From: Hydrogenimonas sp.
GTDB lineage: Bacteria; Campylobacterota; Campylobacteria; Campylobacterales; Hydrogenimonadaceae
Length of the DNA: 63,491 nucleotides
Direction of reading: 5' to 3'
Assembly: GCF_029932565.1 (NCBI RefSeq)
Contig: NZ_JAOZPV010000003.1
Location: 1 to 63,491 of the forward strand
In this document: in pieces, positions 1 to 63,491 of the stretch
Layout: each line of letters begins with the position of its first letter
How positions within the stretch are numbered: the stretch's first letter is position 1
Made by a program: the position numbers and the translations under genes
The notes under the pieces: model-generated
Databases searched by the model: none
What the model saw: the letters and a program-made list of their open reading frames with translations, nothing else
Told to the model about the DNA's origin: nothing

Positions 1-113
1 CAGATGCCGTTGCCGGCCACCTTGATCCGCACCTCGCCGGGTCCCGGTTCGGGCAGGGGAACGTCGACCAGCCGTGGCGGCTTTCCCCACTCGAAGAGAC
101 GATAGGCTTTCAT
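1..113 (-). CDS. Zn-dependent alcohol dehydrogenase (MDR family), 5' fragment truncated by the window edge
   Basis: Manual translation from ATG at 113: MKAYRLFEWGKPPRLVDVPLPEPGPGEVRIKVAGNGI(C), matching the MDR N-terminal P.P.PGEV.IKV...G.C pattern; purine-rich RBS upstream. Confidence 0.8.
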   Translation of the reverse strand, partial: MKAYRLFEWGKPPRLVDVPLPEPGPGEVRIKVAGNGI

Positions 114-141
114 CCTTTTTCCTTTCAGACTGTAACCCGAT

Positions 142-169
142 GTTACGCCAAAAGATGGTTTTGCGTAAC
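142..169. terminator. Imperfect hairpin between gdhA and the ADH gene (possible terminator or stabiliser)
   Basis: gttacgc-caaaa...tttt-gcgtaac inverted repeat; no strong U-tract. Confidence 0.3.
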
Positions 170-190
170 GTCAGTTTGTAAAAAACAGGG

Positions 191-1585
191 TCAGATACCT
201 TCGGCGATCATCGCATCGGCGACCCGTTTGAAGCCGGCGATGTTGGCACCGTCGACGTAGTTGCCCGTCACGCCGTATTCGTCGGCCGTCTGTGCGACAT
301 TGGTGCAGATATGGACCATGATATCCTTGAGCTCCGCATCGACCTTCTCGAAACTCCACCGCATCATCTGGGCGTTCTGGCTCATCTCCAGCGCGCTGAC
401 CGCCACGCCACCGGCATTGGCAGCTTTGGCGGGTCCGAAACAGATGCCGCTTTCAAGGAAATAGTGGATCGCATCGGGCGTGGATGGCATATTGGCCCCC
501 TCCGTGACGCTCACGCAGCCGTTTTTGACCAGTGCTTTGGCGTCGGCCAGCGACAACTCGTTCTGTGTCGCGCACGGGAAGGCGGCGTAACAGGGGATAT
601 GCCAGGCGGCATGGCCATCTTTCGGATACTCCGAAACCGGAATGTACTGCGATTCCGGGTGTTTCCCGGCGTACTCTTCAAGCGATACTCTCTTCTCGAA
701 CTTCAGCTCCTTCAGAAGGTCGAGATCGACCCCCCGCGGGTCGTAGACCGTCCCTTTCGAATCGGAACAGGTCACGGGCACGGCACCCAGAGCATAGAGC
801 TTTTCAATGGCGTGCAGCGCCACGTTGCCCGAACCGCTCACGGTACAGACTTTGCCTTCGAGCGGTTTCTTTCCTTCGATTTCGAGCATCTTTTCGGTGA
901 AATAGACGACACCGTACCCCGTCGCCTCCGGACGCATCAGCGAACCCCCGAAAAAGAAAGGCTTCCCGGTCAATACCCCTTCGTAACTGGAGGTGATCTT
1001 CTTGTATTGGCCGAAGAGGTAGCCGATCTCTCTGGCACCCACGCCGATATCGCCGGCAGGTACATCGATACGCGGACCGATGTATTTGTGCAGCTCCTGC
1101 ATATAGGCGGAGCAAAAATTCATCACCTCGAAATCTGTCTTTCCTTTCGGATCGAAGTCACTGCCCCCTTTGCCGCCGCCGATGGGCAGACCCGTCAGAG
1201 CGTTCTTCAGAATCTGCTCGAACCCCAGAAACTTCAGGACCCCTTCGTTGACGGAGGGATGAAACCGAAGCCCCCCTTTGTAGGGTCCCAGGGCGTTGTT
1301 GAACTGCACACGATAGCCCGTGTTGACCTGTATCTGATTGTTGCGGTCCATCCATTCCACTTTGAATTTGAAAATCCGGTCCGGCTTGACGAGCCGTTGC
1401 ACGATGGCGTTCTCTTTGTATTTCGGATCGGAGAGGTAGAGTGGTGCGATGGAGAGGAGTACCTCTTCCATTGCCTGAAAGAAGACATCGTCCTCTCTGC
1501 AGTTCGGATTTCTCAAACTTTTGATGTACTTTCTCGCGCGTTCCAGATCTTTTTGATCGACGCTGGCCAGTCTGTTTTGTTTCAT
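191..1585 (-). CDS. gdhA: NADP-specific glutamate dehydrogenase
   Basis: Motifs GPYKGGLRFHP, GGGKGG, DVPAGDIGVG, RPEATGYG, SGSGNVA, GANIAGF; start taken as MKQNRL (ATG 1585) because the longer ORF overlaps the upstream gene. Confidence 0.95.
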   Translation of the reverse strand: MKQNRLASVDQKDLERARKYIKSLRNPNCREDDVFFQAMEEVLLSIAPLYLSDPKYKENAIVQRLVKPDRIFKFKVEWMDRNNQIQVNTGYRVQFNNALGPYKGGLRFHPSVNEGVLKFLGFEQILKNALTGLPIGGGKGGSDFDPKGKTDFEVMNFCSAYMQELHKYIGPRIDVPAGDIGVGAREIGYLFGQYKKITSSYEGVLTGKPFFFGGSLMRPEATGYGVVYFTEKMLEIEGKKPLEGKVCTVSGSGNVALHAIEKLYALGAVPVTCSDSKGTVYDPRGVDLDLLKELKFEKRVSLEEYAGKHPESQYIPVSEYPKDGHAAWHIPCYAAFPCATQNELSLADAKALVKNGCVSVTEGANMPSTPDAIHYFLESGICFGPAKAANAGGVAVSALEMSQNAQMMRWSFEKVDAELKDIMVHICTNVAQTADEYGVTGNYVDGANIAGFKRVADAMIAEGI

Positions 1586-1604
1586 GTGTTTCCTTTGATT
1601 GATG

Positions 1605-3308
1605 TTATAGGCTGCAGGCTGTTGCGACCCTGTATTCCGACACTTTTCTCCCTTTCGTATCGACAATGTGAACGGCACACGCCAGGCACGGGTCGAACGA
1701 ATGCACGACTCGCAAGACTTCCAGAGGTTTCGTCGGATCGGCAAGATGTATACCTATCAGCGACTCTTCGTACGGGCCTCTGATCCCTTTCGCATCTTTG
1801 GGCGACGCATTCCATGTCGTCGGCACGACGGCCTGGTAGTTACACACTCTGCTCTCTTCGATTTTCACGAAGTGCGCCAGAACACCTCGCGGCACTTCAT
1901 GGATACCCCGCCCCTGCGCCGATTTTGGGAGTGTCTCAAACTCATATTTCGTCCAGGTCTCCTCATCGTAGTATTTGATGTTTTCGATCAGATCGCTGCA
2001 GAAGTCGAAAATGGTTTCACAGCAGATTTTCGCTTCGACAGCACGGGCGGCATTTCGGCCGATCGTGGAAGAGAAATCGATAAGTTCCATACCCGTCTCT
2101 TCCATGAAAGCCTCCACCGCAGGCTTGATGATAGTCGAATCTTTCAGATAACCGATGATCATACGTGCAGCGGGGCCCACTTCCATCGGTTCATTCTTGT
2201 AGCGTGGGGCCTTGACCCAGCTGTATTTTCCTTCCGTTTTGAGCGATCCGTCGTCGTTAAGGTCGGTATAGAACGGTACCGTCGATTCGTCGTAGGGCGA
2301 TGTCGGTCCATTCTCTTCATACCATGAACGTGACGCTTCTTCCGTGATATGATCGTCGTCGAAGGATTCGATATGTTCGAAATCGTGTCGATAAATGACA
2401 CCATTTTCAAACAGTACCGTACCGCTTGCGAGTCGGTATCCGCCGGCCGCCATGAAATTGCCGCTGCCGCGTCCGACTCCCTCTTTCATCTCCTGGTTGT
2501 ACGCTTCGACGAGCAGTTGCATATCGGGGATATAGGCGCGCTCGATGAAATCACGTGTATCCTTCATGATGAACATGTAGTCGTTCAACCGCTGGGGGTT
2601 GAGCATATCGGCCACACTGGTGACACCTCCGACGACCAGATTTTGCGGATGGGGTGTTTTGCCTGCGAAAATGGCGACCGCTTTGCTCAAAACCCTCTGG
2701 ACACGCAGCGCTTCGAAATAGTGGTTTATGAGAACGAGATTCTCCTCCGGAGTCAACCGGTAGGCGTCGTGTCCCCAGTATCCATTGGCGAAAAGCCCCA
2801 GCCGTCCCGCCTTGACAAAAGATGCAAGTTTCTCTTTCAATGACGAAAAATGACCGACCGACGATCGATAGGGATAGGAGTGATAGCGTTTCGCGACCTC
2901 CTCCGCTTTGGCGACATCCGCTTCGAGTGCACTGACGATATCGACATAGTCGAGTGAATGAAGATGGTAGAAATGGATGATGTGATCCTGCACGAAAAGT
3001 GAGAGCGTGACAAGATTGCGTATGATTTCGGCATTGGGCGGCGGTACGATGCCGTAGGCATCTTCAACCGCCGCAATCGATGCACGATAATGGACATTGG
3101 TGCAGACACCGCAGATACGCTGGGCAATCAGCCCCACATCTCTCGGGTCGCGTCCTTTCAGAATCACTTCGATGCCGCGGAAAAGCTGTCCCGATGCCCA
3201 GGCCTCCCTGACTACGTTTTCCTCGTCGATTTCGATTTCGATACGCAAGTGTCCCTCGATGCGGGTGATCGGATCGATCACGATTTTTTTGAGACGTCCG
3301 TTACTCAT
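1605..3308 (-). CDS. [NiFe]-hydrogenase large subunit, group 1-like (567 aa)
   Basis: DPITRIEGH, L1 QRICGVC, HFYHLH, KYSWVKAPRY, EVPRG, L2 DPCLACAVH followed by a cleavable C-terminal extension; start MSNGRL overlaps the upstream stop. Confidence 0.95.
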   Translation of the reverse strand: MSNGRLKKIVIDPITRIEGHLRIEIEIDEENVVREAWASGQLFRGIEVILKGRDPRDVGLIAQRICGVCTNVHYRASIAAVEDAYGIVPPPNAEIIRNLVTLSLFVQDHIIHFYHLHSLDYVDIVSALEADVAKAEEVAKRYHSYPYRSSVGHFSSLKEKLASFVKAGRLGLFANGYWGHDAYRLTPEENLVLINHYFEALRVQRVLSKAVAIFAGKTPHPQNLVVGGVTSVADMLNPQRLNDYMFIMKDTRDFIERAYIPDMQLLVEAYNQEMKEGVGRGSGNFMAAGGYRLASGTVLFENGVIYRHDFEHIESFDDDHITEEASRSWYEENGPTSPYDESTVPFYTDLNDDGSLKTEGKYSWVKAPRYKNEPMEVGPAARMIIGYLKDSTIIKPAVEAFMEETGMELIDFSSTIGRNAARAVEAKICCETIFDFCSDLIENIKYYDEETWTKYEFETLPKSAQGRGIHEVPRGVLAHFVKIEESRVCNYQAVVPTTWNASPKDAKGIRGPYEESLIGIHLADPTKPLEVLRVVHSFDPCLACAVHIVDTKGRKVSEYRVATACSL

Positions 3309-5736
3309 TTTCGGCCTCCTCTTCCAGCGGTCGTTCGTTGGCGTAAAGATCAAAGGCAATTTTCCCTTCGCCGCATGCGATACAACCGTGCCCAGCCTGA
3401 ACCGGCCAGCTCGTCCCTTCGTTGAATTTCACCTGCGGGCAGTTGAGGTCGGCGTAGGGACCTTTGCACCCCATTTTGAAGAGGCACCATCCCTGTTTCG
3501 CCCCCTCGTCACCCCACTCCAGAACAAACTCCTCGAGATCGTAATGGCCGCGACGTTCACAGTTGTCGTGGATACGGTAGCTGTAGGCCCATTTCGGACG
3601 TCTCTTCTCGTCGAGTTCCGGGATCTCGTCGAACATGATGTAATAGATCAGTGTCCCGACGACATTGGCGGGATTGACGGGACAACCCGGCAGATGGATG
3701 ACATCGTCGCGTTCCAACGCTTCCGATACGCCGACGGCACCCGTCGGGTTGGGTTCGGCCGCGACGACCCCACCGTCGAGGGCACAGGTGCCGACCGCCA
3801 GAACCGCTGCGGCACTCCCGGCCACTCTTTTCAGAAGTTCAATCCCGGTTTCTCCTTTCGGCCCGATTCGCAGATATTTTCCTTCCATTCCCAGCGGAAC
3901 CGCCCCTTCGACGATCAGGACGAAGCCCTCTTTCTCGTTTTCAACAATCGAATCGAGTGTACGTTCGCTCTGATCGCCCGCCGCCGCCATCAGAAGATCG
4001 TGATAGTCGAGTGAGATATAGTTGAGAATCAGGTCGGTGATCTTTGGCTGCGCCGTTTTGATGAATGCCGTGGAATTGCCGGTACAGTCGGCCAGTTCCA
4101 GCCAGACGATCGGAATTTTGTTGAGCTGTCTGATCGCCTGATCGACCAGCTCTTCATGCCGGGGTGACAGACGCATACTCGCCGTGATCATCGAAACCCA
4201 GCGATTGTATTCACGGTTCATATCGAGCGCTTTGATCGCCTCTTCGAGATTCTCCGTCGTGATCCTGTTTTTGGGATGGAGACGGTTGAACTTTTCGATC
4301 CGTTTCCTGATCTTTTCCATTTCGGCCGCCTCGCGGGCCGCCTCTTTCTCTGCCCGGATTCGCGCCGCCTCCTCGGGATCGACCGGCGTCTTCGCGATGA
4401 GATCGACGATATCCTGTTTGCAGCGCCCACAGACCCTCCCCGCCTCGGTCAACCCTTTGAGTTCCGCGAAACGGGTGACGGCGTTCTCTTTGATGAGTTC
4501 GACGAGGTCGAATTCGTACGTACCGGTACAGCTGCAGACGAGCCGTCCCCTCTCGCCCACCTTCCGGCTATGGTAGAAGAAAGTGGGATCGACCGGCTCG
4601 TCCTTCTCCATGATCCGTTTGAGCTCCATGACATCGACATTCGAGTTGAGTCCAATGAAGCGCCGCAGCCGGTCGTCGTTGACGATATACTGATCGACCC
4701 GTTTCTCTTTTCTCGATTCGATGATGATATCTTCGTTTTCCGGATCACGGGGATCGTATTTCGGCGACGAAACGTCGGTAAAGAGAAAGGCACCCACTTT
4801 CAGCCCGTCGATGGCCGGCTCGTGTTCAAATCGTTCCGATTCGATCCCCAGGATGTTGGCGACCGCCACATCCGCTTCCTGTGTGCTTTCCCTGACACGA
4901 CCCGCGACAAAACCGTCGCTTCGCAGCTGGGCCGCCTCCCCTACCGCATAGATGTCAGGATCGGAAGTCCGCATCGTCTCGTCGACAAGGATGCCCCTGT
5001 CAACCTCCAGAACACCTCTTGCAAAATCGACGTTGGGGGTGATACCGACACCGAAAATGAGGAAGGGATCGTCGATGGTATGATGCTTCGTCACGATCGT
5101 CGCAAGGCGGTTTCCCTCGATTTTTCTCTCGACGATTTCGTCGTGATAGGAGATCGTCACACGCGGATCGGCTTCAAAAATCTCCGATATCCACGCCACC
5201 GCCATCGGATTGAGTGCACGATCGTAGAGATGCGCTCCGCGTGAAAGAAGAAACATCCTCTTCGGATCGGGCATTTTGACCAGGGTGTCGAGAAGTTCCA
5301 GGCCGATGGGACCGACGCCGGAGATGATGACGTTACGCCCCTTGATGCCTTTCGCGATTTTGAAACTGTCATCGGCACTCCGAAAGGTCGCAGCGTTTTC
5401 GATCCCACCGATGTCGAAAAGCGTTTTCGGCTTCGAGCCGGTCGCGATGATCAGTTTGTCGTATCCGAAGAGGGCATTTTCGGTCACCACCTTTTTCTCT
5501 TCCGGCTCGATGGAGAGAACGCGTTGATTCAGCTCCACGTTTACATCGGGGTGGAGTTCGAGCAGAATATCTTCCAACGCCGCGCTTCCGTCGACCAGCC
5601 GGCAGAGATGAATCCGGTCGTAGGGCGGATACCTCTCGGCAGAGAGAATCACTACCTCGTGCCCCTTTTCCCGCTCCATGATGGTGTTCGCGGCGTGTGC
5701 CCCCGCGATACCCCCACCAATGATGACGATACGCAT
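3301..5736 (-). CDS. Fusion: FAD/NAD(P)H oxidoreductase (NirB/rubredoxin-reductase-like) + BFD-like [2Fe-2S] domain + [NiFe]-hydrogenase small subunit (811 aa)
   Basis: MRIVIIGGGIAG, ATGS, SGVGPIGLE, TSDPDIYAVGE; VCSC...CGRC; WLELADCTGNS, GTCA, LPGCP, HDNCERR, WCLFKMGCKGP, GHGCIAC; RBS AAGGAG before ATG 5736. Confidence 0.9.
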   Translation of the reverse strand: MRIVIIGGGIAGAHAANTIMEREKGHEVVILSAERYPPYDRIHLCRLVDGSAALEDILLELHPDVNVELNQRVLSIEPEEKKVVTENALFGYDKLIIATGSKPKTLFDIGGIENAATFRSADDSFKIAKGIKGRNVIISGVGPIGLELLDTLVKMPDPKRMFLLSRGAHLYDRALNPMAVAWISEIFEADPRVTISYHDEIVERKIEGNRLATIVTKHHTIDDPFLIFGVGITPNVDFARGVLEVDRGILVDETMRTSDPDIYAVGEAAQLRSDGFVAGRVRESTQEADVAVANILGIESERFEHEPAIDGLKVGAFLFTDVSSPKYDPRDPENEDIIIESRKEKRVDQYIVNDDRLRRFIGLNSNVDVMELKRIMEKDEPVDPTFFYHSRKVGERGRLVCSCTGTYEFDLVELIKENAVTRFAELKGLTEAGRVCGRCKQDIVDLIAKTPVDPEEAARIRAEKEAAREAAEMEKIRKRIEKFNRLHPKNRITTENLEEAIKALDMNREYNRWVSMITASMRLSPRHEELVDQAIRQLNKIPIVWLELADCTGNSTAFIKTAQPKITDLILNYISLDYHDLLMAAAGDQSERTLDSIVENEKEGFVLIVEGAVPLGMEGKYLRIGPKGETGIELLKRVAGSAAAVLAVGTCALDGGVVAAEPNPTGAVGVSEALERDDVIHLPGCPVNPANVVGTLIYYIMFDEIPELDEKRRPKWAYSYRIHDNCERRGHYDLEEFVLEWGDEGAKQGWCLFKMGCKGPYADLNCPQVKFNEGTSWPVQAGHGCIACGEGKIAFDLYANERPLEEEAENE

Positions 5737-5737
5737 C

Positions 5738-6202
5738 TCAATCTCCTTTCGGGCCGGCAGGCTCACCTTTTCGGGCCGCTCTCTTTTCCGCTTTTTCGGC
5801 CTTTTTCTTCTCGGCATAACGTTCCCGGCTCTCTCGGGCAACCGTCTGCCAAACAAACCACTCATCGTTGACGTTCTCGGCCTTCGATGCGGGATTCGGC
5901 TTCTCGGAGGAGTGGGTCAATGCCTCGTCCGCTTTTGGACATGCCCGCACACACTCCCCACAATAGATACAGAGCCAGGGGTTGTATCGGTACTCCTTGT
6001 GCCCGTCATCGTGCTGGTAGAAGACGATCGCCTTTGGAGGGCACGCCTTCTCACACCGGTCACAGAAGATGCAATGCTCCACATCGTAGAGAATGAGTCC
6101 CCGATAGTCGGAAGGCACCTGCACATCCCCAACGAAAGGGTATTTCACCGTATGGGGTGGTTTGAACATATTGCTCCAGGCATTGGCCAGTGATCTAAAC
6201 AT
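5738..6202 (-). CDS. echF: Ech hydrogenase 2x[4Fe-4S] subunit F (NuoI-like)
   Basis: CIFCDRCEKACP and CIYCGECVRACP; T.KYPF, YRG motifs; AAGGAG RBS favours the MFRSL start at 6202 over 6223. Confidence 0.88.
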   Translation of the reverse strand: MFRSLANAWSNMFKPPHTVKYPFVGDVQVPSDYRGLILYDVEHCIFCDRCEKACPPKAIVFYQHDDGHKEYRYNPWLCIYCGECVRACPKADEALTHSSEKPNPASKAENVNDEWFVWQTVARESRERYAEKKKAEKAEKRAARKGEPAGPKGD

Positions 6203-6253
6203 CCAAATCTCCTTCTCTGCCATTCGATAAAAGCGAACCGCAACGACCCTTTC

Positions 6254-6288
6254 TCAATTCTTCACTCTTCACTTTCCACTCTTCACGC
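6254..6288 (+). repeat. Degenerate 7-bp tandem repeat in the echE-echF spacer
   Basis: tcaattc ttcactc ttcactt tccactc ttcacgc. Confidence 0.7.
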
Positions 6289-6290
6289 AT

Positions 6291-7376
6291 CTATTTTGCC
6301 GTACACGACATACAGGGATCGAACGATGCCAGTATCGCCGGTGCATCGGCGTATTCGCTCCCTTTGAAAATTTCGACCATCGCCGGTATGCCGGAAAAAG
6401 TCGGAGTTTTGATACGTACACGGTCCAGGAAATTCTTGCCGCTGCCACGCACCAGATACATCAGTTCCCCCCGCGGTGCCTCGAGTCGGACGATCGCCTC
6501 ACCTTTGGGTTTGCCTTTGATCTTCAGCAGATGCTCTCCCTCCGGCAGGTTCTGCACGATGTTTTTGCACATCTCGATGCTGTTGAGAATCTCATAGAGC
6601 CGCACCATATTGCGGGCGTGGATATCGCCTCCCTTCTCGAGAACCACTTCGAAACCGACCTCTTCGTAAGGCAGATCGGAACTCTCCAGACGTACGTCCG
6701 TCCGCAACCCGGCAGCGCGGGCGAGCGGCCCGAGGGTATTGTAGATGCACGCCTCCTCGTAGGTCAGCATCCCGACACCTCTGTATTTCAGTGAAAGGGA
6801 CCAGTTTTTCGAAAACTCTTCCAGCAGTCGTTCGATTTTCGGTTTCAGCGCATCCAGTGTCGCCACGACCTCTTTCGCCGTCTCGGGCGAAATATCGCGA
6901 TGGACACCACCGATGGCGATATAGTCAAACTGCACCCGGTTGCCGCTGATCGCCTCCTGCAGGTCCATAACCGGCTCCCGTGCCGCCATCACTTCCATGA
7001 ACATCGCTTCGAAACCGGCATTTTCCGCTGTATGGGAGAGGCAGAGCATATGGGAGTGGATGCGATCGAGTTCCACCATCAGCATCCGCAGATAGTCGAT
7101 TCGCCGGGTGCTTTCGAACTCCAGCATCTTTTCGACGGCGAGCGTAAATGAAAGCGAATGGGTGATGGCGCACAGACCGCATACCCGGGCAACCACGTAG
7201 GGGAGTTTTTTCCATTCGAACTGGGTCACACACGCCCGCTCTATTCCGCGATGGACGAATCCGACATCGGCTCCGACCTCGACAATTTTTTCGTTATGGG
7301 TCTTGAATTGAAAACGGACCGGCTCCAACAGAGAGATATGCTGGGAACCCAACGGTATATTGATCACTTTTTTCAC
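6291..7376 (-). CDS. echE: Ech hydrogenase large (catalytic) subunit E, group 4
   Basis: G.QH..L.EP, GFVHRGIE, ARVCGLC, EAPRGE, RIKTPT, DPCMSCTAK; 361 aa, no C-terminal extension. Confidence 0.93.
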   Translation of the reverse strand: MKKVINIPLGSQHISLLEPVRFQFKTHNEKIVEVGADVGFVHRGIERACVTQFEWKKLPYVVARVCGLCAITHSLSFTLAVEKMLEFESTRRIDYLRMLMVELDRIHSHMLCLSHTAENAGFEAMFMEVMAAREPVMDLQEAISGNRVQFDYIAIGGVHRDISPETAKEVVATLDALKPKIERLLEEFSKNWSLSLKYRGVGMLTYEEACIYNTLGPLARAAGLRTDVRLESSDLPYEEVGFEVVLEKGGDIHARNMVRLYEILNSIEMCKNIVQNLPEGEHLLKIKGKPKGEAIVRLEAPRGELMYLVRGSGKNFLDRVRIKTPTFSGIPAMVEIFKGSEYADAPAILASFDPCMSCTAK

Positions 7377-7735
7377 ACTTCACACCCTCCCAATCCCATC
7401 GTTTTCAGAGGGGTTTTAAGCGAATCGTCACTCAGGTAGAGCTTTCCTTCGATGCCTTCGATTGTCAAACCGAACATATCCACCACCTCACGCTCACCCA
7501 TGATGGCCGAGGGAATCAGTTTCACGATAGAGGGTACCTCTGTTTCGTAATCGGTAATGCAGTAAAACACAACCGTTTCATCCTTTGCACCATATTTCGC
7601 AAAGATCCACTGCAGCTCGATCTTCCCATCGTCCAGGTCTATCCCGTTGAGAGTCAGAAAGTGCCACTCGTACCGATCGTAGAACTCTTCGATCGTTTTG
7701 ACCACTCTTTCGAGAGTCGTTTCAATCTTTTTCAT
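7373..7735 (-). CDS. echD: Ech hydrogenase subunit D (NuoC-like)
   Basis: VPSI..LIPSA..GEREVVDMFG motif; lies between echC and echE with 4-bp overlaps. Confidence 0.85.
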   Translation of the reverse strand: MKKIETTLERVVKTIEEFYDRYEWHFLTLNGIDLDDGKIELQWIFAKYGAKDETVVFYCITDYETEVPSIVKLIPSAIMGEREVVDMFGLTIEGIEGKLYLSDDSLKTPLKTMGLGGCEV

Positions 7736-8256
7736 TTTTCCTCCCCAATACGTTTCGCCATTGTCAACCGGCTGATCTTTTTTCCGATCCTCTTTATCCC
7801 ACCGAAGAGCCGGAATGGTTTTTCGATCGCTTTGTTTTTCTTCTCAAGTATCGACAACGCCTGCACGATCCCGTCGATAATGAGCTGTGGCGAGGCGGCA
7901 CACCCGGGTACATAAACATCCACCGGGATGTACCGATCGATGCCGTCTTCAACATTGTACATACCACGAAAGACCCCGCCGGTCGAGGTACAGGCTCCGA
8001 CAGCGACGACCACTTTGGGTTCGGGAATCTGACTGTAGAGTTCCACAAGTCGCTCTCTGGAGTGAAACGTTACGGGACCCGTCACCAGAAAAATGTCCGT
8101 CTGCTTCGGATTTCCCGTATTGACGATGCCGAAACGCTCCAGATCGAATCGGGGACTCAGCGCTGCGAGTATCTCTATGTCACAACCGTTGCAGCTGCCG
8201 GCATTGTAATGGAGAATCCAGGGTGATTTTTTCCTGAACTGTGCCAACCATTTCAT
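7732..8256 (-). CDS. echC: Ech hydrogenase small subunit C (NuoB-like)
   Basis: KSPW, GSCNGCDIE, VAVGAC, VDVYVPGC; start MKWLAQ (ATG 8256) overlaps the echB stop. Confidence 0.92.
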   Translation of the reverse strand: MKWLAQFRKKSPWILHYNAGSCNGCDIEILAALSPRFDLERFGIVNTGNPKQTDIFLVTGPVTFHSRERLVELYSQIPEPKVVVAVGACTSTGGVFRGMYNVEDGIDRYIPVDVYVPGCAASPQLIIDGIVQALSILEKKNKAIEKPFRLFGGIKRIGKKISRLTMAKRIGEEK

Positions 8257-9074
8257 GTGAGCATCCAGACGATGTTGATGCCTGCCAGCAGCAGTGCCAG
8301 CAGGTAGCTGATTTTGACCATATCGGCTGCACGGACTCGCGCGGTGGCATTGTCGACGAGGTTCACCAGGATGAACGTACCGATGACCAGCAGTGCCCCG
8401 AGCCAATAGTCCGCTCCTCCAAAGAGGAATACGAAACTGTAGATGAAGATATACTCCAAAAAACGTGCCATATAGAGAAACTCGAAGAAGAAACCGCTGT
8501 ACTCCACTTCCACGCCGCCGACGATCTCCTGATGCCCTTCGACCACATCGAACGGCGACTTTTTCACTTTGATGGGAAGAATGACGAGCAGCGCCAGAAA
8601 GAGCAGTGGCATCTGCGACAGATAGCCGCTGTGGTGCAGAATGTCACCGATATAGAAACTACCCGCATACAGATAAAACCCGACCGTCACAAGCAGCAAA
8701 ACCGGTTCGTAGGCCACCAGCGCAAGGAGTTCGCGGTTCGCTCCGATCTGGGAAAAAACCGAACGGACACTGTAACCGGCGATAACCAGCACGATCAGCG
8801 CAAAAAGATGCAGAAAGACAATATAGAGGAGATTCCAGCCAAAAAAGATGGCACCCACCGTAATCCATAGAACCAGAAAATGTACGACACCCAGCAATGC
8901 ATGGGCGGAATGGATGACGAGCGTGCGTTTATCCATCAACTTGAACATGTCGTAAAAAGGCTGCAGCAGCGGAGGCCCCTGACGTCGCTGCATACGGGCA
9001 CGCAACACCCTTTCCCCGCCATAGACCAGCCCGCCGAGCACCGGTGCCATCACGATCCAGAACCAGGTTGTCAT
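8253..9074 (-). CDS. echB: Ech hydrogenase membrane subunit B (NuoH-like)
   Basis: ARMQRRQGPPLLQPFYD, KSPFD..EGHQEIVGG...EYSG; multiple TM helices. Confidence 0.92.
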   Translation of the reverse strand: MTTWFWIVMAPVLGGLVYGGERVLRARMQRRQGPPLLQPFYDMFKLMDKRTLVIHSAHALLGVVHFLVLWITVGAIFFGWNLLYIVFLHLFALIVLVIAGYSVRSVFSQIGANRELLALVAYEPVLLLVTVGFYLYAGSFYIGDILHHSGYLSQMPLLFLALLVILPIKVKKSPFDVVEGHQEIVGGVEVEYSGFFFEFLYMARFLEYIFIYSFVFLFGGADYWLGALLVIGTFILVNLVDNATARVRAADMVKISYLLALLLAGINIVWMLT

Positions 9075-10837
9075 GAGAGGGCTCCTGTCAACGCGACCGA
9101 CACGAAAAGAAGTGTGAAGAACGTATAGATAGCCACCCGTATTTTCGGAGTCGGTTCGTAGTAATAGAGTGCTGCATCAAACGACTCCTTCTCGCCGCAG
9201 TGATAGCATTTCACACGATCAAAACGATCCATCCAACGATACGCCAGTGGCGCCAGAACGAGCATGGCGATGGGCACGAAAAAGAGTGTAAGATCGGCCA
9301 CTTGCTGAACGGCCGCCAGCCGGATTGTCGTGAAGACGACCAGAACGGCGAGAATGGCAAGCGGCAGGAGAAACCCGGACGGCATCGCTTCATGCCCGAG
9401 ACCGACGATGTCCGAAGGCCGCGAGAGGATGGCCGCCGTCACTTTGAAATAGAGAAGCACCAGCAGTGTGCTGCCGATCAGAATAGAGAGAAGCAGCAAG
9501 AAAAGCCCCGGATGGTCCGGCAGCATGTGAGAAACCTCTTCGATGGCAAACAGCTTGACGATAAAAAGACCAAAAGGCGGCAATGTCAGCGAGACGAATC
9601 CAAACAGAATGAAACGGGCACTTTTCGGTGCCGTTTCAATCAATCCTTTCATATCCTCGATATCTTTGAGATGGTGCAGTTTTTCGACCACACCCGCCGT
9701 CATGAAGAGCATCGCTTTGGAGAGCGCGTGAAAGAATATGAGCACCATCGTCAATATCGATGTCTCGGGCGTACCAATGGCTGCCAGCGCCATCATAAGT
9801 CCCAACAGTGCGATCGTGGAGTAGCCGAGGATCTCCTTGAAAACGGTACGCGAAAGGGCCAGATAGGATGCGGCGACAAATACGAAGCCGCCGAATGTCG
9901 AGAGCAGCAGACCCACACCCGTGCCTCCCAGAGCCGGAGAGAGTTTCAGAATGAGCCACGGGGCAATTTTCACCATTGTCGCCGAGTGGAGGATGGCACT
10001 GACGGGTGTCGGTGCCACCATGGCACCAAGCAGCCAGCCGTCAAAGGGGATCGACGCTCCTTTGACCAGCGCCGCCATACTTACCAGCGAGACACAGAGC
10101 AGAAGGGTGCCGCCGACACTCCCGGTCAATGCATCGAACCGTGTGGTGTCGTAACCGTAAATGGCGCAGAGCGTTCCGAGCAGAATGACGACACCTCCGA
10201 TCTGATTCATCCAGAGTGCCTTGAGTGCGTTCTTCTGTGCCGTTTCGTCGCCTCTGAAACCGATGAGAAGATAGGAAGCCAGTGTCGTCATCTCGAAAAG
10301 GAAGAAGAAGAGCAGCAGTGAATTGCTTACCACGACAGCGTTCATAACCGAAAGAAAGAGAAGCAGATAGGCGATGAAAAGCCGCTTCTTCTCTTCGGAG
10401 ATCTCTTCGTAGCTCATATACCGCACGGCGTAAACGACGATGATTCCGCCAACAATATTGATGATGAGAAACATGAAAGTCGACAGAGCATCGACGACGA
10501 CTTCCGCACCCCCCTCTTCGGGAAGAACCGATTCTGCCCAGCCATAGAGCAGCAGCTGTATGACCGCCAGCAGTGTGATGATCCGCCGATCGAACCGTCG
10601 CCCCTGCCACAGGAAATAGAGAAGCAGCAACAGATCCGCAATTACGATGAATAGTTCGAGCCAATGGGGAAAATGGAAGGTCAGAACAGCACTGCCGAAG
10701 TAAAGCTTCAACGCCGTCGCAGACAGCAAAACGACGGTTGTCGCAAGAAGTATATATTGCATTTTTTCGGATCTGAACCATCTCAGGAGCAGTGTCGCAA
10801 CAATCGGTAACAGAATAAGTAACATAGCACCTGGCAT
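9071..10837 (-). CDS. echA: Ech hydrogenase antiporter-like membrane subunit A (NuoL-like)
   Basis: WLLGAMVAPTPVSAILHSATMVK, ILGYSTI, FHALSKAMLFM; many TM helices; AAGGAG RBS favours start 10837 (ORF track gives 10852). Confidence 0.92.
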   Translation of the reverse strand: MPGAMLLILLPIVATLLLRWFRSEKMQYILLATTVVLLSATALKLYFGSAVLTFHFPHWLELFIVIADLLLLLYFLWQGRRFDRRIITLLAVIQLLLYGWAESVLPEEGGAEVVVDALSTFMFLIINIVGGIIVVYAVRYMSYEEISEEKKRLFIAYLLLFLSVMNAVVVSNSLLLFFFLFEMTTLASYLLIGFRGDETAQKNALKALWMNQIGGVVILLGTLCAIYGYDTTRFDALTGSVGGTLLLCVSLVSMAALVKGASIPFDGWLLGAMVAPTPVSAILHSATMVKIAPWLILKLSPALGGTGVGLLLSTFGGFVFVAASYLALSRTVFKEILGYSTIALLGLMMALAAIGTPETSILTMVLIFFHALSKAMLFMTAGVVEKLHHLKDIEDMKGLIETAPKSARFILFGFVSLTLPPFGLFIVKLFAIEEVSHMLPDHPGLFLLLLSILIGSTLLVLLYFKVTAAILSRPSDIVGLGHEAMPSGFLLPLAILAVLVVFTTIRLAAVQQVADLTLFFVPIAMLVLAPLAYRWMDRFDRVKCYHCGEKESFDAALYYYEPTPKIRVAIYTFFTLLFVSVALTGALS

Positions 10838-10937
10838 GACAACTCCTTGCATGCGCCCATCTGAGAATCATCTTAATGATCCAGCAGCCAGGGCCGCTCC
10901 AAAACTGCAACGGTATTCAGAGTAGCCTGATGTATTT

Positions 10938-10946
10938 AGTGTAACA
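10938..10946 (-). promoter_or_regulatory. Candidate extended -10 element for the ech operon
   Basis: Minus strand TGtTACACT downstream of a very AT-rich stretch (10950-11060). Confidence 0.35.
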
Positions 10947-11066
10947 CAATATTCTTATAGACGTTTGATTAGATGCGGAGTTTTGTATATATTTGGTTAA
11001 TTATGATCATATTTTATTCATCGTATAATGTTATATTATTACAAATTTCATATCCGAATTGAAGTT

Positions 11067-13153
<2,087 letters not shown>

Positions 13154-15070
13154 CTATACCAGTTTGAGATAGCTCACACCCAACGGGGGCAGCTGGAGAG
13201 TGAGCGAATGTTTGCGTCCGTGACATTCGATATCTTCCGTCTCTATCGGTTCCGGATTGGTGATATCCCACCCCTCGTAATGTTTGTACTGGGAATTGAA
13301 GATCTCTTTCCATCGACCCGGTATCGGCATACCGACCCGGTAGTTGTGATAGACGGTATCGGCAAAGTTGCAGACTACGAGAATCGTCTCCTCTTCCCTG
13401 TCGCTTTTTCGAAGAAACGCGAGCACATTGTGCTGATAGTCGGTATCGTCGATCCACTCGAAACCGGCATGCTTCTCGTCGTAGAGATGAAGCGCCCGTT
13501 CGGTTTTGTAGAGTGCATTGAGATCGCTCACCAATCGCTGGATACCGCGGTGGCACGGATTTTCCAGGAGGTGCCAGTCGAGACTCTGCTCGTAGTTCCA
13601 TTCGGACCACTGTGCGAACTCCCCTCCCATGAAAAGGAGTTTTTTGCCGGGATGCGCCGTCATATAGGCGAAGAGTGCACGCAGGTTGGCATATTTCTGG
13701 TTGTCGTCTCCCGGCATCTTGCGAATGAGAGAACCCTTCATATGCACCACTTCGTCGTGGCTCAGCGGCAGAACGAAGTTTTCGTCGAAAGCGTACCACA
13801 TGCTGAAGGTGATCTGGTGGTGGTGGTGCTGGCGGTAGATGGGATCGAGCTTGAAATATTTGAGTGTATCGTGCATCCATCCCATATTCCATTTGAATCC
13901 AAAACCGAGCCCACCGACATAGACCGGTCTTGTCACCATCGGGTAGGCCGTCGACTCTTCCGCCACCATGACGATGTCCTCATACTCTCCGTAGACCGTT
14001 TCGTTGAGCTGTTTCAAAAACGCAATGGCATCGAGATTTTCATTGCCCCCGAACTCGTTGGGAATCCATTCACCCTCTTCTCTCGCATAGTCGAGATAGA
14101 GCATCGACGCCACCGCGTCAACACGGATACCGTCGATATGGTATTTTTCAAGCCAGTACATCGCACTCGAAATCAGAAAAGCACGTACTTCGTTCCGTCC
14201 ATAGTTGAATATGGCACTCTTCCATTCCGGATGGTACCCGAGACGCGGGTCGACATGCTCGTAGAGACAGGTACCGTCGAAATTGATAAGGCCATGACCA
14301 TCGGTGACAAAATGCGATGGAACCCAGTCCATGATGACGCCGATATCGTGCTGATGCAGAATATCGACGAACTGCATGAATTCCTGCGGCGTGCCATACC
14401 GTGCCGTCGGGGCGAAATAGCCGGTTACCTGGTATCCCCATGAGCCTTCGAAAGGGTGTTCGGTAATCGGCATGATTTCGACATGGGTGTAGTTCATATC
14501 GGTGAGATAACGGGCGAGTTCGTGCGCCGATTCGATATAGGTCAGCGATCGGTTCCCCTCTTCCACAATTTTTCGCCACGACCCCAGATGAACCTCGTAA
14601 ACGGAGATGGGTTTGTCGTGGGCATTGCGTTCTTTCCGCATCGCCATCCAGGCATCGTCGTTCCATTCGTAATCGTCGATCTCCCAGACGCGTGAAGCGG
14701 AATGCGGTGGTTTTTCGGCATATTTGGCATACGGATCCGCTTTTTCGAATGTGCGTCCATCCATTTTCGAGACGATATGATATTTGTAGGTCTGCCCTAC
14801 ATCCACATCTTCGATAAACCCTTCCCAGATACCCGATTCGTCTTCACGAAGTTTCAAGGGATGCGCCGCAGCATCGTAGCCGTTGAAATCACCGATGACA
14901 CTCACCATCGCGGCATTGGGCGCCCAGACAGCGAAATAGACTCCGTCCATCTTATCTCTTTGCATCCTGTGGGAGCCGAGTTTGTCGTAGAGCTTGACAT
15001 GTGTTCCCTCTTTGAAAAGATAGATATCCATATCACTGAATCGGGTGACGTCATAGTGTATTGCGTTCAT
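13154..15070 (-). CDS. glgB: 1,4-alpha-glucan branching enzyme (GH13)
   Basis: FAVWAPNA, YEVHLGSW, SWGYQ, DWVPSHF, RVDAVASM, AEEST, LSHDEVVH. Confidence 0.97.
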   Translation of the reverse strand: MNAIHYDVTRFSDMDIYLFKEGTHVKLYDKLGSHRMQRDKMDGVYFAVWAPNAAMVSVIGDFNGYDAAAHPLKLREDESGIWEGFIEDVDVGQTYKYHIVSKMDGRTFEKADPYAKYAEKPPHSASRVWEIDDYEWNDDAWMAMRKERNAHDKPISVYEVHLGSWRKIVEEGNRSLTYIESAHELARYLTDMNYTHVEIMPITEHPFEGSWGYQVTGYFAPTARYGTPQEFMQFVDILHQHDIGVIMDWVPSHFVTDGHGLINFDGTCLYEHVDPRLGYHPEWKSAIFNYGRNEVRAFLISSAMYWLEKYHIDGIRVDAVASMLYLDYAREEGEWIPNEFGGNENLDAIAFLKQLNETVYGEYEDIVMVAEESTAYPMVTRPVYVGGLGFGFKWNMGWMHDTLKYFKLDPIYRQHHHHQITFSMWYAFDENFVLPLSHDEVVHMKGSLIRKMPGDDNQKYANLRALFAYMTAHPGKKLLFMGGEFAQWSEWNYEQSLDWHLLENPCHRGIQRLVSDLNALYKTERALHLYDEKHAGFEWIDDTDYQHNVLAFLRKSDREEETILVVCNFADTVYHNYRVGMPIPGRWKEIFNSQYKHYEGWDITNPEPIETEDIECHGRKHSLTLQLPPLGVSYLKLV

Positions 15071-15077
15071 AATAGCC

Positions 15078-16565
15078 TCACTTGTAATTTTTCACGCGTC
15101 TGCTGTAGAGCGTGTGGTAATAGAGATCCTCATATTTTTCCGCCGCACTTTCCCAGTCGAATCTTGCCTGCATCGCCGTTCTCTGCATAATCGCGAAGGC
15201 ATCTTTTTCGTAGCGGTAGGTGTCTGCCGCCCATTTGACTGTATGATAGAGTGCGTCGTTGGTCGCCCATTCGAATTTGAAGCCGTTGCCCGTTTTCGTG
15301 GCAGGATCGTAGTTTTGAATCGTATCGTCCAGACCGCCGGTCGCCCGGACGATCGGCAATGTGCCGTAACGCAGCGAATAGATCTGATTCAGCCCGCAGG
15401 GTTCGAACAGCGAAGGCATCAAAAAGAGATCGCTGCCCGCTTCGATGACATGGGCAAGCTCGTTGGAGTAGCCGATGTAGCAGGCGAAACGGTCGGGATA
15501 CTTTCCTGCGATATCGCTGAAGAACCCTTCGGCCCATTTTTCTCCCGTTCCGAGCATGACGATCTGAACATTCAGATGCAAGAGCCCCTCGATCGCGCCG
15601 GCGATCAAACCGATCCCTTTCTGTTCCGCAAAACGTCCGACGAAGCCGATAAGGGGTACATCGTCCCACACCGGCAGGTTGAATCGATCCTGCATGTCCG
15701 CTTTACAGACCGCTTTGCCGCTCATATCGTCCAGATCGTACCGTCTGGCTATAAAGGGATCGATGGCAGGACTCCACTCGTCATAATCGACACCGTTGAG
15801 AATGCCGTAGAGTTTGTAACTGTGCGCTCCGATATGCCCTTCGAGTCCGAAGCCGAATTCCGGAGTCTGGATTTCATGCGCATATTTGCGGCTCACCGTC
15901 GTCACGGCATCGGCATGTGCGATACCCCCCTTCAGAATATTCACCCCGTCCATCGATTCGAGTTCATGGGGATTGAAATGTTCCCAACCGGCTTCCATCA
16001 CATCCATGACACCTTTGAAAAAGATCCCCTGATGCTGAAGATTGTGAATGGTCAATACCGATGCGCTCTCTTTGAAAAAGTCGTCGAACGCATAGCGTGA
16101 GTTTTTCAGAACCGGCTGCGCCGCCGTATGCCAGTCGTGGGCATGGATGATATCGGGTTTGAATCCGATTTTTTTGCATAGTTGGAATGCCGCTTTGCTC
16201 AGGAAAACGAACCGGTTGTCGTTGTCGGAATAGCTGAAACCCTGTTCATCGGCATAGAGACCCGATCTGCCATAAAACTGCTCATAGTCGATGAAATAGA
16301 TCGGAACGTCACTGTTTGGCAGCGTATCCTTGTAGACACCGGCCCAGAGTTCCCCCATCGCACCCATCGGCACACCGAGCGGCCCGACGATATGTTCGAG
16401 TTTGTCTTTGTCGATACTGTAATAGCGTGGCATTACGACAATGACGTTGTGTCCAAGTGATGCCAGCGCTTTGGGAAGAGCACCGGCCACATCTGCCAAT
16501 CCGCCGGTTTTTGCAAACGGTACAACTTCCGATGCGGTAAAAAGAATATTCAGCGCTTTATTCAT
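15078..16565 (-). CDS. glgA: Glycogen synthase (copy 1)
   Basis: KTGGLADV, HAHDWHT, TIHNL.HQG, GILNGVD, MPSLFEPCGLNQ, TGGL.DT; AAGGAG RBS before MNKAL. Confidence 0.95.
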   Translation of the reverse strand: MNKALNILFTASEVVPFAKTGGLADVAGALPKALASLGHNVIVVMPRYYSIDKDKLEHIVGPLGVPMGAMGELWAGVYKDTLPNSDVPIYFIDYEQFYGRSGLYADEQGFSYSDNDNRFVFLSKAAFQLCKKIGFKPDIIHAHDWHTAAQPVLKNSRYAFDDFFKESASVLTIHNLQHQGIFFKGVMDVMEAGWEHFNPHELESMDGVNILKGGIAHADAVTTVSRKYAHEIQTPEFGFGLEGHIGAHSYKLYGILNGVDYDEWSPAIDPFIARRYDLDDMSGKAVCKADMQDRFNLPVWDDVPLIGFVGRFAEQKGIGLIAGAIEGLLHLNVQIVMLGTGEKWAEGFFSDIAGKYPDRFACYIGYSNELAHVIEAGSDLFLMPSLFEPCGLNQIYSLRYGTLPIVRATGGLDDTIQNYDPATKTGNGFKFEWATNDALYHTVKWAADTYRYEKDAFAIMQRTAMQARFDWESAAEKYEDLYYHTLYSRRVKNYK

Positions 16566-16580
16566 ATCATCTCCTTGCAT

Positions 16581-16657
16581 TGAAGGGTAAATGGTGAACA
16601 GTCAACGGTGACGATCCGTTCCTCTTTTCGTGCACCGTCTGCCCTTCACCGTTCATC
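16581..16657. repeat. Two inverted arrays of degenerate 7-bp units between glucokinase and glgA
   Basis: tgaaggg taaatgg tgaacag tcaacgg, then complementary units ccgtctg cccttca ccgttca. Confidence 0.55.
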
Positions 16658-16663
16658 TCTTGG

Positions 16664-17500
16664 TTACATTGTATCCAACAACAGCTTCGCCCCTTCCAAA
16701 GAGGCGTTTTCGATATGGCTTGCCTCCAGTCGGAGATCCTCCATCGCAGCATGCAGTGCAAAATCGCCAAGTCTGGCGTTCAGAGACTCCAACACGAACG
16801 GATTGTGCCGGATCACTCCGCCTCCCAGCACGACGATTTTCGGGTTGCAGAGTGTCACGAGTGTCGCGGCGGCATACAGCAGGGCATCGATATATTTCTC
16901 GGCAATCGAACGGCAACTTTCACTGCCGGAACGAAAGAGCCTGTCGAGATCGACAGGCTCTTTGCAATCCAGATGGGCCATCCATTTTTCGATACCGCTG
17001 CCGGATGCATAGAGTTCGATGCAGTTGTGTTTTCCGCAGCCGCAGGCGAAGGGCGCTTCCCGATAGGGGATGTGTCCGATCTCCCCGGCAAGGCCTCTCG
17101 ACCCATAAACGATCTCTCCTTTTTCAATGATGCCGCTGCCAAGCCCTGTGCCCGAATAGAGAGCCACCAGATTCTCCTCTCCCCAGTAAACCGATTCGGC
17201 CAACGCGGCACAGTTGAGATCGTTCTCTATCCGGACACGAATGCCATATTTCGATTCGAAATGGGCCTGGATGTCAACTATTTCGGTCTCGATGTTGGGG
17301 GCCGAAAGTATTGTGCCATCGTGCACCTGTCCTGCAAACGAAATCGCGACGGCGTCGATATCGGAATATTTTTCGATCATCGTCCCGATGAAGTGCGCTA
17401 GCTCTGAGTCCCGACTCGACATATTGCCGCACACTTCAGTTTCTCCAATGAGCTCATATCGCAAGTGTGTACCTCCGATATCGATCGCAAGCCGGCTCAA
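16664..17500 (-). CDS. ROK-family glucokinase
   Basis: AIDIGGT, ENDLNCAAL, GTGLGSG, GEIGH, CGCGKHNCIE Zn motif; probable TTG start at 17500 overlapping the glgA2 stop (start uncertain). Confidence 0.88.
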   Translation of the reverse strand: MSRLAIDIGGTHLRYELIGETEVCGNMSSRDSELAHFIGTMIEKYSDIDAVAISFAGQVHDGTILSAPNIETEIVDIQAHFESKYGIRVRIENDLNCAALAESVYWGEENLVALYSGTGLGSGIIEKGEIVYGSRGLAGEIGHIPYREAPFACGCGKHNCIELYASGSGIEKWMAHLDCKEPVDLDRLFRSGSESCRSIAEKYIDALLYAAATLVTLCNPKIVVLGGGVIRHNPFVLESLNARLGDFALHAAMEDLRLEASHIENASLEGAKLLLDTM

Positions 17501-18906
17501 AAAAGAGTCCTGTAGAGTGATTCGTAACGTTGCGCGCATCGCCTTATGGAAAAGTCGCAATCCATATCAAACTTCCTGATTCTGCGGAATGTCCGCCTCG
17601 TGTCGTAAAGTTCTATCGCCTCTTCGATGGCGCGAACCAACCCCGAAGCACCGGGCTCGGAAAAAGAGACTCCTTTGCCGCACAGGGGCTCTTTCCCGTT
17701 CCAGGGATGGACGGTGTCGCGCAATCCTCCGATGCGGTGCACAACAGGGATGGTTCCGTAACGCATCGCGATCATCTGATTGAGTCCGCACGGTTCGAAC
17801 CGCGAGGGCATCAACAGAAAATCGGCAGCCGCATACATGCGATGGGAGAGCGATTCGTCATAACCAATCTGCACATGGATATTGGAATACTGTTGTGAAA
17901 GCGCATCGAACAGCATCTCGTAACGTCTCTCTCCTCCGCCCAGTATCGAAAGAACCATCGGGAACTTCCCAATCACATTGGCTGCATCAATGATCCAGTC
18001 CAGACCTTTCTGCTCGACAAAACGTCCGATGAAAATAAAAAGAGGAAGCTCCGGCGTGTCGATATCGATTTCCTCGAGATAGGCCTTTTTGCACCGGCTC
18101 TTGTTGGCCATACGTCCGGCACTGAAATGGTAGGGCAGCGACGGATCGCCCGATGGGTCATACAGAGTCGTATCGATACCGTTGAGAATACCGGAGAGTT
18201 TTTCGTGATGCAACCGCAAAAATCCGTCGAGTCCACAGCCGAACTCCGGCAGCTGTATCTCGACCGCATAGCTCGGACTCACCGTCGTCACGGCGTCACT
18301 GTGGGCGATGCCGCCTTTCAACCAGTTGAGCGAACCATAGAACTCCATATCCTCTAGCGTGAAATGGTGTGGCGACAGACCCGTACGACTGATGGAGAGG
18401 GGCGGAAAGATACCCTGATAGGCGAGATTGTGGATCGTAAACACGATCCGGGTTTTCAGTCCGGCATCTTTTACGAGGGGCGCCGCGAGCGCCGTATGCC
18501 AGTCGTTGAGATGAAGCAGTTCGATCGAAAGGCGTTTGGAGAGCTCTACAATGGCATGAGAGAAAATAGCGAAACGGATATCGTTGTTCTCGTAACAACC
18601 TCCCGGTGGGCCATATATCCCTTCACAGTCGCAGAGTGTCTCGTTGTAGACGAAAAGATGTTCCACTCCCTCATAATGCGTTGAAAAAATCTCGACCGTA
18701 TGGAGCGTCTCGCCAACGATCAGCGTCATCTCCATGCCGGTCGGTTCTATTTGGTATCTCTTTTTGTCGATGAAACGATAAAGCGGCATCAACGATACGA
18801 CATCCAGGTGTTCCGAAAGCGCTTTGGGAAGAGCGTGTGCGATATCCGCCAATCCTCCTGTTTTGGCGAAGGGAAATATTTCGGCCGCAGTGAAAAGCAC
18901 TCTCAT
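17497..18906 (-). CDS. glgA: Glycogen synthase (copy 2)
   Basis: KTGGLAD, HLNDWHT, TIHNLAYQG, GILNGID, MPSRFEPCGLNQ. Confidence 0.92.
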   Translation of the reverse strand: MRVLFTAAEIFPFAKTGGLADIAHALPKALSEHLDVVSLMPLYRFIDKKRYQIEPTGMEMTLIVGETLHTVEIFSTHYEGVEHLFVYNETLCDCEGIYGPPGGCYENNDIRFAIFSHAIVELSKRLSIELLHLNDWHTALAAPLVKDAGLKTRIVFTIHNLAYQGIFPPLSISRTGLSPHHFTLEDMEFYGSLNWLKGGIAHSDAVTTVSPSYAVEIQLPEFGCGLDGFLRLHHEKLSGILNGIDTTLYDPSGDPSLPYHFSAGRMANKSRCKKAYLEEIDIDTPELPLFIFIGRFVEQKGLDWIIDAANVIGKFPMVLSILGGGERRYEMLFDALSQQYSNIHVQIGYDESLSHRMYAAADFLLMPSRFEPCGLNQMIAMRYGTIPVVHRIGGLRDTVHPWNGKEPLCGKGVSFSEPGASGLVRAIEEAIELYDTRRTFRRIRKFDMDCDFSIRRCAQRYESLYRTLF

Positions 18907-19934
18907 CGTTTTCCTTCGACGACACTTCTCAAAAGGTCAGCCGCCTCTTCGGGCGAAACGGGGTTGATATGGACGCCGCTGCCAAATTCGAATCCACCGA
19001 GCCGAAAAAGACGCGGCACGATTCGAAGTCCGAAGCGCCACATCTGAGGCAGTGCATCGAAAAAGGATTCCGTCGTGACATTCTTTTGCACCGGAGGAGT
19101 ATTGAATGTGATATTGAAATCGAAGTCGCCCAACTGTTGATAGAGCGCGTCGATCGTCTGCTTGAGAACATTCGCGAGATCCTGCAGCTTGATATCGTTC
19201 AAATCGGTCAACGATGCGGCACTTTCACGGCTGATAACCATCACTTCGAATGCAAATGTCGATGCAAAGGGGCAGATAGTCATAAAATGTTCGCTCTTTA
19301 TAATGATCCGATCGCCATCATGCTCCTCCTCGGAGAGGACACTTTCGAAAATGTTGTGACGGCGCTCGAGGAAATAGCGGTGGGCCCGCAAGAGCTGATC
19401 CATCTTTCGTTTCGGCACAATCGGAAGCGCAATCAGCTGCGTATGGGGATGAGACTGGGTTGCGGCACCATAATGGCCGTGATTTTTGAAAAGCGAGAAA
19501 TAGACGAGCCTGAAATCGTTTTTCAAGTCGTTAATGCGGGATCGCAACGTATAGAGCCAGTTGAAATATTCCTCATGTGTCCAGGCATCCATGCGTGTCA
19601 GATGGCGGGGTGTATCGACAATCACTTCATGGGCACCCAGACCTTCCCATGCCTGATAGATTCCCACCTCTTTGCTCTCCCACGCCGCTTCGATCTGTAC
19701 CGCTTTGTAGAGGTTGGGGACGACACGGGTTTTCCATCCCGGCGTATCGGGTTCATTTTCACGGATGGCATAGATTTCGTGCGGCGTCATCGATTCGTGA
19801 CCTTCACAGAAGGGACACGATCTTGTATCGTTCTCTTCTCCGCTCACATATTTGTAGCAGTCGGGCCGGTGCAGGCGTTCGGGTGCGATCAAAGCATACT
19901 CATCGTGTATCAGGTCATAACGGATTTCGGACAT
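18903..19934 (-). CDS. galT: GalT-like (HIT superfamily) nucleotidyltransferase
   Basis: CPFC Zn motif, RVVPNLY, G.HEVI, FKNHG, SHPHTQ catalytic HxHxQ, GGFE.GSG..INP..PE. Confidence 0.85.
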   Translation of the reverse strand: MSEIRYDLIHDEYALIAPERLHRPDCYKYVSGEENDTRSCPFCEGHESMTPHEIYAIRENEPDTPGWKTRVVPNLYKAVQIEAAWESKEVGIYQAWEGLGAHEVIVDTPRHLTRMDAWTHEEYFNWLYTLRSRINDLKNDFRLVYFSLFKNHGHYGAATQSHPHTQLIALPIVPKRKMDQLLRAHRYFLERRHNIFESVLSEEEHDGDRIIIKSEHFMTICPFASTFAFEVMVISRESAASLTDLNDIKLQDLANVLKQTIDALYQQLGDFDFNITFNTPPVQKNVTTESFFDALPQMWRFGLRIVPRLFRLGGFEFGSGVHINPVSPEEAADLLRSVVEGKR

Positions 19935-19980
19935 CCAGCGCTCCTACTCTTTTCGTGTTGCACACTTTTTCCTCCATCGA

Positions 19981-22014
19981 TCATATAAACCAGTTTTTCG
20001 AATAGTCTTCCGTCAGATCGATGACAAGTTCGGAAACTCCGGGCAGTACCTGCACCACTTCCCCATCCTTGAGAATCTCCAGACGCAGAGAGGCCTGTTT
20101 GAGACCATGAAAATAGAGGCGCTTGTTGATGCCGATTTCGATGATCTTTTCGATGGCCATCGAGATGTCGCCCAACATTGGAGAGCGATTCAATTCGATA
20201 TCGATCGTCTCGTTCAACTCCCTGACATAGAGACGCACCATACCGTTCTCTTTCAATGCATCGATATCACCGTCCAGACGTATGAAAACCGAATCGCGAT
20301 CTTCACCCCAATGGATTGTCGAGATCGGTCCCCGTACTTTGTCCATTGTCGAAAAGATGCGGGTTTCATCGATCATACCGCTGCCGAGCCATTCGAAAAA
20401 CGATGTGATATGGCCATCAATACGGGGCTGGATGGAAAATTTCGGTTCGTTGATCAGTGCATGCAGATCTTTTCTGTTGCCGGCGATCGGATTGAAGAGA
20501 CTGCTCGGCGGAACCACATCCATCAGCTTGTAGATCGTGATCAGATGGCTGCGGAAGAGTTCGTCGAACTCTTCTGCATAATCGGTGTAGTGGTCTTCAC
20601 CATACCACCAGAACCAGTCGGAACACTCGGCAGCGAGAAAATGGTCGGTAATCTGCGCCTTGACCTCTTCCGTCAATTGCGGTGCATGATGGTTGAAATC
20701 GTTTTTGGTCTGATAGATCAACTCCCATGCACTGTTTTTCTCCGGATGTCCCACCCATGTATCGAATGTTCCGTAAATCCATGAACCCGGATGGAGTCTC
20801 GGCATGTCGACATCGTGCTTCCGGCTCAGCTCGTCCATCGTAACAGTCCGGCACCATGGTGTATGACTCAATTTTCTATACAACGCATCGAAAAAGTCGA
20901 ACGCATTGTTCTGATAGAATTCCCAGGCATTCTCACCGTCCAGAATGACGGAAATCGTAGCGTTTTCGACCTTTCGGTCGATTGCATGCAGGTGATGGAT
21001 GAAATCGTCGGCGGCCCTGTCCCCTTCCCAGAAACGGTAGGTAAAACCAATAAGATCGCTCAATCTATGATCTCTGAATGCGATGAAAATATCGTGGTAG
21101 GCGTAACGTTTGTACAGCTCTTCCCTCTGCTCGGTATCCAATGAAAGCGACTTGAAAAGTATTGCTTCGTCCGTTGCGATCCATCGGAGTCCAAACTCTT
21201 TGTAGATCTCGACACTCTTTTCATCCACAGCACCCTCGGCTGGCCAGAATCCTGTCGGTCTGCAGCCAAAAACCTTCTCGTACAGATCGATGGCCCAGCG
21301 GACCTGTTCTCTCGCATCTTCCACAAGCGGAAAATGGTTGGCGGGAATTTCGGTATGGGGGTTGGAGATTTTTGCATTGGTCATGTCGATAAGTATCGGC
21401 AGGATCGGATGATTGAACGGGGTGGTCGCCAACGATATCTGACCCTTTTCCAGCAACTCTTTGTAGAAAGGCTTTATAGTCGTCAGAAAGTGCAACAGAG
21501 CGTCCATAAGCTCCTGTTTGTCGGCACCGGTATACCCGTGACCCTTGTGAATAAGACGGCTGACGGTCTCATCCTTTTCCCGCAGATAGTTGCCGCACCA
21601 TGCCAGCATGAAAAGGACCTCGAGTTCGATGAATTCGTTGTCGTTCAGATCATCCCGTTTGAAGAGTTCCACATACCGGTGAAATGGTTTGACCATCGTG
21701 TCAAATTGCGGGGAATGGCATATTTTAATAACGTAACTTCGCTCGTCACTGCTCAGATCGCGCGGCTCTTTGATCCAGAGTGAGAGAAAGATGTCCCGTT
21801 CGATACCCTCTTCGATATAGATACGAAGCTGCTCAATCAGGGGAGGTGTGATATTGAATGTCGCTTTGAGTGTCGGATATCGCGATAGCAGCCACGGCAT
21901 CTCATAGTAGTCTTTTATGGCATGCAGAAAGACCCATGGCATATGCATCTTCCCCTCCGCATTGCGGTAGTCCGGCTGATGCATGTGCCAGAAAAAATTG
22001 AGCGTTATCGCCAT
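19981..22014 (-). CDS. Glycoside hydrolase family 57 (amylopullulanase-like)
   Basis: WHMHQP, HPILP, GFWPAE (nucleophile), IATDE, ILDGENAWE (acid/base), AECSDWFWW. Confidence 0.92.
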   Translation of the reverse strand: MAITLNFFWHMHQPDYRNAEGKMHMPWVFLHAIKDYYEMPWLLSRYPTLKATFNITPPLIEQLRIYIEEGIERDIFLSLWIKEPRDLSSDERSYVIKICHSPQFDTMVKPFHRYVELFKRDDLNDNEFIELEVLFMLAWCGNYLREKDETVSRLIHKGHGYTGADKQELMDALLHFLTTIKPFYKELLEKGQISLATTPFNHPILPILIDMTNAKISNPHTEIPANHFPLVEDAREQVRWAIDLYEKVFGCRPTGFWPAEGAVDEKSVEIYKEFGLRWIATDEAILFKSLSLDTEQREELYKRYAYHDIFIAFRDHRLSDLIGFTYRFWEGDRAADDFIHHLHAIDRKVENATISVILDGENAWEFYQNNAFDFFDALYRKLSHTPWCRTVTMDELSRKHDVDMPRLHPGSWIYGTFDTWVGHPEKNSAWELIYQTKNDFNHHAPQLTEEVKAQITDHFLAAECSDWFWWYGEDHYTDYAEEFDELFRSHLITIYKLMDVVPPSSLFNPIAGNRKDLHALINEPKFSIQPRIDGHITSFFEWLGSGMIDETRIFSTMDKVRGPISTIHWGEDRDSVFIRLDGDIDALKENGMVRLYVRELNETIDIELNRSPMLGDISMAIEKIIEIGINKRLYFHGLKQASLRLEILKDGEVVQVLPGVSELVIDLTEDYSKNWFI

Positions 22015-24534
22015 CTACTCGTTCATCCACTCTGCGATAAGAGCGGCATATTTTTTGTAGAGTCTCTCACCTGCGGCATCGTCTTTGGCCTGCAGGTATA
22101 TATTCAGATAGTCGCCATAGGTATCCGGAATCATCAGAATCCAGTCGGTCTCATTCTCCCAGATTTTGACACCATCGATAGTCGAATGTTTTTTCTCTTT
22201 CGAAATCTCGATGAATTTTCTCATCATCTTGCCCTTCAATGCCTGTGGACAGGGAATCTTTATCGTTTTGTAATAGAACGGATGGATTTTGCTGCCGATT
22301 TCGGAGAGTTTGACGTCATGGCGAATGAGCATTTCCAATATTTTCAGTGCCGCATACATCGCATCACGATGGAGCGTGAAGTCGGTAAATGCAAAGTTGC
22401 CGTCGATTGTCGCGATAAGATCGTATTCACGCAGTTTCTCCGCTTTGAAGTTGCTATAGACACCCCGCTCGATGATCAGATGGTCATATTCGACGGTGTC
22501 GGGAGCCCACGTCGGAAGAAATACCTTCATATTGCGATTTTGCGATTTTGCTTCCAGATTGAGCAGATACAATACAATGGAGAGTCCCTCGATTTTGTCG
22601 AAAAAATTCCCTTTGTCGCACACGATAGCCACACGCTGCCCGCCGGAAAAAATGGCAAAGCCGGCATCGAGACCCAGTGAAGGCACGATTGTGGAAAGAT
22701 CGCTTTTCGCCTTGCTGATCAGATGTTCGAGACTGCTGACGCTGCGCGTTTCGGCATGCGCATTGAGCGTGATGTTGTTGAGCCCGATGTCGCTCAGTAT
22801 TTTCGGAAAGACATCGGCAGTGATGCCATGCATCAGGTCGACAGCGATTCGTACGTTTTTCGAACGCAGAATCTTTTGGTCCACTGCCAGCTCGATCGCC
22901 GTGCGATAGTCATGGCACTCTTCCCAGTTCAGACTCTCGTGAATGGCCCCGATTTTCGTAAATTCGACCCGTCTGAATTTTTCGTTGAAAAATGCTTTTT
23001 CGATCGATTTTGCCGTATTGTTGTCGATTCGAAGCCCGTCTTCGTTGAAAAAGTTGATCTCTGTCGATGTCGGATCATACATATTCCGGCGCACATAGGC
23101 ACCACCCACAATATTCTCATTATGTGAAATCGAATAGCGTACAATCGACGGTGGAAGACTCTTTAGATCGACCACATCGATACCGGCAGAGAGAAGACCT
23201 CCGAGAAATGCCCGTTTGATCATACGCGAACTCTTGTCATGATCACGTCCCACCATCACGGTCGTTCCGGGCGGCAGTTCGGCAGCATAGGCTTCTGCCA
23301 GTTTCGTTGCCATTTCACAGCTGAGTTCAACATTGGATTTTCCCAATACGCTCCCATACTGGAAAATGGAGTTTTTGTATCTGCTGCCCCAGACGACGTT
23401 CCTGTTGACAATGGCAGCCGGTTCGATCTCTTTGTCCGGCCAGATCGTGACATCCTGCTCGAAGCGGACAAGTTTTCCGACTGTACACCCTTCGGCGAGT
23501 ATGAGCCCCGCTTTCGCCGTGACGTTGTCGTCGATCCTGTTGTTGTTGCAGATGATACCGTTATCGAGAACGAATTTCTTGCCGATTTCGATGTTGTGCC
23601 ACAGTACCGAGTTTCTGATCTGGCACTCTTCCCCCAGATTTACATTGTCGCCAATAACGACATTGTTCAGTTTGGTGCCTCTTCCGATATGGACATTCGC
23701 ACCGATCACGACATTTCCGATTATTTCGATACTCTCATCCAGTCGGCTCTCTCCCGTCAGATAGAGAGTCCCGTCGGGATAGTCGACTTTTTTGCCGGGA
23801 ATGTTGAAATTGAGACGTTCGTTGAGAATGTCGTCATGCACTTCACGATAGCTGTCCGGATTGCCGACATCGCGCCAGTAGCCGACTGCATTGAAACCCA
23901 TCAGATCGATTCCCTCTTTCATCAGGAGAGGGAAGAGATCTTTCGCGAAATCGAAGTTTTCACCGACCGGAATGTATTCGAGAATCTCCGGTTCGATGAT
24001 GTAGATACCGGTATTGATCGTATCACTGAACACTTCGCCCCAGCTCGGTTTTTCCAAAAACTTCTCGATCTTCCCCTCTTCGTTGGCAATGACGACGCCA
24101 AACTGGAGAGGATTTTCGACGGATGTCAGCGTTATCGTCAGTTTCGATCTCTTCGCCTCATGATAATCGAAGATCTCTTTGAAATCAAAGTCGGTCACCA
24201 GATCACCGCTGACGATCATAAAAGTGGTATCGAGATACTCCCGTCCAAGTCCCACGGCACCTGCCGTGCCGTAATCGTCGTCAGGCAGTACATAGTGAAT
24301 CTGTATGCCCCTGTCGCTCCCGTCGCCGAAATGGTTTTTGATGACATCCGGCTTGTAATAGAGCAGAATGACCACTTCGTCGATACCGATTTCGACAAGC
24401 CGGTTAAGCGTGTGTTCCATCATCGGAAGATTGACGACCGGCAGCATCGGTTTGGGAACGGAATGTGTCAAGGGCTGGATTCGAGTGCCAAATCCACCGG
24501 CGAGCATCACCGCTTTGATTTTCTTCGACATCAT
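22015..24534 (-). CDS. Sugar-phosphate nucleotidyltransferase + left-handed beta-helix + degenerate phosphohexomutase-like domain (usually annotated mannose-1-phosphate guanylyltransferase)
   Basis: LAGGFGTRIQPLT..PKP, GTAG, SGD, FLEKP, NTGIY, GYWRDVG, hexapeptide repeats, C-terminal PGM/PMM fold (VGRD, DGVK). Confidence 0.88.
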   Translation of the reverse strand: MMSKKIKAVMLAGGFGTRIQPLTHSVPKPMLPVVNLPMMEHTLNRLVEIGIDEVVILLYYKPDVIKNHFGDGSDRGIQIHYVLPDDDYGTAGAVGLGREYLDTTFMIVSGDLVTDFDFKEIFDYHEAKRSKLTITLTSVENPLQFGVVIANEEGKIEKFLEKPSWGEVFSDTINTGIYIIEPEILEYIPVGENFDFAKDLFPLLMKEGIDLMGFNAVGYWRDVGNPDSYREVHDDILNERLNFNIPGKKVDYPDGTLYLTGESRLDESIEIIGNVVIGANVHIGRGTKLNNVVIGDNVNLGEECQIRNSVLWHNIEIGKKFVLDNGIICNNNRIDDNVTAKAGLILAEGCTVGKLVRFEQDVTIWPDKEIEPAAIVNRNVVWGSRYKNSIFQYGSVLGKSNVELSCEMATKLAEAYAAELPPGTTVMVGRDHDKSSRMIKRAFLGGLLSAGIDVVDLKSLPPSIVRYSISHNENIVGGAYVRRNMYDPTSTEINFFNEDGLRIDNNTAKSIEKAFFNEKFRRVEFTKIGAIHESLNWEECHDYRTAIELAVDQKILRSKNVRIAVDLMHGITADVFPKILSDIGLNNITLNAHAETRSVSSLEHLISKAKSDLSTIVPSLGLDAGFAIFSGGQRVAIVCDKGNFFDKIEGLSIVLYLLNLEAKSQNRNMKVFLPTWAPDTVEYDHLIIERGVYSNFKAEKLREYDLIATIDGNFAFTDFTLHRDAMYAALKILEMLIRHDVKLSEIGSKIHPFYYKTIKIPCPQALKGKMMRKFIEISKEKKHSTIDGVKIWENETDWILMIPDTYGDYLNIYLQAKDDAAGERLYKKYAALIAEWMNE

Positions 24535-24574
24535 AAAGTCCTTTGATAATTAAATTAATCTATCATTATTAATT

Positions 24575-24853
24575 CTACAGCTCCAAGACTGAATTTTTGC
24601 TTCCAAACGGTGTTTCTGCCAACGGAAGCTCATGGTCGGCAAGCCAGTCGCTTTCATCGACAAGGTAACCGAACTCAAACGACTCGCCGACTGGAAGAAC
24701 TTTTGTGATGTAGAACTCACCGCTCTTTTTCTTTTTCATCGTTTCAGGTTCCCATTTGTTCCAACTCCCTTTGATCGCTACGCTATCACACTCCGTCGTC
24801 GGAGCCGTAAACGTCACCCACGCTTTTTTGCCTTTTTTTGTAATCTTAACCAT
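24575..24853 (-). CDS. Stand-alone glycogen-binding (CBM48/isoamylase early-set) protein, 92 aa
   Basis: VTF...VAIKGSWNKW..MKK..G.F...LP...FEF.YLVD..W.AD; AAGGAG RBS before MVKITK. Confidence 0.8.
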   Translation of the reverse strand: MVKITKKGKKAWVTFTAPTTECDSVAIKGSWNKWEPETMKKKKSGEFYITKVLPVGESFEFGYLVDESDWLADHELPLAETPFGSKNSVLEL

Positions 24854-24888
24854 TGATTTTCTCCTTTGATATTTGGTTGTTTTTCCGA

Positions 24889-25848
24889 TCAGTCCAGAAC
24901 ATTGAGCATCGCCAGATGATGCGGATTGACCTGGTTTTTGTTGCTGACAACAGTATCGATGTCCAAAAGACCGAATTCGCCTTTGTTCCAGACCACGACT
25001 TTGTTCATCTCCTTCGACCGGCACAAATGGTCGATGGCATGAACCGTAAACTCAAACCCCATCATCCGATCGAATGTCGTGGGGACACCACCACGCTGGA
25101 TGTGGCCGAGGATCGTCACACGGGTATCCATTCCAATCCTGTTTTCAAGCCACTTCGCAACTTCCCCGGTCATTTTCGTACCTTCTGCAACTATTGCAAG
25201 TACATACCGGCGGCCATTTTCGATCTCGCGAAGCAGTTTCTCCTCGATGGTCGGCAGTACAAAGTCGACCTCGGGAATCAGACAGATTTCCGCACCGGAA
25301 CTGATAGCGGAAATCGCAGCGAGGTACCCACATTCTCTTCCCATCACCTCGACGACGAAGGCACGGTTGAACGTGGATGCGGTGTCATAGATCTTATCGA
25401 GTGCATCCCGTATCGTATTGAGTGCGGTATCGACCCCAAGGCAGTATTCCGTACCGTATATATCGTTGTCGATCGTCGTCGGAATACCGACAAAATTGAT
25501 GGGAAAGTCCTCACTGAAGCGATCCATCGCACGAAAGGAACCATCCCCGCCCAGCACAACCAGTCCGTTGATATTGTATTTTTTCAAATTCTCATAAGCC
25601 TGTTGACGATACGTATACTCGAAAAACCGTTTCGAACGGGAGGATCGTATGATCGATCCGCCCCGGTGAAGAATGCCAGCCACATCCTTGTGTTCGGCCT
25701 TTTTGATCTTTCCATCGATCAATCCTTCGAGACCGTCAAAGACAAGGTAGGGTTCTTCCCCTTTATCGAATGCATAGTCAACAAATTTTTTGACCGCAGC
25801 ATTCATGCCCGGAGCGTCTCCACCCGAACACATCACCGCCAATGCCAT
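24889..25848 (-). CDS. pfkA: ATP-dependent 6-phosphofructokinase
   Basis: SGGDAPGMN, GGDGS, PTTIDNDI, EVMGR, LGHIQRGG. Confidence 0.95.
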   Translation of the reverse strand: MALAVMCSGGDAPGMNAAVKKFVDYAFDKGEEPYLVFDGLEGLIDGKIKKAEHKDVAGILHRGGSIIRSSRSKRFFEYTYRQQAYENLKKYNINGLVVLGGDGSFRAMDRFSEDFPINFVGIPTTIDNDIYGTEYCLGVDTALNTIRDALDKIYDTASTFNRAFVVEVMGRECGYLAAISAISSGAEICLIPEVDFVLPTIEEKLLREIENGRRYVLAIVAEGTKMTGEVAKWLENRIGMDTRVTILGHIQRGGVPTTFDRMMGFEFTVHAIDHLCRSKEMNKVVVWNKGEFGLLDIDTVVSNKNQVNPHHLAMLNVLD

Positions 25849-26023
25849 CTACTCTCCTTGGAAAATATAAATTTACTTTATATATATTCAACCGCCTGAT
25901 GCTCGCGGTCAGCGTTTTCTCCGCTATTTTATACAGGGATACGGTTACAGTTCTATTACTGGGTTTTATGATATCATTTTATATCTGAAAATAACAAGAA
26001 AATAACAGCTATCAAGGAAAATC

Positions 26024-27415
26024 ATGAACAGGAAAGTCAAAATCGTCGCCACAATCGGCCCTTCGACCAACAATCCCGACTCCATCGCATCACTGATCGA
26101 TCACGGTGTCAACCTCTTCCGGCTCAATTTCTCATACGGTTCCTATTCGGAGCATGGAAAAACGATCGAAACGATACGATCCATCGCGGAAAAAAAGGGG
26201 CGTATTATTGGTATTCTGCAGGATATCTGCGGTCCCAAAATTCGTATACGCGGGATGGAAAGCCCCAGGGAGGTGAAAAAAGGGGAACGATGCGTTCTCG
26301 CTACGGAAGCAGAGGGCGATGCATTCACAATCAGTTTTCCCGGCATTATCGATGACCTGAAAGTCGATGATGAGATCTTTTTCGCCGATGGAACGGTTCA
26401 GACCCGGGTTGTCGAAAAGAGAGATGGAAGTGTCGTGCTCGAAATTCTGACTCCCGGACGCCTGATGGAGGGGAAAGGTGTCAATTTTCCGAAGGCCGAC
26501 ATCACTTTGCACGCGTTGACGGACAAGGACAGAGACGACATACGATTCGGAGCCCAAAAAGGTGTCGACTTCGTCGCCATCTCATTCGTCAGCAGCGAAA
26601 AAGATGTCATAGAGGCACGGAAAATCCAGCGTGAAGCAGGTGGGAAAGCCTGGATTATTTCCAAAATCGAGCGAACGACAGCCGTAGAGAATATCGACAT
26701 GATCATCGATGAGAGTGACGCCATCATGGTAGCCAGAGGTGATCTGGGTGCCGAAGCGGGGCTTTCCAGAGTTCCCGTCCTTCAGAAGAAGATTATCAAA
26801 AAATGCAACATGAAAGGGAAGCCCGTTATCACAGCGACCCAGATGCTCACCTCGATGGTCAACTCACCCTATCCGACCCGTGCGGAGGTCTCCGATATCG
26901 CCAATGCCGTATTCGACGGGACCGACGCCGTCATGCTTTCCGACGAAACGGCGGCGGGCAACTACCCGAACGAAGCGGTCGATACACTGGTGGCCACGAT
27001 TCTTCAGACACAGGAGTACTACCCCTACTACAAACAGTTCGACACGACTCCGGGCGAAGCATTTCCCCACGCAGCGGCTGCGCTGGCCCAGGTCTTGCCA
27101 AGTAACTTTATTGCAGCATTGACGATGTCGGGATATACGATGCTCCATCTGAGCAAATATCGTCCGAAAGAGCCGCTCTTCGCCATTACGACCGATCCTC
27201 TACTCATCAACAAAACGTCGTTGGTATGGGGTGTCGCCGGTGCAGTGTCGATCGACGAAACCAGTTTCAAAACGGAGCAGGAGCTGATCCGGGATCTTTT
27301 GGCAAAACATGCAAAGGACCCGGATGCGTTTTTGCTGGTTACCGGTTATCTCGGTGAGCGGATATCGATGGGTAGGAGCATCCGTTATATTCGCAGAGAA
27401 GACCGTATGCTGTAA
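26024..27415 (+). CDS. pyk: Pyruvate kinase
   Basis: KIVATIGP, RLNFS, GPKIR, KIE, MVARGDLG, TATQML.SM, PTRAEVSD, DAVMLS.ETA. Confidence 0.96.
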   Translation: MNRKVKIVATIGPSTNNPDSIASLIDHGVNLFRLNFSYGSYSEHGKTIETIRSIAEKKGRIIGILQDICGPKIRIRGMESPREVKKGERCVLATEAEGDAFTISFPGIIDDLKVDDEIFFADGTVQTRVVEKRDGSVVLEILTPGRLMEGKGVNFPKADITLHALTDKDRDDIRFGAQKGVDFVAISFVSSEKDVIEARKIQREAGGKAWIISKIERTTAVENIDMIIDESDAIMVARGDLGAEAGLSRVPVLQKKIIKKCNMKGKPVITATQMLTSMVNSPYPTRAEVSDIANAVFDGTDAVMLSDETAAGNYPNEAVDTLVATILQTQEYYPYYKQFDTTPGEAFPHAAAALAQVLPSNFIAALTMSGYTMLHLSKYRPKEPLFAITTDPLLINKTSLVWGVAGAVSIDETSFKTEQELIRDLLAKHAKDPDAFLLVTGYLGERISMGRSIRYIRREDRML

Positions 27416-27423
27416 GATAAAAA

Positions 27424-27448
27424 ACAACTGCCGAGTATCGGCAGTTGT
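27424..27448. terminator. Rho-independent terminator between convergent pyk and glgP
   Basis: Perfect stem acaactgccga-gta-tcggcagttgt; T-tract follows on the minus strand. Confidence 0.8.
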
Positions 27449-29154
27449 CAGGTCAAAGGAGCATGATCCTTGGCCAATCTGTCGGAAAGCCTTTTGGCTT
27501 CATACGGTTTGTAGTTATAGAGTTTTTCGTAATATTCCACAACCATCCGTGACGATGTAAAATAGCCATGGATATCATTCATGCCGTTTTTCGCGATTTT
27601 CACCCACTCCTTCGGATCATTGTAATACATCGGCAGGATGACATTTTCCAGTTTCTCCATCATCGCGAGATAATCCAGTTTGTCCTGCTCCTCGATAGGC
27701 AGTGAGGGATCGGCATGGGGAATCGTAAACGAATTGATGCCGTCTTTCTGAAACTCTGCATGCCATCCATCCGGAATCGAAAAATGTATCGACGCGTTGA
27801 TACCTGCACTCATGCCGCTTGTACCGCTCGCTTCACGCCCCCATCTCGGTGTGTTGAGCCAGACGTCGGAGCCCTGCTTGAGCATCTTTGACAACCTGAG
27901 CTCATACCCTGTCAATACCGCGACATTTTTGAACTCTTTGGACATCAGGATCAGATCGTTGAACATCGACACAGCCCGATAATCGAGAGGGAAAGGTTTT
28001 CCGGCCCAGATAATCTGAATCGGCTGTTCCGTGTTTGCCAGGAGTGCTCTGAAACGCTCCATATCGTAGGTCAAAAGCCATGGCCGTTTGTATTCGGCGA
28101 AACGGCGTGCCCACACCAGTGTCAGCACATCCGGATCGAAAAGTTTGCCGGTCTGGTCGGCCACCTCTTCGAAAAGGATATGTTTGAGATGTTTTTTTCG
28201 ACCGACCAATTGATAGTCTTCGTGTTCAAGCATCCAGCTCAACAGCTGTTTATCGGCCCAGTATCGCATGTTTTGGGCATTGGTGATACTGATGATTTCG
28301 CACTTTCCGGGAACACCCTTCCACATTTCATTGGCCACTTTCTCATGAATCTTCGAAACGGCATTGGAACGTTTCGATGTTTTGAGCGCACCGACCGTCA
28401 GAGAAAAATTTTCATCGAAATAGTCAAGTTTCTGCTGAATCTCCCCGACGGAAAAGTCATTGAAATACCCCATTCGTCCCAGAAAGTGGACATTGTGGAC
28501 TTCATTGCCGGCCATCTCCGGTGTATGTGTCGTAAAAACGACATGGTTTTTGAGCTCTTCAAGTTCCGGATATCGTTTCATCAACTCAAAAACCATGGGG
28601 AGGGCATGTCCCTCGTTCATATGGTAGATATCGATATCGATATCCATCGCTTCCAGAACTTTGGCCCCGCCGATACCCAGTACGATCTCCTGAGCAATAC
28701 GCGTCTCCTCATTGGGATCGTAAAGTTTGTGACTGATCGTCCGGGAGAGATAGTCGTTTTCGAAAATATCCGTCGTCAGCAGAATGACCGGAGCCGAATC
28801 GAACGTTTCGGCTGGCAGAAGATAGGCTTTGACATGAACCGGCTTTCCGTTGATCATGACCTCGACCGTGATACCTGTCTCCTGAAGAAAATAGTAGAAC
28901 TTGCGCCGAAAATCGATTTTCAGCGTGTTGTCTTCGTGACGTCCCTGGTCGTAATAGCCATAACTCCACAGCATCCCGATACCGATCGTATGCTGTCGTT
29001 TGTCATTGACACTCCGCATATGGGAGCCGGCAAGAAAACCGAGTCCACCCGAATAGGTTTTCAAAGCCTGGTCAATCGCGAACTCCATTGAAAAATAGGC
29101 AACCTTTGTTTTGAACTGCTCATCAATGACATAGGGAAACAGATTTTTCACCAT
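27448..29154 (-). CDS. glgP: Alpha-glucan (glycogen) phosphorylase, short type
   Basis: YFSMEF, YSGGLGFLAG, HMNEGH, FTTHTP, ARRF.EYKR, EASGTSGM. Confidence 0.93.
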   Translation of the reverse strand: MVKNLFPYVIDEQFKTKVAYFSMEFAIDQALKTYSGGLGFLAGSHMRSVNDKRQHTIGIGMLWSYGYYDQGRHEDNTLKIDFRRKFYYFLQETGITVEVMINGKPVHVKAYLLPAETFDSAPVILLTTDIFENDYLSRTISHKLYDPNEETRIAQEIVLGIGGAKVLEAMDIDIDIYHMNEGHALPMVFELMKRYPELEELKNHVVFTTHTPEMAGNEVHNVHFLGRMGYFNDFSVGEIQQKLDYFDENFSLTVGALKTSKRSNAVSKIHEKVANEMWKGVPGKCEIISITNAQNMRYWADKQLLSWMLEHEDYQLVGRKKHLKHILFEEVADQTGKLFDPDVLTLVWARRFAEYKRPWLLTYDMERFRALLANTEQPIQIIWAGKPFPLDYRAVSMFNDLILMSKEFKNVAVLTGYELRLSKMLKQGSDVWLNTPRWGREASGTSGMSAGINASIHFSIPDGWHAEFQKDGINSFTIPHADPSLPIEEQDKLDYLAMMEKLENVILPMYYNDPKEWVKIAKNGMNDIHGYFTSSRMVVEYYEKLYNYKPYEAKRLSDRLAKDHAPLT

Positions 29155-30417
29155 CTACTTGTCCTTTTCGAAAGTTTTCATAAGAATATTTTTGCCACGT
29201 TCCACGCCGGGCTGATCATAGGTATTGATATCGAGCATCGCACCCATTAGGGATGTAAGCAATTCATAGTATACTATCAATTCTCCGATATTTCGTTCAC
29301 CTATTTTATCGAGCGTGATTGAATCGACGGGAATCCCCTCTTCCACAATACTCTGATGGGTCGCATCGCATTCCGCGTTGATCAGTTCGTTGAATGTATG
29401 GGCATTGATGTAATCGGTTTTTTCGATATGTTTCAGTGAAATGTCGGGGATTTGCAAATCGTTTTCAAAATCAGAAATCTTCAAAAACGTTACACTTTTA
29501 TCCCGCGGGCCTTCCATGATGAGCTGCAGAAAAGAGTGTTGGTCGATCGAGCCGATCTGGCCGATGGGAGTCAATCCGATAGGCTCGCCGCTTCGGTTCC
29601 TCTTGCCGAGCGACTCTCCCAGTAACTGCACATACCACTTTGTGAAATTCTCCAGGCATGTCGAGTAGGAGAAGAGAACGTTCATTCGATACGTTTCCCA
29701 ATGGGTTGCCAGAAATGCGGCCTTTTTTTCGATATGTTTCTCCCGACGCCCGAAAAAACGTGCAACCATATCGGCAGCACCCTGAAGTATCGAGCAGGTA
29801 TCGTAGCCCGCCAACGTCAGGGGCACCAGGCCTACGGCACTGAGTACGGAAAAACGTCCACCCACATTGTCGGGAATCGTATAGGCTTTCACACCATGAT
29901 AGTCGGCAAAGTGGCACAATACCGAACCTTCATCTGTCACAACGATAACCCGTGATTTCTCTTTTTCATCGAGATCCAGTGCGAAGTGCGAAATCGCCGC
30001 TTTGAAAATTGACATCGTTTCGATCGTGGAACCCGATTTTGAAACGACGATAAACAGCGTCTTCTCTTTCTCTATCGTGGCAAACTTTTGACTGATGTCG
30101 ACAGGATCGGGATTCTCCAGAAAAACCAGCCGTTTGAGACCCGGTGTTTTGTGCCGCAACATCGCGTCCACAGCTTTTGTACCGAGTGAAGAACCGCCGA
30201 TACCGATAACGGCTATCGTGTCACAATCCATTATCAGCGGGTTGGAAGCGGCATATGCGCGTATCTCCGTATTCAGCAGTTTCGAATCTTCCGGCAGATG
30301 ATAGTAGCCGGCAACACCGGTTTCACGCTCCTCGGTGATTTTGCCATATGCCTCTGCCATCAAGATTTCGGTCGCTTCATCCGGTGTCCAGTCGTACTCA
30401 AGTGAATAGGTTATCAT
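29155..30417 (-). CDS. pgi: Glucose-6-phosphate isomerase, short (Campylobacter/Bacillus-like) type
   Basis: GIGGSSLG, SKSGSTIET, VGGRFSVLS, ESLGK, DQHSFLQ, DQPGVE.GK. Confidence 0.93.
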   Translation of the reverse strand: MITYSLEYDWTPDEATEILMAEAYGKITEERETGVAGYYHLPEDSKLLNTEIRAYAASNPLIMDCDTIAVIGIGGSSLGTKAVDAMLRHKTPGLKRLVFLENPDPVDISQKFATIEKEKTLFIVVSKSGSTIETMSIFKAAISHFALDLDEKEKSRVIVVTDEGSVLCHFADYHGVKAYTIPDNVGGRFSVLSAVGLVPLTLAGYDTCSILQGAADMVARFFGRREKHIEKKAAFLATHWETYRMNVLFSYSTCLENFTKWYVQLLGESLGKRNRSGEPIGLTPIGQIGSIDQHSFLQLIMEGPRDKSVTFLKISDFENDLQIPDISLKHIEKTDYINAHTFNELINAECDATHQSIVEEGIPVDSITLDKIGERNIGELIVYYELLTSLMGAMLDINTYDQPGVERGKNILMKTFEKDK

Positions 30418-30427
30418 GCATTTCCTT

Positions 30428-32062
30428 TTAGCTGATCAGCTCTGTGACGATCTGTTGTGCAGATCGTTGGATATTGGCAAGATGATCTTGAGACAAAAAA
30501 CTCTCCGCATAGATCTTATAGATATCTTCGGTACCCGAGGGACGCATAGCGACCCATCCATTCTCCGTAACCAGCTTCAGACCGCCGATCGGTGCTCCGT
30601 TTCCGGGGGCATTCGTAAAGATTCCGAGAATCTTTTCCCCAGCCAGATCTTCCACTTTGATATCTTCCGGACTCAACCCTTTCAGTTTCGCTTTCTGTTC
30701 CGGAGTGGCTGCGGCATCGATACGCGCATAATAGGATTTCCCGAACGACGTTTCGAAATCGGCATAGATTTCGGCCGGATCACGGCCTGTCACCGCCTTG
30801 ATTTCCGCTGCAAGAAGATTCATGATGATCCCATCCTTGTCGGTTGACCAGACTGCACCGTCGAAGCGCAGGAAAGATGCCCCTGCACTCTCCTCACCTC
30901 CAAACCCGAGCCATCCTTCATAGAGTCCGTCGACGAACCATTTGAAACCGACAGGCACTTCATATACTTCCCTGCCGATCTCTTTCGCGACACGGTCGAT
31001 CATCGAACTCGATACGAGTGTTTTGCCGATTTTCAACCCATCGGGCCATGCGGTGCGGTGTTTGAACAGATACCAGATCGCCACACTCAGATAATGGTTC
31101 GGGTTCATCAGCCCGCCCGCCGGTGTCACGATTCCATGCCGGTCGGCATCCGTGTCGTTGCCGAATGCAATGTCGTAATCCTCTTTGAGTCGCACGAGCG
31201 ATGCCATCGCATAGGGAGAGGAGCAGTCCATACGGATTTTTCCATCGTGATCGAGTGTCATGAAGGAGAAGGTCGGATCGATATAGGGATTGACGATCTC
31301 CATATTCAGATCGTAGACCTCTTTGATCTTTTTGTAGACACCCAACGCCGAGCCACCGAGTGGATCGGCTCCGAGCCTGAGGCCCGACTGTTTGATCGCA
31401 TCGATATCGATGATCTCTTTCAGTGATTCGACATAGGGAGTTATGAAATCATACGGTTCCACATAGGGCGACCGGAGTGCTTCCTCGTAACTGAGTGCCT
31501 TGACATCCTGCAGTCCCTTTTCAAGAATTTCGTTTGCACGTTTTTCCACGACAGCCGTCACATCGGTATCTGCGGGTCCTCCATTGGGCGGATTGTACTT
31601 GAATCCGCCATCTTCCGGGGGGTTATGTGACGGGGTGATGACGATGCCGTCAGCCGTTTCGGTCGAAACCCTGTTATGCTGAAGGATGGCGAATGAGACC
31701 AGCGGTGTCGGAGTGTATTCGTCATCTTTTGCGATCCGTACCGTCACCTTGTTGGCCGCACAAACCCTCAGCGCCGTCATCTGTGCCGGTGTGGAGAGCG
31801 CATGGCTGTCTATTCCCATATAGAGAGGACCTTTGTATCCCTTTTCGTTTCGGTATTCGCAGACCGCCTGGGTAATGGCAAGTACGTGATTTTCGTTGAA
31901 ACTCTTTTTCATGGCACCGCCCCGATGCCCGGATGTTCCGAAGGCGACCCGCTGAGTCGGAACAGAGGGATCGGGTTCGAATGAAAAGTAATCACTGACC
32001 AGTCGGGGCAGATTGATGATTCTCTCTTTTGGAACAGGTTGTCCTGCAAGCTTGTCAGCCAT
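30428..32062 (-). CDS. pgm: Phosphoglucomutase (alpha-D-glucose-phosphate specific)
   Basis: [14 protein letters not shown] catalytic Ser, [20 protein letters not shown]. Confidence 0.96.
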
Positions 32063-33026
32063 GATGTATTTCCTCCTTCACATCGATTTCAGGGTGTATG
32101 ATCACTTTCTCTTTGTGGTGTTCCATAATCCAGTGGAAAAACATGATCTGGGCAAAAAATGGAGCAAAGATATTGATCACGGGCAAAAAATTGAGAAACG
32201 ACGAGAATGCGGCAATGGACCAGATTGTAAAACGGTGGTGTCGCAAAATCTGATAATCTTCATCTGTGCAGTATAGGTTGCATGTACTCAGAAAACAGGA
32301 TTCTCTATAAAGCCATGTCCAGAGAAAAAGCTGCATAAAGACATTGGCGATGGGAATAAAAAGAATCGGAAAGGCGATAATGGAAAAGAGAACGAACAAT
32401 ATCGAATCGATCAGAATCCGCCCATGATGTTTCTTGCTGACTTCCGCACTCCCGATGACGATATGGGGATAGTCGAGCTCCCGGATCGTTTCCAGGTAGG
32501 GCTTTCTGAAAAGCGAAATAATGAAAAAGAGTGTCAAAATGAACGCATTGTAGAAAAAGTAGAAAGCCAGCAACCACGCCGACGCATCAGCAACGGTCTG
32601 GAACGGCAGCAATGTAAGCAACCGCTGAATTTCACCGAAAATATAATTCCATTTCATCAGTATCACAAATGCCCAGAACGTCGAGAGCAACAGGAGCATT
32701 GTAAATGTATAGATATACTGTGTTCTCTCTTTCAATCTGCGCAACAGCGGAGGACCGATCAATGCGGTAAACGCTGCAAACGAAACCAGCACTGCGATGA
32801 ACCAGATAAAAAAGATGATGAACAGTGCACCGTTCGCCTTGACGATGGAAAAAGGAATCCAGCTGATGATCATCGAAGTAATCGTAACGGCATAATCCCA
32901 TGCTTCCATACTCAGCCATAGCCAGACAGCCATGAGCGGTATACCGATAAACAGCGTGTATCGGAGCACATTCCACTTCAAAATATCGCTTATACTCCGA
33001 ATCAGATAGCGGTTGATCTGCTTCAT
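32055..33026 (-). CDS. EI24/CysZ-like integral membrane protein
   Basis: Several TM helices; C-terminal FIPI...LP.IN.FAPF pattern. Confidence 0.6.
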
Positions 33027-33144
33027 CGTCCTCCCTTGTCAGGCACATTCATATTAAAGTCTAACAAATTCAACCATAAAGTTTTATTTCGGACGCGATA
33101 TTGAGGAAACTTATAGTAAAATTTCGAAAAATAGGAGTATTGTT

Positions 33145-34080
33145 GTGTATATTTTTTCAGATCGGCTTCAGAAAAAGGATGAGATCGTTCTCGATGATGA
33201 CAAAACCCAGATCGTTTTCACGACAATCGACAACAGAGAAATCCTCGATTGGCTCGAAAGACACAGTTTTCCAGAAAGTTTTATCGAAGATATCACCAAT
33301 GAGGACCAGAGTGTCACCTATGAAGAGAACAATGATTTCAAACTCACCATACTGAAATATTTTCAACAGGATCCCGAAGACAACCTTCTATTCCATTCAC
33401 GCAATGTCGTCATCATACTGAGCGAAAACAAATTCATCTTTCTCGCAAAAGAGAGAAAGCTGATCAAAACGATTACCAATACCCTGTACAAACGGTACAA
33501 ACCGACCGATTCTCTCGAATATATCATGTATTCCGTCATTGATATCCTGGTGGACCATACAATGGGCATTGTCGATATGATCGACGAACGGCTGGAAGAG
33601 CTCGAAGACAGAATATTCGATCAGACACTGGATGAACAGGAGGTACAGAAAAACCTCTATTTCGCAAGACGAACACTGAACCGGATCGGCAAAATTTCCG
33701 TTCAGCACAACGACATCGTCAACAAAATCATCAACCATTTTCCAACCGATATACGCAGAAAACTCCAATATGAATTTATCGATCTGAAAGAGCACCTTTC
33801 ATTCCTGATAAACGAGTCGAAAACATATCTCGACAGAACCGGATATCTTCAGACACTTCTGATGGGATTTCTGAGCAACCGCATGAATCAGGCGATGCAG
33901 CGCCTCGCCGCCATCTCACTCATTTTCCTGCCGTTGACGTTCATCGTCGGCAATTATGGAATGAATTTCAAATATATGCCCGAACTGGATTGGCAATATG
34001 GTTATATTTCGGTCTGGCTACTGAATCTTGGAATCGCATATATCATATTCAAATGGCTCAGGAAAAAGAGATGGATATGA
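33145..34080 (+). CDS. corA: CorA-family Mg2+/Co2+ transporter
   Basis: FLPLTFIVGNYGMNF.YMPEL signature with two C-terminal TM helices. Confidence 0.93.
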   Translation: MYIFSDRLQKKDEIVLDDDKTQIVFTTIDNREILDWLERHSFPESFIEDITNEDQSVTYEENNDFKLTILKYFQQDPEDNLLFHSRNVVIILSENKFIFLAKERKLIKTITNTLYKRYKPTDSLEYIMYSVIDILVDHTMGIVDMIDERLEELEDRIFDQTLDEQEVQKNLYFARRTLNRIGKISVQHNDIVNKIINHFPTDIRRKLQYEFIDLKEHLSFLINESKTYLDRTGYLQTLLMGFLSNRMNQAMQRLAAISLIFLPLTFIVGNYGMNFKYMPELDWQYGYISVWLLNLGIAYIIFKWLRKKRWI

Positions 34081-34124
34081 CATCGACATTAACAACATTT
34101 ATTCAATTTTAATTACTTATTATG

Positions 34125-34130
34125 TATAAT
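34125..34130 (+). promoter_or_regulatory. Candidate -10 box for the OmpA-family gene
   Basis: TATAAT preceded by an AT-rich tract, ~30 nt upstream of the ATG. Confidence 0.5.
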
Positions 34131-34160
34131 CGGCACATCATTGCTAGAAGGAGAGTAAGA

Positions 34161-35339
34161 ATGACTAAGAAAGTGGGATTCATGCTGCTAAGCATAGCTG
34201 CAGCAACGACCATGATGGCACAGGATTATACAAATTCTGTAACCGTGACAGGCGGTGGCTACAGCCCAATGAACAAAGAGTGGATTGACGATGCGTGGAC
34301 ACTGGGTGCCCGCCTTGGATTGATCGAAGGTGATACTCACGGCCTCGAACTCGAGTACGACTTCATCAACAATGTCGATCTCGACAACAGCAAAGGCGAT
34401 GGCGATACATATGGCAACCAGATTTTCGCCAATTATCTCTACCATTTCCAGGATCAGTCCGAAAAGTTGCGTCCTTATCTGCTTGCAGGTCTCGGCTACG
34501 AAACATGGACGGCAAACGAACTGGATGACGGTGGTGTCGGTGCCATCGGTGCAGGTATCAAATATGCGGTCAACGAGTGGCTGAACCTTCGCGCGGAAGT
34601 CAAAGATGTCATTCGCTTCGACGACGGCGGTCAAACGCTCGCCTATACTGCCGGTATCCTGATTCCTTTCGGTGAAGTCGAAAAAGCTGCGCCGGTCGCT
34701 GCGGCACCTTTGACATCTCTCGACAGTGACGAAGATGGCGTCATCGATACAAAAGACAAGTGTCCCAACACACCGATGGGAACCATCGTCGACGACAACG
34801 GATGCCCTGTGACGACAGATAGTGACGGAGACGGTGTTATCGATCCGCTCGACAACTGTCCGAACAGCAAAACCAATCAGGTCGATGAAAATGGATGCCC
34901 TCTTGATACCGACAAAGACGGTGTGCCCGATTATCTCGACCAGTGCCCGAATACACCGCCAAAATTCAAAGTGGATGCACAGGGTTGTACAATCGGCGTA
35001 ACACTCTATTTCCATTTCCCGTTCGATTCAGCTGAAATTCCGAGCAATGAATTCATGGATGTTGACCGTGTTGCGGAATTCATGAAAAAGCATCCGGAAG
35101 TCACTGCGATTCTTGAAGGGCACACCGACAGTACCGGTCCTGCAGCCTACAACATGAAGCTTTCCGAACGTCGTGCTGACTCTGTCAGAAAAGCTCTGAT
35201 TGAGCGTGGCATCGATGCATCACGTCTCAAAGTCGAAGCTTTTGGCGAAACCAAGCCGATCGCTCCGAACGATACCGAAGAGGGACGCGCGAAAAACCGC
35301 CGCGTTGAAGTTGTACTCGTACCTGGTAAAGGTCAGTAA
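34161..35339 (+). CDS. OmpA/OprF-like outer-membrane protein with TSP3-like Ca-binding repeats
   Basis: Signal peptide, beta-barrel, three D.D.DGV.D..D.CP...GC repeats, C-terminal GHTD, LSERRA, NRRVE; AAGGAG RBS before MTKK. Confidence 0.93.
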   Translation: MTKKVGFMLLSIAAATTMMAQDYTNSVTVTGGGYSPMNKEWIDDAWTLGARLGLIEGDTHGLELEYDFINNVDLDNSKGDGDTYGNQIFANYLYHFQDQSEKLRPYLLAGLGYETWTANELDDGGVGAIGAGIKYAVNEWLNLRAEVKDVIRFDDGGQTLAYTAGILIPFGEVEKAAPVAAAPLTSLDSDEDGVIDTKDKCPNTPMGTIVDDNGCPVTTDSDGDGVIDPLDNCPNSKTNQVDENGCPLDTDKDGVPDYLDQCPNTPPKFKVDAQGCTIGVTLYFHFPFDSAEIPSNEFMDVDRVAEFMKKHPEVTAILEGHTDSTGPAAYNMKLSERRADSVRKALIERGIDASRLKVEAFGETKPIAPNDTEEGRAKNRRVEVVLVPGKGQ

Positions 35340-35347
35340 ACTCTCTC

Positions 35348-35377
35348 GACACTTTTCCGCATCTGCGGAAAAGTGTC
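35348..35377 (+). terminator. Strong hairpin after the OmpA-family gene
   Basis: Perfect inverted repeat gacacttttccgca-tc-tgcggaaaagtgtc. Confidence 0.75.
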
Positions 35378-35534
35378 ACCAATCTCCCTCGTTTTTTCAC
35401 CTTTTTTCAGATCTGTTTCCAACTTTTCCCGAACAATACAGACCGAACCCTATTCCTGATATTTCAACAGATTGAGAGGTTCCATCCTGTACAATTGCGC
35501 CAGCATCAATGGGTAACAATATCAGGAGGTGGGC

Positions 35535-36899
35535 ATGGACCGCAATATCGATGATCTCAGTATAGAGATCGAACGGCGTATCAAACTTTTCCGGGAAGGA
35601 ATGGACGAAAGTGCCCAGGCTTACGAGATTGCCGAACTGCTTGAAGATGTCCGTACCCAGAACAAATCGCACTTCGTCGAACTGCTCATATCACTTCCCG
35701 AAGATCTGAAAGCCGAAGCCCTTTCGGAACTCTCCAAAAATGCCCAGGAGGATGCCCTCGAAGCGATCGATGCCAAAGAGCTGGCAGAGATTATCGAGGA
35801 GATGGACACCGATGATGCAGCCGATATCGTCCAGCAGATCGAAGAGATCGACGAAGAGAAGGCCGAAGAGGTTCTGGACGAAATCGATGCCGAAGAGAGC
35901 AAAGTCATCCGCGAACTCATCAGTTACGACGAGAATGAAGCAGGTGCCTACATGCAGACGGAGCTCTTCAAAGCCAATATCAATGAAGCGGTGGGCAACT
36001 CCATCAAACGGCTCAAAGAGATGAAGAGAGAGGGAAGCCTGAACAATGCCTACCATGTCTTCATCGTCGACAACAAGGATCGCTTCCTCGGTATGATGCC
36101 GATGGAAGATCTGGTTCTTCACGGCCCCAATGAAATCTACCGAAATATCATCGATAAAGAGGGAGCATTGACTGTCGCCGTCCACCCGCACGACCCGATC
36201 GACAAGGTCATTGAACTTGCTGGTAACTACAACATGAACGTTCTTCCGGTCATCGACGAATTCGACATACTTCTCGGCCGTATCACCGCCGACGACATCT
36301 ACGACCTGATGGAGAAGCAGGCAACGGATCAGATTTACGGAATGGCCGGTGTCCAGGAGGAGTCGGAAGAGAGTGAAAACATCATCGAAGCGGGTAAAAC
36401 CCGGGCCATATGGCTTGGAGTCAACCTTGTGACGGCGATCGCTGCATCGATCGTCATCGGCTTTTTTGATTCGACCATCCAGTCGATCGTCGCACTGGCC
36501 GTTTTAATGCCGATCGTCGCGTCAATGGGCGGCAATGCAGGCACCCAGTCCCTGACGGTAACCGTTCGCCAGCTCGCACTTGGCGACATCGACCCCACAG
36601 AAGCGAAAAAGGTCATTACCAAGGAGGTTCTGCTCTCATTGGGAAACGGTCTCATCTATGCCATCGTCATGGGTCTCATCGCATTTGTCTGGTTCAATAT
36701 CCCGCTGCTTGGTGTCGTTATCGCCCTCTCGATGATCATCAACCTTCTGGCTGCCGGTTTCTTTGGTGCGACGATTCCACTCATTCTCAAAGGACTGGGT
36801 ATCGATCCGGCCGTCGGTTCGACCGTTCTGCTTACCACGGTAACCGATGTGGTGGGATTCTTCAGTTTTCTGGGACTCGCAACGATGATTCTGCTGTAA
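35535..36899 (+). CDS. mgtE: Magnesium transporter MgtE
   Basis: Acidic N domain, CBS pair, MGGNAGTQ, DPA, TTVTDVVGF. Confidence 0.95.
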   Translation: MDRNIDDLSIEIERRIKLFREGMDESAQAYEIAELLEDVRTQNKSHFVELLISLPEDLKAEALSELSKNAQEDALEAIDAKELAEIIEEMDTDDAADIVQQIEEIDEEKAEEVLDEIDAEESKVIRELISYDENEAGAYMQTELFKANINEAVGNSIKRLKEMKREGSLNNAYHVFIVDNKDRFLGMMPMEDLVLHGPNEIYRNIIDKEGALTVAVHPHDPIDKVIELAGNYNMNVLPVIDEFDILLGRITADDIYDLMEKQATDQIYGMAGVQEESEESENIIEAGKTRAIWLGVNLVTAIAASIVIGFFDSTIQSIVALAVLMPIVASMGGNAGTQSLTVTVRQLALGDIDPTEAKKVITKEVLLSLGNGLIYAIVMGLIAFVWFNIPLLGVVIALSMIINLLAAGFFGATIPLILKGLGIDPAVGSTVLLTTVTDVVGFFSFLGLATMILL

Positions 36900-36904
36900 C
36901 TCTA

Positions 36905-38569
36905 TTATGAGAGTGCTTCGGTTTTAAGCGTCTGCATTTCCAGCAACACATTTCGAAGGGATTTCGAAAAACTTTTGCTCAAATGAAGATCGTTGATTGC
37001 GATCGTCGTCATTTCCGATGGGATAGACCGGTTCTTTGCAATATCCCCGATTGTCTCCATACTGTTTTTGTAGGATTGGGCTATGCGTTTGTAAAAACGC
37101 TCCATTTCATCAAGCGATTTCACGTCGAGGCTTACAAATGCTTTGTGAAAAGCCTGAACGCTTTTGATAATCTGATACCTCAAATTGCGCAGAAAATCCA
37201 ACTCTTCCGGATGCTCTACATTGTACCATCGTTCAAGATCGTGAAGCATATCTTTGATCGCTTTGGCGGCGGTAGCCAGATAGGCCGTCACCCTGGCAAT
37301 GCGGTCAAGATCCGCCTGAAACACTTCACCTCCGCCCTGGACAGAGAGCTCCGTGATAAAACGCAGTATTTCTCCTTCCAGGCGACGGATATGGGCATAA
37401 AGCCGATGGTAGGAAAAATTGATGTTCTCGTTATACTCGTCCAGCAGCTTGTCGATCGGCATGGAATCCTTCAACACTTTCTCGGGCGGTGTGTTGACAG
37501 CGAGCAGTGCAAAATTTTCTACCTCTTCAGCCAGATGGGCGATCTCCTTTTGCAACGCATCCATCGCAACATCGGGCACTTCCACGGAAACATTGTGAAT
37601 ATAGTGAGTCACATGGGCTTTCTCTTTTTTGAAAAAATGTTTCAACCACTCGGCAAGTACCTTGATAAACGGATACCATATGATAATACCAAGGAGATTG
37701 AAGATCGTGTGAAACAGTGCAATACGTATGACTGCATCGGAATCTGGCAGCAGTATATCGGTGATCTTTACGAGAGGATTCAGTGCAGCGAGTGTGAGCA
37801 TACCGGTCGACACATTGAAGAGAAAATGGGCCAGTGCCGTTCTTTTTTTATCGGGTGATCCGCCAATGGCGCCCAGCATCGCCGTAACCGTCGTTCCCAC
37901 ATTCGAACCGACGACAAATGCCGCTGCCGCTTCGAAACCGATAATATGTGCATAGAGTGCACTCTGTACAATTGCGATCGTCGCGGAACTCGATTGAATC
38001 AACGCCGTGATTCCAAGTCCGATCAATGCATACCAATAGAGATGGTCGACACGATAGCTTCCGATATCAACGTGATCGGCAAAAATAGAGAAACTCTCCT
38101 TCATACCCTCGAGACCGAGAAATATGAGACCGAATCCGACCATCGCATTGAGTGTATTTCTCGTCCGACTCCCCTCTTCCATCAGAACACTGCCAAGTCC
38201 CCCGATACCTACAAAAGCGAACGAGAGAAGTTTGATATCCATTTTGAATCCAACGATGCCGACGATCCATGCCGTTACCGTGGTTCCGATATTGGCCCCG
38301 AAAATGACCGCGATGGCATGTTCCAGATTCATCAACTGTGCACCGATCAGCGAAAGTGCCATCAGGGTCACGACGGAGGAGCTTTGGAAAATGGCTGTCG
38401 TAAAAAGACCGGCCAGGAAACTCTTGAATCGTGTACCCGTGGCCATACGTACCCATCTCCGGAATGCACGGCCGGCTGACAGTCTGATCTGGGTCTCGAG
38501 ATAGATCATTCCGAACAGGAAAAGTCCCAGGCCGGAAAAGGCTTCGATCGCGAGTTTCAAACCTTCCAT
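36905..38569 (-). CDS. Na/Pi cotransporter family protein
   Basis: GLGLFLFGM, duplicated QSSS and GANIGTT/GSNVGTT motifs, PhoU-like C-terminus. Confidence 0.9.
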   Translation of the reverse strand: MEGLKLAIEAFSGLGLFLFGMIYLETQIRLSAGRAFRRWVRMATGTRFKSFLAGLFTTAIFQSSSVVTLMALSLIGAQLMNLEHAIAVIFGANIGTTVTAWIVGIVGFKMDIKLLSFAFVGIGGLGSVLMEEGSRTRNTLNAMVGFGLIFLGLEGMKESFSIFADHVDIGSYRVDHLYWYALIGLGITALIQSSSATIAIVQSALYAHIIGFEAAAAFVVGSNVGTTVTAMLGAIGGSPDKKRTALAHFLFNVSTGMLTLAALNPLVKITDILLPDSDAVIRIALFHTIFNLLGIIIWYPFIKVLAEWLKHFFKKEKAHVTHYIHNVSVEVPDVAMDALQKEIAHLAEEVENFALLAVNTPPEKVLKDSMPIDKLLDEYNENINFSYHRLYAHIRRLEGEILRFITELSVQGGGEVFQADLDRIARVTAYLATAAKAIKDMLHDLERWYNVEHPEELDFLRNLRYQIIKSVQAFHKAFVSLDVKSLDEMERFYKRIAQSYKNSMETIGDIAKNRSIPSEMTTIAINDLHLSKSFSKSLRNVLLEMQTLKTEALS

Positions 38570-38590
38570 CTCTTATTGACGTTCCATCCG

Positions 38591-39151
38591 TCAATCAGGG
38601 TCGTCGGAACGGTCCATATCTTTCATAAAACGTCCCATGGAGAGCAGAAGGACCCCATCGAAAAAGAGACTGATACCGATAAAAAGACCTACCAGCCAGA
38701 CCGAACTGAATGGCCAACCCACGATAAAAATGATGGCGAGAATCAATGAAAAGAGTGCATTCAAAAGCCAGAGCCACCATCCCTTTCCGGGTTTCAGGGA
38801 AAAAGCGATCGCACTGGAACCAAAGGCATCCATCAACAGGTAGATTGCAAGCAGCAGTCCGATGGCTGCAATGCCGGGAAGCGGATGGATAACCAGCAGC
38901 AGCCCCGTCATCACGAAGATAAACGTTTTCAGCCATCCAAGCCATTCGCCTCTGTCCGTCACATAGGTAAAATAACCGATAAGCACGCCTCCGAAGACAA
39001 AAAGCCAGCCGATCAGATAGACGGTCGCGATCGACAGGAAAGCGGGAAAAAGCATACCGACAATTCCCAGCACGATAAAGACAATACCTGCCATCGTTGC
39101 GTGTTTGCTGAACCGTTTGATCAGATCTTTCTCATACGGATAATTCCACAT
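38591..39151 (-). CDS. HdeD/DUF308-family membrane protein
   Basis: Six TM helices; WP.SS.W..G..IGI.L.F.G motif. Confidence 0.8.
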   Translation of the reverse strand: MWNYPYEKDLIKRFSKHATMAGIVFIVLGIVGMLFPAFLSIATVYLIGWLFVFGGVLIGYFTYVTDRGEWLGWLKTFIFVMTGLLLVIHPLPGIAAIGLLLAIYLLMDAFGSSAIAFSLKPGKGWWLWLLNALFSLILAIIFIVGWPFSSVWLVGLFIGISLFFDGVLLLSMGRFMKDMDRSDDPD

Positions 39152-39161
39152 TTCTCATCCT

Positions 39162-40562
39162 TCAGATATGAATTTTTTCTTTCAATTTGACGATGTGGGC
39201 TTTTTTCCCCAACTTTTTTCTGATCACTTTTTTGAAAATCATCTGTTTTTCTCTCTCCCCGTGAATCAGACAGACATGACCAAGTTTTTTGATGTGCTGC
39301 ATCCACTCGATCAGCTCATGTTGGTCGGCATGGGCCGAAAAACCGTTGATCGTGAAGATTTTCGCACGGATTCGGATATCTTCCCGGTAGATACGCACCC
39401 ATTTTGCACCGTCGACGATCAACCTTCCGAGTGTACCTTCCGCCTGAAAACCCACGAAAATGACACAGTTGCGATCGTTCCAGAGCCGATTTTTGAAATG
39501 GTGAAGTATCCGCCCGCCGGTACACATGCCGCTGCCCGCTATAATGATGGCTCCCCGTTCGATTTCGTTGATCTTTTTCGACTCTTCCACATCACATGTA
39601 AAATGGAGATACGGAAAGCCGAAAACATCGCCGTCTTCCTGATAGAACTGATTGCATTTGGGGCCGAGTTCCTGATGGAATTTTGAAAAAAGATGGGTCG
39701 CTTTGATCGCCATCGGCGAATCGAGAAAAACTTTGCAGTGCGGCAGTTCCCGTTTGCGATACATATCTTTGAGTATACACAGAACTTCCTGGGTCCGTTC
39801 AATGGCGAACGACGGTATGATCACGTTGCCACGGTTCAGCAGCGTCCTGCGGACGGCCTCTTTGAATTCCGTAATGGTATCTTTGATATTTTTATGGTTT
39901 CGGTCCCCATAAGTCGATTCGATGAAGAGCATATCGGCTTTCGGAACATCTTCAATATAGGGCATGACGAGATCGTTTCTATTCCCGAGATCACCGCTGA
40001 AAACAACCGTTTTGTTTGTCTGGTCCTCTTTGAAACGGATGGTGATCGTTGCAGAGCCCAGAATATGCCCGGCATTGCGAAACAGAACCTGTACACCTTT
40101 CGCGATCTTGAGAGGCTTGTCATATTTTGCATGGATATGGGTAAGGAGATAGGTATCTTCAACATCTTCAGTGGTATAGAGGGGCTTCGGTACGCGTTTT
40201 TCTTCACCGCGGCGCTGCGCCTTTCGGAACCTCGTTCTGTACTCTTCCTCCATAAGTTTGGCACTGTCCAGCAGTACAACCTGGCCAAGCTCGAATGTCG
40301 CTTTCGTTGCGACAATGACACCCTCGAATCCCTCTTTTACAAGCTTGGGAATGCGTCCGACATGGTCAAGGTGCGCATGTGTGATGAGCAGCAGATCGAT
40401 TTTTTTTGGATCAAAGTCGAAAGGCTGTGCATTTTTTTCCTCTTCCTCTTCTCCCTGAAACATGCCGCAGTCGATCAGAATCCGTATACCGTTTTTGAGC
40501 TTCAGGAGGTGACATGAACCTGTTACCTCTTCCGCGGCCCCGTATGATTGAATGGTTGCCAT
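39162..40562 (-). CDS. MBL-fold beta-CASP ribonuclease
   Basis: GAA.EVTGSC, DCG, THAHLDH, AGHILGS, ESTYG, AGSGM, FSAHAD. Confidence 0.92.
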   Translation of the reverse strand: MATIQSYGAAEEVTGSCHLLKLKNGIRILIDCGMFQGEEEEEKNAQPFDFDPKKIDLLLITHAHLDHVGRIPKLVKEGFEGVIVATKATFELGQVVLLDSAKLMEEEYRTRFRKAQRRGEEKRVPKPLYTTEDVEDTYLLTHIHAKYDKPLKIAKGVQVLFRNAGHILGSATITIRFKEDQTNKTVVFSGDLGNRNDLVMPYIEDVPKADMLFIESTYGDRNHKNIKDTITEFKEAVRRTLLNRGNVIIPSFAIERTQEVLCILKDMYRKRELPHCKVFLDSPMAIKATHLFSKFHQELGPKCNQFYQEDGDVFGFPYLHFTCDVEESKKINEIERGAIIIAGSGMCTGGRILHHFKNRLWNDRNCVIFVGFQAEGTLGRLIVDGAKWVRIYREDIRIRAKIFTINGFSAHADQHELIEWMQHIKKLGHVCLIHGEREKQMIFKKVIRKKLGKKAHIVKLKEKIHI

Positions 40563-40607
40563 TCCACACCTCCTTGTTGCAGTGTAAAAGCCGCGATAAC
40601 CGGCTGG

Positions 40608-40835
40608 TTAACGCTGGCAGGATTCCTCTTTGGCTTTGATCGTTTCGAGCCGCTTGAGAATGTGATCGAGTTCCGCAAGATTTTCTTCACACTCTTTTTG
40701 CAGTTTTTCCCGTTTGCTCAGAATCAGATCGATCTGTTTCTGGAGATCTTCCAGATCGATTTTGCACTTCTGTGCAGCCTGCTCCTCTTTGTCCAGAACC
40801 CATTCGGTCGCCTTTTTCAAAAATTCCATCATCAT
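40608..40835 (-). CDS. Small coiled-coil hypothetical protein (~75 aa)
   Basis: AAGGAG RBS before the ATG run; E/K/L heptad pattern. Confidence 0.7.
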   Translation of the reverse strand: MMMEFLKKATEWVLDKEEQAAQKCKIDLEDLQKQIDLILSKREKLQKECEENLAELDHILKRLETIKAKEESCQR

Positions 40836-40876
40836 TGACTCCTTGGAGGGTATGATAGAGTGTATCAAAAAGTAAA

Positions 40877-41719
40877 TTAATCGAGGGATTTGAAAAGTTC
40901 TGCCGTATCGAGACCGTAGAAGGTTTTAAACTCATCGTAAAGGTCGGGAAAGTGCTCTTTCAGCCCTCTCGGATTCTGGAAAAAGAGTTCGGTGACGACG
41001 GCGAAAAATTCGGCTTCATTGGTTGCGGCATACGCACCGATAAAACGGTACGCTTCCAAATCGCTGCGCCTTCTGCTTTTTTCCCTGAGCTCTTTGTAGC
41101 GCCGATAGAGAACCTGCGTCCATTTGTGGTATTGTGAACGCTCCACGGGCGGCACACCGTCTGGAGCACCGTTTTCGAAATCGAGCACATGTGCGAATTC
41201 ATGCAAAATGAGATTGTGCTGATGGATATGGAATGCTTCTCCTTTTGCCTCATTCCATGTGACGACAACGGTATCTCCCGCCGACAGCCCCTCCAGTATC
41301 AGTTCCTCTTCCCTGAATATTCCGTCCTCGGCCTCGATCCGTTTCACCACCACGTCATAGGGATAGACCAGAATCGTAAAAAGCTCGCCGTAGCACTCAT
41401 CGGGTATATTCACGACCATCAGGCAGGCATAGAAAGAGATGACGGCCTTCATCTCGTCGGTCACTTCGATTCCCACCCCTTTGAACTCTTTCGAGCGGGC
41501 AAAAAACAGCAGCCTCGGACGAATTTTTTCCTTCAACTCTTCCGGCAGCAACCTGTAGGGGGGAATCTTCTCCAGGGCCTCCCTGTAACTTTGCGGCAGC
41601 GGCATCGACCGGACCTTTTTCCAAAGCCACATGTTTCTGAAATAGGTCATCGCCTGCCATATCATTACCACGGCAAGCACCGCGAGCAGCAACTGTGTCA
41701 ACACCAGGTAGTAGGTCAT
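40877..41719 (-). CDS. MtfA-like (M90) zinc peptidase with N-terminal TM helix
   Basis: ILVYP, N..LHEFAH.LD, YAATN.AEFFAV.TE.FF. Confidence 0.88.
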   Translation of the reverse strand: MTYYLVLTQLLLAVLAVVMIWQAMTYFRNMWLWKKVRSMPLPQSYREALEKIPPYRLLPEELKEKIRPRLLFFARSKEFKGVGIEVTDEMKAVISFYACLMVVNIPDECYGELFTILVYPYDVVVKRIEAEDGIFREEELILEGLSAGDTVVVTWNEAKGEAFHIHQHNLILHEFAHVLDFENGAPDGVPPVERSQYHKWTQVLYRRYKELREKSRRRSDLEAYRFIGAYAATNEAEFFAVVTELFFQNPRGLKEHFPDLYDEFKTFYGLDTAELFKSLD

Positions 41720-42807
41720 CGCCGGTCTGCCAGAAACGCTTTGACCGCTTCCTCATTGCCACGAAACATAATCCGGTCGAACCGTTTTTCGATCTGATAG
41801 TCATACATCGGATCATAATACTCTTTCAGGAGATAGGCGATCCAGATCTTATGACTCTCCGTCTCCCCGCTTTTTTGCTGCGTGCCATAGGCCTTCGCTA
41901 TCATCTGTCGCACCCGCATATGGCGCTCCCCACCAAGACGTCTGCGTATCCTGTCGACCGCGAGCAGCATATCTTCGAACCACTTTTCCATCGGATTGTC
42001 GAAACCCGCCTCTGCATACAGATTCTGTGCCTGAAGAACATACTCCTCAAACGTTATCTCGACCCGCTCTTCCAATGGCGTTTCCAGAATGACAAGCGGC
42101 GCCTCGGCCAGAGAGCCGCTCAAACGGTCGGGCAGATAGAGACGTCCGACATTTTTCCCCTCGTCTTCAAAGATCAGGTGACGGTAATGCCCGCGGCTCT
42201 TTTCGATCAGTTCGTACGCCAATGCATTCTCGAACGCGATCTGGGTCGGTTGCGGGGAGATTTTTCTGCCAAACGACGATCCCCGGTGGTTGGCGAGATG
42301 CTCCAGGTCGACGCTGTTGTCCAATGTATGCAGAAGCAGCGTTTTGCCCGAACCCGTCCGGCCGCCCAAAACGATGGGCTCAAACCGTTCGACAGATCGA
42401 TCCGATTCGTCGATGAGAAACCGCCGGAAGGCTTTGTAGCCTCCTTCGATGCGAACCACCTCGCAGCCCGCCTCGTAGATCCAACGCTGGGCGATCTGCG
42501 ACCGCTGGCCTCCCCGAAAACAGTAGAGCAGCGCCTCGGAATGTTTTTTCAAAAAATCGCACCACATCCGTACCCGATCCTCTTTGACCTCACCGCTAAC
42601 CAGTTCGTGACCCAGGGCCACCGCCGCTTCGTTGCCCTCCTCTTTGTACGTTATCCCCACCAGGTGACGCTCCCGGTCGCTCATCAGAGGAAGATTTACG
42701 GCACCGGGGAAGGCCCCTTTGGCAAACTCCATGGGGGCACGTACATCGATCAGAGGCCGTCGTTCCAGGACGATGGAGAGGTAGTTGTCACAAAGAGGCA
42801 GATCCAC
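41716..42807 (-). CDS. selU: tRNA 2-selenouridine synthase
   Basis: Rhodanese DVRAP.EF, YCFRGGQRS, GGYK, P-loop GRTGSGKT, ANHRGSSFG, EDEG, YYDPMY; GTG start just after the selD stop. Confidence 0.93.
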   Translation of the reverse strand: MDLPLCDNYLSIVLERRPLIDVRAPMEFAKGAFPGAVNLPLMSDRERHLVGITYKEEGNEAAVALGHELVSGEVKEDRVRMWCDFLKKHSEALLYCFRGGQRSQIAQRWIYEAGCEVVRIEGGYKAFRRFLIDESDRSVERFEPIVLGGRTGSGKTLLLHTLDNSVDLEHLANHRGSSFGRKISPQPTQIAFENALAYELIEKSRGHYRHLIFEDEGKNVGRLYLPDRLSGSLAEAPLVILETPLEERVEITFEEYVLQAQNLYAEAGFDNPMEKWFEDMLLAVDRIRRRLGGERHMRVRQMIAKAYGTQQKSGETESHKIWIAYLLKEYYDPMYDYQIEKRFDRIMFRGNEEAVKAFLADRR

Positions 42808-42808
42808 C

Positions 42809-43843
42809 CTATACCACCTCGATGGTGTGTTCGCCCGCTTCGTGGGTTTCTCCGATAGGCTCAAGCTCCAGGCCATGGCGCTCTGCAATCTCGTTGAAGG
42901 CTTCGACACCGGATTTGTCTACTACGACAAGCAGGCCGCCCGAGGTCTGGGCATCACAGAGGATCTCGCGCTCTCGCAGACTCATGTCGGAGATTTTGTG
43001 CCCATAGCTCTTGAAGTTTTTCCGCGCACCTCCGGGGATGCACCCCAGCTCTCTGTACTTTTCCACATTGGGCAGCAGTGGCACCTTCTCGAACCATATC
43101 GTCGCACCGATGCCGCTTCCTTCGCAGATTTCACTCAAGTGTCCCAGTAGACCGAAGCCTGTGACATCGGTCATGGCACTGACGCACTCCAGTTTCGCGA
43201 AATCGCTGCCAGCCTTGTTGAGCGTGGTCATCGCCTCGATGGCGGGGAGGATCTCGTCACCCTCGATCTTTTTCTGTTTCTGAGCTGTCGACAAAATACC
43301 GATGCCGAGAGGTTTGGTTAAAAAAATGTAGCTCTCTTTTCTGGCCGTGTCGTTTCGCATCAGAAACCGGTTCTCCACAATCCCGGTCGCCGCCAGTCCA
43401 AAAATAGGCTCAGGCGAATCGATGGAGTGTCCGCCGGCAAGGGGAATACCGGCCTCCTCACATACGGAGCGTCCGCCTTCGATCACCTCCCTGGCAACAT
43501 CCGCCGAAAGTTTGTCGACCGGCCAGCCGAAAATCGATATGGCCATAAGCGGTCTTCCTCCCATCGCGTAGATATCGCTCAATGCGTTCGTGCCGGCAAT
43601 TTTGCCGAAAAGAAAAGGATCGTCGACGATCGGCATGAAAAAATCGGTTGTCGAAAGCACCGACATGCCGTTTCCAAGATCGTATGCCGCAGCATCGTCT
43701 CTGCTGTCGTTTCCAACCAGCAGCTGCGGATATGCGCGAACCGGCTCCACACCTGCCAGAATCTCTTCGAGCAGCATCGGCGAAATTTTGCAGCCGCATC
43801 CGGCCCCGTGGCTATATTCGGTCAGTTTCACTTTTTCGGACAT
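42809..43843 (-). CDS. selD: Selenide, water dikinase (Cys form)
   Basis: HGAGCGCK, DDAA, TTDFF.PIVDDP, AGGHSI, TDVTGFGL.GH, DAQTSGGLL. Confidence 0.96.
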   Translation of the reverse strand: MSEKVKLTEYSHGAGCGCKISPMLLEEILAGVEPVRAYPQLLVGNDSRDDAAAYDLGNGMSVLSTTDFFMPIVDDPFLFGKIAGTNALSDIYAMGGRPLMAISIFGWPVDKLSADVAREVIEGGRSVCEEAGIPLAGGHSIDSPEPIFGLAATGIVENRFLMRNDTARKESYIFLTKPLGIGILSTAQKQKKIEGDEILPAIEAMTTLNKAGSDFAKLECVSAMTDVTGFGLLGHLSEICEGSGIGATIWFEKVPLLPNVEKYRELGCIPGGARKNFKSYGHKISDMSLREREILCDAQTSGGLLVVVDKSGVEAFNEIAERHGLELEPIGETHEAGEHTIEVV

Positions 43844-43896
43844 TCTTATACCTTCTTGGATATACTTTTGGAAATTATATCACTCGGGAGTTAAAA

Positions 43897-44364
43897 GTGG
43901 TTATCGATATCCCCTCTCACAAAACGCTTGACATCCGCCATATCGTCTGTGACTACAACGGCACGATAGCAAAAGACGGCAAACTCCTCGAAGAGGTTCC
44001 CGAACTGTTTCACAAACTTTCCGAACGCTACACGGTCCATGTCGTAACGGCCGACACGTTCGGAAGCGTCGAAAAGGAGCTCGAAGGGACCGATGCCAAC
44101 ATCAAAATCCTGACAACGACAAACCATACGAAAGAAAAAGAGGATTTTGTCCAACTGCTTGGAGCCGACCGGTGTGCCGCTGTCGGCAACGGCAGCAACG
44201 ATGCAGATATGCTGAAAAGTTCGGCGATCGGAATATCGATAGTGGGAGGCGAGGGGTGCAGCACACGCGCACTGATGAACAGCGATCTTGCGTGCAATAC
44301 AGTTCGGGATGCTCTGGAACTCTTTCTCTATCCAAAACGTCTCATCGCCTCGCTGAGGCGATGA
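43897..44364 (+). CDS. HAD-family hydrolase (soluble P-type ATPase-like)
   Basis: CDYNGT.A.DG, TADTFG, VGNG.ND..ML, PKRLIASLR; GTG start with GGGAG RBS. Confidence 0.85.
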   Translation: MVIDIPSHKTLDIRHIVCDYNGTIAKDGKLLEEVPELFHKLSERYTVHVVTADTFGSVEKELEGTDANIKILTTTNHTKEKEDFVQLLGADRCAAVGNGSNDADMLKSSAIGISIVGGEGCSTRALMNSDLACNTVRDALELFLYPKRLIASLRR

Positions 44365-44374
44365 GAACGGCCCA

Positions 44375-45739
44375 TTATGCGAGCAGGTCGTTGATGACCG
44401 GATTGCCGTGTGTCAGAATTTCAGGGTTTTTGATTCCGTACATTTTATAAATGGTCGCGGCAATACTGAACGCCTGGAAAGTATAGGAACCGTTTTTCGG
44501 CCTTGTATAGATACGTGCATTGCTTCCTGTCACTTCCGTTTCGCCAACGATACCCAGATGGTTCATATAATCACGTCCCCCGAACCAGTAGACATTCTGA
44601 TTGTTGCCGTGATCCCATCCGAGTGAGTTGTTGTAATTGACATTTCGGCCAAATTCGCCGAAAACAACGATGTTGATATTGCTTTTTCCCGCCGCCTGCA
44701 TATGAGCCAGCGCCGCTTCGATCGCTTCCATCAGTTGTGTCATACGTCGGGTATAACGGTCGATGGCGTTGGAGTGGTCATCCCACCCACCGAGACCCGG
44801 ACTGCCCATACTGACGACTTTCGTATGTTCGTTGAAGATCAGCAGATTCATCGCTGTTTTCAGACGGCTCGCAAATACATTGTTTTCCGGATAGGTGACA
44901 CCCGCCGGCAAAGCGATATTGTTGATATCGTTCGCAAACTGCTCAAGCGTCACACGCCGCTCGAACGCTTCCCTGATTTTTCCCGTCGGATTGTATTTCT
45001 GCGCCATCGTATCAAGATAGTTCGCCACCGTCTGATTCGTCTCCTTGTTCAGAACACGTGATTCGCTGCAGGACATGGACCGTTTGTAGGGGTTGTCCGA
45101 ACCACTGCCGAAGGCGACGGGTTTGAGAAAGGCATTCAGATTCAGATCATCTTCATAGAAAAACGTCGATTCGCCCTCCATCGTGACAAAAGGAATACTT
45201 TTTCCAATATCGTCCGTCCCGGAAGGTTCATCCACCATACCCTTGTGGTAGAGAATCGAAGCGAGATTGGCAACGACACCCGCTCCCCCCTCGGTATCTT
45301 TCCCGCGCTGCGCCTGGGATGTACACTCGCCATGGGCCTTGAGATTGTCGACCGTGCGGTAGCATGTCCTGAAAATGTTCATATCGCCGGATGCGAGCAT
45401 CCGTTCCATTGCATCACCACCGGCATTTCCCCAAAACTTGTTTGTGGTAATACGCATGTAGTTGTCGTTACCGAGTGGATAGGGATTTTGACTCTTTTCG
45501 CTGATCTCCTCGATGTTGGTCAAATTGCCTGCCAATTCGGACGGTCCGCCATAGAGGTAGACAATGATTGTCTGGGCATTGTTGTTTTCGTAGACGTTTG
45601 GATCAAACTGGATGCTGCTGTAATCAAGATCGGCACTTTTCAACGAGAGTGGCATGATCGAGGAAAGACCCAGGGCACCCAGCCCTTTCAGAAAATGTCT
45701 CCGGTTAAAGTGTGTTTCGTTCAAACTGTTTTGTTTCAT
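44375..45739 (-). CDS. DUF1501-family protein with Tat signal
   Basis: NRRHFLK twin-arginine leader; YLYGG, GGWDDH, GEFGR, GWDHG motifs. Confidence 0.85.
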   Translation of the reverse strand: MKQNSLNETHFNRRHFLKGLGALGLSSIMPLSLKSADLDYSSIQFDPNVYENNNAQTIIVYLYGGPSELAGNLTNIEEISEKSQNPYPLGNDNYMRITTNKFWGNAGGDAMERMLASGDMNIFRTCYRTVDNLKAHGECTSQAQRGKDTEGGAGVVANLASILYHKGMVDEPSGTDDIGKSIPFVTMEGESTFFYEDDLNLNAFLKPVAFGSGSDNPYKRSMSCSESRVLNKETNQTVANYLDTMAQKYNPTGKIREAFERRVTLEQFANDINNIALPAGVTYPENNVFASRLKTAMNLLIFNEHTKVVSMGSPGLGGWDDHSNAIDRYTRRMTQLMEAIEAALAHMQAAGKSNINIVVFGEFGRNVNYNNSLGWDHGNNQNVYWFGGRDYMNHLGIVGETEVTGSNARIYTRPKNGSYTFQAFSIAATIYKMYGIKNPEILTHGNPVINDLLA

Positions 45740-45748
45740 CATAACTCC

Positions 45749-47920
45749 CTATTTCACTGCTTCAAACTCATAAATAGTGCTGAGCCTGGAAAGATAACTC
45801 AGGACAACCTGTGAAAAGTATCCTCGCTCTTTGAGATCGTCGACCTCCTTGCTGTTGCCGTAGATATCGAGCCAGCTGTTATTGTCGAATCGGTTGTCGT
45901 CGTCTTTGCTGTTGTCGATCAGGTCCACAAGAAACTCCAGCTCTTCGCTGTTGGCTTCACGCCCTGCAATCGGAACGAACAGGTGATTTACAATATATTC
46001 CGCACGAAGACGTTCGTTGGCATTCCATTCGTCCCGATCGATGATCTTTCTGCTGTTCAGATCAAACTCCGTCGCGCTGAAAAGCGACTGCGGCATATTT
46101 TCGAACAGCTCTTTCAACGGCCAACCATCGTCGCTGCTTTCAAACGAAAGGTCCTTTGTATAGTTGATCATGATATTGTCCCGAATCGTTTTATGGAACC
46201 ACGCAAACGACTGGGAGTCGAGAGGCACCTCCACTTTTCGCCCCAGCTTGTAGCGCATTGTCGATTGGTGCATTTTGTCGAGGTTTTTCGCGATATAGTA
46301 GAAAGAGTTCTTTTTCGGAACCCAGTGAAGCGTCTTGGCAATCTGGAAGAACGCCTCTTCGAACGATTTCGTTTTGTTCGAATTGAGCAGATACGCTTTC
46401 GAATAGACGATCTGTTTCAGCAATCCGGTCCATGTCGCCGGACGGCTCGAAATGATCTGATTCACGACGCTCTGTTTCTGTGATTCCGTATAGTTCGGAA
46501 AATAGATATCGACAAGTCGTCGTGTAACGGTTGGCACAAAACTTGGCTGAAGTACGAGTGTGCTGTAGAAATCGGTTCCGTTTCGGATCACGCGACCGGG
46601 AAAGAGATCGGTGATCGGCTCGACATTTTCGTCGAGTGTAACAACCAGTGTATTGGATCGGCGGTCGAGTTTCCAGTTCTGCAGAGCTTTTCCGGCAAGC
46701 GGGACGTGTGCATCTTCAAAATCCATGTTGTATATTTCGAGCATTTCACGGCCATTGTCTTCCGGACTTCTGAAGCGCCGCCAGTTCTCATCTGTCATCA
46801 TATGGGTAAAGGTGACCCACTGCAGGCTGAATCCCTCATCGAAATCGCGTACGAGATCGCCATAGACATCGATCGCATCGACGGTATAGACCGTATCCAG
46901 TTCGTATGCCGGCGAAAAGAGAATGGTCTGGCTCAACACATAGGCAGCCCAACGATTGAGGTAGGCACGGCCCGGCTCGAGGAAATAGATGCGTCCAAGC
47001 ATTTTCGCAACGAGCTTGTGATCACCCCAGCCACCACTGTAATCATAGAGTTTCTCTTCGATTGCGGCAATGTCGGATTTGCTGTTGTCACGATCGAAAA
47101 GTGCCCGTGTTTCCGAAATGAATCGGCCGGAATTGACCGCTTCCGTAAATTGCTCATAGTCGGCACCGTAGAAAAAAGTACCATAGAGTTTCAACGCAAC
47201 TTCATATTTTTCATCTTGTGAAAGGGCATTGAACTCTGAATCCGTAAGCGGGGCGAGACCGTATTGATCGTAATCGAGCTCTTCTCCCATCACCGGAATA
47301 TTGTACAGGACGGGACCCGATGCATACTGGTTGAACGCATTTTCGTCGGTCAACCGGATATCGTGTCCCTTTCCGATATCGATATATTTCGCATAGGTTT
47401 CCTGCAGATGCGCCTCCGCCTCCGCATAGGAAACGGGTGTAATCTCAAGGGAAGGAAGTTTGTCTTTGATATCGGCTATTACCTCTTCAAGATCGTCTTC
47501 GTTGTCCGGCACATCTACGATACCGTTTTGATTGAGTACATCGACAACCTCCTGCTTGATTTCGATTCCGTTCGAAGGATCACCGTCGGCATCGCACGAC
47601 TGCAGCAGTGCCGCGACTTTCGGATTGCTCTCGATGATGACGGCACCCTCGGCCAACTCTGTGGCTTTGAGAGTCCGAAGGGCGATGTTTCCGAGCTTGA
47701 ACGAACACTCTTTTCCGACTTCGAAATGGAAGGCTCCTTCACTGTCCGTCGTTCCACTCAGCCCGCCACATCGATACGTGACTCCGCTGACTGCGGCATC
47801 GATATAATACGCCTTTCCGCTGGCGGTGGTGGATGAAGAGCCACCACCTCCGCAACCTATCATGAAAACCCCGGCCATGGCGATCATGGCATGCTGTATT
47901 GAGAAAATATGTCTACTCAT
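45749..47920 (-). CDS. Large lipoprotein with a divergent DUF1800-like C-terminal region
   Basis: Lipobox MIG-C then GGGGSSS linker; DADGDPSNG; PEDNGREMLEIY resembles the DUF1800 P.ENYARE..ELF motif; directly upstream of DUF1501. Confidence 0.7.
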   Translation of the reverse strand: MSRHIFSIQHAMIAMAGVFMIGCGGGGSSSTTASGKAYYIDAAVSGVTYRCGGLSGTTDSEGAFHFEVGKECSFKLGNIALRTLKATELAEGAVIIESNPKVAALLQSCDADGDPSNGIEIKQEVVDVLNQNGIVDVPDNEDDLEEVIADIKDKLPSLEITPVSYAEAEAHLQETYAKYIDIGKGHDIRLTDENAFNQYASGPVLYNIPVMGEELDYDQYGLAPLTDSEFNALSQDEKYEVALKLYGTFFYGADYEQFTEAVNSGRFISETRALFDRDNSKSDIAAIEEKLYDYSGGWGDHKLVAKMLGRIYFLEPGRAYLNRWAAYVLSQTILFSPAYELDTVYTVDAIDVYGDLVRDFDEGFSLQWVTFTHMMTDENWRRFRSPEDNGREMLEIYNMDFEDAHVPLAGKALQNWKLDRRSNTLVVTLDENVEPITDLFPGRVIRNGTDFYSTLVLQPSFVPTVTRRLVDIYFPNYTESQKQSVVNQIISSRPATWTGLLKQIVYSKAYLLNSNKTKSFEEAFFQIAKTLHWVPKKNSFYYIAKNLDKMHQSTMRYKLGRKVEVPLDSQSFAWFHKTIRDNIMINYTKDLSFESSDDGWPLKELFENMPQSLFSATEFDLNSRKIIDRDEWNANERLRAEYIVNHLFVPIAGREANSEELEFLVDLIDNSKDDDNRFDNNSWLDIYGNSKEVDDLKERGYFSQVVLSYLSRLSTIYEFEAVK

Positions 47921-48137
47921 ATTTCTTCCTTTATTTGATGAATCGCACGCGTACCCGACTACACATTGAGAATAAATAGATCTCATGTGTACTCAGGTAT
48001 TGAACAATCCTATTATATAACCAAGCAAAACGTTTTTGTTCCGCTATTCACAGTGATTAACCAGGTGTTAATGAAGAGGGAGAGAAAAGACATTGAAAGG
48101 TTACAAGGGAGTAACATACTCTTACCTTTATGGCGGT

Positions 48138-48229
48138 AAAGAGGCAACCTGGCGATCTTCCAAACAGATTTTCGAAGACCCATGGCTTTCCGTCCCTGCT
48201 TCACAACAGGTTTGGCAACTGAACTCCCA
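48138..48229 (-). ncRNA. c-di-GMP-I (GEMM) riboswitch aptamer
   Basis: Minus strand GGGAG..GCCAAACCUGUU-GUGA-AGCAGGGACGGAAAGCCAUGGGUCUUC...GAAGAUCGCCAGGUUGCCUCUU: P2 with GNRA loop, GACG.AAAGCC junction, P3, GGUUGCC. Confidence 0.9.
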
Positions 48230-48295
48230 ATTCTAACTTAAGGAGACTTAATTGTTTTTAAGTAATAAAAATTAGCCTGTTTACATTTATTTATA

Positions 48296-49852
48296 TTACT
48301 CCTCCAGTTCCCCCACAATCTCGGCCATCCATGCTTTGTCGATTTTGTGCCGGGCGCCACGATAGATATTTTCTTCGAGTTTCTTGAGAGCCATCTCTAT
48401 CTCTCTGTCCTCTTTGGCATAGGGGAGAAGAAGATTGAACAGCTCTTTGTCGCTCCTTGCCCGACGAATCTCTCTGACGATATCGATCTCCTTTTTACGA
48501 CCCATCCGTTTCTTCAGATATCCAAAGCCATACACAATACCTCCCCCCAGCACCATACCAAGAATCAGCAATCCGATAGACGCCCAGGTTGGAACCATAC
48601 CCGTTGACGACACGGATTCCTCGGTGGCGTTGTGACTCGCCGTCGATTCGCTTTTTTCGATTCCATTGCTCTTTTGAATCTTTTCGGCCTCTTTCGTGCC
48701 GGCTTTTACCCCGCCAACAACATGGATGAAAATAGGAGCTGTCCTCTTTTCGACGACCTTCTGTTCCCGCTTGTCGAAATAGCGCAGAACGAATGACGGT
48801 ACCATGAAGTCCCGGTCCGCCACGACCGTGATATTCTGCTTGAACGTACCGCCGTATACACCGTTTTTCAGCCACTCCTTGACGATGGGTTCGTCGGCGT
48901 AGACGACCGCGCCCGAAATCTCTGGTTCGAACTTTTTGATATCTTCGATATTCCCTTCCCCCTCTACACTGACAGTGATACGCACCGGCTTGTTCACTTC
49001 GACATCCGTCCGGTCGGCCTCGGCACGTATTGTAAACGTGCCATAGAGCTCGACCCCGCCCGGAAGCGGATCGACATCGATCGTGACGCTGTTGGAGGCA
49101 ATACGGGTCCATTGAAGTCTCGCAAAAAACCCGTTAAAGAAATCGTCGTCGAAAAAGGGATCGTTGATGGGCGGTTTTACCCGGACACGTTTGGCGATTT
49201 TCGCTGTAAGAGGTCCCAGTTTGTAGCTGCCGGGTTTCTGGGGAAATATGAGATAGCGATGTTTTTCGACAATATACCCGTTCTCATGCAGACGCTCCAC
49301 ATCGCCAACCTTTTTGATCCAGAAATTGGCAAACTCCGGTTTCTGCAGATCGATCTGGGCAAAATTGCTCCCCTCTTTGTATCGCATCGAGAGGATCATT
49401 TCCACCGGTTCGCCCACGACCACGTGTCGTTTGTCCACCTCGATGCCGAGCTTCGCTTCGCCATTCTGCCCACCGGAAGGTTTGGGTGCACCGGTCACGC
49501 GGACTTCCAGCGGATCGGTTTTCAGCTCATCACCATCGACTTTTACGGTCAGTGCAGGAATTGTCACGCTGCGCATCGGTGCGAATGTGTAGCTTTTGGT
49601 GAAACTCTTGTCGATATGGCCGTTGACGATGGAGATGCTGGACCGCTGGGACGTCCCAAGTACCGGGAATCCACCGATCTCTTTGACAACCGGGAACTCC
49701 ACATCCTGACCCTGGGCGGTGATCGAGAAGGTCACGGTATCACCAGATACCACCTCTTTTTTGTCGACACTGACGGAGACGCCGCCCGCGAAAAGCTGCA
49801 GCATTGCCGTCAGAAGTATCGCCACAATCATGTTACCAGGGAGTCGTCTCAT
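48296..49852 (-). CDS. batD: BatD-family protein
   Basis: Signal peptide, repeated Ig-like segments, SISIVNG, C-terminal TM helix; last gene of the bat operon. Confidence 0.85.
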   Translation of the reverse strand: MRRLPGNMIVAILLTAMLQLFAGGVSVSVDKKEVVSGDTVTFSITAQGQDVEFPVVKEIGGFPVLGTSQRSSISIVNGHIDKSFTKSYTFAPMRSVTIPALTVKVDGDELKTDPLEVRVTGAPKPSGGQNGEAKLGIEVDKRHVVVGEPVEMILSMRYKEGSNFAQIDLQKPEFANFWIKKVGDVERLHENGYIVEKHRYLIFPQKPGSYKLGPLTAKIAKRVRVKPPINDPFFDDDFFNGFFARLQWTRIASNSVTIDVDPLPGGVELYGTFTIRAEADRTDVEVNKPVRITVSVEGEGNIEDIKKFEPEISGAVVYADEPIVKEWLKNGVYGGTFKQNITVVADRDFMVPSFVLRYFDKREQKVVEKRTAPIFIHVVGGVKAGTKEAEKIQKSNGIEKSESTASHNATEESVSSTGMVPTWASIGLLILGMVLGGGIVYGFGYLKKRMGRKKEIDIVREIRRARSDKELFNLLLPYAKEDREIEMALKKLEENIYRGARHKIDKAWMAEIVGELEE

Positions 49853-50654
49853 CCTCACTCCTTTCTCCCTTTTTCGTCGGCACAGGCAGCATCAGCGTAT
49901 GAATATCCCGCCGGTTCAGCACCTTCTCCCATTTTCTCAGCTCCATGTCGCTTATCGGTTCGTTTTTTTGCATCGCCTGTCGCATCGCTTCCATCTCTTT
50001 TTTGTCGCTCGATTCTCTCTTTTTCTTCTCTCTCTTTCGCTGTCCATCTTCCGCTTTTTGTTTCTCACCGTCCCTCTCTCTCTTTTGACGCTCTTTTTGG
50101 CCCGCATGGTCCCGATCGTTCTGCTGACTCTTGCTTTGCCCTTTCTGACGGCTTTGCTGATCCTGCTGATCCTCTTGATTCTGCTGATTTTGTTGGTTCT
50201 TTCCGCTCCTGTTCTGGTCTTGCTCTTTCTGCTGCTTCTGCTCTTTCTTCTTCTTTTTTATCGTTTTGAGCAGTTCCAGATTGAAACGGGTATCGGCATC
50301 CTCTTTGATCTTCAGAGCCTCTTCGTAAGCCATGATCCCTTCGTCCAGATTGCCGAGTCTGGCATAGGTATTGCCGAGATTGTGCCATTTTTGAAACTGC
50401 AGTTCGGGTTTTTGTACCGATTTGAAGAGCTCCAGGGCTCTGGAATAGTCACCCGCTTTGTACCAGGCATCACCCGCATCGAGTTTCGCTTCGTCGGCAC
50501 CTGTCGCCTTCACGGCCTCTTCATAGAGTTTCGCCGATTTTTCGAATGCTTTGGCCTCGTAGGCATCCCGCGCCTTCTTGAGCGTCCAGAAATCGAGCAT
50601 ACCCCCCTGCAATGTCATCGTCGTGAGAAGTGAGAGAAACATCCACGATCTCAT
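49833..50654 (-). CDS. TPR protein, BatC-like
   Basis: TPR (HNLGNTY, YEEAL, RFNLEL) followed by a Q/K/E-rich low-complexity tail. Confidence 0.82.
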   Translation of the reverse strand: MRSWMFLSLLTTMTLQGGMLDFWTLKKARDAYEAKAFEKSAKLYEEAVKATGADEAKLDAGDAWYKAGDYSRALELFKSVQKPELQFQKWHNLGNTYARLGNLDEGIMAYEEALKIKEDADTRFNLELLKTIKKKKKEQKQQKEQDQNRSGKNQQNQQNQEDQQDQQSRQKGQSKSQQNDRDHAGQKERQKRERDGEKQKAEDGQRKREKKKRESSDKKEMEAMRQAMQKNEPISDMELRKWEKVLNRRDIHTLMLPVPTKKGERSEDETTPW

Positions 50655-51637
50655 CCCCTCTCCTTTCCTCTCACTGTACGTTCACGCCGGGGGAGCGACG
50701 TGCCCGAGAGCAGAAAGAGGAGTGTCGCCGCAGCCAACGGATAGTAAAAAAGCTCTTCGCGGTCGTGTATGACGCTCTCTTTGCTCTCTTCGGGTGTCAG
50801 ACGGCGGCGTATCTCTTCGGCCAGGCGCGCCATATCCCCTTTGCCGAGTGAAAAGCGCATGTAAACACCTCCCGTCTTCTCGGCCAGTGCCGCCACAGCA
50901 GGGTTGAGACGGGTGACGACCACATTCCCGTTCCGGTCACGCACGACACCGCCGTCCAGTTTCATGACACCCCCCTTTTCGGTTGCAACGGCGTAAACGA
51001 AAACCCTGATACCGCGGCTTTTGGCATAGGCAATCTCCTCGGAAAAATTCTTTTTGTCGCCGCCATCGGTCAAGAGCAGCAACGCCTTCTCTTTTTTCTC
51101 TTTGAGCAGATTCTCGGTCACCTCCAGCGGCGCCATCATGTCGGTTCCTTTGAGGGTGACGTAGTCGAATCCCATCTGCTTCACCAGATATTTCAGCGAC
51201 GCGTAGTCACGTGTCATGGGGGCGATCAGAAAAGCGCGGGAACTGAAACCGATGACACCCACCCTCGTCTGCTTCAGGTCGTCCAGAAGATCGAAAAATT
51301 TCCGTTTCGCCAGTTCAAAGCGGTTCGGATAGATATCATTCGCGAACATGGATCGGGAGATGTCGAATGCGACCACCAGATCGACATTCTGTTCCCTGAC
51401 CTTTATCTCACCGCGGTCGATGACAGGCCGCGCCAGCGCCACAATACCCAGTGCCATCGCCAGCAGCAGAAGCGCACGCCGCGTCCGTCGGCTCACTCCT
51501 CCGCCGGATGTGACCATCTTTTTGTAGAGATCCGGTGCAAATTTCCTGCGCAAGGCATCGCCTCCTTTGGAAGTAAGCAGCCAGAGTGCCGGCAAAAGAA
51601 GCAAAAGAAGCAACGCTTCGGGATGGAGCAGAGTCAT
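50651..51637 (-). CDS. VWA-domain protein, BatB-like
   Basis: ALARP, MIDAS DISRSM, P.T.D, LTDG. Confidence 0.87.
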   Translation of the reverse strand: MTLLHPEALLLLLLLPALWLLTSKGGDALRRKFAPDLYKKMVTSGGGVSRRTRRALLLLAMALGIVALARPVIDRGEIKVREQNVDLVVAFDISRSMFANDIYPNRFELAKRKFFDLLDDLKQTRVGVIGFSSRAFLIAPMTRDYASLKYLVKQMGFDYVTLKGTDMMAPLEVTENLLKEKKEKALLLLTDGGDKKNFSEEIAYAKSRGIRVFVYAVATEKGGVMKLDGGVVRDRNGNVVVTRLNPAVAALAEKTGGVYMRFSLGKGDMARLAEEIRRRLTPEESKESVIHDREELFYYPLAAATLLFLLSGTSLPRRERTVRGKERG

Positions 51638-52542
51638 GCCGCACCTACCCGCCGGCGGCGTGCCGTACCTTCGAAAGCCAACAGAAGCATCAGCGCCAGC
51701 GCCCCCGACAGAGGCCAGGCGAAGTAGTAGCTCTTCCTGATATACCTGTTCCCTTTGATTTCGCTTTTTTCCAGCCGGTCAATGGTTTGGTACACCTCCT
51801 TGAGCTTCTGCACCGAATCAGCCTCGTAAAATTTGCCATCTGTCTCCTCGGCCATCTTTTTCAGCACATAGGGATTGTAATCGCCCGGTTGCCCCACACC
51901 GATCGTGTAGACCCTGATACCGTACTTTTTCGCGGTATTGATTGCCACCTCCAGAGGCACCGTGCCGGCATTGTCGACACCGTCGGTGAGCAAAATGGCG
52001 ATTTTGTGCCTGGCATGAGAGTGTTTGAACAGCTTCGTACTCATAAAAAGTGCCTCGTAGAGTGCCGTACGACGCGTACCTGCGATCCCCACTTCGATTC
52101 TGTCCAGCAGTCGAAGCAGCGAGTGTTTGTCGTAGGTCAGCGGTACCGCCACGTAGGCGAAATCGGCAAAGATCGTCAGACCGATTTTGTCATGTTTGCG
52201 CTCCTTCACGAACTGGGTCACAATCTCTTTGACGATGTCGAACTTTCCACTCTGCGCCATCGAACCACTCGCATCGAGGATCAGAGATATCTCATACCCC
52301 CTGTCGTGCTGAACCATTGTCTCATTTTCCACCACCGGACTGGCCAACGCCGTCACAAGCAGAGCAAACGCCAGAAATTTCAGCAGTATGGTTGCCGATT
52401 GTCTGCCTCTGCCTATCCGGGCCATCCGGTCGCTGCCCGGAAACCAGATGCTCTCGAATCGCGGTTTGCACCACCTGGCACAAAGAAAGAAAAGGAGCAA
52501 TAGTCCGAAGACCGAAGGATTTTCGAAAACGATCTCACCCAT
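51634..52542 (-). CDS. VWA-domain protein, BatA-like
   Basis: ALASP, DASGSM, PLT.D, LLTDG, YTIGVG. Confidence 0.87.
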   Translation of the reverse strand: MGEIVFENPSVFGLLLLFFLCARWCKPRFESIWFPGSDRMARIGRGRQSATILLKFLAFALLVTALASPVVENETMVQHDRGYEISLILDASGSMAQSGKFDIVKEIVTQFVKERKHDKIGLTIFADFAYVAVPLTYDKHSLLRLLDRIEVGIAGTRRTALYEALFMSTKLFKHSHARHKIAILLTDGVDNAGTVPLEVAINTAKKYGIRVYTIGVGQPGDYNPYVLKKMAEETDGKFYEADSVQKLKEVYQTIDRLEKSEIKGNRYIRKSYYFAWPLSGALALMLLLAFEGTARRRRVGAA

Positions 52543-52945
52543 ACCGCATAGCCTTTTCGATCAGGGTCTGCATCGCCCTCTTTTCGTCACGACCGAGTTT
52601 CGGGACCTCTTTTTTGTATTTGTAACGTTCAAGTTTCGGCTGCAGCGCATCGAATGCGTCGATCAGCTCTTTTCTGTCACCGATGAGCACCGGCAGATAT
52701 TCGTCGAATGTATAGACCGCCTTTTTCGTATCGGAAAAATCGATGGCTCGAAGCATCTCTTTCGCGATACTTTCCGGATCTTTATGTCGGCGTCGGCGTC
52801 GAACGGGCCCTCTTTTCCAAAGATAGAGAAGAGCCGACAGGATAAGCAGTAACAGCAGGAGAAGAGCCAGCAGCTGCCACAGTGAATCGTCGGGTACATC
52901 CACCGGCGGTTTGATATCGCGCAGCTGCTGGAGCATCTCCTTCAC
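52535..52945 (-). CDS. Hypothetical membrane-anchored protein (DUF4381-like)
   Basis: LRDIKPP N-terminal motif, TM helix, basic patch; typical position in moxR-bat operons. Confidence 0.7.
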   Translation of the reverse strand: MKEMLQQLRDIKPPVDVPDDSLWQLLALLLLLLLILSALLYLWKRGPVRRRRRHKDPESIAKEMLRAIDFSDTKKAVYTFDEYLPVLIGDRKELIDAFDALQPKLERYKYKKEVPKLGRDEKRAMQTLIEKAMRYG

Positions 52946-53769
52946 TTCAAAAGCTCCCGTAGTTTGACGAACGGCTCTTCGTCCGTATAGATTTTCGTAT
53001 AACCGATACGATGCTTCAAAAAGTGTTCTCCTATTTTTCTGTCATGGGCGAGCAAATCGTTCCGGTACGCCGATACAAGGCTCCCGTCCATATCGATACG
53101 GTGATGCCTGCCGCTGACGGGATCGACGAGGTCATATTCGCCCGCCATTTCCGGGTTCTCTTCGAAACGGTCGCGCACGACAATGGCATAGACTTCATGT
53201 TTCGCACTGAGGAGAGCCAGGTCGATCTCATCATAGAAATCACCCAGCAACAGTACGATGGAACGCTCCTTCAGGGTATGCAGAAGGAAGTCGGCGAATT
53301 TCTGCATATCCCCTTTGCGTCCCAGCACATCCAGACTCAGCGCGTAGTCGAGCGCGGCATAGACGATGTTGGGGCTCTTCGACGGTTTGAACCACTGGTC
53401 GACAGCGGTATCGAAAAAGATCGAGGTAACCCGGTCGGAATTTTTGAGTGCTGCAAACCCGAGCAGTGCCAAAATTTCCGCCAGCACCTCCTGTTTCTGC
53501 CGAACGGAACCGAAATAGATACTTCCCGAAACAGAAAATCCGATGACGATATTGAGCTCCCGCTCTTCGTTGAAGACATTGAGATAGGGCTTCTGCTGTC
53601 GTGCCGTCACTTTCCAGTTGATTTTGCGGACATCTTCACCATATATGTACTCCTTCAGCTCAGCAAAATCGATCCCGTTGCCCTGGAATGTCGAAATGTT
53701 GTTACCGATATTCTGACCAAACAGACGTCGCCTGGTTTTGATAAGTAGTTCTTTCGCTTTGCTGTTCAT
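52942..53769 (-). CDS. DUF58-domain protein
   Basis: G.G.DFAE.KEY.YGEDVR.INWKVTAR, F.EERE. Confidence 0.9.
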   Translation of the reverse strand: MNSKAKELLIKTRRRLFGQNIGNNISTFQGNGIDFAELKEYIYGEDVRKINWKVTARQQKPYLNVFNEERELNIVIGFSVSGSIYFGSVRQKQEVLAEILALLGFAALKNSDRVTSIFFDTAVDQWFKPSKSPNIVYAALDYALSLDVLGRKGDMQKFADFLLHTLKERSIVLLLGDFYDEIDLALLSAKHEVYAIVVRDRFEENPEMAGEYDLVDPVSGRHHRIDMDGSLVSAYRNDLLAHDRKIGEHFLKHRIGYTKIYTDEEPFVKLRELLK

Positions 53770-53789
53770 ATCAGATTTCCATATTCCGG

Positions 53790-53817
53790 TTCACGATTCA
53801 CGCTTTACGATCCCCGC
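53790..53817 (+). repeat. Degenerate 7-bp tandem repeat between moxR and DUF58
   Basis: ttcacga ttcacgc tttacga tccccgc. Confidence 0.55.
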
Positions 53818-53821
53818 CTTT

Positions 53822-54769
53822 TTACGGTACTCTCACGGCTTTCTGAATCGATTTGACAATATCGTCACTCGTAAGACCGGCCGCTTCGGCTTTGTAGTTG
53901 AGTATGATCCGGTGTCGCAGCACATCGTGCAATACATCGGCGATATCGACCGGCGTGACGTAATCCTTTCCCCGTATCAGTGCGACGGCTCGACTCGCCT
54001 TGTAGAGGTCGATGGAGGCGCGGGGACTCGCTCCGAATTCGATATACTCCGCCATATCAGAAAGACCATACTCCTTCGGATAACGCGACGCGAAAATGAG
54101 TTTAAGCATATATTTTTGGACGGCATCGTCGACATGGATGTCGTGAAGCGCCTTTTGCATCGCGGCGATTTCCGGCTTTCCGGCCACCGGCGCTATCTCG
54201 CCAAACCCTTTCGCCGCGACCCGGCTGACAATCTCGAACTCCTCTTCGATCGAATTGTAGCCGATATTCACCTTCATCATGAAGCGGTCGAGCTGCGCTT
54301 CGGGCAGACGGTAGGTTCCCTCCTGCTCGACGGGATTCTGTGTCGCGAGTACCAGAAACGGACGGTCGACTTTGTAGGTATCCTCGGCGATCGTCACCTG
54401 CTTCTCCTGCATCACCTCGAGCAAAGCGGACTGAACTTTCGCCGGAGCACGGTTGATCTCGTCCGCTAGAAGGAGGTTTGTAAAAACCGGGCCGTGTTTG
54501 ACCTTGAATTCACCGCTTTTCTGGTCGTAAATCTCCGTACCCGTAATGTCGCTGGGCAGCAGGTCAGGCGTAAACTGCACCCGTTTGAATCCCAGTCCCA
54601 ATGCCTGGGCCAGTGCATTGATCGCCGTCGTTTTCGCCAGCCCCGGCACCCCTTCGACAAGCAGATGTCCTTCGCACAGCAGTGCAATCAGCATCGCATC
54701 GACGAGATGCTCATGTCCGACAATGACTTTGCCAACCTCTTTCTTGATCGATTCAATCGCTTGGTTCAT
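53822..54769 (-). CDS. moxR: MoxR-family AAA+ ATPase
   Basis: GVPGLAKT, RVQFTPDLLPSD, DEINRA, ATQNP.EQEGTY.LPEAQLDRF, GASPR. Confidence 0.95.
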   Translation of the reverse strand: MNQAIESIKKEVGKVIVGHEHLVDAMLIALLCEGHLLVEGVPGLAKTTAINALAQALGLGFKRVQFTPDLLPSDITGTEIYDQKSGEFKVKHGPVFTNLLLADEINRAPAKVQSALLEVMQEKQVTIAEDTYKVDRPFLVLATQNPVEQEGTYRLPEAQLDRFMMKVNIGYNSIEEEFEIVSRVAAKGFGEIAPVAGKPEIAAMQKALHDIHVDDAVQKYMLKLIFASRYPKEYGLSDMAEYIEFGASPRASIDLYKASRAVALIRGKDYVTPVDIADVLHDVLRHRIILNYKAEAAGLTSDDIVKSIQKAVRVP

Positions 54770-54861
54770 AGAGATACTCCATGTCTCATTTCTGTAAATT
54801 TTTTGAAAAACATTATAAAACGTTACCTCTAACAGAGGCTAATTGAGAGTAAACGGAAGGT

Positions 54862-54887
54862 AAACATGGACCGCTTGGCCCATGTTT
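54862..54887 (-). terminator. Probable terminator downstream of hxlAB
   Basis: Minus strand aaacatgggcc-aagc-ggtccatgttt followed by a pyrimidine-rich tract. Confidence 0.55.
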
Positions 54888-55033
54888 GTTTCATATACTG
54901 TCTGTTCTTCGCAGAACATGAGCAAACCCCATGTTCTGGCAGGGACCGAACTCTCCTGCAAGACACCACAACGTCGCAAACATACGTTTTCGAGATGATT
55001 TCACACAAATCTCCGTAATTTGCATGAAATCGG

Positions 55034-55582
55034 TTATATATTGACGTGACGCTCTTTCATCGTCTGTTCGCCGATATTGCAGATATGCATGATTTCCGAA
55101 ACAACAGCTTCAAGATACATCAGACTGCTGAGTTCGAACGATGTCCCCAGTGGAATCTTTCGATCTTTCCTCTTCAGCTTCTTGCGTTTCTTTTTATTTC
55201 TGGAATCCATAATGACGGCAAATTCGGCAGTCTCTTTCAATGGTCCGGTTGGATTTGCCGTCACTCCGACGATCGTCGCACCGTGTCCCTTTGCGGTTTT
55301 GGCGGCGTTCAGCACACTGCTGGTCGTTCCCGATGCCGAAATACAGACAAGTATGTCACCTTTCTGAATCGAGGGAGTATTGGTTTCACCCAGAACGAAA
55401 ACCCTGTTACCCAAATGCATCAGGCGCATCGCGAAAAACTTTCCTACCAGACCGCTTCGACCCGCACCGCTGATGAATATTCTTCTGTTTTGAAGAAAAT
55501 ATTTGACAAATGTCTGAAAATCTTCATCATTGGCATTTTGCAAACCGCATTTGACCTGTTTGACAAGATGCTTTGCGATCAT
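55034..55582 (-). CDS. hxlB: 6-phospho-3-hexuloisomerase
   Basis: SIS domain, GAGRSG, FAMRLMHLG, GET.TP, S.SG.T, PLGTSFE, H.NI end; adjacent to HPS. Confidence 0.92.
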   Translation of the reverse strand: MIAKHLVKQVKCGLQNANDEDFQTFVKYFLQNRRIFISGAGRSGLVGKFFAMRLMHLGNRVFVLGETNTPSIQKGDILVCISASGTTSSVLNAAKTAKGHGATIVGVTANPTGPLKETAEFAVIMDSRNKKKRKKLKRKDRKIPLGTSFELSSLMYLEAVVSEIMHICNIGEQTMKERHVNI

Positions 55583-56212
55583 TCATTTGCCTTTGATTTT
55601 TTTCGCTATCGCTTCGGCCGCTTTTTTGGGATTTTTCGCACCGGTGATCGCACCGCCGACGACAATGACCGCCGGTTTCTGCGCCTTGATCTTGTCGATC
55701 GTATCGAGATTGATGCCTCCCGCGACGACGAGTGGGATCTTCACTTTTTTCGAAACACTTTTCAGATCTTCGAGCGGAGACTGTCCGGCATTCTGCTGAT
55801 CGATGCCGGAATGGATTCCGACATAGTCGGCACCGAGCTTTTTCACCTCTTTGGCCAATGCAACCTTGTCGGCCACGTTGATCATATCGACCAACACTTT
55901 TTTTCCGTGTCTCTTTGCACTTTTGATCGCACCCTTGATCGTATTGATATCGGCCACACCGAGAACCGTTACGATATCCGCACCCGCCTCGAAACAGAAA
56001 TCCGCCTCGTACTCTCCGACATCCATCGTCTTGAGATCCACAAGAAGCGTCTTTTCCGGGAAAAGCGCCTTCATCAGTTTGACAAGCCGAATACCTTCAT
56101 GTTTGATCAGGGGTGTTCCAATTTCGATAATATCGATATATTTTTGTGTCTTTTGCGCAAGTACCAGCGCCTCTTCACTCGTCAATACATCGATAGCCAA
56201 CTGTAGTTTCAT
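55583..56212 (-). CDS. hxlA: 3-hexulose-6-phosphate synthase
   Basis: MKLQLAID, EIGTPLIK, DLKTMD.G.YE, H.G.DQQ, AGGI, VGGAIT. Confidence 0.93.
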   Translation of the reverse strand: MKLQLAIDVLTSEEALVLAQKTQKYIDIIEIGTPLIKHEGIRLVKLMKALFPEKTLLVDLKTMDVGEYEADFCFEAGADIVTVLGVADINTIKGAIKSAKRHGKKVLVDMINVADKVALAKEVKKLGADYVGIHSGIDQQNAGQSPLEDLKSVSKKVKIPLVVAGGINLDTIDKIKAQKPAVIVVGGAITGAKNPKKAAEAIAKKIKGK

Positions 56213-56348
56213 TTGCTCTCCTTTTTTATACCGGTATGGTATACATCTACGTATGTAAAAAATCGATCGTCAAGGCCACATCGATCGATTCTGAACTCTC
56301 AATTATACATACACAACATTATAATTCTCTCAATCAGGCTAAATTGGG

Positions 56349-57791
56349 TCAAAAACGTTTCCAGAACGATGATGTAAAGAGAATGAAAACAGTATAACAC
56401 TCCAGACGTCCGATAATCATCCCGATCGAAAGAATCAATTTGTCAATATCACTGAAAAACCCGAAATTTTCAGCTGGACCCACATGGCCGAAACCGGGCC
56501 CTACATTCCCAACGATCGCAAGAGCACCGGAAATCGCCGTCATTTCATCGTAGCCCCGGGCATAGATATAGATACTCATCAGGCCGACTGTAAAAACGAA
56601 GAGAGTAAAAAAGCCAAAGGTCGACGCGAGAATATGCCGTTCCAGTTTGATACCATCGATGAAGACCGATATGAAAGCTTTGGGGTGAAGAATGCGTTTG
56701 AGTTCGGCAAAGAGTGTTTTGAAAATCACGACATAACGAATGACTTTGATGCCGCCCGCTGTCGACCCGGCATTGCCGCCTATCAGCATGGCAAGGAGAA
56801 TGATGGCAACGGCCAGATGGCTCCATGTGGCGTAGTCGATTGTGGCGAATCCCGTCGTCGTCATCACGGATGCGATCGTAAAAAAGGCGTGGGTCGATGC
56901 ATGGAACAGCGAATCCCCGCCAATCTCCATATGCACCGCCGTCAGCATGCCTCCAAGTATCAGAAAGAGCAGAAGATACCATCGCACCTCCTCGCTCCGG
57001 TACCCGCTCGTATCACGGTATAGGAGTTTCAGATGCGCCAGAAAATTGATGCCCGAAACCATCATGAAAAAGGTGGTCACCCAGATGATCCAGGGGCTCT
57101 GGAAATAACCGAGAGAGCTGTTTTTTGTCGAAAAACCGCCGGTAGAAAGTGTTGAAAAGGCGTGATTGACAGCATCGAACCAATTCATCCCAAACAGTTT
57201 CAGAAGCAGCGTATCGACCAGTGTCAAAAGCAGATAGATAGCCCAGAGGCTCAGTGCCGTATCTTTGATTTTCGGTCGCAGTTTCTCGATCTGTATACCG
57301 GTCGCTTCCGCTTTGAAAAGAGAGAGACTTCCCGTCGGGTTGATCACCGACAAAAGTCCGACCCCCAGCACAATGATTCCGACACCGCCAAGCCAATGCA
57401 TCAGGCTCCGGTGAAAAAGAATCATATGGGGTAGATGCTCGATATCGGTGTAGACTGTCGCTCCGGTAGTGGTAAAGCCGCTTATCGCTTCGAAAAAGGC
57501 GGACGAGAATGTTACCGGTGTATAAAGAAAAAGGGGAATGGCTCCCGCCATCCCGATCAACACCCACAGGAGATTGACGACCAGTATACTCTCACGGATC
57601 TTCAGGACAACCGCATGGCGACGCAGCAGGAGAAATATCACGAGATTCAGGCCGATAAACAGCATATCGAATAGCAGAAAAAGGGTGACACTCTCGTGAT
57701 AGATCCATCCGACAAGGATATCGAATCCGAAAAAGAGCCCCAGCGTCATGCCGATGAGACTCAAAACTTTGAAAATGCCTCTATAATCCAT
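56349..57791 (-). CDS. trkH: Trk potassium uptake membrane protein
   Basis: SGFTTTG, STGGF, TTTGF, GSTAGGIK, GNVGPG, GRLE. Confidence 0.94.
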   Translation of the reverse strand: MDYRGIFKVLSLIGMTLGLFFGFDILVGWIYHESVTLFLLFDMLFIGLNLVIFLLLRRHAVVLKIRESILVVNLLWVLIGMAGAIPLFLYTPVTFSSAFFEAISGFTTTGATVYTDIEHLPHMILFHRSLMHWLGGVGIIVLGVGLLSVINPTGSLSLFKAEATGIQIEKLRPKIKDTALSLWAIYLLLTLVDTLLLKLFGMNWFDAVNHAFSTLSTGGFSTKNSSLGYFQSPWIIWVTTFFMMVSGINFLAHLKLLYRDTSGYRSEEVRWYLLLFLILGGMLTAVHMEIGGDSLFHASTHAFFTIASVMTTTGFATIDYATWSHLAVAIILLAMLIGGNAGSTAGGIKVIRYVVIFKTLFAELKRILHPKAFISVFIDGIKLERHILASTFGFFTLFVFTVGLMSIYIYARGYDEMTAISGALAIVGNVGPGFGHVGPAENFGFFSDIDKLILSIGMIIGRLECYTVFILFTSSFWKRF

Positions 57792-59097
57792 AAAACCATA
57801 CTTTCAGTTTCGGCGCGTTCTCATCTGTCGTGAAGCCGACGATGACATCACCCTCCTCTATGGCGACAGGGGCATCGAACGACATCAGCATCTCCTTGCG
57901 AATCAGAAAGAGCTTGATATGCTCCTTTATTTTCGGAGGCTTGATTTCCCGCCCGATCAGATGGGAATTCTGAAAGACTTTCCGAAGAAAAATGGTCGCC
58001 TTGCCGCCGCAGAACCGCCGCTCCATAACCACACTGCTGGAGTAGAGGCTCTCCAGTATCGCATTGTATGCACTCATCTTCGGTCCCCGGACGACAACGA
58101 TGCCGAGCGAATGCATCAGATTGTAGTATTCCCGCTCGTTGTTGACGGCAACCACTTTGTGAATACCGTGTTCCTGTGCTTCGAGACATTTGATGATGTT
58201 GTATTCGTCATTATCGGTTGCCGCGATCATCATGTCGGCATACTCCAGTCCCTCCTCTTCAAAAAGGTCACCGGTACCGTACTTGCAACTCAGTGTCATC
58301 GCTTCACCTTCGAGTTTTTCGTCTGCAAGTTCGCACAGAGTCACATCTTTCTCGATCAGTTTTACCTCTTTGCCGTGTTCAATCAGTTTTCTCGCAATCG
58401 CGATTCCGAGATCTCCCGCACCGAACACCACACACCGTTCTATGGATCGTGGCGTCTCCGTGTCAAACTTCTGGCACAATGAACGGATTTTTGTTTCATC
58501 GCCGAAAAGATAGACCAGATCATGGGGTTCGATGACGATCTCCTCATTCGGTATAAAAAACTGTTTCCCCCTCTCGATTCCCACCACATCGAATCGCTCT
58601 TTTTCCAGTCGTATCGGCTCTTCCAGGCCGGAAGCCCAGACCGATATCAGTTTGAATACCGTGTGCCGGAACGACTTGACATTGTTGGCTTTGGGATATT
58701 TGAGCAGCATGGCAACCGTCTCCGATGTAAGTTCGAGAGGGAACACTGTTTTGGAAATTCCCAGCTTCTCCCGAATCGAACTTTTATCGAAAAATGCATT
58801 GCGAAGGCGCATGACTTTGCGTTTCACGTCGATGGTATCGTCGACAATAAGCGTCGAAATGAGATTCGCCTCGTCCGTATCGGTCACAGCGATAAAGAGA
58901 TCCGCCTCTTTGTCGATCAGTTTCCGATAGGTACGGGGATCTTCGATATCCCCGTGTATCGGAAGAATGTCGAGTGTCTCCTGCAACCTGTGAAGGGCAT
59001 CCGCGTTTCTGTCGATAATCGTCACATTGTGTCCGATTGAGAGGGTTCTTGCAAGATTGAAACCGACACGACCCGCTCCGGCGATGATAATATCCAA
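57781..59097 (-). CDS. trkA: Trk potassium uptake regulatory protein
   Basis: Two RCK_N domains (GAGRVG, GAGDLG); upstream of trkH. Confidence 0.9.
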   Translation of the reverse strand: MDIIIAGAGRVGFNLARTLSIGHNVTIIDRNADALHRLQETLDILPIHGDIEDPRTYRKLIDKEADLFIAVTDTDEANLISTLIVDDTIDVKRKVMRLRNAFFDKSSIREKLGISKTVFPLELTSETVAMLLKYPKANNVKSFRHTVFKLISVWASGLEEPIRLEKERFDVVGIERGKQFFIPNEEIVIEPHDLVYLFGDETKIRSLCQKFDTETPRSIERCVVFGAGDLGIAIARKLIEHGKEVKLIEKDVTLCELADEKLEGEAMTLSCKYGTGDLFEEEGLEYADMMIAATDNDEYNIIKCLEAQEHGIHKVVAVNNEREYYNLMHSLGIVVVRGPKMSAYNAILESLYSSSVVMERRFCGGKATIFLRKVFQNSHLIGREIKPPKIKEHIKLFLIRKEMLMSFDAPVAIEEGDVIVGFTTDENAPKLKVWFYGL

Positions 59098-60525
59098 TTA
59101 CGACTCCTTCCTCTCCTGTTTGATGGCGGAGATTTTTCGTTTCTTTTGCTCCTTGAGCCGTTCCCTGCGCACCCGCAGCCGCTCCTTGATATTGCGTATC
59201 TTGCCTGTCTCCATATCGTGCAGGTCAACATCTGCTTTATCGATCACTTCCCCGACCTTCACTTCGAGCATCTCCGACTTTTTCATTGCCAGGATCTGTG
59301 AGGGAAACACCGAACGGTGACCCGTTATAAGAAAGCTGATGACGGCACTGAGTGCCGCATAATGGGCGATCTCGAGACCAAACAGTTCCACGGCCATGAT
59401 CGTCGCGGCAATCGGTGCGTTGGTCGCTCCGGCCAGCACACTGACAAAACCCAAAGCGGCAAACAGTGTAATATGACTGTCCCCAATCATCTCTCCAAAC
59501 GCCATGCCGCTTGTCGCACCGATATAGAAGAGCGGCGTGATGATCCCTCCGCTGCCCCCTACACCGAGCGTAATGGATGTAAAGATGGTTTTGAGAACAA
59601 ACGCATACCATGGAACATTGGCCGGGATATAGGGATGGGGTGTCAAAACATCTTTGATCGTAGGAAGTCCCAATCCCAGATACCGTTCGCCAAAGACCAA
59701 CGCCAGCAGCAGCAGAACGAGACCGCCGACAAATGCGATGACATAGGGATGGGCAGGAATCTTTTTGATCAACTTCGATGTCCAGTTGACGGAGGAGACG
59801 ATCATATCCGACACGATGCCGAAAAAGATGCCCGCTGCAACGACCTTCAATATGAGTGGCAGATCGAGTGCGACGCTTTGAAAAAAGTGGATATCGAAAT
59901 AGGTGTATTCGATACCGAGAAACTGCGCCGTCGTGAACGCAGCAAATCCGGCGATGAAAGAGGGGAGCAGAACATCGTAAAGAATCACTCCGATAATCAG
60001 CACTTCCACACCGAAAATCGCCCCTGCGATCGGGGTGCCGAAAACCGATGCGAACCCGGCACTGATCCCACAGATCACCAGTTTTTTCCGATCTTCTTTC
60101 GAAAATCGCAGCAGATCGGAAAGCAACGATGCGGCACCGGCACCGATCTGTGCGCCCGGTCCCTCTTTCCCAACCGAACCGCCTGCGAAAAGTGTCAGGA
60201 CCGTTGCGAAAAGTTTGATCGGAATTACCGCTATTTCAATCTTTCCATATTTTTTGTGAACCGCTTCTATGACCTTTTCGGTCCCGTGCCCTTCGGCATT
60301 TGGAGCAAATTTGCGAACCAGAAAGACGGTCAGGAAGAGTGCCACCGGCAACAGATAGTAGTAGGGAAACGGCAGAGTGGCGCGGCTCGTTTCGCCGATG
60401 ATGAGTATCTTCAGAAAGAGTGTGACGACGGCACCGATAACAATACCGACGACAGATGAGAGAACGACCCATTTGGCAACACTCAGAAAAATGGCCGTCT
60501 GTTCGGTGATGTGCTTACGCAGCAT
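59098..60525 (-). CDS. ClC chloride channel/transporter family protein
   Basis: GHGTE, GKEGP (gating Glu), FGTPIAG..F..E, GGIITP, NAPIA. Confidence 0.9.
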   Translation of the reverse strand: MLRKHITEQTAIFLSVAKWVVLSSVVGIVIGAVVTLFLKILIIGETSRATLPFPYYYLLPVALFLTVFLVRKFAPNAEGHGTEKVIEAVHKKYGKIEIAVIPIKLFATVLTLFAGGSVGKEGPGAQIGAGAASLLSDLLRFSKEDRKKLVICGISAGFASVFGTPIAGAIFGVEVLIIGVILYDVLLPSFIAGFAAFTTAQFLGIEYTYFDIHFFQSVALDLPLILKVVAAGIFFGIVSDMIVSSVNWTSKLIKKIPAHPYVIAFVGGLVLLLLALVFGERYLGLGLPTIKDVLTPHPYIPANVPWYAFVLKTIFTSITLGVGGSGGIITPLFYIGATSGMAFGEMIGDSHITLFAALGFVSVLAGATNAPIAATIMAVELFGLEIAHYAALSAVISFLITGHRSVFPSQILAMKKSEMLEVKVGEVIDKADVDLHDMETGKIRNIKERLRVRRERLKEQKKRKISAIKQERKES

Positions 60526-60550
60526 AAATCAACTTTCTCTTTCCACCCAT

Positions 60551-62596
60551 CTATTCGGATCTGGTCGGTTTCGGCATGCCGGAAACGGCTTTGAAACTCG
60601 CTTGGACATTATCGGGATCGAAATAGATCGATTCGGACGGAAAAGCGAACTCGAGGTTATGGCTATCGAGAATTTCCCATACTTTCAACAGCACATCCTG
60701 TTTCACTTCGAGCCACTCCTGCCATACCACACTTTTACTGAAGCAGTAAATGAGGATATTCATGGATGAATCAGCAAATTCATCGAGATAGACAAGCAGT
60801 GTCGCTTTGACACCGTATTTGTCTTCCAGTGATATCAGTTTTTTCTCGCGTCGGGAGCGACTTTTGAAAAATTTTCTGTCGATCTTTTTGGGCGATGCGA
60901 TACCCGGATGTTCGAGGAGCATCTTCTCGATATCCTCGATGGCGTTCATGATATCTTCACGCTTCGACCCGTACGTTACGCCGATATGCATTTTGATACG
61001 GCGCCCCACGGTTCGTTTGCTCCAGTTCTTCAAAGGCGAATTGGCCAGCGTTGCGTTCGGTACGGTGATCATCGCATTGTCGAATGTCCGAATCATCGTA
61101 CTGATGAATCCGATTTCAACCACCGTGCCCTCTGCATCCGCCGTCTCGATCCAATCCCCCTGGGAGAAGGAGTTGTCAAATATGATTTTGAGCAGACCGA
61201 AAAAGTTGCTCAATGTATTTTGTGCCGCAAGTGCCACAGCCAGACCACCGATTCCGAGAGACGCGATAAGACCTGTAATATTGACACCCATACGGACCAA
61301 CAGCATCGATATGGCAATGATGACGATCGTCACTTTGATAATGGAAAGTATCAGATTGATCAGTTCCTGTCGCAGCTGTTTGTTCTTGAGTTCACCCTTT
61401 TTCACCATATAATCGAAAAAGAGACTGTCGATGATGATAATGACGATATAGGCGATGGTTCCAAGAAGCACTGCATAGAAAAAGATCGCCATCTTCTCCG
61501 GCAACGGTGCAGGATGGAAGAGAACTTCCAGTCCCATCCGGAAACCGAAGGCGAGCACGAGAATGAAGAAAGGGCGGCGCATGCCGTTGAGGTTGTTCAG
61601 CAGTATTTCGTCCGCTTCGTGATACTCCTTTTCGATTACGTTTTTCAAAAAAGCATAGAGTTTGAAATAGAGAAAGTAGGAGGATCCCCATGCAATGATC
61701 ATAATGAGTATGAAAATGATGAGCCGGCCCATATCGGTATGAATATGACGCAGATTGGTATTGATTTTCGCAAAGGACTCGATCGAGTTGATGCGGTCGA
61801 TAATTTCATCGAGCCGGAAAAACGACATGATGGAGCGATAATGCAACATCGAGGGATTGGTTGCCACATATTCGAGAAACTCGCTGAAAAAGAGATAATG
61901 CATGCGGAGTTTTTCATAGTTTTGTACGATTTGCTGCGAAATCTTGTCGCTCTTCTTTTTGGCCTCGATATAGGCTTTCGTGTACTTGCCCGAATCGATC
62001 GACTGCAGCCATTCGGAGTATTTTTTGAACATCTCGACGAGGTCGTCGCCGCTCATGTCGGTCCACTTCGTCGCAAGATGAACGAAGAAGCCGTATATCT
62101 GTTGACGTGCTTCGAGTTCGAGCAATGCGATTTCGTCCCGGACAACCGCCAGATCGTAGCCATACTGTTTATTGACGCCAATGCGGGTTCTCATCTTCGA
62201 TCGCATCTGTTCGGAACGGAGAGGATTGTAAAAGGGATTGTTGGGATTGTTCACTTCATATGGACGTTCTTTCATCATCCCAAGCAAAAGGTTGAATTTG
62301 GATATCTTCGCATCGGCCAGTCCGGAAAGATCGTTGCTTTTTTGCTCCAATTTGCCAGGGCCGCTCGTCTGTTCACTTCTCTTCGCGGTATCGACGATAC
62401 CGTTTTTCGATTTCGTTGCCGCATTTTCAGTCGCGATGGGAGAGGTTTCATTGCGCTCTTTCGGTGTAACGATCGTCTCCTTTTGTGACTCTGGAATCGA
62501 ATAAAACTCTTTTTCGATTTCGATGAGTGTTTCCCAGAACGTTGTAGCGGCAAAGAGAAGCGTCGAAATCAGAAGTAAGAGGAGACCCTTTTTCAT
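60551..62596 (-). CDS. MscS-family mechanosensitive channel with long N-terminal domain
   Basis: GIGGLAVALAAQ, G.V.EIG..ST.IRT.D, VPN, NWS, FAFPS; N-terminal signal peptide. Confidence 0.9.
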   Translation of the reverse strand: MKKGLLLLLISTLLFAATTFWETLIEIEKEFYSIPESQKETIVTPKERNETSPIATENAATKSKNGIVDTAKRSEQTSGPGKLEQKSNDLSGLADAKISKFNLLLGMMKERPYEVNNPNNPFYNPLRSEQMRSKMRTRIGVNKQYGYDLAVVRDEIALLELEARQQIYGFFVHLATKWTDMSGDDLVEMFKKYSEWLQSIDSGKYTKAYIEAKKKSDKISQQIVQNYEKLRMHYLFFSEFLEYVATNPSMLHYRSIMSFFRLDEIIDRINSIESFAKINTNLRHIHTDMGRLIIFILIMIIAWGSSYFLYFKLYAFLKNVIEKEYHEADEILLNNLNGMRRPFFILVLAFGFRMGLEVLFHPAPLPEKMAIFFYAVLLGTIAYIVIIIIDSLFFDYMVKKGELKNKQLRQELINLILSIIKVTIVIIAISMLLVRMGVNITGLIASLGIGGLAVALAAQNTLSNFFGLLKIIFDNSFSQGDWIETADAEGTVVEIGFISTMIRTFDNAMITVPNATLANSPLKNWSKRTVGRRIKMHIGVTYGSKREDIMNAIEDIEKMLLEHPGIASPKKIDRKFFKSRSRREKKLISLEDKYGVKATLLVYLDEFADSSMNILIYCFSKSVVWQEWLEVKQDVLLKVWEILDSHNLEFAFPSESIYFDPDNVQASFKAVSGMPKPTRSE

Positions 62597-62605
62597 CACA
62601 CCCTC

Positions 62606-63448
62606 CTAATCGAATATGACGGTTTTGTTGGCATAGACAAAAATCTTGTCTTCGAGCGCAAGCTTCAACGCCTTGGCCAGCACGATTTTTTCAACGTCGC
62701 GTCCGGCACTCCGCATGACCTGCCAATCCATCGTATGATTGATCGGAATAATATCCTGTGCGATGATCGGTCCCTCATCGAGATTGTTGTTGACGAAGTG
62801 TGCCGTTGCACCGATGATTTTCACTCCCCGGTCATAGGCCTGTTTGTAGGGGTTGGCCCCTATGAAGGCGGGCAGGAACGAGTGATGAATATTGATGATC
62901 CGCTCGTTATAATGCGCTACGAATTCCGGTGTCAGAATACGCATATATTTCGCCAGAACGATATAGTCGACTTGGCCGAACTTTTCAAGCTCCGCAAGAA
63001 TCTTCTCCTCATGCTCGGCACGCTGCAGCCCTTCATGACTGACATGAATATAGGGAATATCGAACTTCTCGACCAATCCCCGCAGAATGTCGTAGTTTGA
63101 GATCACACCTGCAATCTCCGCCTCCAGCTCCTTCGCCTCGTGTCGGATCAGAATATCGCCCAGGCAGTGGCTCTCTTTCGTCGCCATCAGAACAATCCGT
63201 TTGGGACGTGGTTCAATAAGCCTGATTTGGGCGCTTTCCGGCAAAACTAGCTTCAGTTCCGCCTCCAATGCCATCGGATCGAATCTTCCACTCACTTCGC
63301 TGCGCATAAAAAATTTGCCGTTCTGTGCATCGACAAACTCTCTGTTTTTCTCGACGTTCAGTCCGAAGTCGTAAAACGCTTTGCTGATTTTGTAGACAAG
63401 CCCTTTTTCATCCCTGCAGTCAATGAGTACACGATAGTCGCGGGTCAT
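62606..63448 (-). CDS. purU: Formyltetrahydrofolate deformylase
   Basis: ACT domain, HCL.D, LAKYMRIL, INIHHSFLPAF.GANPY.QA..RGVK.IGATAH, LDEGPII.Q. Confidence 0.96.
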   Translation of the reverse strand: MTRDYRVLIDCRDEKGLVYKISKAFYDFGLNVEKNREFVDAQNGKFFMRSEVSGRFDPMALEAELKLVLPESAQIRLIEPRPKRIVLMATKESHCLGDILIRHEAKELEAEIAGVISNYDILRGLVEKFDIPYIHVSHEGLQRAEHEEKILAELEKFGQVDYIVLAKYMRILTPEFVAHYNERIINIHHSFLPAFIGANPYKQAYDRGVKIIGATAHFVNNNLDEGPIIAQDIIPINHTMDWQVMRSAGRDVEKIVLAKALKLALEDKIFVYANKTVIFD

Positions 63449-63491
63449 TTGCAACCTTCAATAGAAATTAGAACCCATCTCAAAAATTCCC

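Follow-up and report, generated by a model that had tools for sequence, protein, structure and literature searches.

Organisation of the gene cluster

Nine genes lie on the minus strand at the start of the window, the 63,491-nt stretch of Hydrogenimonas sp. DNA that was analysed (source genome, G000); their identities were assigned from Pfam and NCBIfam models. In order these are echA (9071..10837), encoding an antiporter-like membrane subunit of 588 amino acids (PF00361, PF00662); echB (8253..9074), a NuoH-like membrane subunit of 273 amino acids (PF00146); echC (7732..8256), a small subunit of 174 amino acids with a CxxC motif (PF01058); echD (7373..7735), a NuoC-like subunit of 120 amino acids (PF00329); echE (6291..7376), a [NiFe] large subunit of 361 amino acids (PF00346, PF00374); and echF (5738..6202), a 2x[4Fe-4S] subunit of 154 amino acids (PF12838). 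They are followed by a flavoprotein-fused hydrogenase small-subunit gene (hereafter fusion; 3301..5736; 811 amino acids; PF07992 + PF04324 + PF01058 + PF14720); the gene for its group 1-type [NiFe] large subunit (1605..3308; 567 amino acids; PF00374, 666 bits), which has RICGVC and DPCLAC motifs and a cleavable C-terminal tail; and gdhA (191..1585), encoding a glutamate dehydrogenase (GDH) of 464 amino acids that scores 683 bits against the NADP-specific model PRK09414 (cut-off 536).

Gene order, orientation and spacing agree throughout with the initial annotation. Four 4-bp overlaps join the ech genes and a gap of 88 bp separates echE from echF (67 bp with an alternative ATG at 6223, which has no ribosome site); 1 bp separates echF from fusion, fusion and the large-subunit gene overlap by 8 bp, and gdhA follows after 19 bp. 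Public-run contigs (run X2; the source sample itself may be among the runs) span the gdhA/large-subunit, large-subunit/fusion, fusion/echF and ech/pgi junctions. The stretch was found in runs of vent and marine sediment metagenomes, and there was no RNA run among the 12 listed runs that hold it.

The extended -10 element TGnTAnAnT is the consensus of Campylobacterota, and its sole match on the minus strand of positions 1–11100, at 10946, is the candidate element TGTTACACT (10938..10946, minus strand), 109 nt upstream of echA. The same scan gave no promoter-like site for gdhA itself, and there is no sigma-54-type site upstream of that gene. Generic scans performed near chance, both for sigma-70 promoters (10 versus 7.2 +/- 3.5) and for terminators (19 versus 12.3 +/- 3.2). 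A hairpin predicted on the minus strand at 140..172, 3' of the gdhA stop codon and without a U tract, is a possible transcript end. The single promoter-like site before echA is compatible with one transcript, in keeping with the one apparent operon proposed at the outset, and to judge from the sequence gdhA is likely to be co-transcribed with the cluster in G000.

Two hydrogenases and their pairing

The echABCDEF genes have the standard six-gene order and the full set of six subunit types of a group 4e Ech. Two CxxC motifs that ligate the NiFe site, and no C-terminal extension, are expected of an Ech large subunit; EchE has both motifs intact (C66xxC in RVCGLC and C355xxC in DPCMSCTAK, directly before the stop) and no extension. 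The cysteines of EchF are invariant in 27 alignment rows, and Ech is predicted to be an ion-pumping membrane hydrogenase. For Ech2 of T. kivui, coupling of ferredoxin-dependent H2 turnover to ion transport has been demonstrated (PMC9356269). The six-subunit Ech of Methanosarcina barkeri, Nautilia profundicola (GAmH_0607-0612), Sulfurimonas gotlandica and Thiomicrolovo share the gene order, the intact NiFe and Fe-S motifs and the one antiporter-like subunit; unlike these, the Ech described here is followed after 1 bp by a second, NAD(P)-linked hydrogenase. A tail of EchF was considered as a fusion-specific feature and rejected, as a similar tail occurs in Ech without fusion.

The fused protein consists of an FAD/NAD(P) reductase domain (amino acids 1–291; fold at TM 0.8 of target), a BFD [2Fe-2S] domain (399–448) and a group 1 small subunit (540–800), with a helical linker that carries a decayed Tat peptide; this peptide aligns with HydA. 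The membrane tail is absent, and none of 120 fusion proteins has a twin-arginine motif. Because the Tat motif and membrane tail are lost, the fused enzyme is probably cytoplasmic. A rule for distinguishing NADPH from NADH sites after the second Rossmann strand has been described (PMC5817062); by this rule the fused module looks to have an NADPH-type site, with a Ser/Val/Ala-Arg-x motif (arginine second, no acidic residue) in 115 of the 115 proteins matched among the 120. Searching with short pieces for the nucleotide site yielded no useful result. In the AlphaFold model (mean pLDDT 74; below 50 in the C-terminal 90 residues) the BFD domain is not set against the distal cluster. Full-length fusion proteins fall into one 50% cluster only, as would be expected of a single family. 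An asparagine in the proximal cluster motif (CxGN) was rejected as a hallmark of the fusion, being shared by the periplasmic HydA of G417, a complete genome of the same genus. The gene for the cytochrome partner, hydC, is absent from the locus, and neither it nor hypA-E was found in the G000 assembly (96%). hydABC and hypA-E may have been missed there: the contig with hydD-hypF breaks off within hypF and, at its other limit, a multicopy repeat.

A flavoprotein-fused group 1b [NiFe] hydrogenase was first described in 2006, in Hydrogenovibrio (Thiomicrospira) crunogenus XCL-2 (Tcr2037/2038; PMC1635747), and also occurs in strain SP-41, being called 'cluster II' in PMC4744846 and 'gene cluster I' in PMC6501319. 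As far as the available descriptions go, the two enzymes share a small subunit of about 810 amino acids with a pyridine nucleotide-disulfide oxidoreductase domain, the lack of a Tat signal and cytochrome b, and a large subunit of group 1 type that is related to its counterparts in Campylobacterota. They differ in that an NADH site is described for XCL-2, whereas the proteins here have the NADPH-type arginine motif, and in that the enzyme here shares one apparent operon with Ech. In XCL-2 the fused enzyme is present, yet PMC4744846 reports no hydrogenase activity in any fraction.

Synteny of ech and fusion extends well beyond G000, as the initial annotation had suggested checking. Among 265 Sulfurimonadaceae-type genomes (group f8), fusion is present in 72 of the 78 with Ech and in 70 of the 187 without (odds ratio 20). 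The dependence is one-way: Ech is nearly always accompanied by fusion, and fusion by Ech in 72 of 142 genomes. Fusion carriers occur in all 15 f8 genera that have Ech, with linkage in 12 of the 15. Where ech and fusion share a contig (50 pairs), they always have the same orientation and are no more than about 25 kb apart. Two gene orders occur: echF directly precedes fusion in 27 of these pairs, with a gap of -13 to +36 bp in 21 loci, and the reversed order, fusion-large subunit-echA, also has overlaps; about 20 genomes have the genes either in reverse order or with others between them. As a control, the respiratory gene hydC accompanies Ech in 53 of 78 genomes (odds ratio 4.4), an effect that disappears when the comparison is limited to genomes with a hydrogenase (p 0.28); of 22 Ech-hydC pairs on one contig, 13 lie within 25 kb. 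The association of Ech with fusion persists both with hydC (50/53 versus 28/61) and without it (22/25 versus 42/126). The p-values overstate significance because related genomes are not independent. Ech without fusion was found in 6 of the 78 f8 genomes and in groups f5 (7/7), f6 (2/3), f10 (2/2) and f12 (two genomes). The fused hydrogenase itself was already known; its pairing with Ech, strongly conserved in dozens of sulfur-oxidising relatives, is described in no paper found by a literature search that mostly covered papers outside subscription.

A possible ferredoxin-H2-NADPH link

The reading we prefer, tentatively and at rather less than even confidence, is that Ech and the fused hydrogenase (the pair) move electrons from ferredoxin to NADPH through H2. 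Ech would oxidise reduced ferredoxin or flavodoxin, forming H2 and moving ions across the membrane; the fused enzyme would consume this H2, or outside H2 when plentiful, and NADP+ would receive the electrons by way of three Fe-S clusters, then the BFD [2Fe-2S] cluster and FAD. In sum, ferredoxin:NADP+ oxidoreduction would be coupled to ion pumping, a task that elsewhere falls to Rnf-type pumps, and the H2 level could reverse it. Biosynthesis in general would draw on the NADPH, for instance at isocitrate dehydrogenase in the reductive TCA cycle and at GOGAT and GDH. A link of this kind was the second of two suggestions in the initial annotation, a ferredoxin-NAD(P) transhydrogenase working through H2, and both the conserved pairing and the apparent NADPH-type site favour it. 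Rnf was not found in five of five genomes, nor NuoF in the three f8 genomes tested; counting against the proposal, G000 has a NuoF-type complex I as another route to NADH. The H2 needed for NADP+ reduction (computed for 25 C) is about 2.5 uM at -340 mV and 12 uM at -360 mV, so that this step would be hard in low-H2 habitats, with H2 leaking from cells, which also counts against coupling. A further point against it comes from four Thiomicrolovo strains, in which Ech transcripts (up to 238 TPM) are more abundant than those of either group 1b large subunit (at most 29 TPM) and do not follow them by depth; these data are sparse, and the row of the fused partner is not identifiable in them (PMC12403661, Table S7).

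The arrangement resembles that of MBH and SHI in Thermococcales (Pyrococcus furiosus; PMC3341082), in which a ferredoxin-dependent, ion-pumping, H2-forming membrane enzyme is combined with a cytoplasmic hydrogenase whose proposed role is the recycling of H2 to NADPH. Here a six-subunit Ech would take the place of the multi-subunit MBH with its Mrp module, and a group 1 enzyme of two subunits, with the reductase built in, that of the four-subunit, group 3b SHI; both hydrogenases are encoded in one cluster. Sulfhydrogenase models score the fused enzyme far below cut-off, and the pair would be a functional analogue of MBH and SHI, not a member of that system.

The same linkage data would fit parallel uptake of outside H2, in which Ech would reduce ferredoxin at the expense of the ion gradient and the fused enzyme would reduce NADP+, both feeding the reductive TCA cycle; this is the main idea of the initial annotation without the role for GDH. 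Such a role has been proposed for the group 4 hydrogenases of Nautilia (PMC2628731), G000 encodes ATP citrate lyase as well as two 2-oxoacid:ferredoxin oxidoreductases, and the vent and marine sediment origin of the runs is also in its favour. Against it, the pair is kept in 22 f8 genomes in which no hydC was found, and is therefore not tied to H2 respiration; parallel uptake gives no account of why Ech needs fusion but not vice versa; and Ech expression in sediment was interpreted by its authors as H2 formation (PMC12403661). We consider it unlikely, though worth keeping in view.

Both enzymes might instead release H2 once acceptors are exhausted: while glycogen is broken down, Ech would drain ferredoxin and the fused enzyme would drain NAD(P)H. 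By calculation, H2 formation from NADPH is favourable when H2 is low, and Scott et al. propose that the enzyme of XCL-2 acts as such an electron sink (PMC1635747). In G000 the pair adjoins a full cluster for glycogen and glycolysis, as the initial annotation recorded of the glycogen cluster, and glgB is present in four of five complete genomes with the pair. The proximity is local, however: glgB is at least 380 kb from the pair in those four genomes and missing from the fifth, and of 22 genus genomes, 9 have the glycogen cluster (by pgi), most of them lacking the pair. A bias towards uptake is, moreover, usual for group 1 hydrogenases, and we regard joint H2 release as improbable.

Without any metabolic coupling, ech and fusion could be linked because hydrogenase genes are regulated together or were transferred horizontally as a group. 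In many loci hydrogenase genes are grouped in islands, and the two-gene fusion module occupies a different site in each of three genus genomes. EchE of G000 is 79% like the fusion-adjacent Ech of L032 and only 49–51% like the Ech of genus-mates; EchE (in a tree made by a quick method) and fusion each nest among Sulfurimonadaceae sequences, and joint inheritance was not rejected (p-AU 0.09). On the other hand, the pair stays together where the gene order is reversed and, in four complete genomes, where hydC lies more than 700 kb away, and co-occurrence with hydC is much weaker, making linkage of this kind quite improbable as the whole explanation.

gdhA and wider implications

The association of gdhA with the cluster did not extend to relatives. 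None of the 99 other fusion loci contained gdhA, with at least 500 bp past the large subunit visible in 78 of them, and in the 9 of 59 genomes that have gdhA and ech on one contig, the two lie at least 147 kb apart. In G417, gdhA (90%) and fusion (81%) are 895 kb apart, gdhA has its own predicted promoter and the cassette site beside it is empty. The cassette likely landed between orf143 and gdhA in the G000 lineage, and gdhA is therefore probably now read from the echA promoter; alternatively, G417 could have lost the cassette, and alignment of the intergenic DNA of the two genomes does not fix the order of events. The conserved unit very probably comprises eight genes, Ech plus the fused hydrogenase, with gdhA a local passenger.

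It is thus very improbable that all nine genes form a selected H2-driven ammonium-assimilation module, the possible module originally envisaged, in which the fused enzyme would supply NADPH to GDH and Ech would serve 2-oxoglutarate synthesis. The 19-bp gap, the lack of a promoter-like site before gdhA in G000 and the apparent NADP specificity of both the fused module and GDH are in its favour, as is an independent junction in an unrelated family (f10, 2/2 genomes), where a 50% identical gdhA follows echF after 30 bp; but fusion is missing from the f10 genomes, a full GDH is absent from 7 of 27 fusion genomes, and none was found in 19 of 78 Ech genomes. G000 also encodes GS and GOGAT. What survives of the original proposal is the linkage of fusion to ech, the apparent NADPH-type site of the fused module and the lack of a promoter-like site for gdhA itself in G000.

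Stop-start coupling is typical of subunits of one complex, and that of echF and fusion in 21 loci might suggest that the fused enzyme docks on Ech and exchanges electrons directly between EchF and the flavoprotein module, not via free H2, but with the order reversed or interrupted in about 20 genomes, a similar EchF tail in fusion-free Ech and fusion without Ech in 70 of 142 genomes, this is the least credible of the readings.

Returning to the preferred link from ferredoxin to NADPH, we offer a broader proposition that must be held doubtful as a whole: that the pair is an unrecognised ion-pumping ferredoxin:NADP+ oxidoreductase acting via H2 in about a quarter of Sulfurimonadaceae genomes, balancing both reductants of the reductive TCA cycle in these Rnf-less sulfur oxidisers, with GDH tied to Ech more than once in some lineages. 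The gdhA link matters solely for the present lineage. Sulfurimonas, Sulfuricurvum and their kin are major primary producers of vents, sediments and aquifers, and in genome surveys the fused enzyme is classed with the respiratory uptake hydrogenases of group 1b, Ech being handled separately. If the pair is one ferredoxin-H2-NADPH link, many genomes would have been misread as those of H2 respirers, and the predicted two-subunit NADPH-linked hydrogenase would gain a partner, testable in cultured strains.

The nine-gene cluster and its surroundings

The nine genes of the cluster (echABCDEF, the gene for a flavoprotein-fused small subunit of a group 1-type [NiFe] hydrogenase, hereafter the fusion, the large subunit gene and gdhA; window 191–10837, minus strand) are all intact and co-oriented, and their identities were confirmed with Pfam and NCBIfam models. 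The overlaps and tiny gaps described in the initial annotation were borne out: four 4-bp overlaps, gaps of 88 bp between echE and echF and of 1 bp between echF and the fusion, an 8-bp overlap between the fusion and the large subunit gene, and 19 bp between the latter and gdhA. A minus-strand scan of positions 1–11100 for the extended −10 consensus (TGnTAnAnT) returned a sole match at 10946, ahead of echA, and none within the cluster. The main junctions were spanned by contigs of the public sequencing run X2, perhaps the source sample, which argues against mis-assembly; the assembly of this genome (G000), from a Hydrogenimonas-type organism, is 96% complete, and the runs holding at least half of the window were vent and marine sediment metagenomes from two studies.

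The echE–echF gap (6203–6290) is 88 bp versus mostly about 10 bp in relatives, and contains a short, purine-rich repeat that recurs on contigs C1, C60 and C78. A further co-oriented gene begins 77 bp past gdhA (1–113, minus strand) and is cut by the contig end; we take it to resemble the N-terminus of a zinc alcohol dehydrogenase, and its remainder was not found in the G000 assembly. Positions 11483–33026 hold a glycogen and glycolysis cluster with two pgi, glgB, two glgA, pfkA, pyruvate kinase, glucan phosphorylase, pgm and a nucleotidyltransferase-phosphomutase fusion; selD adjoins mnmH (tRNA 2-selenouridine synthase) at 41716–43843.

Linkage of Ech with the fused hydrogenase

The fusion was present in 27 of 401 genomes of a phylum sample. 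In a family assigned to the Sulfurimonadaceae from named loci grouping with it (265 genomes), Ech was found in 78 genomes and the fusion in 142; 72 carried both and six Ech alone. In each of the 50 same-contig pairs, Ech and the fusion shared an orientation and lay no more than about 25 kb apart (13 kb or less in 47), with echF immediately before the fusion in 27; the other 22 pairs were split over different contigs. The echF-to-fusion gap ranged from −13 to +36 bp at 21 loci, and a second arrangement, fusion-large subunit-echABCDEF with gene overlaps, was common in genus g10. As a control, hydC, encoding cytochrome b of the respiratory hydrogenase (114 genomes), was present in 53 of the 78 Ech genomes, but this excess was lost among hydrogenase-bearing genomes (P = 0.28). 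Where hydC and Ech shared a contig, they lay within 25 kb of each other in 13 of 22 genomes. The Ech–fusion excess persisted both with and without hydC. The linkage was found in 12 of 15 genera, and the co-occurrence tests are inflated by kinship. In a quick tree the EchE of G000 nested among fusion-adjacent Ech, apart from that of its genus-mates, and the fusion tree was compatible with joint inheritance of the two. Ech without the fusion exists in other families. Ech is a conserved partner of the fusion, and the unit formed by these known parts is the real finding.

Variants occur at loci L190, L193, L194 and L195: in several g10 genomes a type II P-type ATPase or Na/Pi cotransporter lies within the fusion-ech operon, and in genome G526 the usual fusion position is occupied by a large subunit that is more distant (38%). 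Searches of the G000 assembly found neither hydABC nor hypA-E, which may be an assembly gap, since the hydD-hypF contig is broken within hypF and at a repeat. The position immediately upstream of hydD, taken by hydABC in relatives, holds a 170-bp multicopy repeat (L188:3165–3334, contig C94) at about 10-fold the depth of its flanks.

The position of gdhA

The initial annotation had joined ech, the fusion and gdhA in one possible module; its ech–fusion part is supported as conserved, its gdhA part is not. gdhA was found in none of 99 distinct other fusion loci (counted after removal of six duplicates and a 1.6-kb contig), 78 of which show at least 500 bp past the large subunit; a full GDH was encoded in 20 of the 27 fusion-bearing genomes, in none beside the fusion. 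gdhA was present in 59 of the 78 Ech-bearing Sulfurimonadaceae, 147 kb to 1.8 Mb from ech in the nine with both on one contig and on a separate contig in the other 50. Among 22 genomes of the genus, three had the fusion, two gdhA and one the window-type Ech. The complete genome of a genus-mate, G417, has the order pgi-orf143-gdhA without the cassette (ech, fusion and large subunit); its gdhA has a promoter-like TGTTATAAT element 37 nt upstream, and its fusion is 895 kb distant, where G000 has an empty site. The simplest history, and probably the correct one, is that the lineage of G000 acquired the cassette by insertion immediately before the ribosome site of gdhA; alternatively, G417 may have lost it from that site. 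The gdhA link is local to the window's lineage; GS and GOGAT are both encoded in G000.

A weaker form of the original idea is kept alive by family f10. In both genomes sampled, G054 and G256, a different, NADP-type gdhA (L166:8076–9386 and L167:7365–8675; 50% identical to the window gdhA) follows echF by 30 bp, with no fusion in either genome. Ech contexts number a few dozen, and we judge that a second, independent junction of ech with gdhA among them is more than chance would give.

The 143-residue product of orf143 (11067–11498, overlapping the end of pgi) has a signal-peptide-like start and matched no Pfam or NCBIfam family. The gene stays after pgi in the genus-mates G417, G416 and G403, with different genes at the next site in each.

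The fused enzyme and possible electron flow

The fusion comprises an FAD/NAD(P) reductase domain (residues 1–291), a BFD [2Fe-2S] domain (399–448) and a group 1 small subunit (540–800). Compared with a periplasmic HydA (47% identical), the twin-arginine peptide persists as a decayed linker, with RR at that site in none of the best 120 of 703 matches, and the membrane tail is lost. Arg in second position with no acidic residue after the second Rossmann strand, described as an NADPH signature (PMC5817062), occurred in 115 of 115 pattern-matched proteins of the 120 examined, and the predicted nucleotide site of the fusion carries this signature. The family is tight: 703 of the 7998 candidates scored were matches, each of the best 120 is close to full length, and clustering at 50% identity gives a single full-length cluster. 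The closest named match is from Hydrogenimonas urashimensis (81%), and the fusion groups with a Hydrogenimonas locus in the tree. The fused enzyme is not new: the same kind of fusion, of 813 amino acids, is already described in Hydrogenovibrio crunogenus XCL-2 and SP-41 (PMC1635747, PMC4744846, PMC6501319).

In Ech, ion transport is coupled to ferredoxin and H2 (PMC9356269). By analogy with the ferredoxin to H2 to NADPH cycling proposed for MBH and SHI of P. furiosus (PMC3341082), we favour H2 cycling, in which Ech would pass electrons from ferredoxin to H2 while pumping ions and the fused enzyme, predicted to be cytoplasmic, would use that H2 to form NADPH. Such cycling would explain the one-way dependence of Ech on the fusion and its independence from hydC, and fits genomes without Rnf (none in five) and Sulfurimonadaceae without NuoF (none in three). 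Complex I genes with NuoF lie on contig C7 of G000 (L189:1419–13344) and are present in G417; they were not found in the three Sulfurimonadaceae genomes. The thermodynamic weak point of cycling is the H2 required, computed as ~2.5–12 µM for an NADP couple poised between −340 and −360 mV. In the one expression data set found, from sediment, Ech transcripts were well above those of both group 1b large subunits (PMC12403661, including Tables S6 and S7), which does not suggest one-to-one expression; the authors themselves raise internal H2 recycling. A rival wiring is parallel H2 uptake by both enzymes feeding the reductive TCA cycle, a role proposed for Nautilia group 4 hydrogenases (PMC2628731), with ACL and two ferredoxin oxidoreductases encoded in G000; another is parallel H2 release during glycogen breakdown (PMC1635747). 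The same two enzymes could switch among the three wirings with H2 level.

Passages of PMC4584964, PMC5357620, PMC7952632 and PMC12628806 treat Ech and group 1 enzymes apart without mention of their pairing, and no description of it was found in the literature searched, with figures and most subscription papers outside its scope. The components were known beforehand, and their conserved Ech–fusion unit is a variation on a familiar theme.

Follow-up and report, generated by a model that had tools for sequence, protein, structure and literature searches.

Introduction

The hydrogenase design closest to the one considered here, where a flavoprotein is fused to a hydrogenase small subunit, was described from the genome of Thiomicrospira crunogena XCL-2 together with the idea that it links H2 to NAD(H) (Scott 2006, PMC1635747). 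In this bacterium, now Hydrogenovibrio (Thiomicrospira) crunogenus, the enzyme corresponds to Tcr2037/Tcr2038, which is named "cluster II" in PMC4744846 (Hansen and Perner 2016) and "hydrogenase gene cluster I" in PMC6501319 (Gonnella et al. 2019); both sources give this architecture again and make the same inference of an H2-to-NAD(H) link. The fusion type was further listed for Sulfurimonas autotrophica (PMC4744846), as well as for Sulfuricurvum kujiense, Sulfurovum sp. AR and Arcobacter nitrofigilis (PMC4744846, PMC6501319), whereas the diaphorase of group 3b/3d enzymes sits on separate subunits (PMC1635747). Respective to physiology, neither XCL-2 (PMC1635747) nor S. autotrophica (as reviewed) grows on H2, hydrogenase activity was seen in no fraction of XCL-2 (PMC4744846) and no H2 uptake in extracts of S. 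autotrophica (review citing Takai 2005). Strain SP-41 transcribes the homologous large subunit more with H2 as the only donor (PMC6501319), yet its hydrogenase activity was reported in membranes only (PMC6501319, PMC4744846). In surveys of Sulfurimonas and its relatives, extra "group I" copies have been read as respiratory uptake enzymes with differing H2 affinities. The fusion architecture is an old puzzle, 20 years in print.

The fused gene

In the window, i.e., the whole stretch of 63,491 nucleotides from Hydrogenimonas sp. that was analysed, the fused gene and its partner are laid out as follows.

3301..5736 (-): fused gene encoding 811 aa, in which FAD/NAD(P)H module and BFD [2Fe-2S] are followed by the relic signal region and the group 1 hydrogenase small subunit
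4567..5736 (-): NirB/ferredoxin-reductase-type flavoprotein module, residues 1-390, with GGGIAG FAD motif and GVGPIGLE nucleotide motif
5236..5244 (-): S165-R166-G167 nucleotide loop, aligned to FdR9 Glu164-Ala165
4420..4536 (-): BFD-like [2Fe-2S] ligands C401-S-C403...C436-G-R-C439
4117..4314 (-): relic Tat signal region of the small-subunit precursor, residues ~475-540, twin Arg lost, hydrophobic core now polar
3373..4116 (-): small-subunit core, residues 541-788, with ligand positions C551-x-G-N554, C651, C685 (proximal), H723, C726, C751, C757 (distal) and C766, C785, C788 (medial)
3304..3372 (-): polar C-terminal tail, 23 residues, no membrane anchor
1605..3308 (-): gene of the large subunit (567 aa), with L1 (AQRICGVCTNVH) and L2 (SFDPCLACAVH) of the group 1b type, a C-terminal extension and Gln107 for the first L3 His

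The 811-aa open reading frame is uninterrupted, with 0 internal stops, as an earlier reading of this DNA from its letters alone (hereafter the sequence-only reading) had stated; the NirB-type FAD and NAD(P)H module it placed at residues ~1-390 and the BFD-like CSC...CGRC motif were likewise recovered. On the fusion protein, Pfam families PF07992, PF01058 and PF14720 match residues 1-291, 551-698 and 718-792, respectively, and the NirB model residues 3-452. The BFD family PF04324 was recorded for this protein and lies above cut-off in a homolog; at a 1e-8 limit, it is absent from the domain matches of the window's protein. The flavoprotein module is modelled with a pLDDT of ~90 and retrieves putidaredoxin/ferredoxin reductases with Foldseek (E 1e-31); residues 719-811 have a pLDDT <50 and, at a pTM of 0.57, the small-subunit part is not placed.

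Conservation was read from the 240 fusions among the matches listed, whose identity to the window's protein goes down to ~53%. In these 240 listed sequences, C401, C403, C436 and C439 are each invariant, as is C45, a candidate redox-active cysteine that we take not to be at the NADH-peroxidase Cys42 position (family alignment), and the 15 ligand positions checked are invariant in 240/240, with one exception at 239/240. The best 120 of 712 homologous matches are all 797-836 aa long with a query cover of 98-100% (one being the window's own protein), and all full-length fusions among the matches listed form one cluster at 50% identity. Single contigs from two studies bridge positions 3386-4980 and 3568-4992 without gap, although the top-scoring run could stem from the source sample itself. 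An assembly or frameshift artefact, the first objection foreseen by the sequence-only reading, is ruled out by the full-length homologs and by the contigs crossing the junction. Among 40 of 105 strain variants listed, 9/11 in the fusion and 13/15 in the large subunit are silent, which, together with the kept ligand positions, counts in favour of a functional enzyme. In a promoter and terminator scan, the signal was near shuffle level.

Loss of the export signal and of the membrane anchor

The linker at residues ~475-540 aligns with the signal-peptide region of stand-alone HydA. As such, homology to the small-subunit precursor begins at ~475-495 rather than at ~540, where the small subunit, correctly recognised, had first been thought to start. 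In the relic region, the twin Arg is present in 0/149 and 0/240 fusions (among the matches listed) vs 22/22 stand-alone controls, and hydrophobicity amounts to 0.21 in fusions vs 1.25 in controls; at the N-terminus, RRxF is found in none of the 240 listed fusions. This alignment identifies the linker as a Tat signal that has decayed. At the other end, the lack of a hydrophobic anchor holds, although the protein does not stop right after GHGCIAC but continues over 23 polar residues. The C-terminal tails of fusions are 17-34 aa long with a maximum hydropathy of -0.08 (149/149), against 56-67 aa and 1.21-2.13 in the 22 controls. Since both export signal and membrane anchor have been lost, the fusion hydrogenase is likely located in the cytoplasm, as the sequence-only reading had proposed.

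The partner large subunit

The next gene encodes, as anticipated, a group-1-like large subunit, scoring 446-525 bits to group 1 models and 73-96 to sulfhydrogenase, with a concordant PDB ranking. In the phylogeny built for it, as had been suggested, partner large subunits group with ordinary HydB and one Sulfobacillus sequence against 1c/1d references at 100/100, in a tree comprising no Desulfovibrio 1b reference. From its L1/L2 motifs and this tree, so composed, the large subunit can be assigned to the group 1b type. The fusion hydrogenases form a separate long-branch clade in the trees of both subunits; HydB as one clade has an AU p of 0.057, and no single HydB lineage comes out as the sister. 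All four Ni cysteines are kept in 27/27 partner large subunits; the first L3 His (His108-equivalent) is replaced by Gln in all 27, vs His in 23/23 ordinary ones.

No cytochrome b gene is present in the whole 63,491-nt window, which extends the earlier observation that none follows the large subunit, and none comes after the partner large subunit in the 30 loci compared; where cytochrome b occurs (7/30 loci), it is each time behind a separate, ordinary large subunit. The large subunit is split in one locus and displaced in two; these two looked like fusions devoid of a partner, a possibility discarded because both genomes keep a large subunit elsewhere. Likewise, the CxGN proximal motif was rejected as a special or broken feature, being found in 16/22 ordinary Tat-bearing HydA controls.

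The nucleotide site and the relatives of the flavin module

Among the matches listed, the nucleotide-binding motif is invariant (240/240 fusions), residue 165 is acidic in 0/240 and Arg166 is found in 240/240, when a Glu at this loop position is NAD-selecting in NAD-specific relatives (PMC7397466). The lack of the NAD-selecting acid together with Arg166 predicts a preference of the fusion hydrogenase for NADP(H). As the GxGxxG motif, found in 210/240 listed fusions, is of the NAD type, this prediction stands on one loop. The fusion module scores 66.8-67.7 bits with BphA4 mutants E175X/T176R/Q177G, which are presumably NADPH-preferring, vs 60.9 with wild-type BphA4. The nearest non-hydrogenase matches are FAD/BFD modules fused to nitrate reductase, several of which likewise have a nucleotide loop with Arg but devoid of an acid, and this type of module serves both nitrite and nitrate reductases. 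The flavin module is on a very long branch in the tree, from which no donor lineage emerges. The pyridine-nucleotide link put forward by the sequence-only reading thus finds support in the nucleotide motif, Arg166 and the fold matches.

The genomic neighbourhood

The fused gene and its partner are flanked on both sides by genes of the same strand.

5738..10852 (-): energy-converting hydrogenase cluster of the Ech type, six genes, with 1 base between its end and the ATG of the fusion
9071-10852 (-): echA
8253-9074 (-): echB
7732-8256 (-): echC
7373-7735 (-): echD
6291-7376 (-): echE
5738-6223 (-): echF, abutting the fusion start
191..1585 (-): glutamate dehydrogenase (NADP-specific, PRK09414 over cut-off), 19 bases past the end of the large subunit

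The ech gene names were assigned by domain content and gene order. In other genomes, linkage between Ech and the fusion is tight and occurs in two gene orders; the fusion is present in 9/10 genomes with the six-gene Ech, which is itself missing from 17/26 fusion genomes. In the Hydrogenimonas window, ech and the fusion are likely co-transcribed. A functional link to glutamate dehydrogenase is unsupported, no homolog being next to the other loci compared.

Proposed function and alternative explanations

Respective to chemistry, the fusion hydrogenase is probably cytoplasmic and NADP(H)-linked, working in either direction. Its best reading, to which we give slightly less than an even chance, is that of a cytoplasmic H2:NADP+ oxidoreductase for anabolic reductant. 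A group 1b-derived NiFe hydrogenase would stay in the cytoplasm and reversibly reduce NADP+ with H2, electrons being predicted to pass from the NiFe site to the three small-subunit clusters, the BFD [2Fe-2S], FAD and finally NADP+, and the NADPH would likely feed biosynthesis. With co-transcribed Ech, the latter would give reduced ferredoxin from H2 and the fusion hydrogenase NADPH. Carbon fixation through the reductive TCA cycle runs on these two reductants.

Several elements count against this reading, namely (i) the 17/26 fusion genomes lacking Ech, (ii) HypD, not found in the 96%-complete Hydrogenimonas assembly, (iii) the NAD-type GxGxxG of most fusions, and (iv) the published assays on carriers, which are negative for soluble H2 uptake and so weigh against an active soluble enzyme. 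Barring a lack of expression or maturation, or damage by O2, such an enzyme should have shown in the assays. Of the soluble H2:NAD(P)+ oxidoreductase initially suggested, the anatomy, the cytoplasmic location and the nucleotide link are supported by the sequence evidence, while these assays speak against it; that no enzyme of this architecture had been characterised agrees with the literature searched, where no purified example was found. Devoid of a quinone link, the enzyme would not sustain growth on H2 alone, in keeping with what is seen in XCL-2 and S. autotrophica, and a cytoplasmic NADP-linked role would explain why these hydrogenase-bearing bacteria do not grow on H2.

The same growth phenotype would also suit an electron valve, where NAD(P)H is oxidised to H2 during glycogen breakdown without oxidant and Ech releases H2 from ferredoxin, conserving energy; this idea was proposed, for NADH instead of NADPH as here, by Scott 2006 (PMC1635747). 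In the window, ech is immediately preceded by a 20-kb island of glycogen and glycolysis genes, glycogen synthase is encoded in 17/26 fusion genomes vs 18/54 others and in 8/9 genomes with both fusion and Ech, and the related modules of nitrate/nitrite reductases oxidise NAD(P)H. Within one family, however, the glycogen link is weak and not significant (12/18 vs 6/15, p 0.17), 9/26 carriers lack glycogen synthase and no glycogen gene was seen among the scanned neighbours of other loci, many of which have no match at the limits used. Furthermore, H2 release from NADPH would halt near 0.5-25 micromolar H2 (assumed potentials) and expression in SP-41 is up on H2 (PMC6501319). All in all, the valve is unlikely, if the strongest of the alternatives.

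Less probable still is that the flavin module bypasses the NAD(P) pool in vivo and passes electrons from H2 to O2, to a rubredoxin/ferredoxin-type carrier or to a membrane partner such as EchF, e.g., for oxygen protection. In fold, the module comes nearest to the reductases of ferredoxin, putidaredoxin and rubredoxin along with NADH oxidases, echF abuts the fusion start, activity is membrane-associated in H2-using Hydrogenovibrio strains and anchoring by partner proteins was suggested by Gonnella et al. 2019 (PMC6501319). Yet the invariance of the nucleotide motif and Arg166 among the listed fusions is expected only with dinucleotide binding, the protein has its own carrier in the BFD cluster, and the nameable neighbours of fusion loci include no recurrent gene for a rubredoxin or a peroxidase. 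As for a decaying, non-functional hydrogenase having lost signal, anchor and cluster sites, an alternative from Hansen and Perner 2016 (PMC4744846), it would account for the inactivity of XCL-2 and S. autotrophica, the Asn replacing one Cys at the proximal cluster, the split or displaced large subunits and the missing HypD, but is very improbable in view of ligands invariant over the 240 listed sequences, a CxGN motif common in controls, mostly silent variants, large subunits kept elsewhere, and a maturation protease and hypF on a short contig ending inside hypF, so that HypD may fall in an assembly gap.

Returning to the H2:NADP+ oxidoreductase, a wider and rather doubtful picture is that fusion hydrogenase and six-gene Ech make up one co-transcribed module, where H2 would couple the NADPH pool to that of ferredoxin across the membrane potential as a two-hydrogenase stand-in for Rnf/Nfn, providing both reductants for CO2 fixation in sulfur- and hydrogen-oxidising Campylobacterota; the fusions would then be a distinct NADP-specific subgroup, born from a nitrite-reductase-type diaphorase fused to a whole periplasmic precursor with the Tat signal decaying in place. 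As named Sulfurimonas and Thiomicrolovo isolates are fusion carriers, the respiratory reading of some of the extra "group I" copies is likely wrong. With the predicted NADP preference and the linkage to Ech, the old puzzle becomes open to specific assays, and an H2:NADP+ enzyme of vent origin encoded by two genes would be a compact catalyst for NADPH regeneration.

Comparison with known systems

With the respiratory group 1b HydABC of the Wolinella/Helicobacter type, the fusion shares a homologous small-subunit core and signal region, and the large subunits of Campylobacterota HydABC cluster with the fusion partners. The fusion nonetheless lacks the twin Arg of a Tat signal, the C-terminal anchor and the cytochrome b that define the respiratory system, and has gained the FAD/[2Fe-2S] module. 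With the soluble hydrogenases of groups 3b/3d (sulfhydrogenase, HoxFUYH), it shares the predicted net reaction, from H2 to NAD(P)+ and within the cytoplasm; their large subunits, however, belong to an unrelated clade and, unlike their separate diaphorase, the NirB-type module is joined to the small subunit. Neither a group 3 large subunit nor separate diaphorase genes accompany the fusion, the neighbours being ech and glutamate dehydrogenase. With the NirB/NasB-type diaphorase of nitrite/nitrate reductases, fold and order (FAD module then BFD) are the same, but the siroheme/molybdopterin domain is missing from the fusion. The FAD module also resembles 8c0z_E, the NAD-linked FAD subunit of the Aromatoleum tungsten aldehyde oxidoreductase.

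The full-length fusion occurs in 26/401 Campylobacterota genomes. The window's protein has 429/814 identities with that of S. autotrophica, i.e., 53% end to end; Hydrogenovibrio-named proteins are absent from the 240 homologs listed, and nothing on the fusion was found in the passages covered of PMC11406935, PMC12727194 and PMC12628806. In the published descriptions, the XCL-2 type has, like the Hydrogenimonas fusion, a small subunit of ~810 aa (813 aa in XCL-2) that includes a pyridine nucleotide-disulfide oxidoreductase domain and is devoid of a Tat leader, together with a group 1b large subunit whose His-rich motif misses its first His, and lacks cytochrome b. All these features were found in Hydrogenimonas, the match being established by sequence with the S. 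autotrophica protein and by description with XCL-2. The XCL-2-type genes belong to a hyp operon, those of Hydrogenimonas instead follow the Ech cluster; in the passages covered of these descriptions, NADH is named, and BFD cluster, relic signal and Ech go unmentioned. The architecture, which the sequence-only reading had taken as new, is therefore not so, having been described three times (PMC1635747, PMC4744846, PMC6501319). By its sequence, the Hydrogenimonas fusion is a member of the XCL-2-type flavoprotein-fused group 1b hydrogenases, to whose description the decayed Tat signal, the predicted NADP(H) preference and the tight Ech linkage are added here.

The Fusion Gene and Its Surroundings

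The fusion and its partner most likely constitute a cytoplasmic, reversible H2:NADP+ oxidoreductase, for which the features to be considered in the window are the following:

3301-5736, (-) strand: fusion ORF, 811 residues, stop-free (translation)
1605-3308, (-) strand: large subunit, 567 residues, with an 8-base overlap with the fusion ORF (translation)
11483-32062 (about 11.5-32 kb): glycogen/glycolysis island of 20 kb, beyond and directly upstream of ech (domain search)

The ORF and domain description of the sequence-only reading holds, since domain searches returned PF07992, the BFD motif, PF01058 and PF14720 in that order, with the large subunit next. The gene after the large subunit encodes an NADP-specific glutamate dehydrogenase, and a six-gene cluster of the energy-converting hydrogenase (Ech) type ends upstream of the fusion, one base from its ATG. 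The island comprises two phosphoglucose isomerases, a branching enzyme, two glycogen synthases, a ROK kinase, a GH57 protein, a nucleotidyltransferase-phosphomutase fusion, PFK, pyruvate kinase, a phosphorylase-like protein and phosphoglucomutase. Between pgi and echA, a 143-aa ORF with a hydrophobic N-terminus (11067-11498, (-) strand) matched nothing in Pfam or NCBIfam.

Distribution of the Fusion

The best 120 of 712 database matches are full-length fusions throughout (797-836 aa), the closest named homolog among them being from Hydrogenimonas urashimensis (81%), and a second search, reaching more distant members, gave at least 120 further matches; all full-length fusions fall within a single 50%-identity cluster (1.84 billion representatives). 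Among 401 Campylobacterota genomes sampled, 26 carry the whole fusion (its own included) and one more has it cut by a contig end; carriers are confined to four families, and the two largest families sampled, with 276 genomes, showed none. Contigs from two studies, one being the possible source sample, bridge the flavoprotein-to-small-subunit junction without indels. An assembly or frameshift artefact, envisaged in the sequence-only reading, is ruled out by these homologs, genomes and contigs. The sequencing runs that contain the greater part of the stretch come from metagenomes of vents and marine sediment.

In public annotations (e.g., of proteins P0032 and P0309), some fusion homologs go under “hyaluronate lyase,” and “quinone-reactive hydrogenase small subunit” is the label of many; such mislabelling conceals the family from surveys. 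Six group 1 small subunits (P0141, P0143, P0146, P0162, P0165, and P0176), 550-808 aa in length, have long C-terminal extensions without a Pfam match and are possibly other unrecognised fusions.

Origin of the Fusion

Alignment with ordinary Campylobacterota HydA precursors begins around residue 456-495 of the fusion, where LEEAI...MNREYNRWVSMITASMRL stands opposite ...SRRDFMKWASA.TAMLML; because the linker aligns with the precursor signal, it is regarded as a relic signal region. The RR pair is kept in 0/149 and 0/240 fusions (overlapping sets) vs. 22/22 stand-alone controls, the latter from hand-picked loci with two group 2-like subunits removed, and in the relic core the mean peak hydropathy is 0.21 for fusions against 1.25 for controls. 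The missing anchor and cytochrome b gene first noticed in the window extend to its relatives, i.e., the C-terminal anchor is absent in 149/149 fusions, and in none of 30 loci (after removal of one duplicate) is the partner followed by a cytochrome b gene.

The large subunit immediately follows the fusion in 27 of 29 other loci, the remaining two genomes carrying it further off. In loci L043 (G074:C14 249000-267600) and L052 (G232:C63), the fusion lies apart from its large subunit, with about 9 kb including Fic and AbiEii genes between them in one, and a separate contig plus a frameshifted EchE in the other. In locus L004 (10947-12638), one of the 27, an in-frame stop splits the partner into ORFs of 359 and 195 aa. 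The partner large subunits group in a single clade (SH-aLRT 100 with 27 rows; 100/100 in a careful 28-row tree), as do the fusion small-subunit domains; in the 28-row tree, this partner clade falls together with the HydB proteins of Campylobacterota and a single Sulfobacillus sequence, apart from the 1c/1d references. Outside the hydrogenases, the front half is closest to the FAD/BFD modules found in nitrate and nitrite reductases.

Cofactor Sites and Predicted Nucleotide Preference

Ligand positions of the BFD domain and small subunit (240 fusions among the matches listed) and the Ni cysteines of partner large subunits are all invariant or nearly so; the proximal CxGN motif, being common to 16/22 ordinary HydA, does not point to decay. 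Among the same 240 listed sequences, Cys45 is invariant (240/240), and residue 284 (about 4885-4887, (-) strand), Ser in the window, is Cys in 239. In the structure model, residues 1-390 are confident, the BFD domain moderate and the small subunit, folded alone, poor. In Foldseek searches, the front half falls among reductases of ferredoxin, putidaredoxin and rubredoxin, along with the FAD subunit of a tungsten-dependent aldehyde oxidoreductase.

Fusion residues S165-R166 align to Glu164-Ala165 of FdR9, whose Glu was proposed as NAD selector through 2'-phosphate repulsion (PMC7397466, accessible part), and in MDHAR removal of its equivalent gave a 16-fold higher NADP affinity (PMC5031999, likewise). 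Since position 165 is acidic in 0/240 fusions and Arg adjoins it in 240/240 (among the matches listed), a preference for NADP(H) is predicted from sequence, although the GxGxxG motif of most fusions points against it.

Linkage to Ech

Orthologues of the window's EchE were surveyed in 80 genomes of the four carrier families and found in 10, nine of which have the fusion; EchE thus occurs in 9/26 fusion carriers vs. 1/54 others (Fisher p 1e-4, overstated as kin are not independent). These nine genomes span six genera and two families. In the window, in six of the nine genomes and in two named records, Ech adjoins the fusion operon and has the same orientation, lying either ahead of the fusion or behind the large subunit. 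The intervening gaps are 1-18 bases long at the four loci measured, and one locus has an inserted gene. As 17/26 carriers lack Ech, the fusion does not need it. The adjacency may already be pictured in PMC12403661, which has a figure of Thiomicrolovo hydrogenase clusters. In loci L057 and L060 (G243 and G159), a NifA-like sigma-54 activator gene close to the fusion operon hints at a link with nitrogen fixation in these two genomes.

Function and Activity Record

The fusion enzyme could well supply NADPH from H2, a reading held tentatively, whereby H2 would be oxidised in the cytoplasm and NADP+ reduced; it is favoured over the three alternatives. An H2-releasing valve is unlikely, release from NADPH being limited to about 0.5-25 micromolar H2 (computed, textbook potentials assumed). 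More doubtful still is a flavin module serving a non-nucleotide acceptor. A dead enzyme is improbable; the available texts nonetheless count against an active one, with hydrogenase activity in no fraction of Hydrogenovibrio crunogenus XCL-2 and none in the soluble fraction of Hydrogenovibrio SP-41 (PMC4744846, PMC6501319), nor in Sulfurimonas autotrophica extracts (Han and Perner, 2015), whose single group 1 enzyme (Wang, 2021, partial text) would be of this fusion type.

The window's own 96%-complete assembly yielded no other group 1 hydrogenase, ordinary hydABC or HypD. Its 3.5-kb contig G000:C94 (1-3536) has genes for a hydrogenase maturation protease and a HydE-like protein and the first part of hypF; as the contig breaks off within hypF, assembly gaps are likely. 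An operon for complex I that includes a NuoF-type (PF01512) subunit (G000:C7, about 5768-15859) would offer NADH its own respiratory outlet; to our knowledge, the NADH-binding NuoE/F pair is absent from most Campylobacterota.

Comparison with Known Systems

The novelty suggested from the sequence is not sustained, as both the design and direct H2-NAD(H) transfer stand in the accessible text of Scott et al. (2006; PMC1635747), where the small subunit of Tcr2037/2038 is said to carry a pyridine nucleotide-disulphide oxidoreductase domain that has sites for FAD and NADH, to lack a twin-arginine leader and to lie in the cytoplasm, possibly serving as reductant sink. In the portions available, HydDB class 1b is respiratory uptake (PMC5037454), multiple group I copies are taken as affinity variants (Han and Perner, 2015; Wang, 2021; PMC12403661), and Gonnella et al. 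(2019; PMC6501319) tie H2 use in SP-41 to a second, membrane-bound cluster, the fusion-type cluster being transcribed, more so on H2 alone. The literature searched, covering few subscription journals, contained neither a purification nor a claim for NADP nor a connection to Ech. The headline architecture is old; the relic signal region, the predicted NADP preference and the linkage to Ech turn an open question into a testable one.

As excerpted, Hansen and Perner (2016; PMC4744846) describe the XCL-2 subunit as 813 aa, group 1b, without cytochrome b and missing His108, with the same fused subunit in five further species. Like this enzyme, the window large subunit lacks that His, having Gln instead, as in 27/27 partner large subunits vs. 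His in 23/23 ordinary ones. The window fusion, which over its full length shares 53% identity with the protein of S. autotrophica, is a further member of a known, apparently uncharacterised kind of hydrogenase.

Follow-up and report, generated by a model that had tools for sequence, protein, structure and literature searches.

The window analysed in this study (the whole stretch of 63,491 nucleotides from Hydrogenimonas sp., contig NZ_JAOZPV010000003.1) carries a [NiFe]-hydrogenase small subunit fused to a flavoprotein, followed by the large subunit. The features are listed below, with residues counted along the fusion protein.

191-1582, minus strand: NADP-specific glutamate dehydrogenase, next after the large subunit, in the place of a cytochrome b
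1605..3308, minus strand: [NiFe]-hydrogenase large subunit, 567 aa, overlapping the stop of the fusion gene, with the motifs IAQRICGVCTNVH and SFDPCLACAVH
3301..5736, minus strand: fusion gene, one open reading frame of 811 aa, comprising a NirB-like FAD/NAD(P)H domain, a BFD-like [2Fe-2S] domain, an apparently leader-derived linker and a [NiFe]-hydrogenase small subunit
4393..5736, minus strand: flavoprotein module, residues 1-448 (PF07992, E 1e-40; PF04324, E 2e-8)
Residues 1-291 of the fusion, minus strand: Pyr_redox_2 (pyridine nucleotide-disulphide oxidoreductase) domain, from Pfam
4393-4542, minus strand: BFD-like [2Fe-2S] domain, residues 399-448, from Pfam
4318..4377, minus strand: charged helical spacer, residues 454-473, differing between fusion subclades
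4228..4317, minus strand: homologue of the long n-region in group 1b leaders, residues 474-503, with R479, K482, N484, H487, P488 and A500 (nearly) invariant
4198..4224, minus strand: dead twin-arginine site, residues 505-513 (DMNREYNRW), opposite G-x-S-R-R-D-F-x-K-W and one residue shorter
4135..4200, minus strand: homologue of an h-/c-region, residues 513-534, with W513, T518, L523 and F/Y527 kept and polar residues gained
3304..4134, minus strand: mature small-subunit part, residues 535-811, with no C-terminal membrane helix
4075-4086, minus strand: first cluster motif C551-T-G-N554, in place of C-x-x-C
5738-10852, minus strand: Ech-type (group 4) membrane hydrogenase cluster of six genes, immediately upstream of the fusion gene

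Besides the Pfam domains listed, the NirB model TIGR02374 aligns to residues 3-452 of the fusion with a score below its cut-off, and Pfam places the two domains of the [NiFe]-hydrogenase small subunit at residues 551-792. The large subunit carries the L1 and L2 motifs of group 1b, a label taken from PMC4744846 in the portion of that paper available. An oxidoreductase domain fused to the small subunit, a length of about 810 aa, and the lack of both an RR pair and a cytochrome b are the marks of the flavoprotein-fused hydrogenase of the XCL-2 type, and all are found here. In the homologue search 783 of 7,994 candidates matched, and the best 120 of the 783 include Sulfuricurvum and other Campylobacterota names; the closest named homologue among the matches listed is from Hydrogenimonas urashimensis (88% over residues 400-811), and the listed homologues have the same fusion architecture. 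The motif C-[ST]-G-N is present throughout the fusions compared, and C-x-G-N is common to one RR-bearing Campylobacterota/Aquificota type of HydA and to soil-metagenome enzymes.

The glutamate dehydrogenase lies near the fusion in none of 65 other loci, and its adjacency is therefore not conserved. On the other side, the stop of the last gene of the Ech cluster touches the start codon of the fusion gene, and Ech-like genes occur in the neighbourhood of the fusion at 17 of 65 loci from both fusion subclades (15 for the antiporter subunit; many loci end early). A search for a stand-alone donor of the flavoprotein returned just fusions or fusion-like fragments, with lengths of 446-1420, among the best 120 of 695 matches. 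In the organism's own genome neither a stand-alone hydA nor HypD was found, and one query each for HypB and HypE gave no match; as the assembly stands at 96% completeness in 127 contigs, a missing hydrogenase cluster is the likely reason for these gaps. The edge of contig C94 of this genome encodes a maturation protease and HypF.

Between the flavoprotein and the mature small subunit, the linker of residues 474-534 (4317-4135, minus strand) is homologous, over its full length, to the long Tat leader found in HydA precursors of group 1b. The earlier note on this DNA had quoted a sequence directly before the small-subunit core, which is indeed present there as residues 475-546 of the open reading frame 5736..3301, and had proposed that a whole group 1b precursor sits behind the flavoprotein, as the full-length homology bears out. 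The hydA family model TIGR00391 begins to align at residue 495 of the fusion, at model position 4, and 1h2a, the one full precursor among the structure matches listed, aligns to the fusion through its RRDF. A leader HMM, built from 59 HydA leaders with mature residues left out, was run on 14,151 open frames of the organism's own genome. The linker ranked third (E 0.004) behind two N-terminal RR-type peptides and was the only match to span the model (positions 3-63 of 64); on reversed frames the best E was 0.25.

Profile-profile comparison of 152 fusion linkers with 132 leaders gave an HH probability of 98.5% (E 3.9e-15, score 70.2), against a score of 13.8 for the reversed profile and at most 19.8 in 60 column shuffles, so that the alignment to HydA leaders on which the earlier idea depended is significant. 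Each part also matches by itself: the n-region part, with the RR site left out, at a probability of 77% (score 20.4 against a shuffled maximum of 13.3), and the part from W to the cleavage site at 97% (34.8 against 11.8). Two sets of anchors had been said to line up with HydA leaders; W and the spacing do so, but the P..WL stretch belongs to the mature core and not to the leader. A further candidate, that the spacer region (residues 443-479) was part of the leader too, was rejected, since the N-terminal extension of long HydA leaders gave no match to it (probability 0.3). The spacer proper (454-473) is the most variable segment at larger distances and likely holds the fusion junction.

The likeness is also found in the other direction. 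Residues 450-540, searched in 401 genomes, matched strongly at 27 places, which are fusions, and weakly at another 30 (E 6e-5 to 0.01 per genome). Sixteen of the weak places were tied to the 5' ends of stand-alone HydA (13 by overlap with hydA search matches and three by other comparison), 12 had HydA-sized frames, and two had none. Of 51 leaders selected with TIGR00391 alone, 50 scored 10 bits or more with a linker HMM, compared with none of 42 RR leaders of other groups; the top scores, up to 38.9 bits, went to a Persephonella-named protein and similar long leaders. The likeness of the linker is therefore specific to the long 1b leaders. A search of the ESM Atlas with residues 454-540 gave no usable match.

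The twin-arginine motif itself is gone. Within the nine residues before the conserved W, none of 152 non-redundant fusion linkers has RR, a check that the earlier note had called for, and one has RK; the window protein has three RR pairs, all elsewhere and none in a Tat context. The linker thus combines homology to a Tat leader with a degenerate RR site, as a remnant Tat peptide does. One fusion subclade retains the spacing in full, K replacing the first arginine and the residue at the second being variable (e.g. DIAKDEVNRW), and the subclade of the window is one residue short at the site (DMNREYNRW); the third form is that of the protein P0147, GVAPREFNNW, in which the second arginine is kept. 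Three alignments place the single-residue gap behind R508 and one places it ahead of N507, and N507 and R508 occur in 50 and 47 of 121 homologues, respectively. Since the register varies between alignments, the proposed change of RR to NR is not fixed: the loss of RR stands, but NR is lineage-specific and belongs to one of two registers in a clade that lost one residue there. At most one arginine survives at the site, and which one differs by register.

The other features of an exported enzyme are lost as well. Over the 22 residues from W, mean hydropathy is -0.03 in fusions vs +0.98 in leaders, and charged residues number 4.8 vs 1.1, so the h-region has become polar as had been noted; its first nine residues are still h-region-like, and the charges cluster beyond them. 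At the -3 position, Ala is found in 58 of 61 leaders and E, K or G are commonest in 67 fusions, and the A-x-A cleavage site is lost. In sum, of SRRxFLK, a hydrophobic h-region, an N-terminal position and A-x-A, which make a functional Tat signal, the linker has none. A C-terminal membrane helix is present in none of 111 full-length fusions vs all 101 RR proteins scored. A cytochrome b gene directly follows the large subunit in none of 47 fusion loci with room for it vs 49 of 50 RR loci, the latter count being partly by construction because those 49 loci also built the cytochrome b model. Tat export, tail anchor and cytochrome b, all features of the prototypical group 1b enzyme, are thus missing from the fusion. 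From the loss of RR, tail helix and cytochrome b, the fusion enzyme very probably stays in the cytoplasm.

It is hard to reconcile these losses with a live export signal, be it a class V Tat signal, internal and not cleaved off, or the N-terminus of a small subunit translated on its own. Tat signals that follow a folded cytoplasmic domain within the chain do exist (FecR; PMC13673990, in the part available), a GAGG lies eight bases before M473 in the window, and TatC is encoded in the genome. However, besides the absence of RR, the best 13-residue Kyte-Doolittle mean is 0.43 in fusions (0.62 in the window) vs 1.48 in leaders (range 0.99-1.96), and export would part the Fe-S chain from the FAD with no cytochrome b alongside. 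A conserved internal start in the linker was rejected as a candidate, since a ribosome site with a start codon occurs in 9 of 85 loci, which equals the background of 0.10, and M473 is present in 37 of 121 homologues. A live export signal is thus very improbable.

Loss of the export features did not leave the linker free to drift. Among 121 close homologues (the window protein counted twice) the linker is gapless, and R479, K482, N484, A500, W513, S515, T518, L523 and V531 are invariant. Over 30 disjoint close pairs its dN/dS is about 0.08, a rough value since dS is near saturation (1.4), and that of the core is 0.03. At a core distance of 0.1-0.2 the linker has diverged by 0.38, the flavoprotein by 0.40 and working leaders by 0.42. 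The linker is therefore under purifying selection and is as conserved as the flavoprotein domain. Some residues are conserved in linkers and leaders alike (R479 in 67/67 and 59/61; W513, T518 and L523 in 67/67 and 61/61), and others, K482, N484, H487, A500, N511, S515, M516 and E528, are close to fixation in fusions alone.

That the linker is a passive fossil decaying neutrally might be read from the loss of RR, h-region and cleavage site, from the RR positions being among the most variable linker columns, and from the RR and h-region part diverging somewhat faster in linkers than in working leaders (0.32 vs 0.24). Nevertheless, the dN/dS, the residues newly fixed in the fusions, and the fact that one single-residue indel, and one only, separates the two fusion subclades make neutral decay about as improbable as live export. 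The earlier description of an export signal that had decayed is therefore not upheld.

To place the fusions, trees were constructed on the small and large subunits, with the linker excluded, from 16-37 hand-chosen rows out of 71 complete pairs and a few additions; Desulfovibrio-type and group 1a enzymes are thinly represented in them. The fusions form one clade (100/100), which groups with two RR-bearing 1b clades (support 92/87, 100/100 and 88/85, by outgroups and model). The three-way split between the fusions and the two RR clades is not separated (AU p 0.28 and 0.48 for the donor clade), and the leader scores of the two RR clades are nearly equal (68.5 vs 65.4). The C-x-G-N motif common to the fusions and one RR clade is a suggestive hint at the donor, but the motif also occurs in other groups. 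Hydrogenovibrio and Thiomicrorhabdus fusions (L125, L126, L129 and L130) group with the fusion of the window, nested among those of Campylobacterota, in agreement with the transfer of the fusion hydrogenase proposed in PMC4744846 in its available part.

The earliest fusion branch, placed on the core alone (100/99), is P0147, and it is also the most leader-like, with GVAPREF at its RR site and 32.9 bits vs 17.7 for the window. This single record of 413 aa has its Met start at the BFD domain and may be either a call cut short or a form that naturally consists of BFD domain and small subunit; close relatives were found neither in one metagenome scan (59 loci) nor in the 401 genomes. Two stand-alone small subunits, L052:3938-5569 (-) and L053:4004-5515 (-), have open frames of 500-540 aa without RR, and no adjoining large subunit was found for them. 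By eye, their N-termini resemble a further leader remnant in shortened form, but the leader HMM gives no significant match to them (E 2.8 and 280).

The change could in principle have run in the opposite direction, from an ancestral cytoplasmic helical N-terminal element to the group 1b Tat leaders. With a Tat-less Streptomyces enzyme as the sole distant outgroup, the best tree, this once and without support, is rooted on the fusion stem, and this root position is not rejected by AU tests (p 0.41 and 0.15); therefore the tree alone does not prove direction. Against this order of events, the three outgroup trees cited above join the fusion with the 1b clades, RR is present in the haloarchaeal and the 1c/1d/1e-type outgroups, the other group 1 leaders seen have their RR in a common register, and the linker matches 1b-type leaders only. 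In addition, the earliest fusion branch is the most leader-like, and fusions are scattered over the phylum (27 of 401 of its genomes) while hydA is matched almost everywhere in it (148 of 151). Descent of the leaders from a cytoplasmic element is accordingly a most doubtful proposition, slightly less so than neutral decay. By parsimony and the early-branching intermediate, the ancestor of the fusion was in all likelihood exported; the direction from periplasm to cytoplasm given in the earlier note is thus the most likely one, though the rooted tree is no proof of it.

Since the linker is leader-like and lacks RR, yet is conserved, it appears that an exported enzyme was likely made cytoplasmic and that its leader was likely re-used as a helical connector. 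In the most likely course of events, a duplicate hydA precursor would have become joined to the end of a NirB-like flavoprotein-BFD module. Now that a folded domain stood in front and the electron acceptor was on the same chain, export would have been selected against or become irrelevant. The RR pair, hydrophobic core, cleavage site, tail anchor and cytochrome b would then have been lost, while the leader helices would have been kept as the connector. Following the proposal of Scott 2006 (PMC1635747, in the part available), electrons might flow from H2 through the Fe-S chain, the BFD cluster and FAD to NAD(P).

The predicted structure is consistent with a connector. An AlphaFold model of residues 450-811, from an alignment of 128 rows (67 fusions and 61 RR precursors) and with the flavoprotein not in the model, has helices at 454-486, 494-503, 507-520 and 525-536 (pLDDT 76-94, pTM 0.85); the full-length model has similar helices at low confidence, with a linker pLDDT of about 47-62 and a pTM of 0.56. 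Fold searches with the 450-811 model returned hydrogenase small subunits, matching on the core and scarcely probing the linker. The reading preferred here is that residues 474-534 are a homologue of the 1b Tat leader without RR, likely brought in by fusion of the precursor to the flavoprotein and now likely a helical connector of the two halves, to which we give a probability of roughly 0.6. On balance, we infer that the remnant probably packs as a structural unit, keeping the Fe-S chain of the small subunit close to FAD and the BFD cluster for electron transfer between H2 and NAD(P).

The same helices could instead serve as a membrane tether, binding the inner face of the cytoplasmic membrane in replacement of the lost tail anchor. 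The helical stretches have hydrophobic moments of 0.49-0.67, with a net charge of +4 on residues 473-486, and Thiomicrospira crunogena strains with this type of large subunit show uptake activity in the membrane fraction (PMC4744846, available part). However, amphipathic helices fit a bundle equally well, three of the five stretches measured are net acidic, and a second hydrogenase of strain SP-41, bearing a Tat signal and a cytochrome b, can explain the membrane activity (PMC6501319, available part). A membrane tether is therefore improbable.

A role as maturation handle is less remote than a tether, though still unlikely. On this reading, which has its model in NarG, the remnant would stay bound to a chaperone, or to the immature small subunit, until Fe-S cluster insertion and assembly with the large subunit are complete. 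It is in keeping with this that NarJ proofreads NarG by binding a remnant Tat peptide (according to the available text of PMC10609526) and that the shared residues R479, W513, T518 and L523 lie outside the Tat consensus, as expected if a non-export function persisted. On the other hand, no dedicated chaperone was identified among the annotated recurrent neighbours of 65 fusion loci, and the same conservation fits intramolecular packing, with which a handle is in any case compatible.

A more general idea, which we hold only tentatively, is that the long 1b leader is a small folded unit with a second job, performed through R479, W513, T518 and L523, besides being an address label. If so, the fusion family would be a natural experiment in which export was removed and the second job was kept as a permanent docking domain, with a graded series from RREF in working leaders to PREF in P0147 and then to K-x-E-V and the one-residue deletion in the two main clades. 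The linker points to residues by which non-export roles of long 1b leaders can be tested.

The fusion enzyme has been in print since Scott 2006 (PMC1635747), followed by Hansen and Perner 2016 (PMC4744846) and Gonnella 2019 (PMC6501319), and in their available parts all three describe it as being without a twin-arginine leader; the H2:NAD(P) oxidoreductase activity is a proposal of the first. By description, the fusion in the window resembles the enzyme of Thiomicrospira (Hydrogenovibrio) crunogena XCL-2 and SP-41 in its small subunit, which has two parts, about 813 aa and sites for FAD and NAD(P)H, in its group 1b large subunit, the lack of a cytochrome b and the homologues in Campylobacterota (the same three papers). 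Those accounts, in the parts available, report the Tat signal as missing and make no mention of a leader inside the chain. The present result revises that description and argues against mere degeneration of the operon, which the available part of PMC4744846 suggests as a possibility. The literature searched, with most subscription journals and supplements outside its scope, yielded no paper on such an internal Tat remnant in this enzyme. Both the enzyme type and remnant Tat peptides are known already; what the linker adds is a clear sequence record of the likely conversion of a quinone-linked uptake hydrogenase of the periplasm into an NAD(P)-linked enzyme of the cytoplasm encoded by two genes, and an instance in which a signal peptide has likely been recruited as a structural element within the chain. 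Large-subunit labels (group 1b, 'periplasmic uptake') can also misplace such enzymes in surveys of vent and groundwater Campylobacterota.

Compared with working group 1b HydA leaders (Wolinella, Helicobacter, Sulfurovum and Aquificota), the linker shares the length, the spacing, the long n-region helix, the W after the FxK position and the L-P..F.P-L-V stretch, but it is internal, lacks RR and A-x-A, has a polar h-region and has gained new invariant polar residues. A remnant twin-arginine peptide of E. coli NarG was reportedly described by Ize et al. in 2009. That remnant is a helical Tat-derived peptide with a second job, kept on an enzyme that is not exported; the linker is likewise Tat-derived and predicted to be helical, it probably has a second job too, and its enzyme very probably stays in the cytoplasm. 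The NarG peptide is N-terminal and binds NarJ, whereas the linker is internal and its 61 residues include n-, h- and c-regions (PMC10609526, as far as the available text goes). Finally, as in class V Tat substrates such as FecR, a signal-like segment lies between two folded domains, but those substrates keep the RR and a membrane-spanning h-region (PMC13673990, available part) and the linker of the fusion has neither.

Follow-up and report, generated by a model that had tools for sequence, protein, structure and literature searches.

Riboswitches of the c-di-GMP-I class (the Vc2, Cd1 and Bc1 types) are built on a two-helix aptamer with a GNRA loop and the contact bases G20, A47 and C92, carried in a sense-strand 5' leader. 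The same architecture was found ahead of a two-gene envelope operon in Hydrogenimonas sp. (GCF_029932565.1, contig NZ_JAOZPV010000003.1, positions 1-63,491; this whole 63,491-nt stretch is referred to below as the window). The leader differs from the described switches in its C21-G46 aptamer subtype, in lacking an intrinsic terminator, in having a probable second promoter within it, and in a predicted strand exchange by a C/U tract with Rho or the ribosome-binding site as output. In the Vibrio cholerae Vc2/tfoY leader, too, additional promoters reportedly lie downstream of a c-di-GMP-I aptamer, so that the switch governs only a share of the expression; the gene controlled there codes for a regulator instead of an envelope pair.

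The operon itself resembles the canonical DUF1800 (PF08811)/DUF1501 (PF07394) pairs and the PSCyt2-PSD1/DUF1501 modules of Planctomycetes in gene order, tight coupling, the Tat signal of the DUF1501 protein, the variable passenger domains of the first protein and the predicted fold. It differs from them in the first protein, a lipoprotein with an additional module at its N-terminus and too divergent to be clearly recognized by Pfam or profiles. Such pairs are widespread, and we know of no function for them. No riboswitch was seen at the canonical loci, and the literature searched on DUF1501, DUF1800, Sulfurovum riboswitches and c-di-GMP, and Hydrogenimonas c-di-GMP contained no link between a riboswitch and the pair; Rfam or survey supplements may list such aptamers. 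The locus thus joins a known riboswitch class to a target without precedent in that literature, and the functional clue is real but indirect. Our explanation of the whole, to which we give an even chance, is that two transcripts are predicted and the aptamer likely switches the longer one OFF, and that the pair would be expressed most strongly at low c-di-GMP.

Table 1. Features of the riboswitch-led operon, in window coordinates
Feature	Position	Strand	Remarks
P1, predicted -10 box TAGAAT	48230..48235	minus	implied start near 48224, at the aptamer 5' edge
c-di-GMP-I (GEMM-I) riboswitch aptamer	48140..48226	minus	Rfam RF01051; GUGA tetraloop
Hairpin right after the aptamer	48119..48143	minus	uses the sequence immediately 3' of C92; not followed by a U-tract
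C/U-rich tract, predicted switching strand	48073..48094	minus	in duplex with the aptamer if no ligand is bound, unpaired while the aptamer is kept folded
Imperfect palindromic box	48047..48060	minus	lies 29 nt ahead of the P2 -10; similar to the motif of NssR (Crp/Fnr family)
P2, predicted -10 box TATAAT, internal promoter	48012..48017	minus	downstream of aptamer and tract
Two-gene operon, lipoprotein then DUF1501	47920-44375	minus	aptamer at its head
723-aa lipoprotein	45749..47920	minus	signal peptide with Cys23 (lipobox by eye)
455-aa DUF1501 protein	44375..45742	minus	Pfam PF07394; twin-arginine signal
Terminator-like hairpin ending the operon	44340..44366	minus	where the operon meets a convergent HAD hydrolase gene

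The Rfam covariance model RF01051 scored the aptamer at 61.5 bits (gathering score 35, E 1.3e-9); no other RNA match in the window reached gathering level. The lipoprotein ATG at 47920 lies 219 nt past the aptamer end. The original prediction had called a clear GEMM-I aptamer about 220 nt upstream on the same strand, with an Rfam search as its check, and this was confirmed. When 30 related aptamers were aligned, 98.2% of the cells paired and 12 of 20 pairs varied on both sides, compared to at most three in slid controls, so that the two-helix structure is conserved, with covariation, in these aptamers. Positions 20, 47 and 92 (Vc2 numbering) read G (48216), A (48189) and C (48144), as had been predicted, and G20 and A47 were found in all 44 parsed aptamers. 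The c-di-GMP-I-GGC variant RF03167 was considered and set aside, as its score of 56 bits fell below the cut-off of 59 and the window has A47 where the RF03167 consensus has G. Several related aptamers scored best with the RF03167 model, yet have A47.

With regard to the ligand, one study gives a G20/C92 rule for ligand choice, with A at position 20 in cGAMP-type aptamers, and reports that a G20 aptamer bound cGAMP only at 10 uM, compared to picomolar concentrations for c-di-GMP (PMC6140456). The c-AMP-GMP (GEMM-Ib) class, which requires that A, was rejected on the G at 48216. The genome contains 31 GGDEF matches; the specificity position is Asp in all 14 domains readable by pattern, none of the 14 being of the Ser/Thr type. 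By the base rule and by this Asp, the aptamer very likely recognizes c-di-GMP, which is the ligand originally favoured over 3',3'-cGAMP. A true preference for 3',3'-cGAMP, or a promiscuous aptamer, is very improbable: it could draw on the C21-G46 subtype, which we take to be that of the Geobacter cGAMP switches, and on three intact GGDEF domains that are unreadable at the specificity position, and it is opposed by the G20 of 44/44 aptamers and by the GGDEF residues read. In these aptamers the helix that closes around the ligand pocket seems weak, and the affinity for the ligand could therefore be lower.

The two downstream genes are separated by 6 nt. The second product matched the Pfam DUF1501 family with 42.5 bits (cut-off 27, E 6e-11); its Tat motif remained below the Pfam cut-off (19.7 vs 22.7 bits), and RR-x-F is nearly invariant across 93 homologues. 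Together with the signal peptide of the first product, this bears out the prediction of a Sec lipoprotein followed by a Tat-exported DUF1501 protein. Judged by its predicted model, the DUF1501 protein has the core fold of the alkaline phosphatase superfamily. The model aligned with PafA at Z 18.3 (rmsd 4.3, 280 residues) and with ENPP6 at Z 18.1; over the superfamily members compared (PafA, ENPP6/NPP, EptA/EptC, LtaS), Z was 16-18 for 240-280 aligned residues, at an identity of only 7-14%. A cluster of Asp/His residues is also shared with the superfamily, H137, D321, D322, H323, D377, H378 and an acidic residue at 363 being invariant in the homologues. The metal and nucleophile positions were assigned from superfamily motifs that we presume to apply; on this assignment the first-strand metal Asp is replaced by Gly, and the likely nucleophile, position 136, varies (Ser in 54 and Ala in 32 of the 93). 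Catalysis by the protein is hence not assured.

The first product was found to consist of a generic surface-lipoprotein module (residues about 28-190) and a helical domain (about 200-723), which the predicted structure suggests to be a divergent DUF1800-like domain. The latter superimposed on a DUF1800 cluster over 424 residues with TM 0.67 by query and 0.71 by target (feature score 0.93-0.94), both sides being predicted models, and on PSCyt2/PSD1 cluster models with TM 0.60-0.63. The lipoprotein had no Pfam or NCBIfam match, and none of 83 family members matched the PF08811 HMM at E 0.05 among the matches listed, which covered 25 of 28 families. The DUF1800 HMM scores of the family were no better than those of shuffles, and hhalign, run to test homology to verified DUF1800 proteins, reached E 0.02 against a 6-sequence alignment, with one motif in register; Pfam, hhalign and HMM comparisons thus gave no proof of membership. 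The earlier description of the lipoprotein as DUF1800-like stands as to predicted fold and as to position, directly upstream of DUF1501 in the window and at 29 of 30 loci of a sister family (f5; the 30th lies at a contig edge), and fails as a sequence-level match; it is DUF1800-like by predicted structure only. Foldseek returned no solved fold for this domain at E 0.001. Phycobilisome linkers were discarded as its fold (best VIA Z 5.0, within noise, with the model over the advised length), and kinship between the N-terminal module and Geobacter PgcA, through the non-heme domain of the latter, is only a lead (E 0.44 with Foldseek, no PDB sequence match).

The association of aptamer and pair was then followed through relatives. 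Within the genus an aptamer lies upstream of 18/31 homologous genes, which makes the pair the commonest target of the genus aptamers (18/28); in the sister family it was present at 11/30 loci. Each of the three deep clades of the protein family shows the link (quick IQ-TREE), and the aptamer stays with the pair amid many unrelated flanks and relocations. In six same-locus orthologues the aptamer has been lost while the pair persists, behind 97-184 nt of intergenic DNA with a TATAAT-like box in most of them. The proposed survey of other DUF1800/DUF1501 loci gave the aptamer within the genus and the sister family and not beyond them: no aptamer was seen at the 11 DUF1501 loci from other phyla, of which 9 could be assessed, only one of 80 pattern-matched loci from many phyla leads this domain, and a class-wide sample (5 carriers among 301 genomes) added little. 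The link is consequently lineage-specific, and as it is unseen outside Campylobacterota it cannot serve as a clue to these DUF families in general. We consider control of the pair in cis by the riboswitch to be likely.

The remaining 10 of the 28 genus aptamers precede different genes, mostly for lipoproteins, and the other aptamer-led genes code for Ig/cadherin-like, collagen-like or carbohydrate-binding surface proteins. This genome's second aptamer leads, as far as its contig extends, a lipoprotein that shares the N-terminal module alone. An aptamer travelling only with that module was rejected, since most homologues without the module are also aptamer-led. One reading of these data, which we place just short of even, is that the regulation is real and says little about the DUF role, the aptamer being a general control of surface lipoproteins of which the pair is one recruit; the other targets, the second aptamer and the scarcity in other phyla agree with it, while the rank of the pair among targets and the retention of the switch across deep clades speak against it. 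It is compatible with the OFF-switch explanation and only narrows its reach. The original suggestion that the pair is tied to the motile/sessile switch, and that this is a functional clue, accordingly holds for the conserved link and is weakened by its narrow lineage, the shared regulon, an internal promoter that looks real and a direction predicted to be OFF: the clue is to membership in a c-di-GMP surface-protein regulon, not to a specific function.

The direction of the switch was addressed by folding of the leaders; these come from relatives and are not independent samples, and all of the switching evidence is computed. No intrinsic terminator was called anywhere in the leader, and this type of expression platform was dropped. 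A C/U tract is conserved, lying in the window 46-67 nt downstream of the aptamer and in the genus 100-200 nt from the start codon; the sister-family leaders are short. The first aptamer helix was stable in 16/16 genus leaders when the aptamer alone had been made and collapsed in 15/16 after 80 more nt, compared to 19/87 grafted controls. With the aptamer held folded, the ribosome-binding site became harder to open by more than 0.5 kcal in 22/28 native leaders and easier to open in one, whereas two graft sets of 45 each showed a mean change of about zero; in the window the effect was small (+0.8 kcal). The C excess of the tract reached at least the 95th percentile of controls in 11/16 genus leaders. 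The aptamer-tract duplex was stronger than in dinucleotide-shuffled leaders in only 4/28, which indicates that the switching signal is mostly base composition and gives no support to a sequence-specific anti-aptamer helix. At 37 C the bound fold of the window leader is 9.1 kcal less stable than the free one, which requires a kinetic switch.

As the tract is predicted to be freed on ligand binding, the genes would be expressed most when c-di-GMP is scarce, and these models make an OFF direction at high c-di-GMP the probable one. An ON switch, in which binding lifts expression and the pair serves the sessile or biofilm state, seems unlikely. High c-di-GMP usually accompanies surface attachment, the other aptamer-led genes encode surface proteins of the kinds named above, and the post-aptamer hairpin, which judged by eye has counterparts in several of the related leaders, might serve as a non-canonical terminator. 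That hairpin is, however, present in both predicted states and without a U-tract, and only the single leader mentioned became more translatable with the aptamer held folded. For the OFF direction, Rho is a tentative output in the window leader: the genome encodes a Rho_N domain protein and folding exposes the C-rich tract in the bound model, where some 27 nt become single-stranded, which is short for a Rho site.

Two predicted promoters bear on how much expression the riboswitch governs. Upstream of the aptamer, a -10 box was found in only 10/16 genus leaders (about 6 expected), and three orthologous loci (L056, L043 and L062) have TATAAT 18 nt ahead of G20. Within the leader, the best-conserved promoter signal in the genus is P2: a box and a -10 at 28-30 nt spacing, scored with a literature motif, occur in 14/17 leaders compared to 5/87 controls. 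At least 7 of 10 positions of the NssR-like motif TTAAC-N4-GTTAA (PMC1274295) are matched in 14/17 leaders; the box starts about 55 nt before the predicted P2 start (near 48005 in the window), where reported Crp/Fnr sites in Nitrosophilus lie at 48-49 nt (PMC11539149). The pattern is missing from 12/12 short leaders outside the genus, which keep the aptamer and a tract near the start codon. The internal TATAAT, noted earlier one base off at 48013-48018, is probably a real second promoter. Transcription of the pair from it alone had been named as grounds for abandoning the prediction; the promoter looks real and coexists with an upstream -10, and riboswitch control is therefore probably partial.

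It is rather improbable that the pair is essentially transcribed from P2 only, with the P1 RNA a short stand-alone species whose stability or read-through responds to c-di-GMP and which acts by interference with P2 or elsewhere. The Vc2/tfoY leader is said to offer a precedent for such an RNA, and both the conservation of P2 and the aptamer-less orthologues with their TATAAT-like boxes agree with it; the short leaders that retain aptamer and tract without the P2 pattern, and the many relocations through which the aptamer follows the pair, do not.

Under the OFF-switch explanation, RNA would begin at the aptamer 5' edge from P1, the aptamer being the first to fold. In the ligand-free state the C/U tract is predicted to invade the first aptamer helix, and the genes would be expressed because the tract is hidden in the duplex. 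Binding of c-di-GMP is predicted to lock the aptamer and expose the tract, which in the genus would most likely load Rho and end transcription, and in the short sister-family leaders most likely pair with the ribosome-binding site. P2, beyond the tract and the palindromic box, would provide riboswitch-independent expression on a second input. The exported unit may then be a Tat-exported enzyme of the alkaline phosphatase superfamily held at the membrane by the lipoprotein, probably a metal-dependent phospho-ester/-diester hydrolase or transferase acting on cell-surface polymers; this enzyme role is plausible at a level somewhat below even.

The value of the finding is limited by a lineage-specific link and by a switch that probably acts on one of two transcripts only. 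Within these bounds, the conserved c-di-GMP switch indicates the condition in which to look at the pair, namely low versus high c-di-GMP, and the predicted DUF1501 fold indicates an assay class, phospho-ester/-diester chemistry at the cell surface. The leader also offers a small system in which to study how c-di-GMP riboswitches without intrinsic terminators work in Campylobacterota. A bolder and improbable scenario is that in a Campylobacterota order a Rho-loading c-di-GMP riboswitch and a second regulated promoter shut off a surface phosphodiester-remodelling complex when the cells are sessile, the pair being a dispersal or surface-release machine. If true, this would be the first physiological role for the orphan DUF1800/DUF1501 family.

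A search of the whole window with Rfam returned c-di-GMP-I as the sole RNA family at gathering level, on the strand of the lipoprotein/DUF1501 pair and ending 219 nt before the lipoprotein gene, as the original prediction had held. The ligand-contact positions were also as first read, G20, A47 and C92, and are of the c-di-GMP type by the rule given in a section of PMC6140456, according to which G20 and C92 recognize c-di-GMP and cGAMP switches are marked by A20. Under the G47 variant model the window aptamer scored below that model's cut-off. All 44 parsed aptamers had G20 and A47, and in an alignment of 30 of them 12 of 20 pairs varied on both sides. The 1.86 Mb genome contains 31 GGDEF matches (16 with an intact GG[DE]EF motif), and Asp occupies the GGDEF specificity position in 14/14 domains readable by the pattern used. 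There is nothing unusual about the window riboswitch within its well-known class.

Coordinates of the pair, its aptamer and related features
Feature	Location	Positions	Strand	Remarks
c-di-GMP-I aptamer	window	48140-48226	minus	Rfam, 61.5 bits
lipoprotein gene	window	47920-45749	minus	
N-terminal module of lipoprotein	window	47854-47350		
DUF1501 gene	window	45742-44375	minus	twin-arginine signal; begins 6 nt past lipoprotein gene
MoxR AAA/DUF58/VWA/TPR/BatD operon	window	48296-54769		upstream of aptamer
selD-like and rhodanese-domain (selenouridine synthase-like) genes	window	41716-43843		downstream of pair
second DUF1501 gene	G000:C80	about 1275-2560	+	canonical-looking
locus of second c-di-GMP-I aptamer of genome (L001)	G000:C33	5844-6647		before a lipoprotein
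tandem c-di-GMP-I aptamers (L034/L053)	G020:C1	966511-966743		before a lipoprotein
fused remnant of pair	L246	593-1279		Sulfurovum genome
box plus -10 pattern	G000:C124	8952	+	
box plus -10 pattern	G000:C24	15422	+	
box plus -10 pattern	G000:C23	15815	-	
box plus -10 pattern	G000:C1	48610	+	

A hairpin closes the operon behind the DUF1501 gene. No terminator was called between the MoxR/BatD operon and the aptamer, and read-through from the former is therefore possible. The contig carrying the genome's other DUF1501 gene has no aptamer.

Among the 22 genomes of the genus, which contain 28 aptamers, the main domain of the lipoprotein was matched 31 times, with a same-strand aptamer upstream in 18. 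Of the 13 matches without one, six form a group at the window's own locus, behind batD and with a short intergenic region; three are downstream copies within tandem arrays, three are truncated by contig ends, and one is a first tandem copy whose second copy carries the aptamer. In the sister family (homologues named Sulfurovum) the main domain was present in 32/151 genomes and the aptamer directly upstream at 11 of the 30 loci scanned, several aptamer-negative loci offering little upstream sequence. A check of 50 genomes from outside the phylum with a similar aptamer, 12 of them with DUF1501, omitted two planctomycete genomes (~30 copies each) and one weak match; the aptamer preceded the pair at none of 11 loci from other phyla, two of which had no upstream sequence. 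Since each of the three deep clades of a quick tree of 59 proteins includes the aptamer, and the cassette lies amid many unrelated flanks among the loci listed, the link is of long standing in part of one order; it was not found elsewhere among the loci checked. At four loci (L220, L251, L252, L247) the whole pair is tandemly duplicated, with the aptamer before one copy only, and the short fused remnant in a Sulfurovum genome suggests an internal deletion.

No intrinsic terminator was called in the leader. In most genus leaders the aptamer is followed, after a spacing that varies little, by a C/U-rich tract; in the window C exceeds G by 13 over 40 nt, a value beyond the 95th percentile for the genome's control leaders. 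When growing transcripts of 16 genus leaders, which are kin and so not independent samples, were folded stepwise, the first aptamer helix was stable at the aptamer's end in all 16 and lost by 80 nt beyond it in 15, compared to 19 of 87 controls with grafted unrelated sequence. In the predicted free fold of the window this helix and the tract are paired together, and in the predicted bound fold the tract is single-stranded. Bound ligand would in this way expose the C-rich tract to Rho, which is present in the genome, and turn the genes off; loading of Rho onto an exposed C-rich site is described in part of PMC10907184. Alternatively, the freed tract would pair with the ribosome-binding site, again turning the genes off. 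With the aptamer held folded, opening this site cost more in 22 of 28 leaders and less in one; in the two sets of 45 graft controls it cost more in 13 and 17 and less in 9 and 12, respectively. Counting against the switch, the effect in the window itself was only 0.8 kcal, and the aptamer-tract duplex was better than in shuffled leaders in only 4/28 cases. Rho loading or ribosome-site pairing would thus follow the same logic, with ligand bound and genes off.

In the window and three orthologues a -10 box stands 18-19 nt ahead of G20 (promoter P1), which would therefore place the aptamer at the 5' end of the transcript; genus-wide this signal is modest (10/16 leaders, with ~6 expected). The internal TATAAT (promoter P2) is better conserved, and 14/17 genus leaders have a palindromic box 28-30 nt 5' of its -10 hexamer, with a peak at 29 nt. 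Box plus -10, as a motif defined from these same leaders, was found in 14/17 against 0.25 expected from shuffles, and was missing from 12/12 short leaders outside the genus. Promoters of this phylum carry a periodic AT signal, and the palindromic box may be that signal. Using the NssR motif as given in an excerpt of PMC1274295, the combination was detected in 14/17 genus leaders and 5/87 control leaders. Four Crp-type HTH matches occur in the genome, but the box lies 6-7 nt farther upstream than the Nitrosophilus Crp/Fnr sites that served as distance reference (from the portion of PMC11539149 consulted). RNA from P2 would carry neither aptamer nor tract. Transcription from the internal TATAAT only had been named as the case against riboswitch control; as P2 probably exists but transcription probably starts at another promoter too, that objection holds by half. 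The pattern also occurs at four other sites in the genome, before what we take by eye to be lpxC and genes for a Tat-exported peptidase, a FadL-type outer-membrane protein and an exported cyclophilin, which may point to a regulon of envelope genes.

The lipoprotein, whose closest named homologues are from Hydrogenimonas, gave no match in Pfam or NCBIfam. It is a fusion protein: many of the 120 homologues listed, at ~550 aa, align with no more than its last 70%. Similar to its extra N-terminal module (about residues 28-190) are the N-terminal domains of unrelated lipoproteins that carry lipases, esterases or phytase-like domains. Foldseek matched the module weakly (E 0.44) with the non-heme domain of PgcA, a Geobacter lipoprotein under GEMM-riboswitch regulation. 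The main domain was modeled confidently (pLDDT 91) with no clear relative among solved structures; its predicted structure resembles DUF1800 clusters (TM 0.67/0.71) as well as the PSCyt2/PSD1 proteins that partner DUF1501, while sequence-profile comparison with DUF1800 did not reach significance. The DUF1800-like label initially proposed is thus retained at the level of predicted structure; the protein is not a Pfam DUF1800 member. In relatives (L231, L229, L230, P0034, P0058) the DUF1800-like domain is joined to varied passengers: DUF4214 repeats, PKD/Ig domains and beta-propellers.

The DUF1501 model (pLDDT 88) is of the alkaline-phosphatase-superfamily type, nearest to PafA and ENPP/NPP diesterases (Z 17-18). 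It has invariant Asp and His residues, but compared to that superfamily its first strand is unusual and the nucleophile is not fixed. According to a passage of PMC5122149, the DUF1800/DUF1501 pair is a conserved operon without known function that has been transferred together with bacterial chitin synthases; one of PMC3542564 presents DUF1501 as a Tat protein and links it to PSCyt/PSD1 proteins. Several pair cassettes adjoin genes resembling, by eye, surface-polysaccharide genes.

The remaining aptamers of these genomes are mostly ahead of surface or secreted proteins. L001, the second aptamer of the window's genome, shares the tract and box plus -10 layout and precedes a lipoprotein with the window protein's N-terminal module (49% identity); because the contig ends inside this gene, L001 may be an unassembled second pair. 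The lipoprotein behind the tandem aptamers L034/L053 combines a related N-terminal module with carboxypeptidase-regulatory-like repeats. A single genome, G054, has seven c-di-GMP-I aptamers, of which the three examined (L035, L052, L061) lead multiheme cytochrome, collagen-like and F5/8 carbohydrate-binding domain lipoproteins.

The riboswitch class is already known; no report of its conserved tie to the divergent DUF1800-like/DUF1501 pair was found in the literature, searched mainly by listings. Most likely, c-di-GMP partly represses a predicted exported phospho-ester enzyme unit, which would belong to a surface-protein regulon specific to this lineage.
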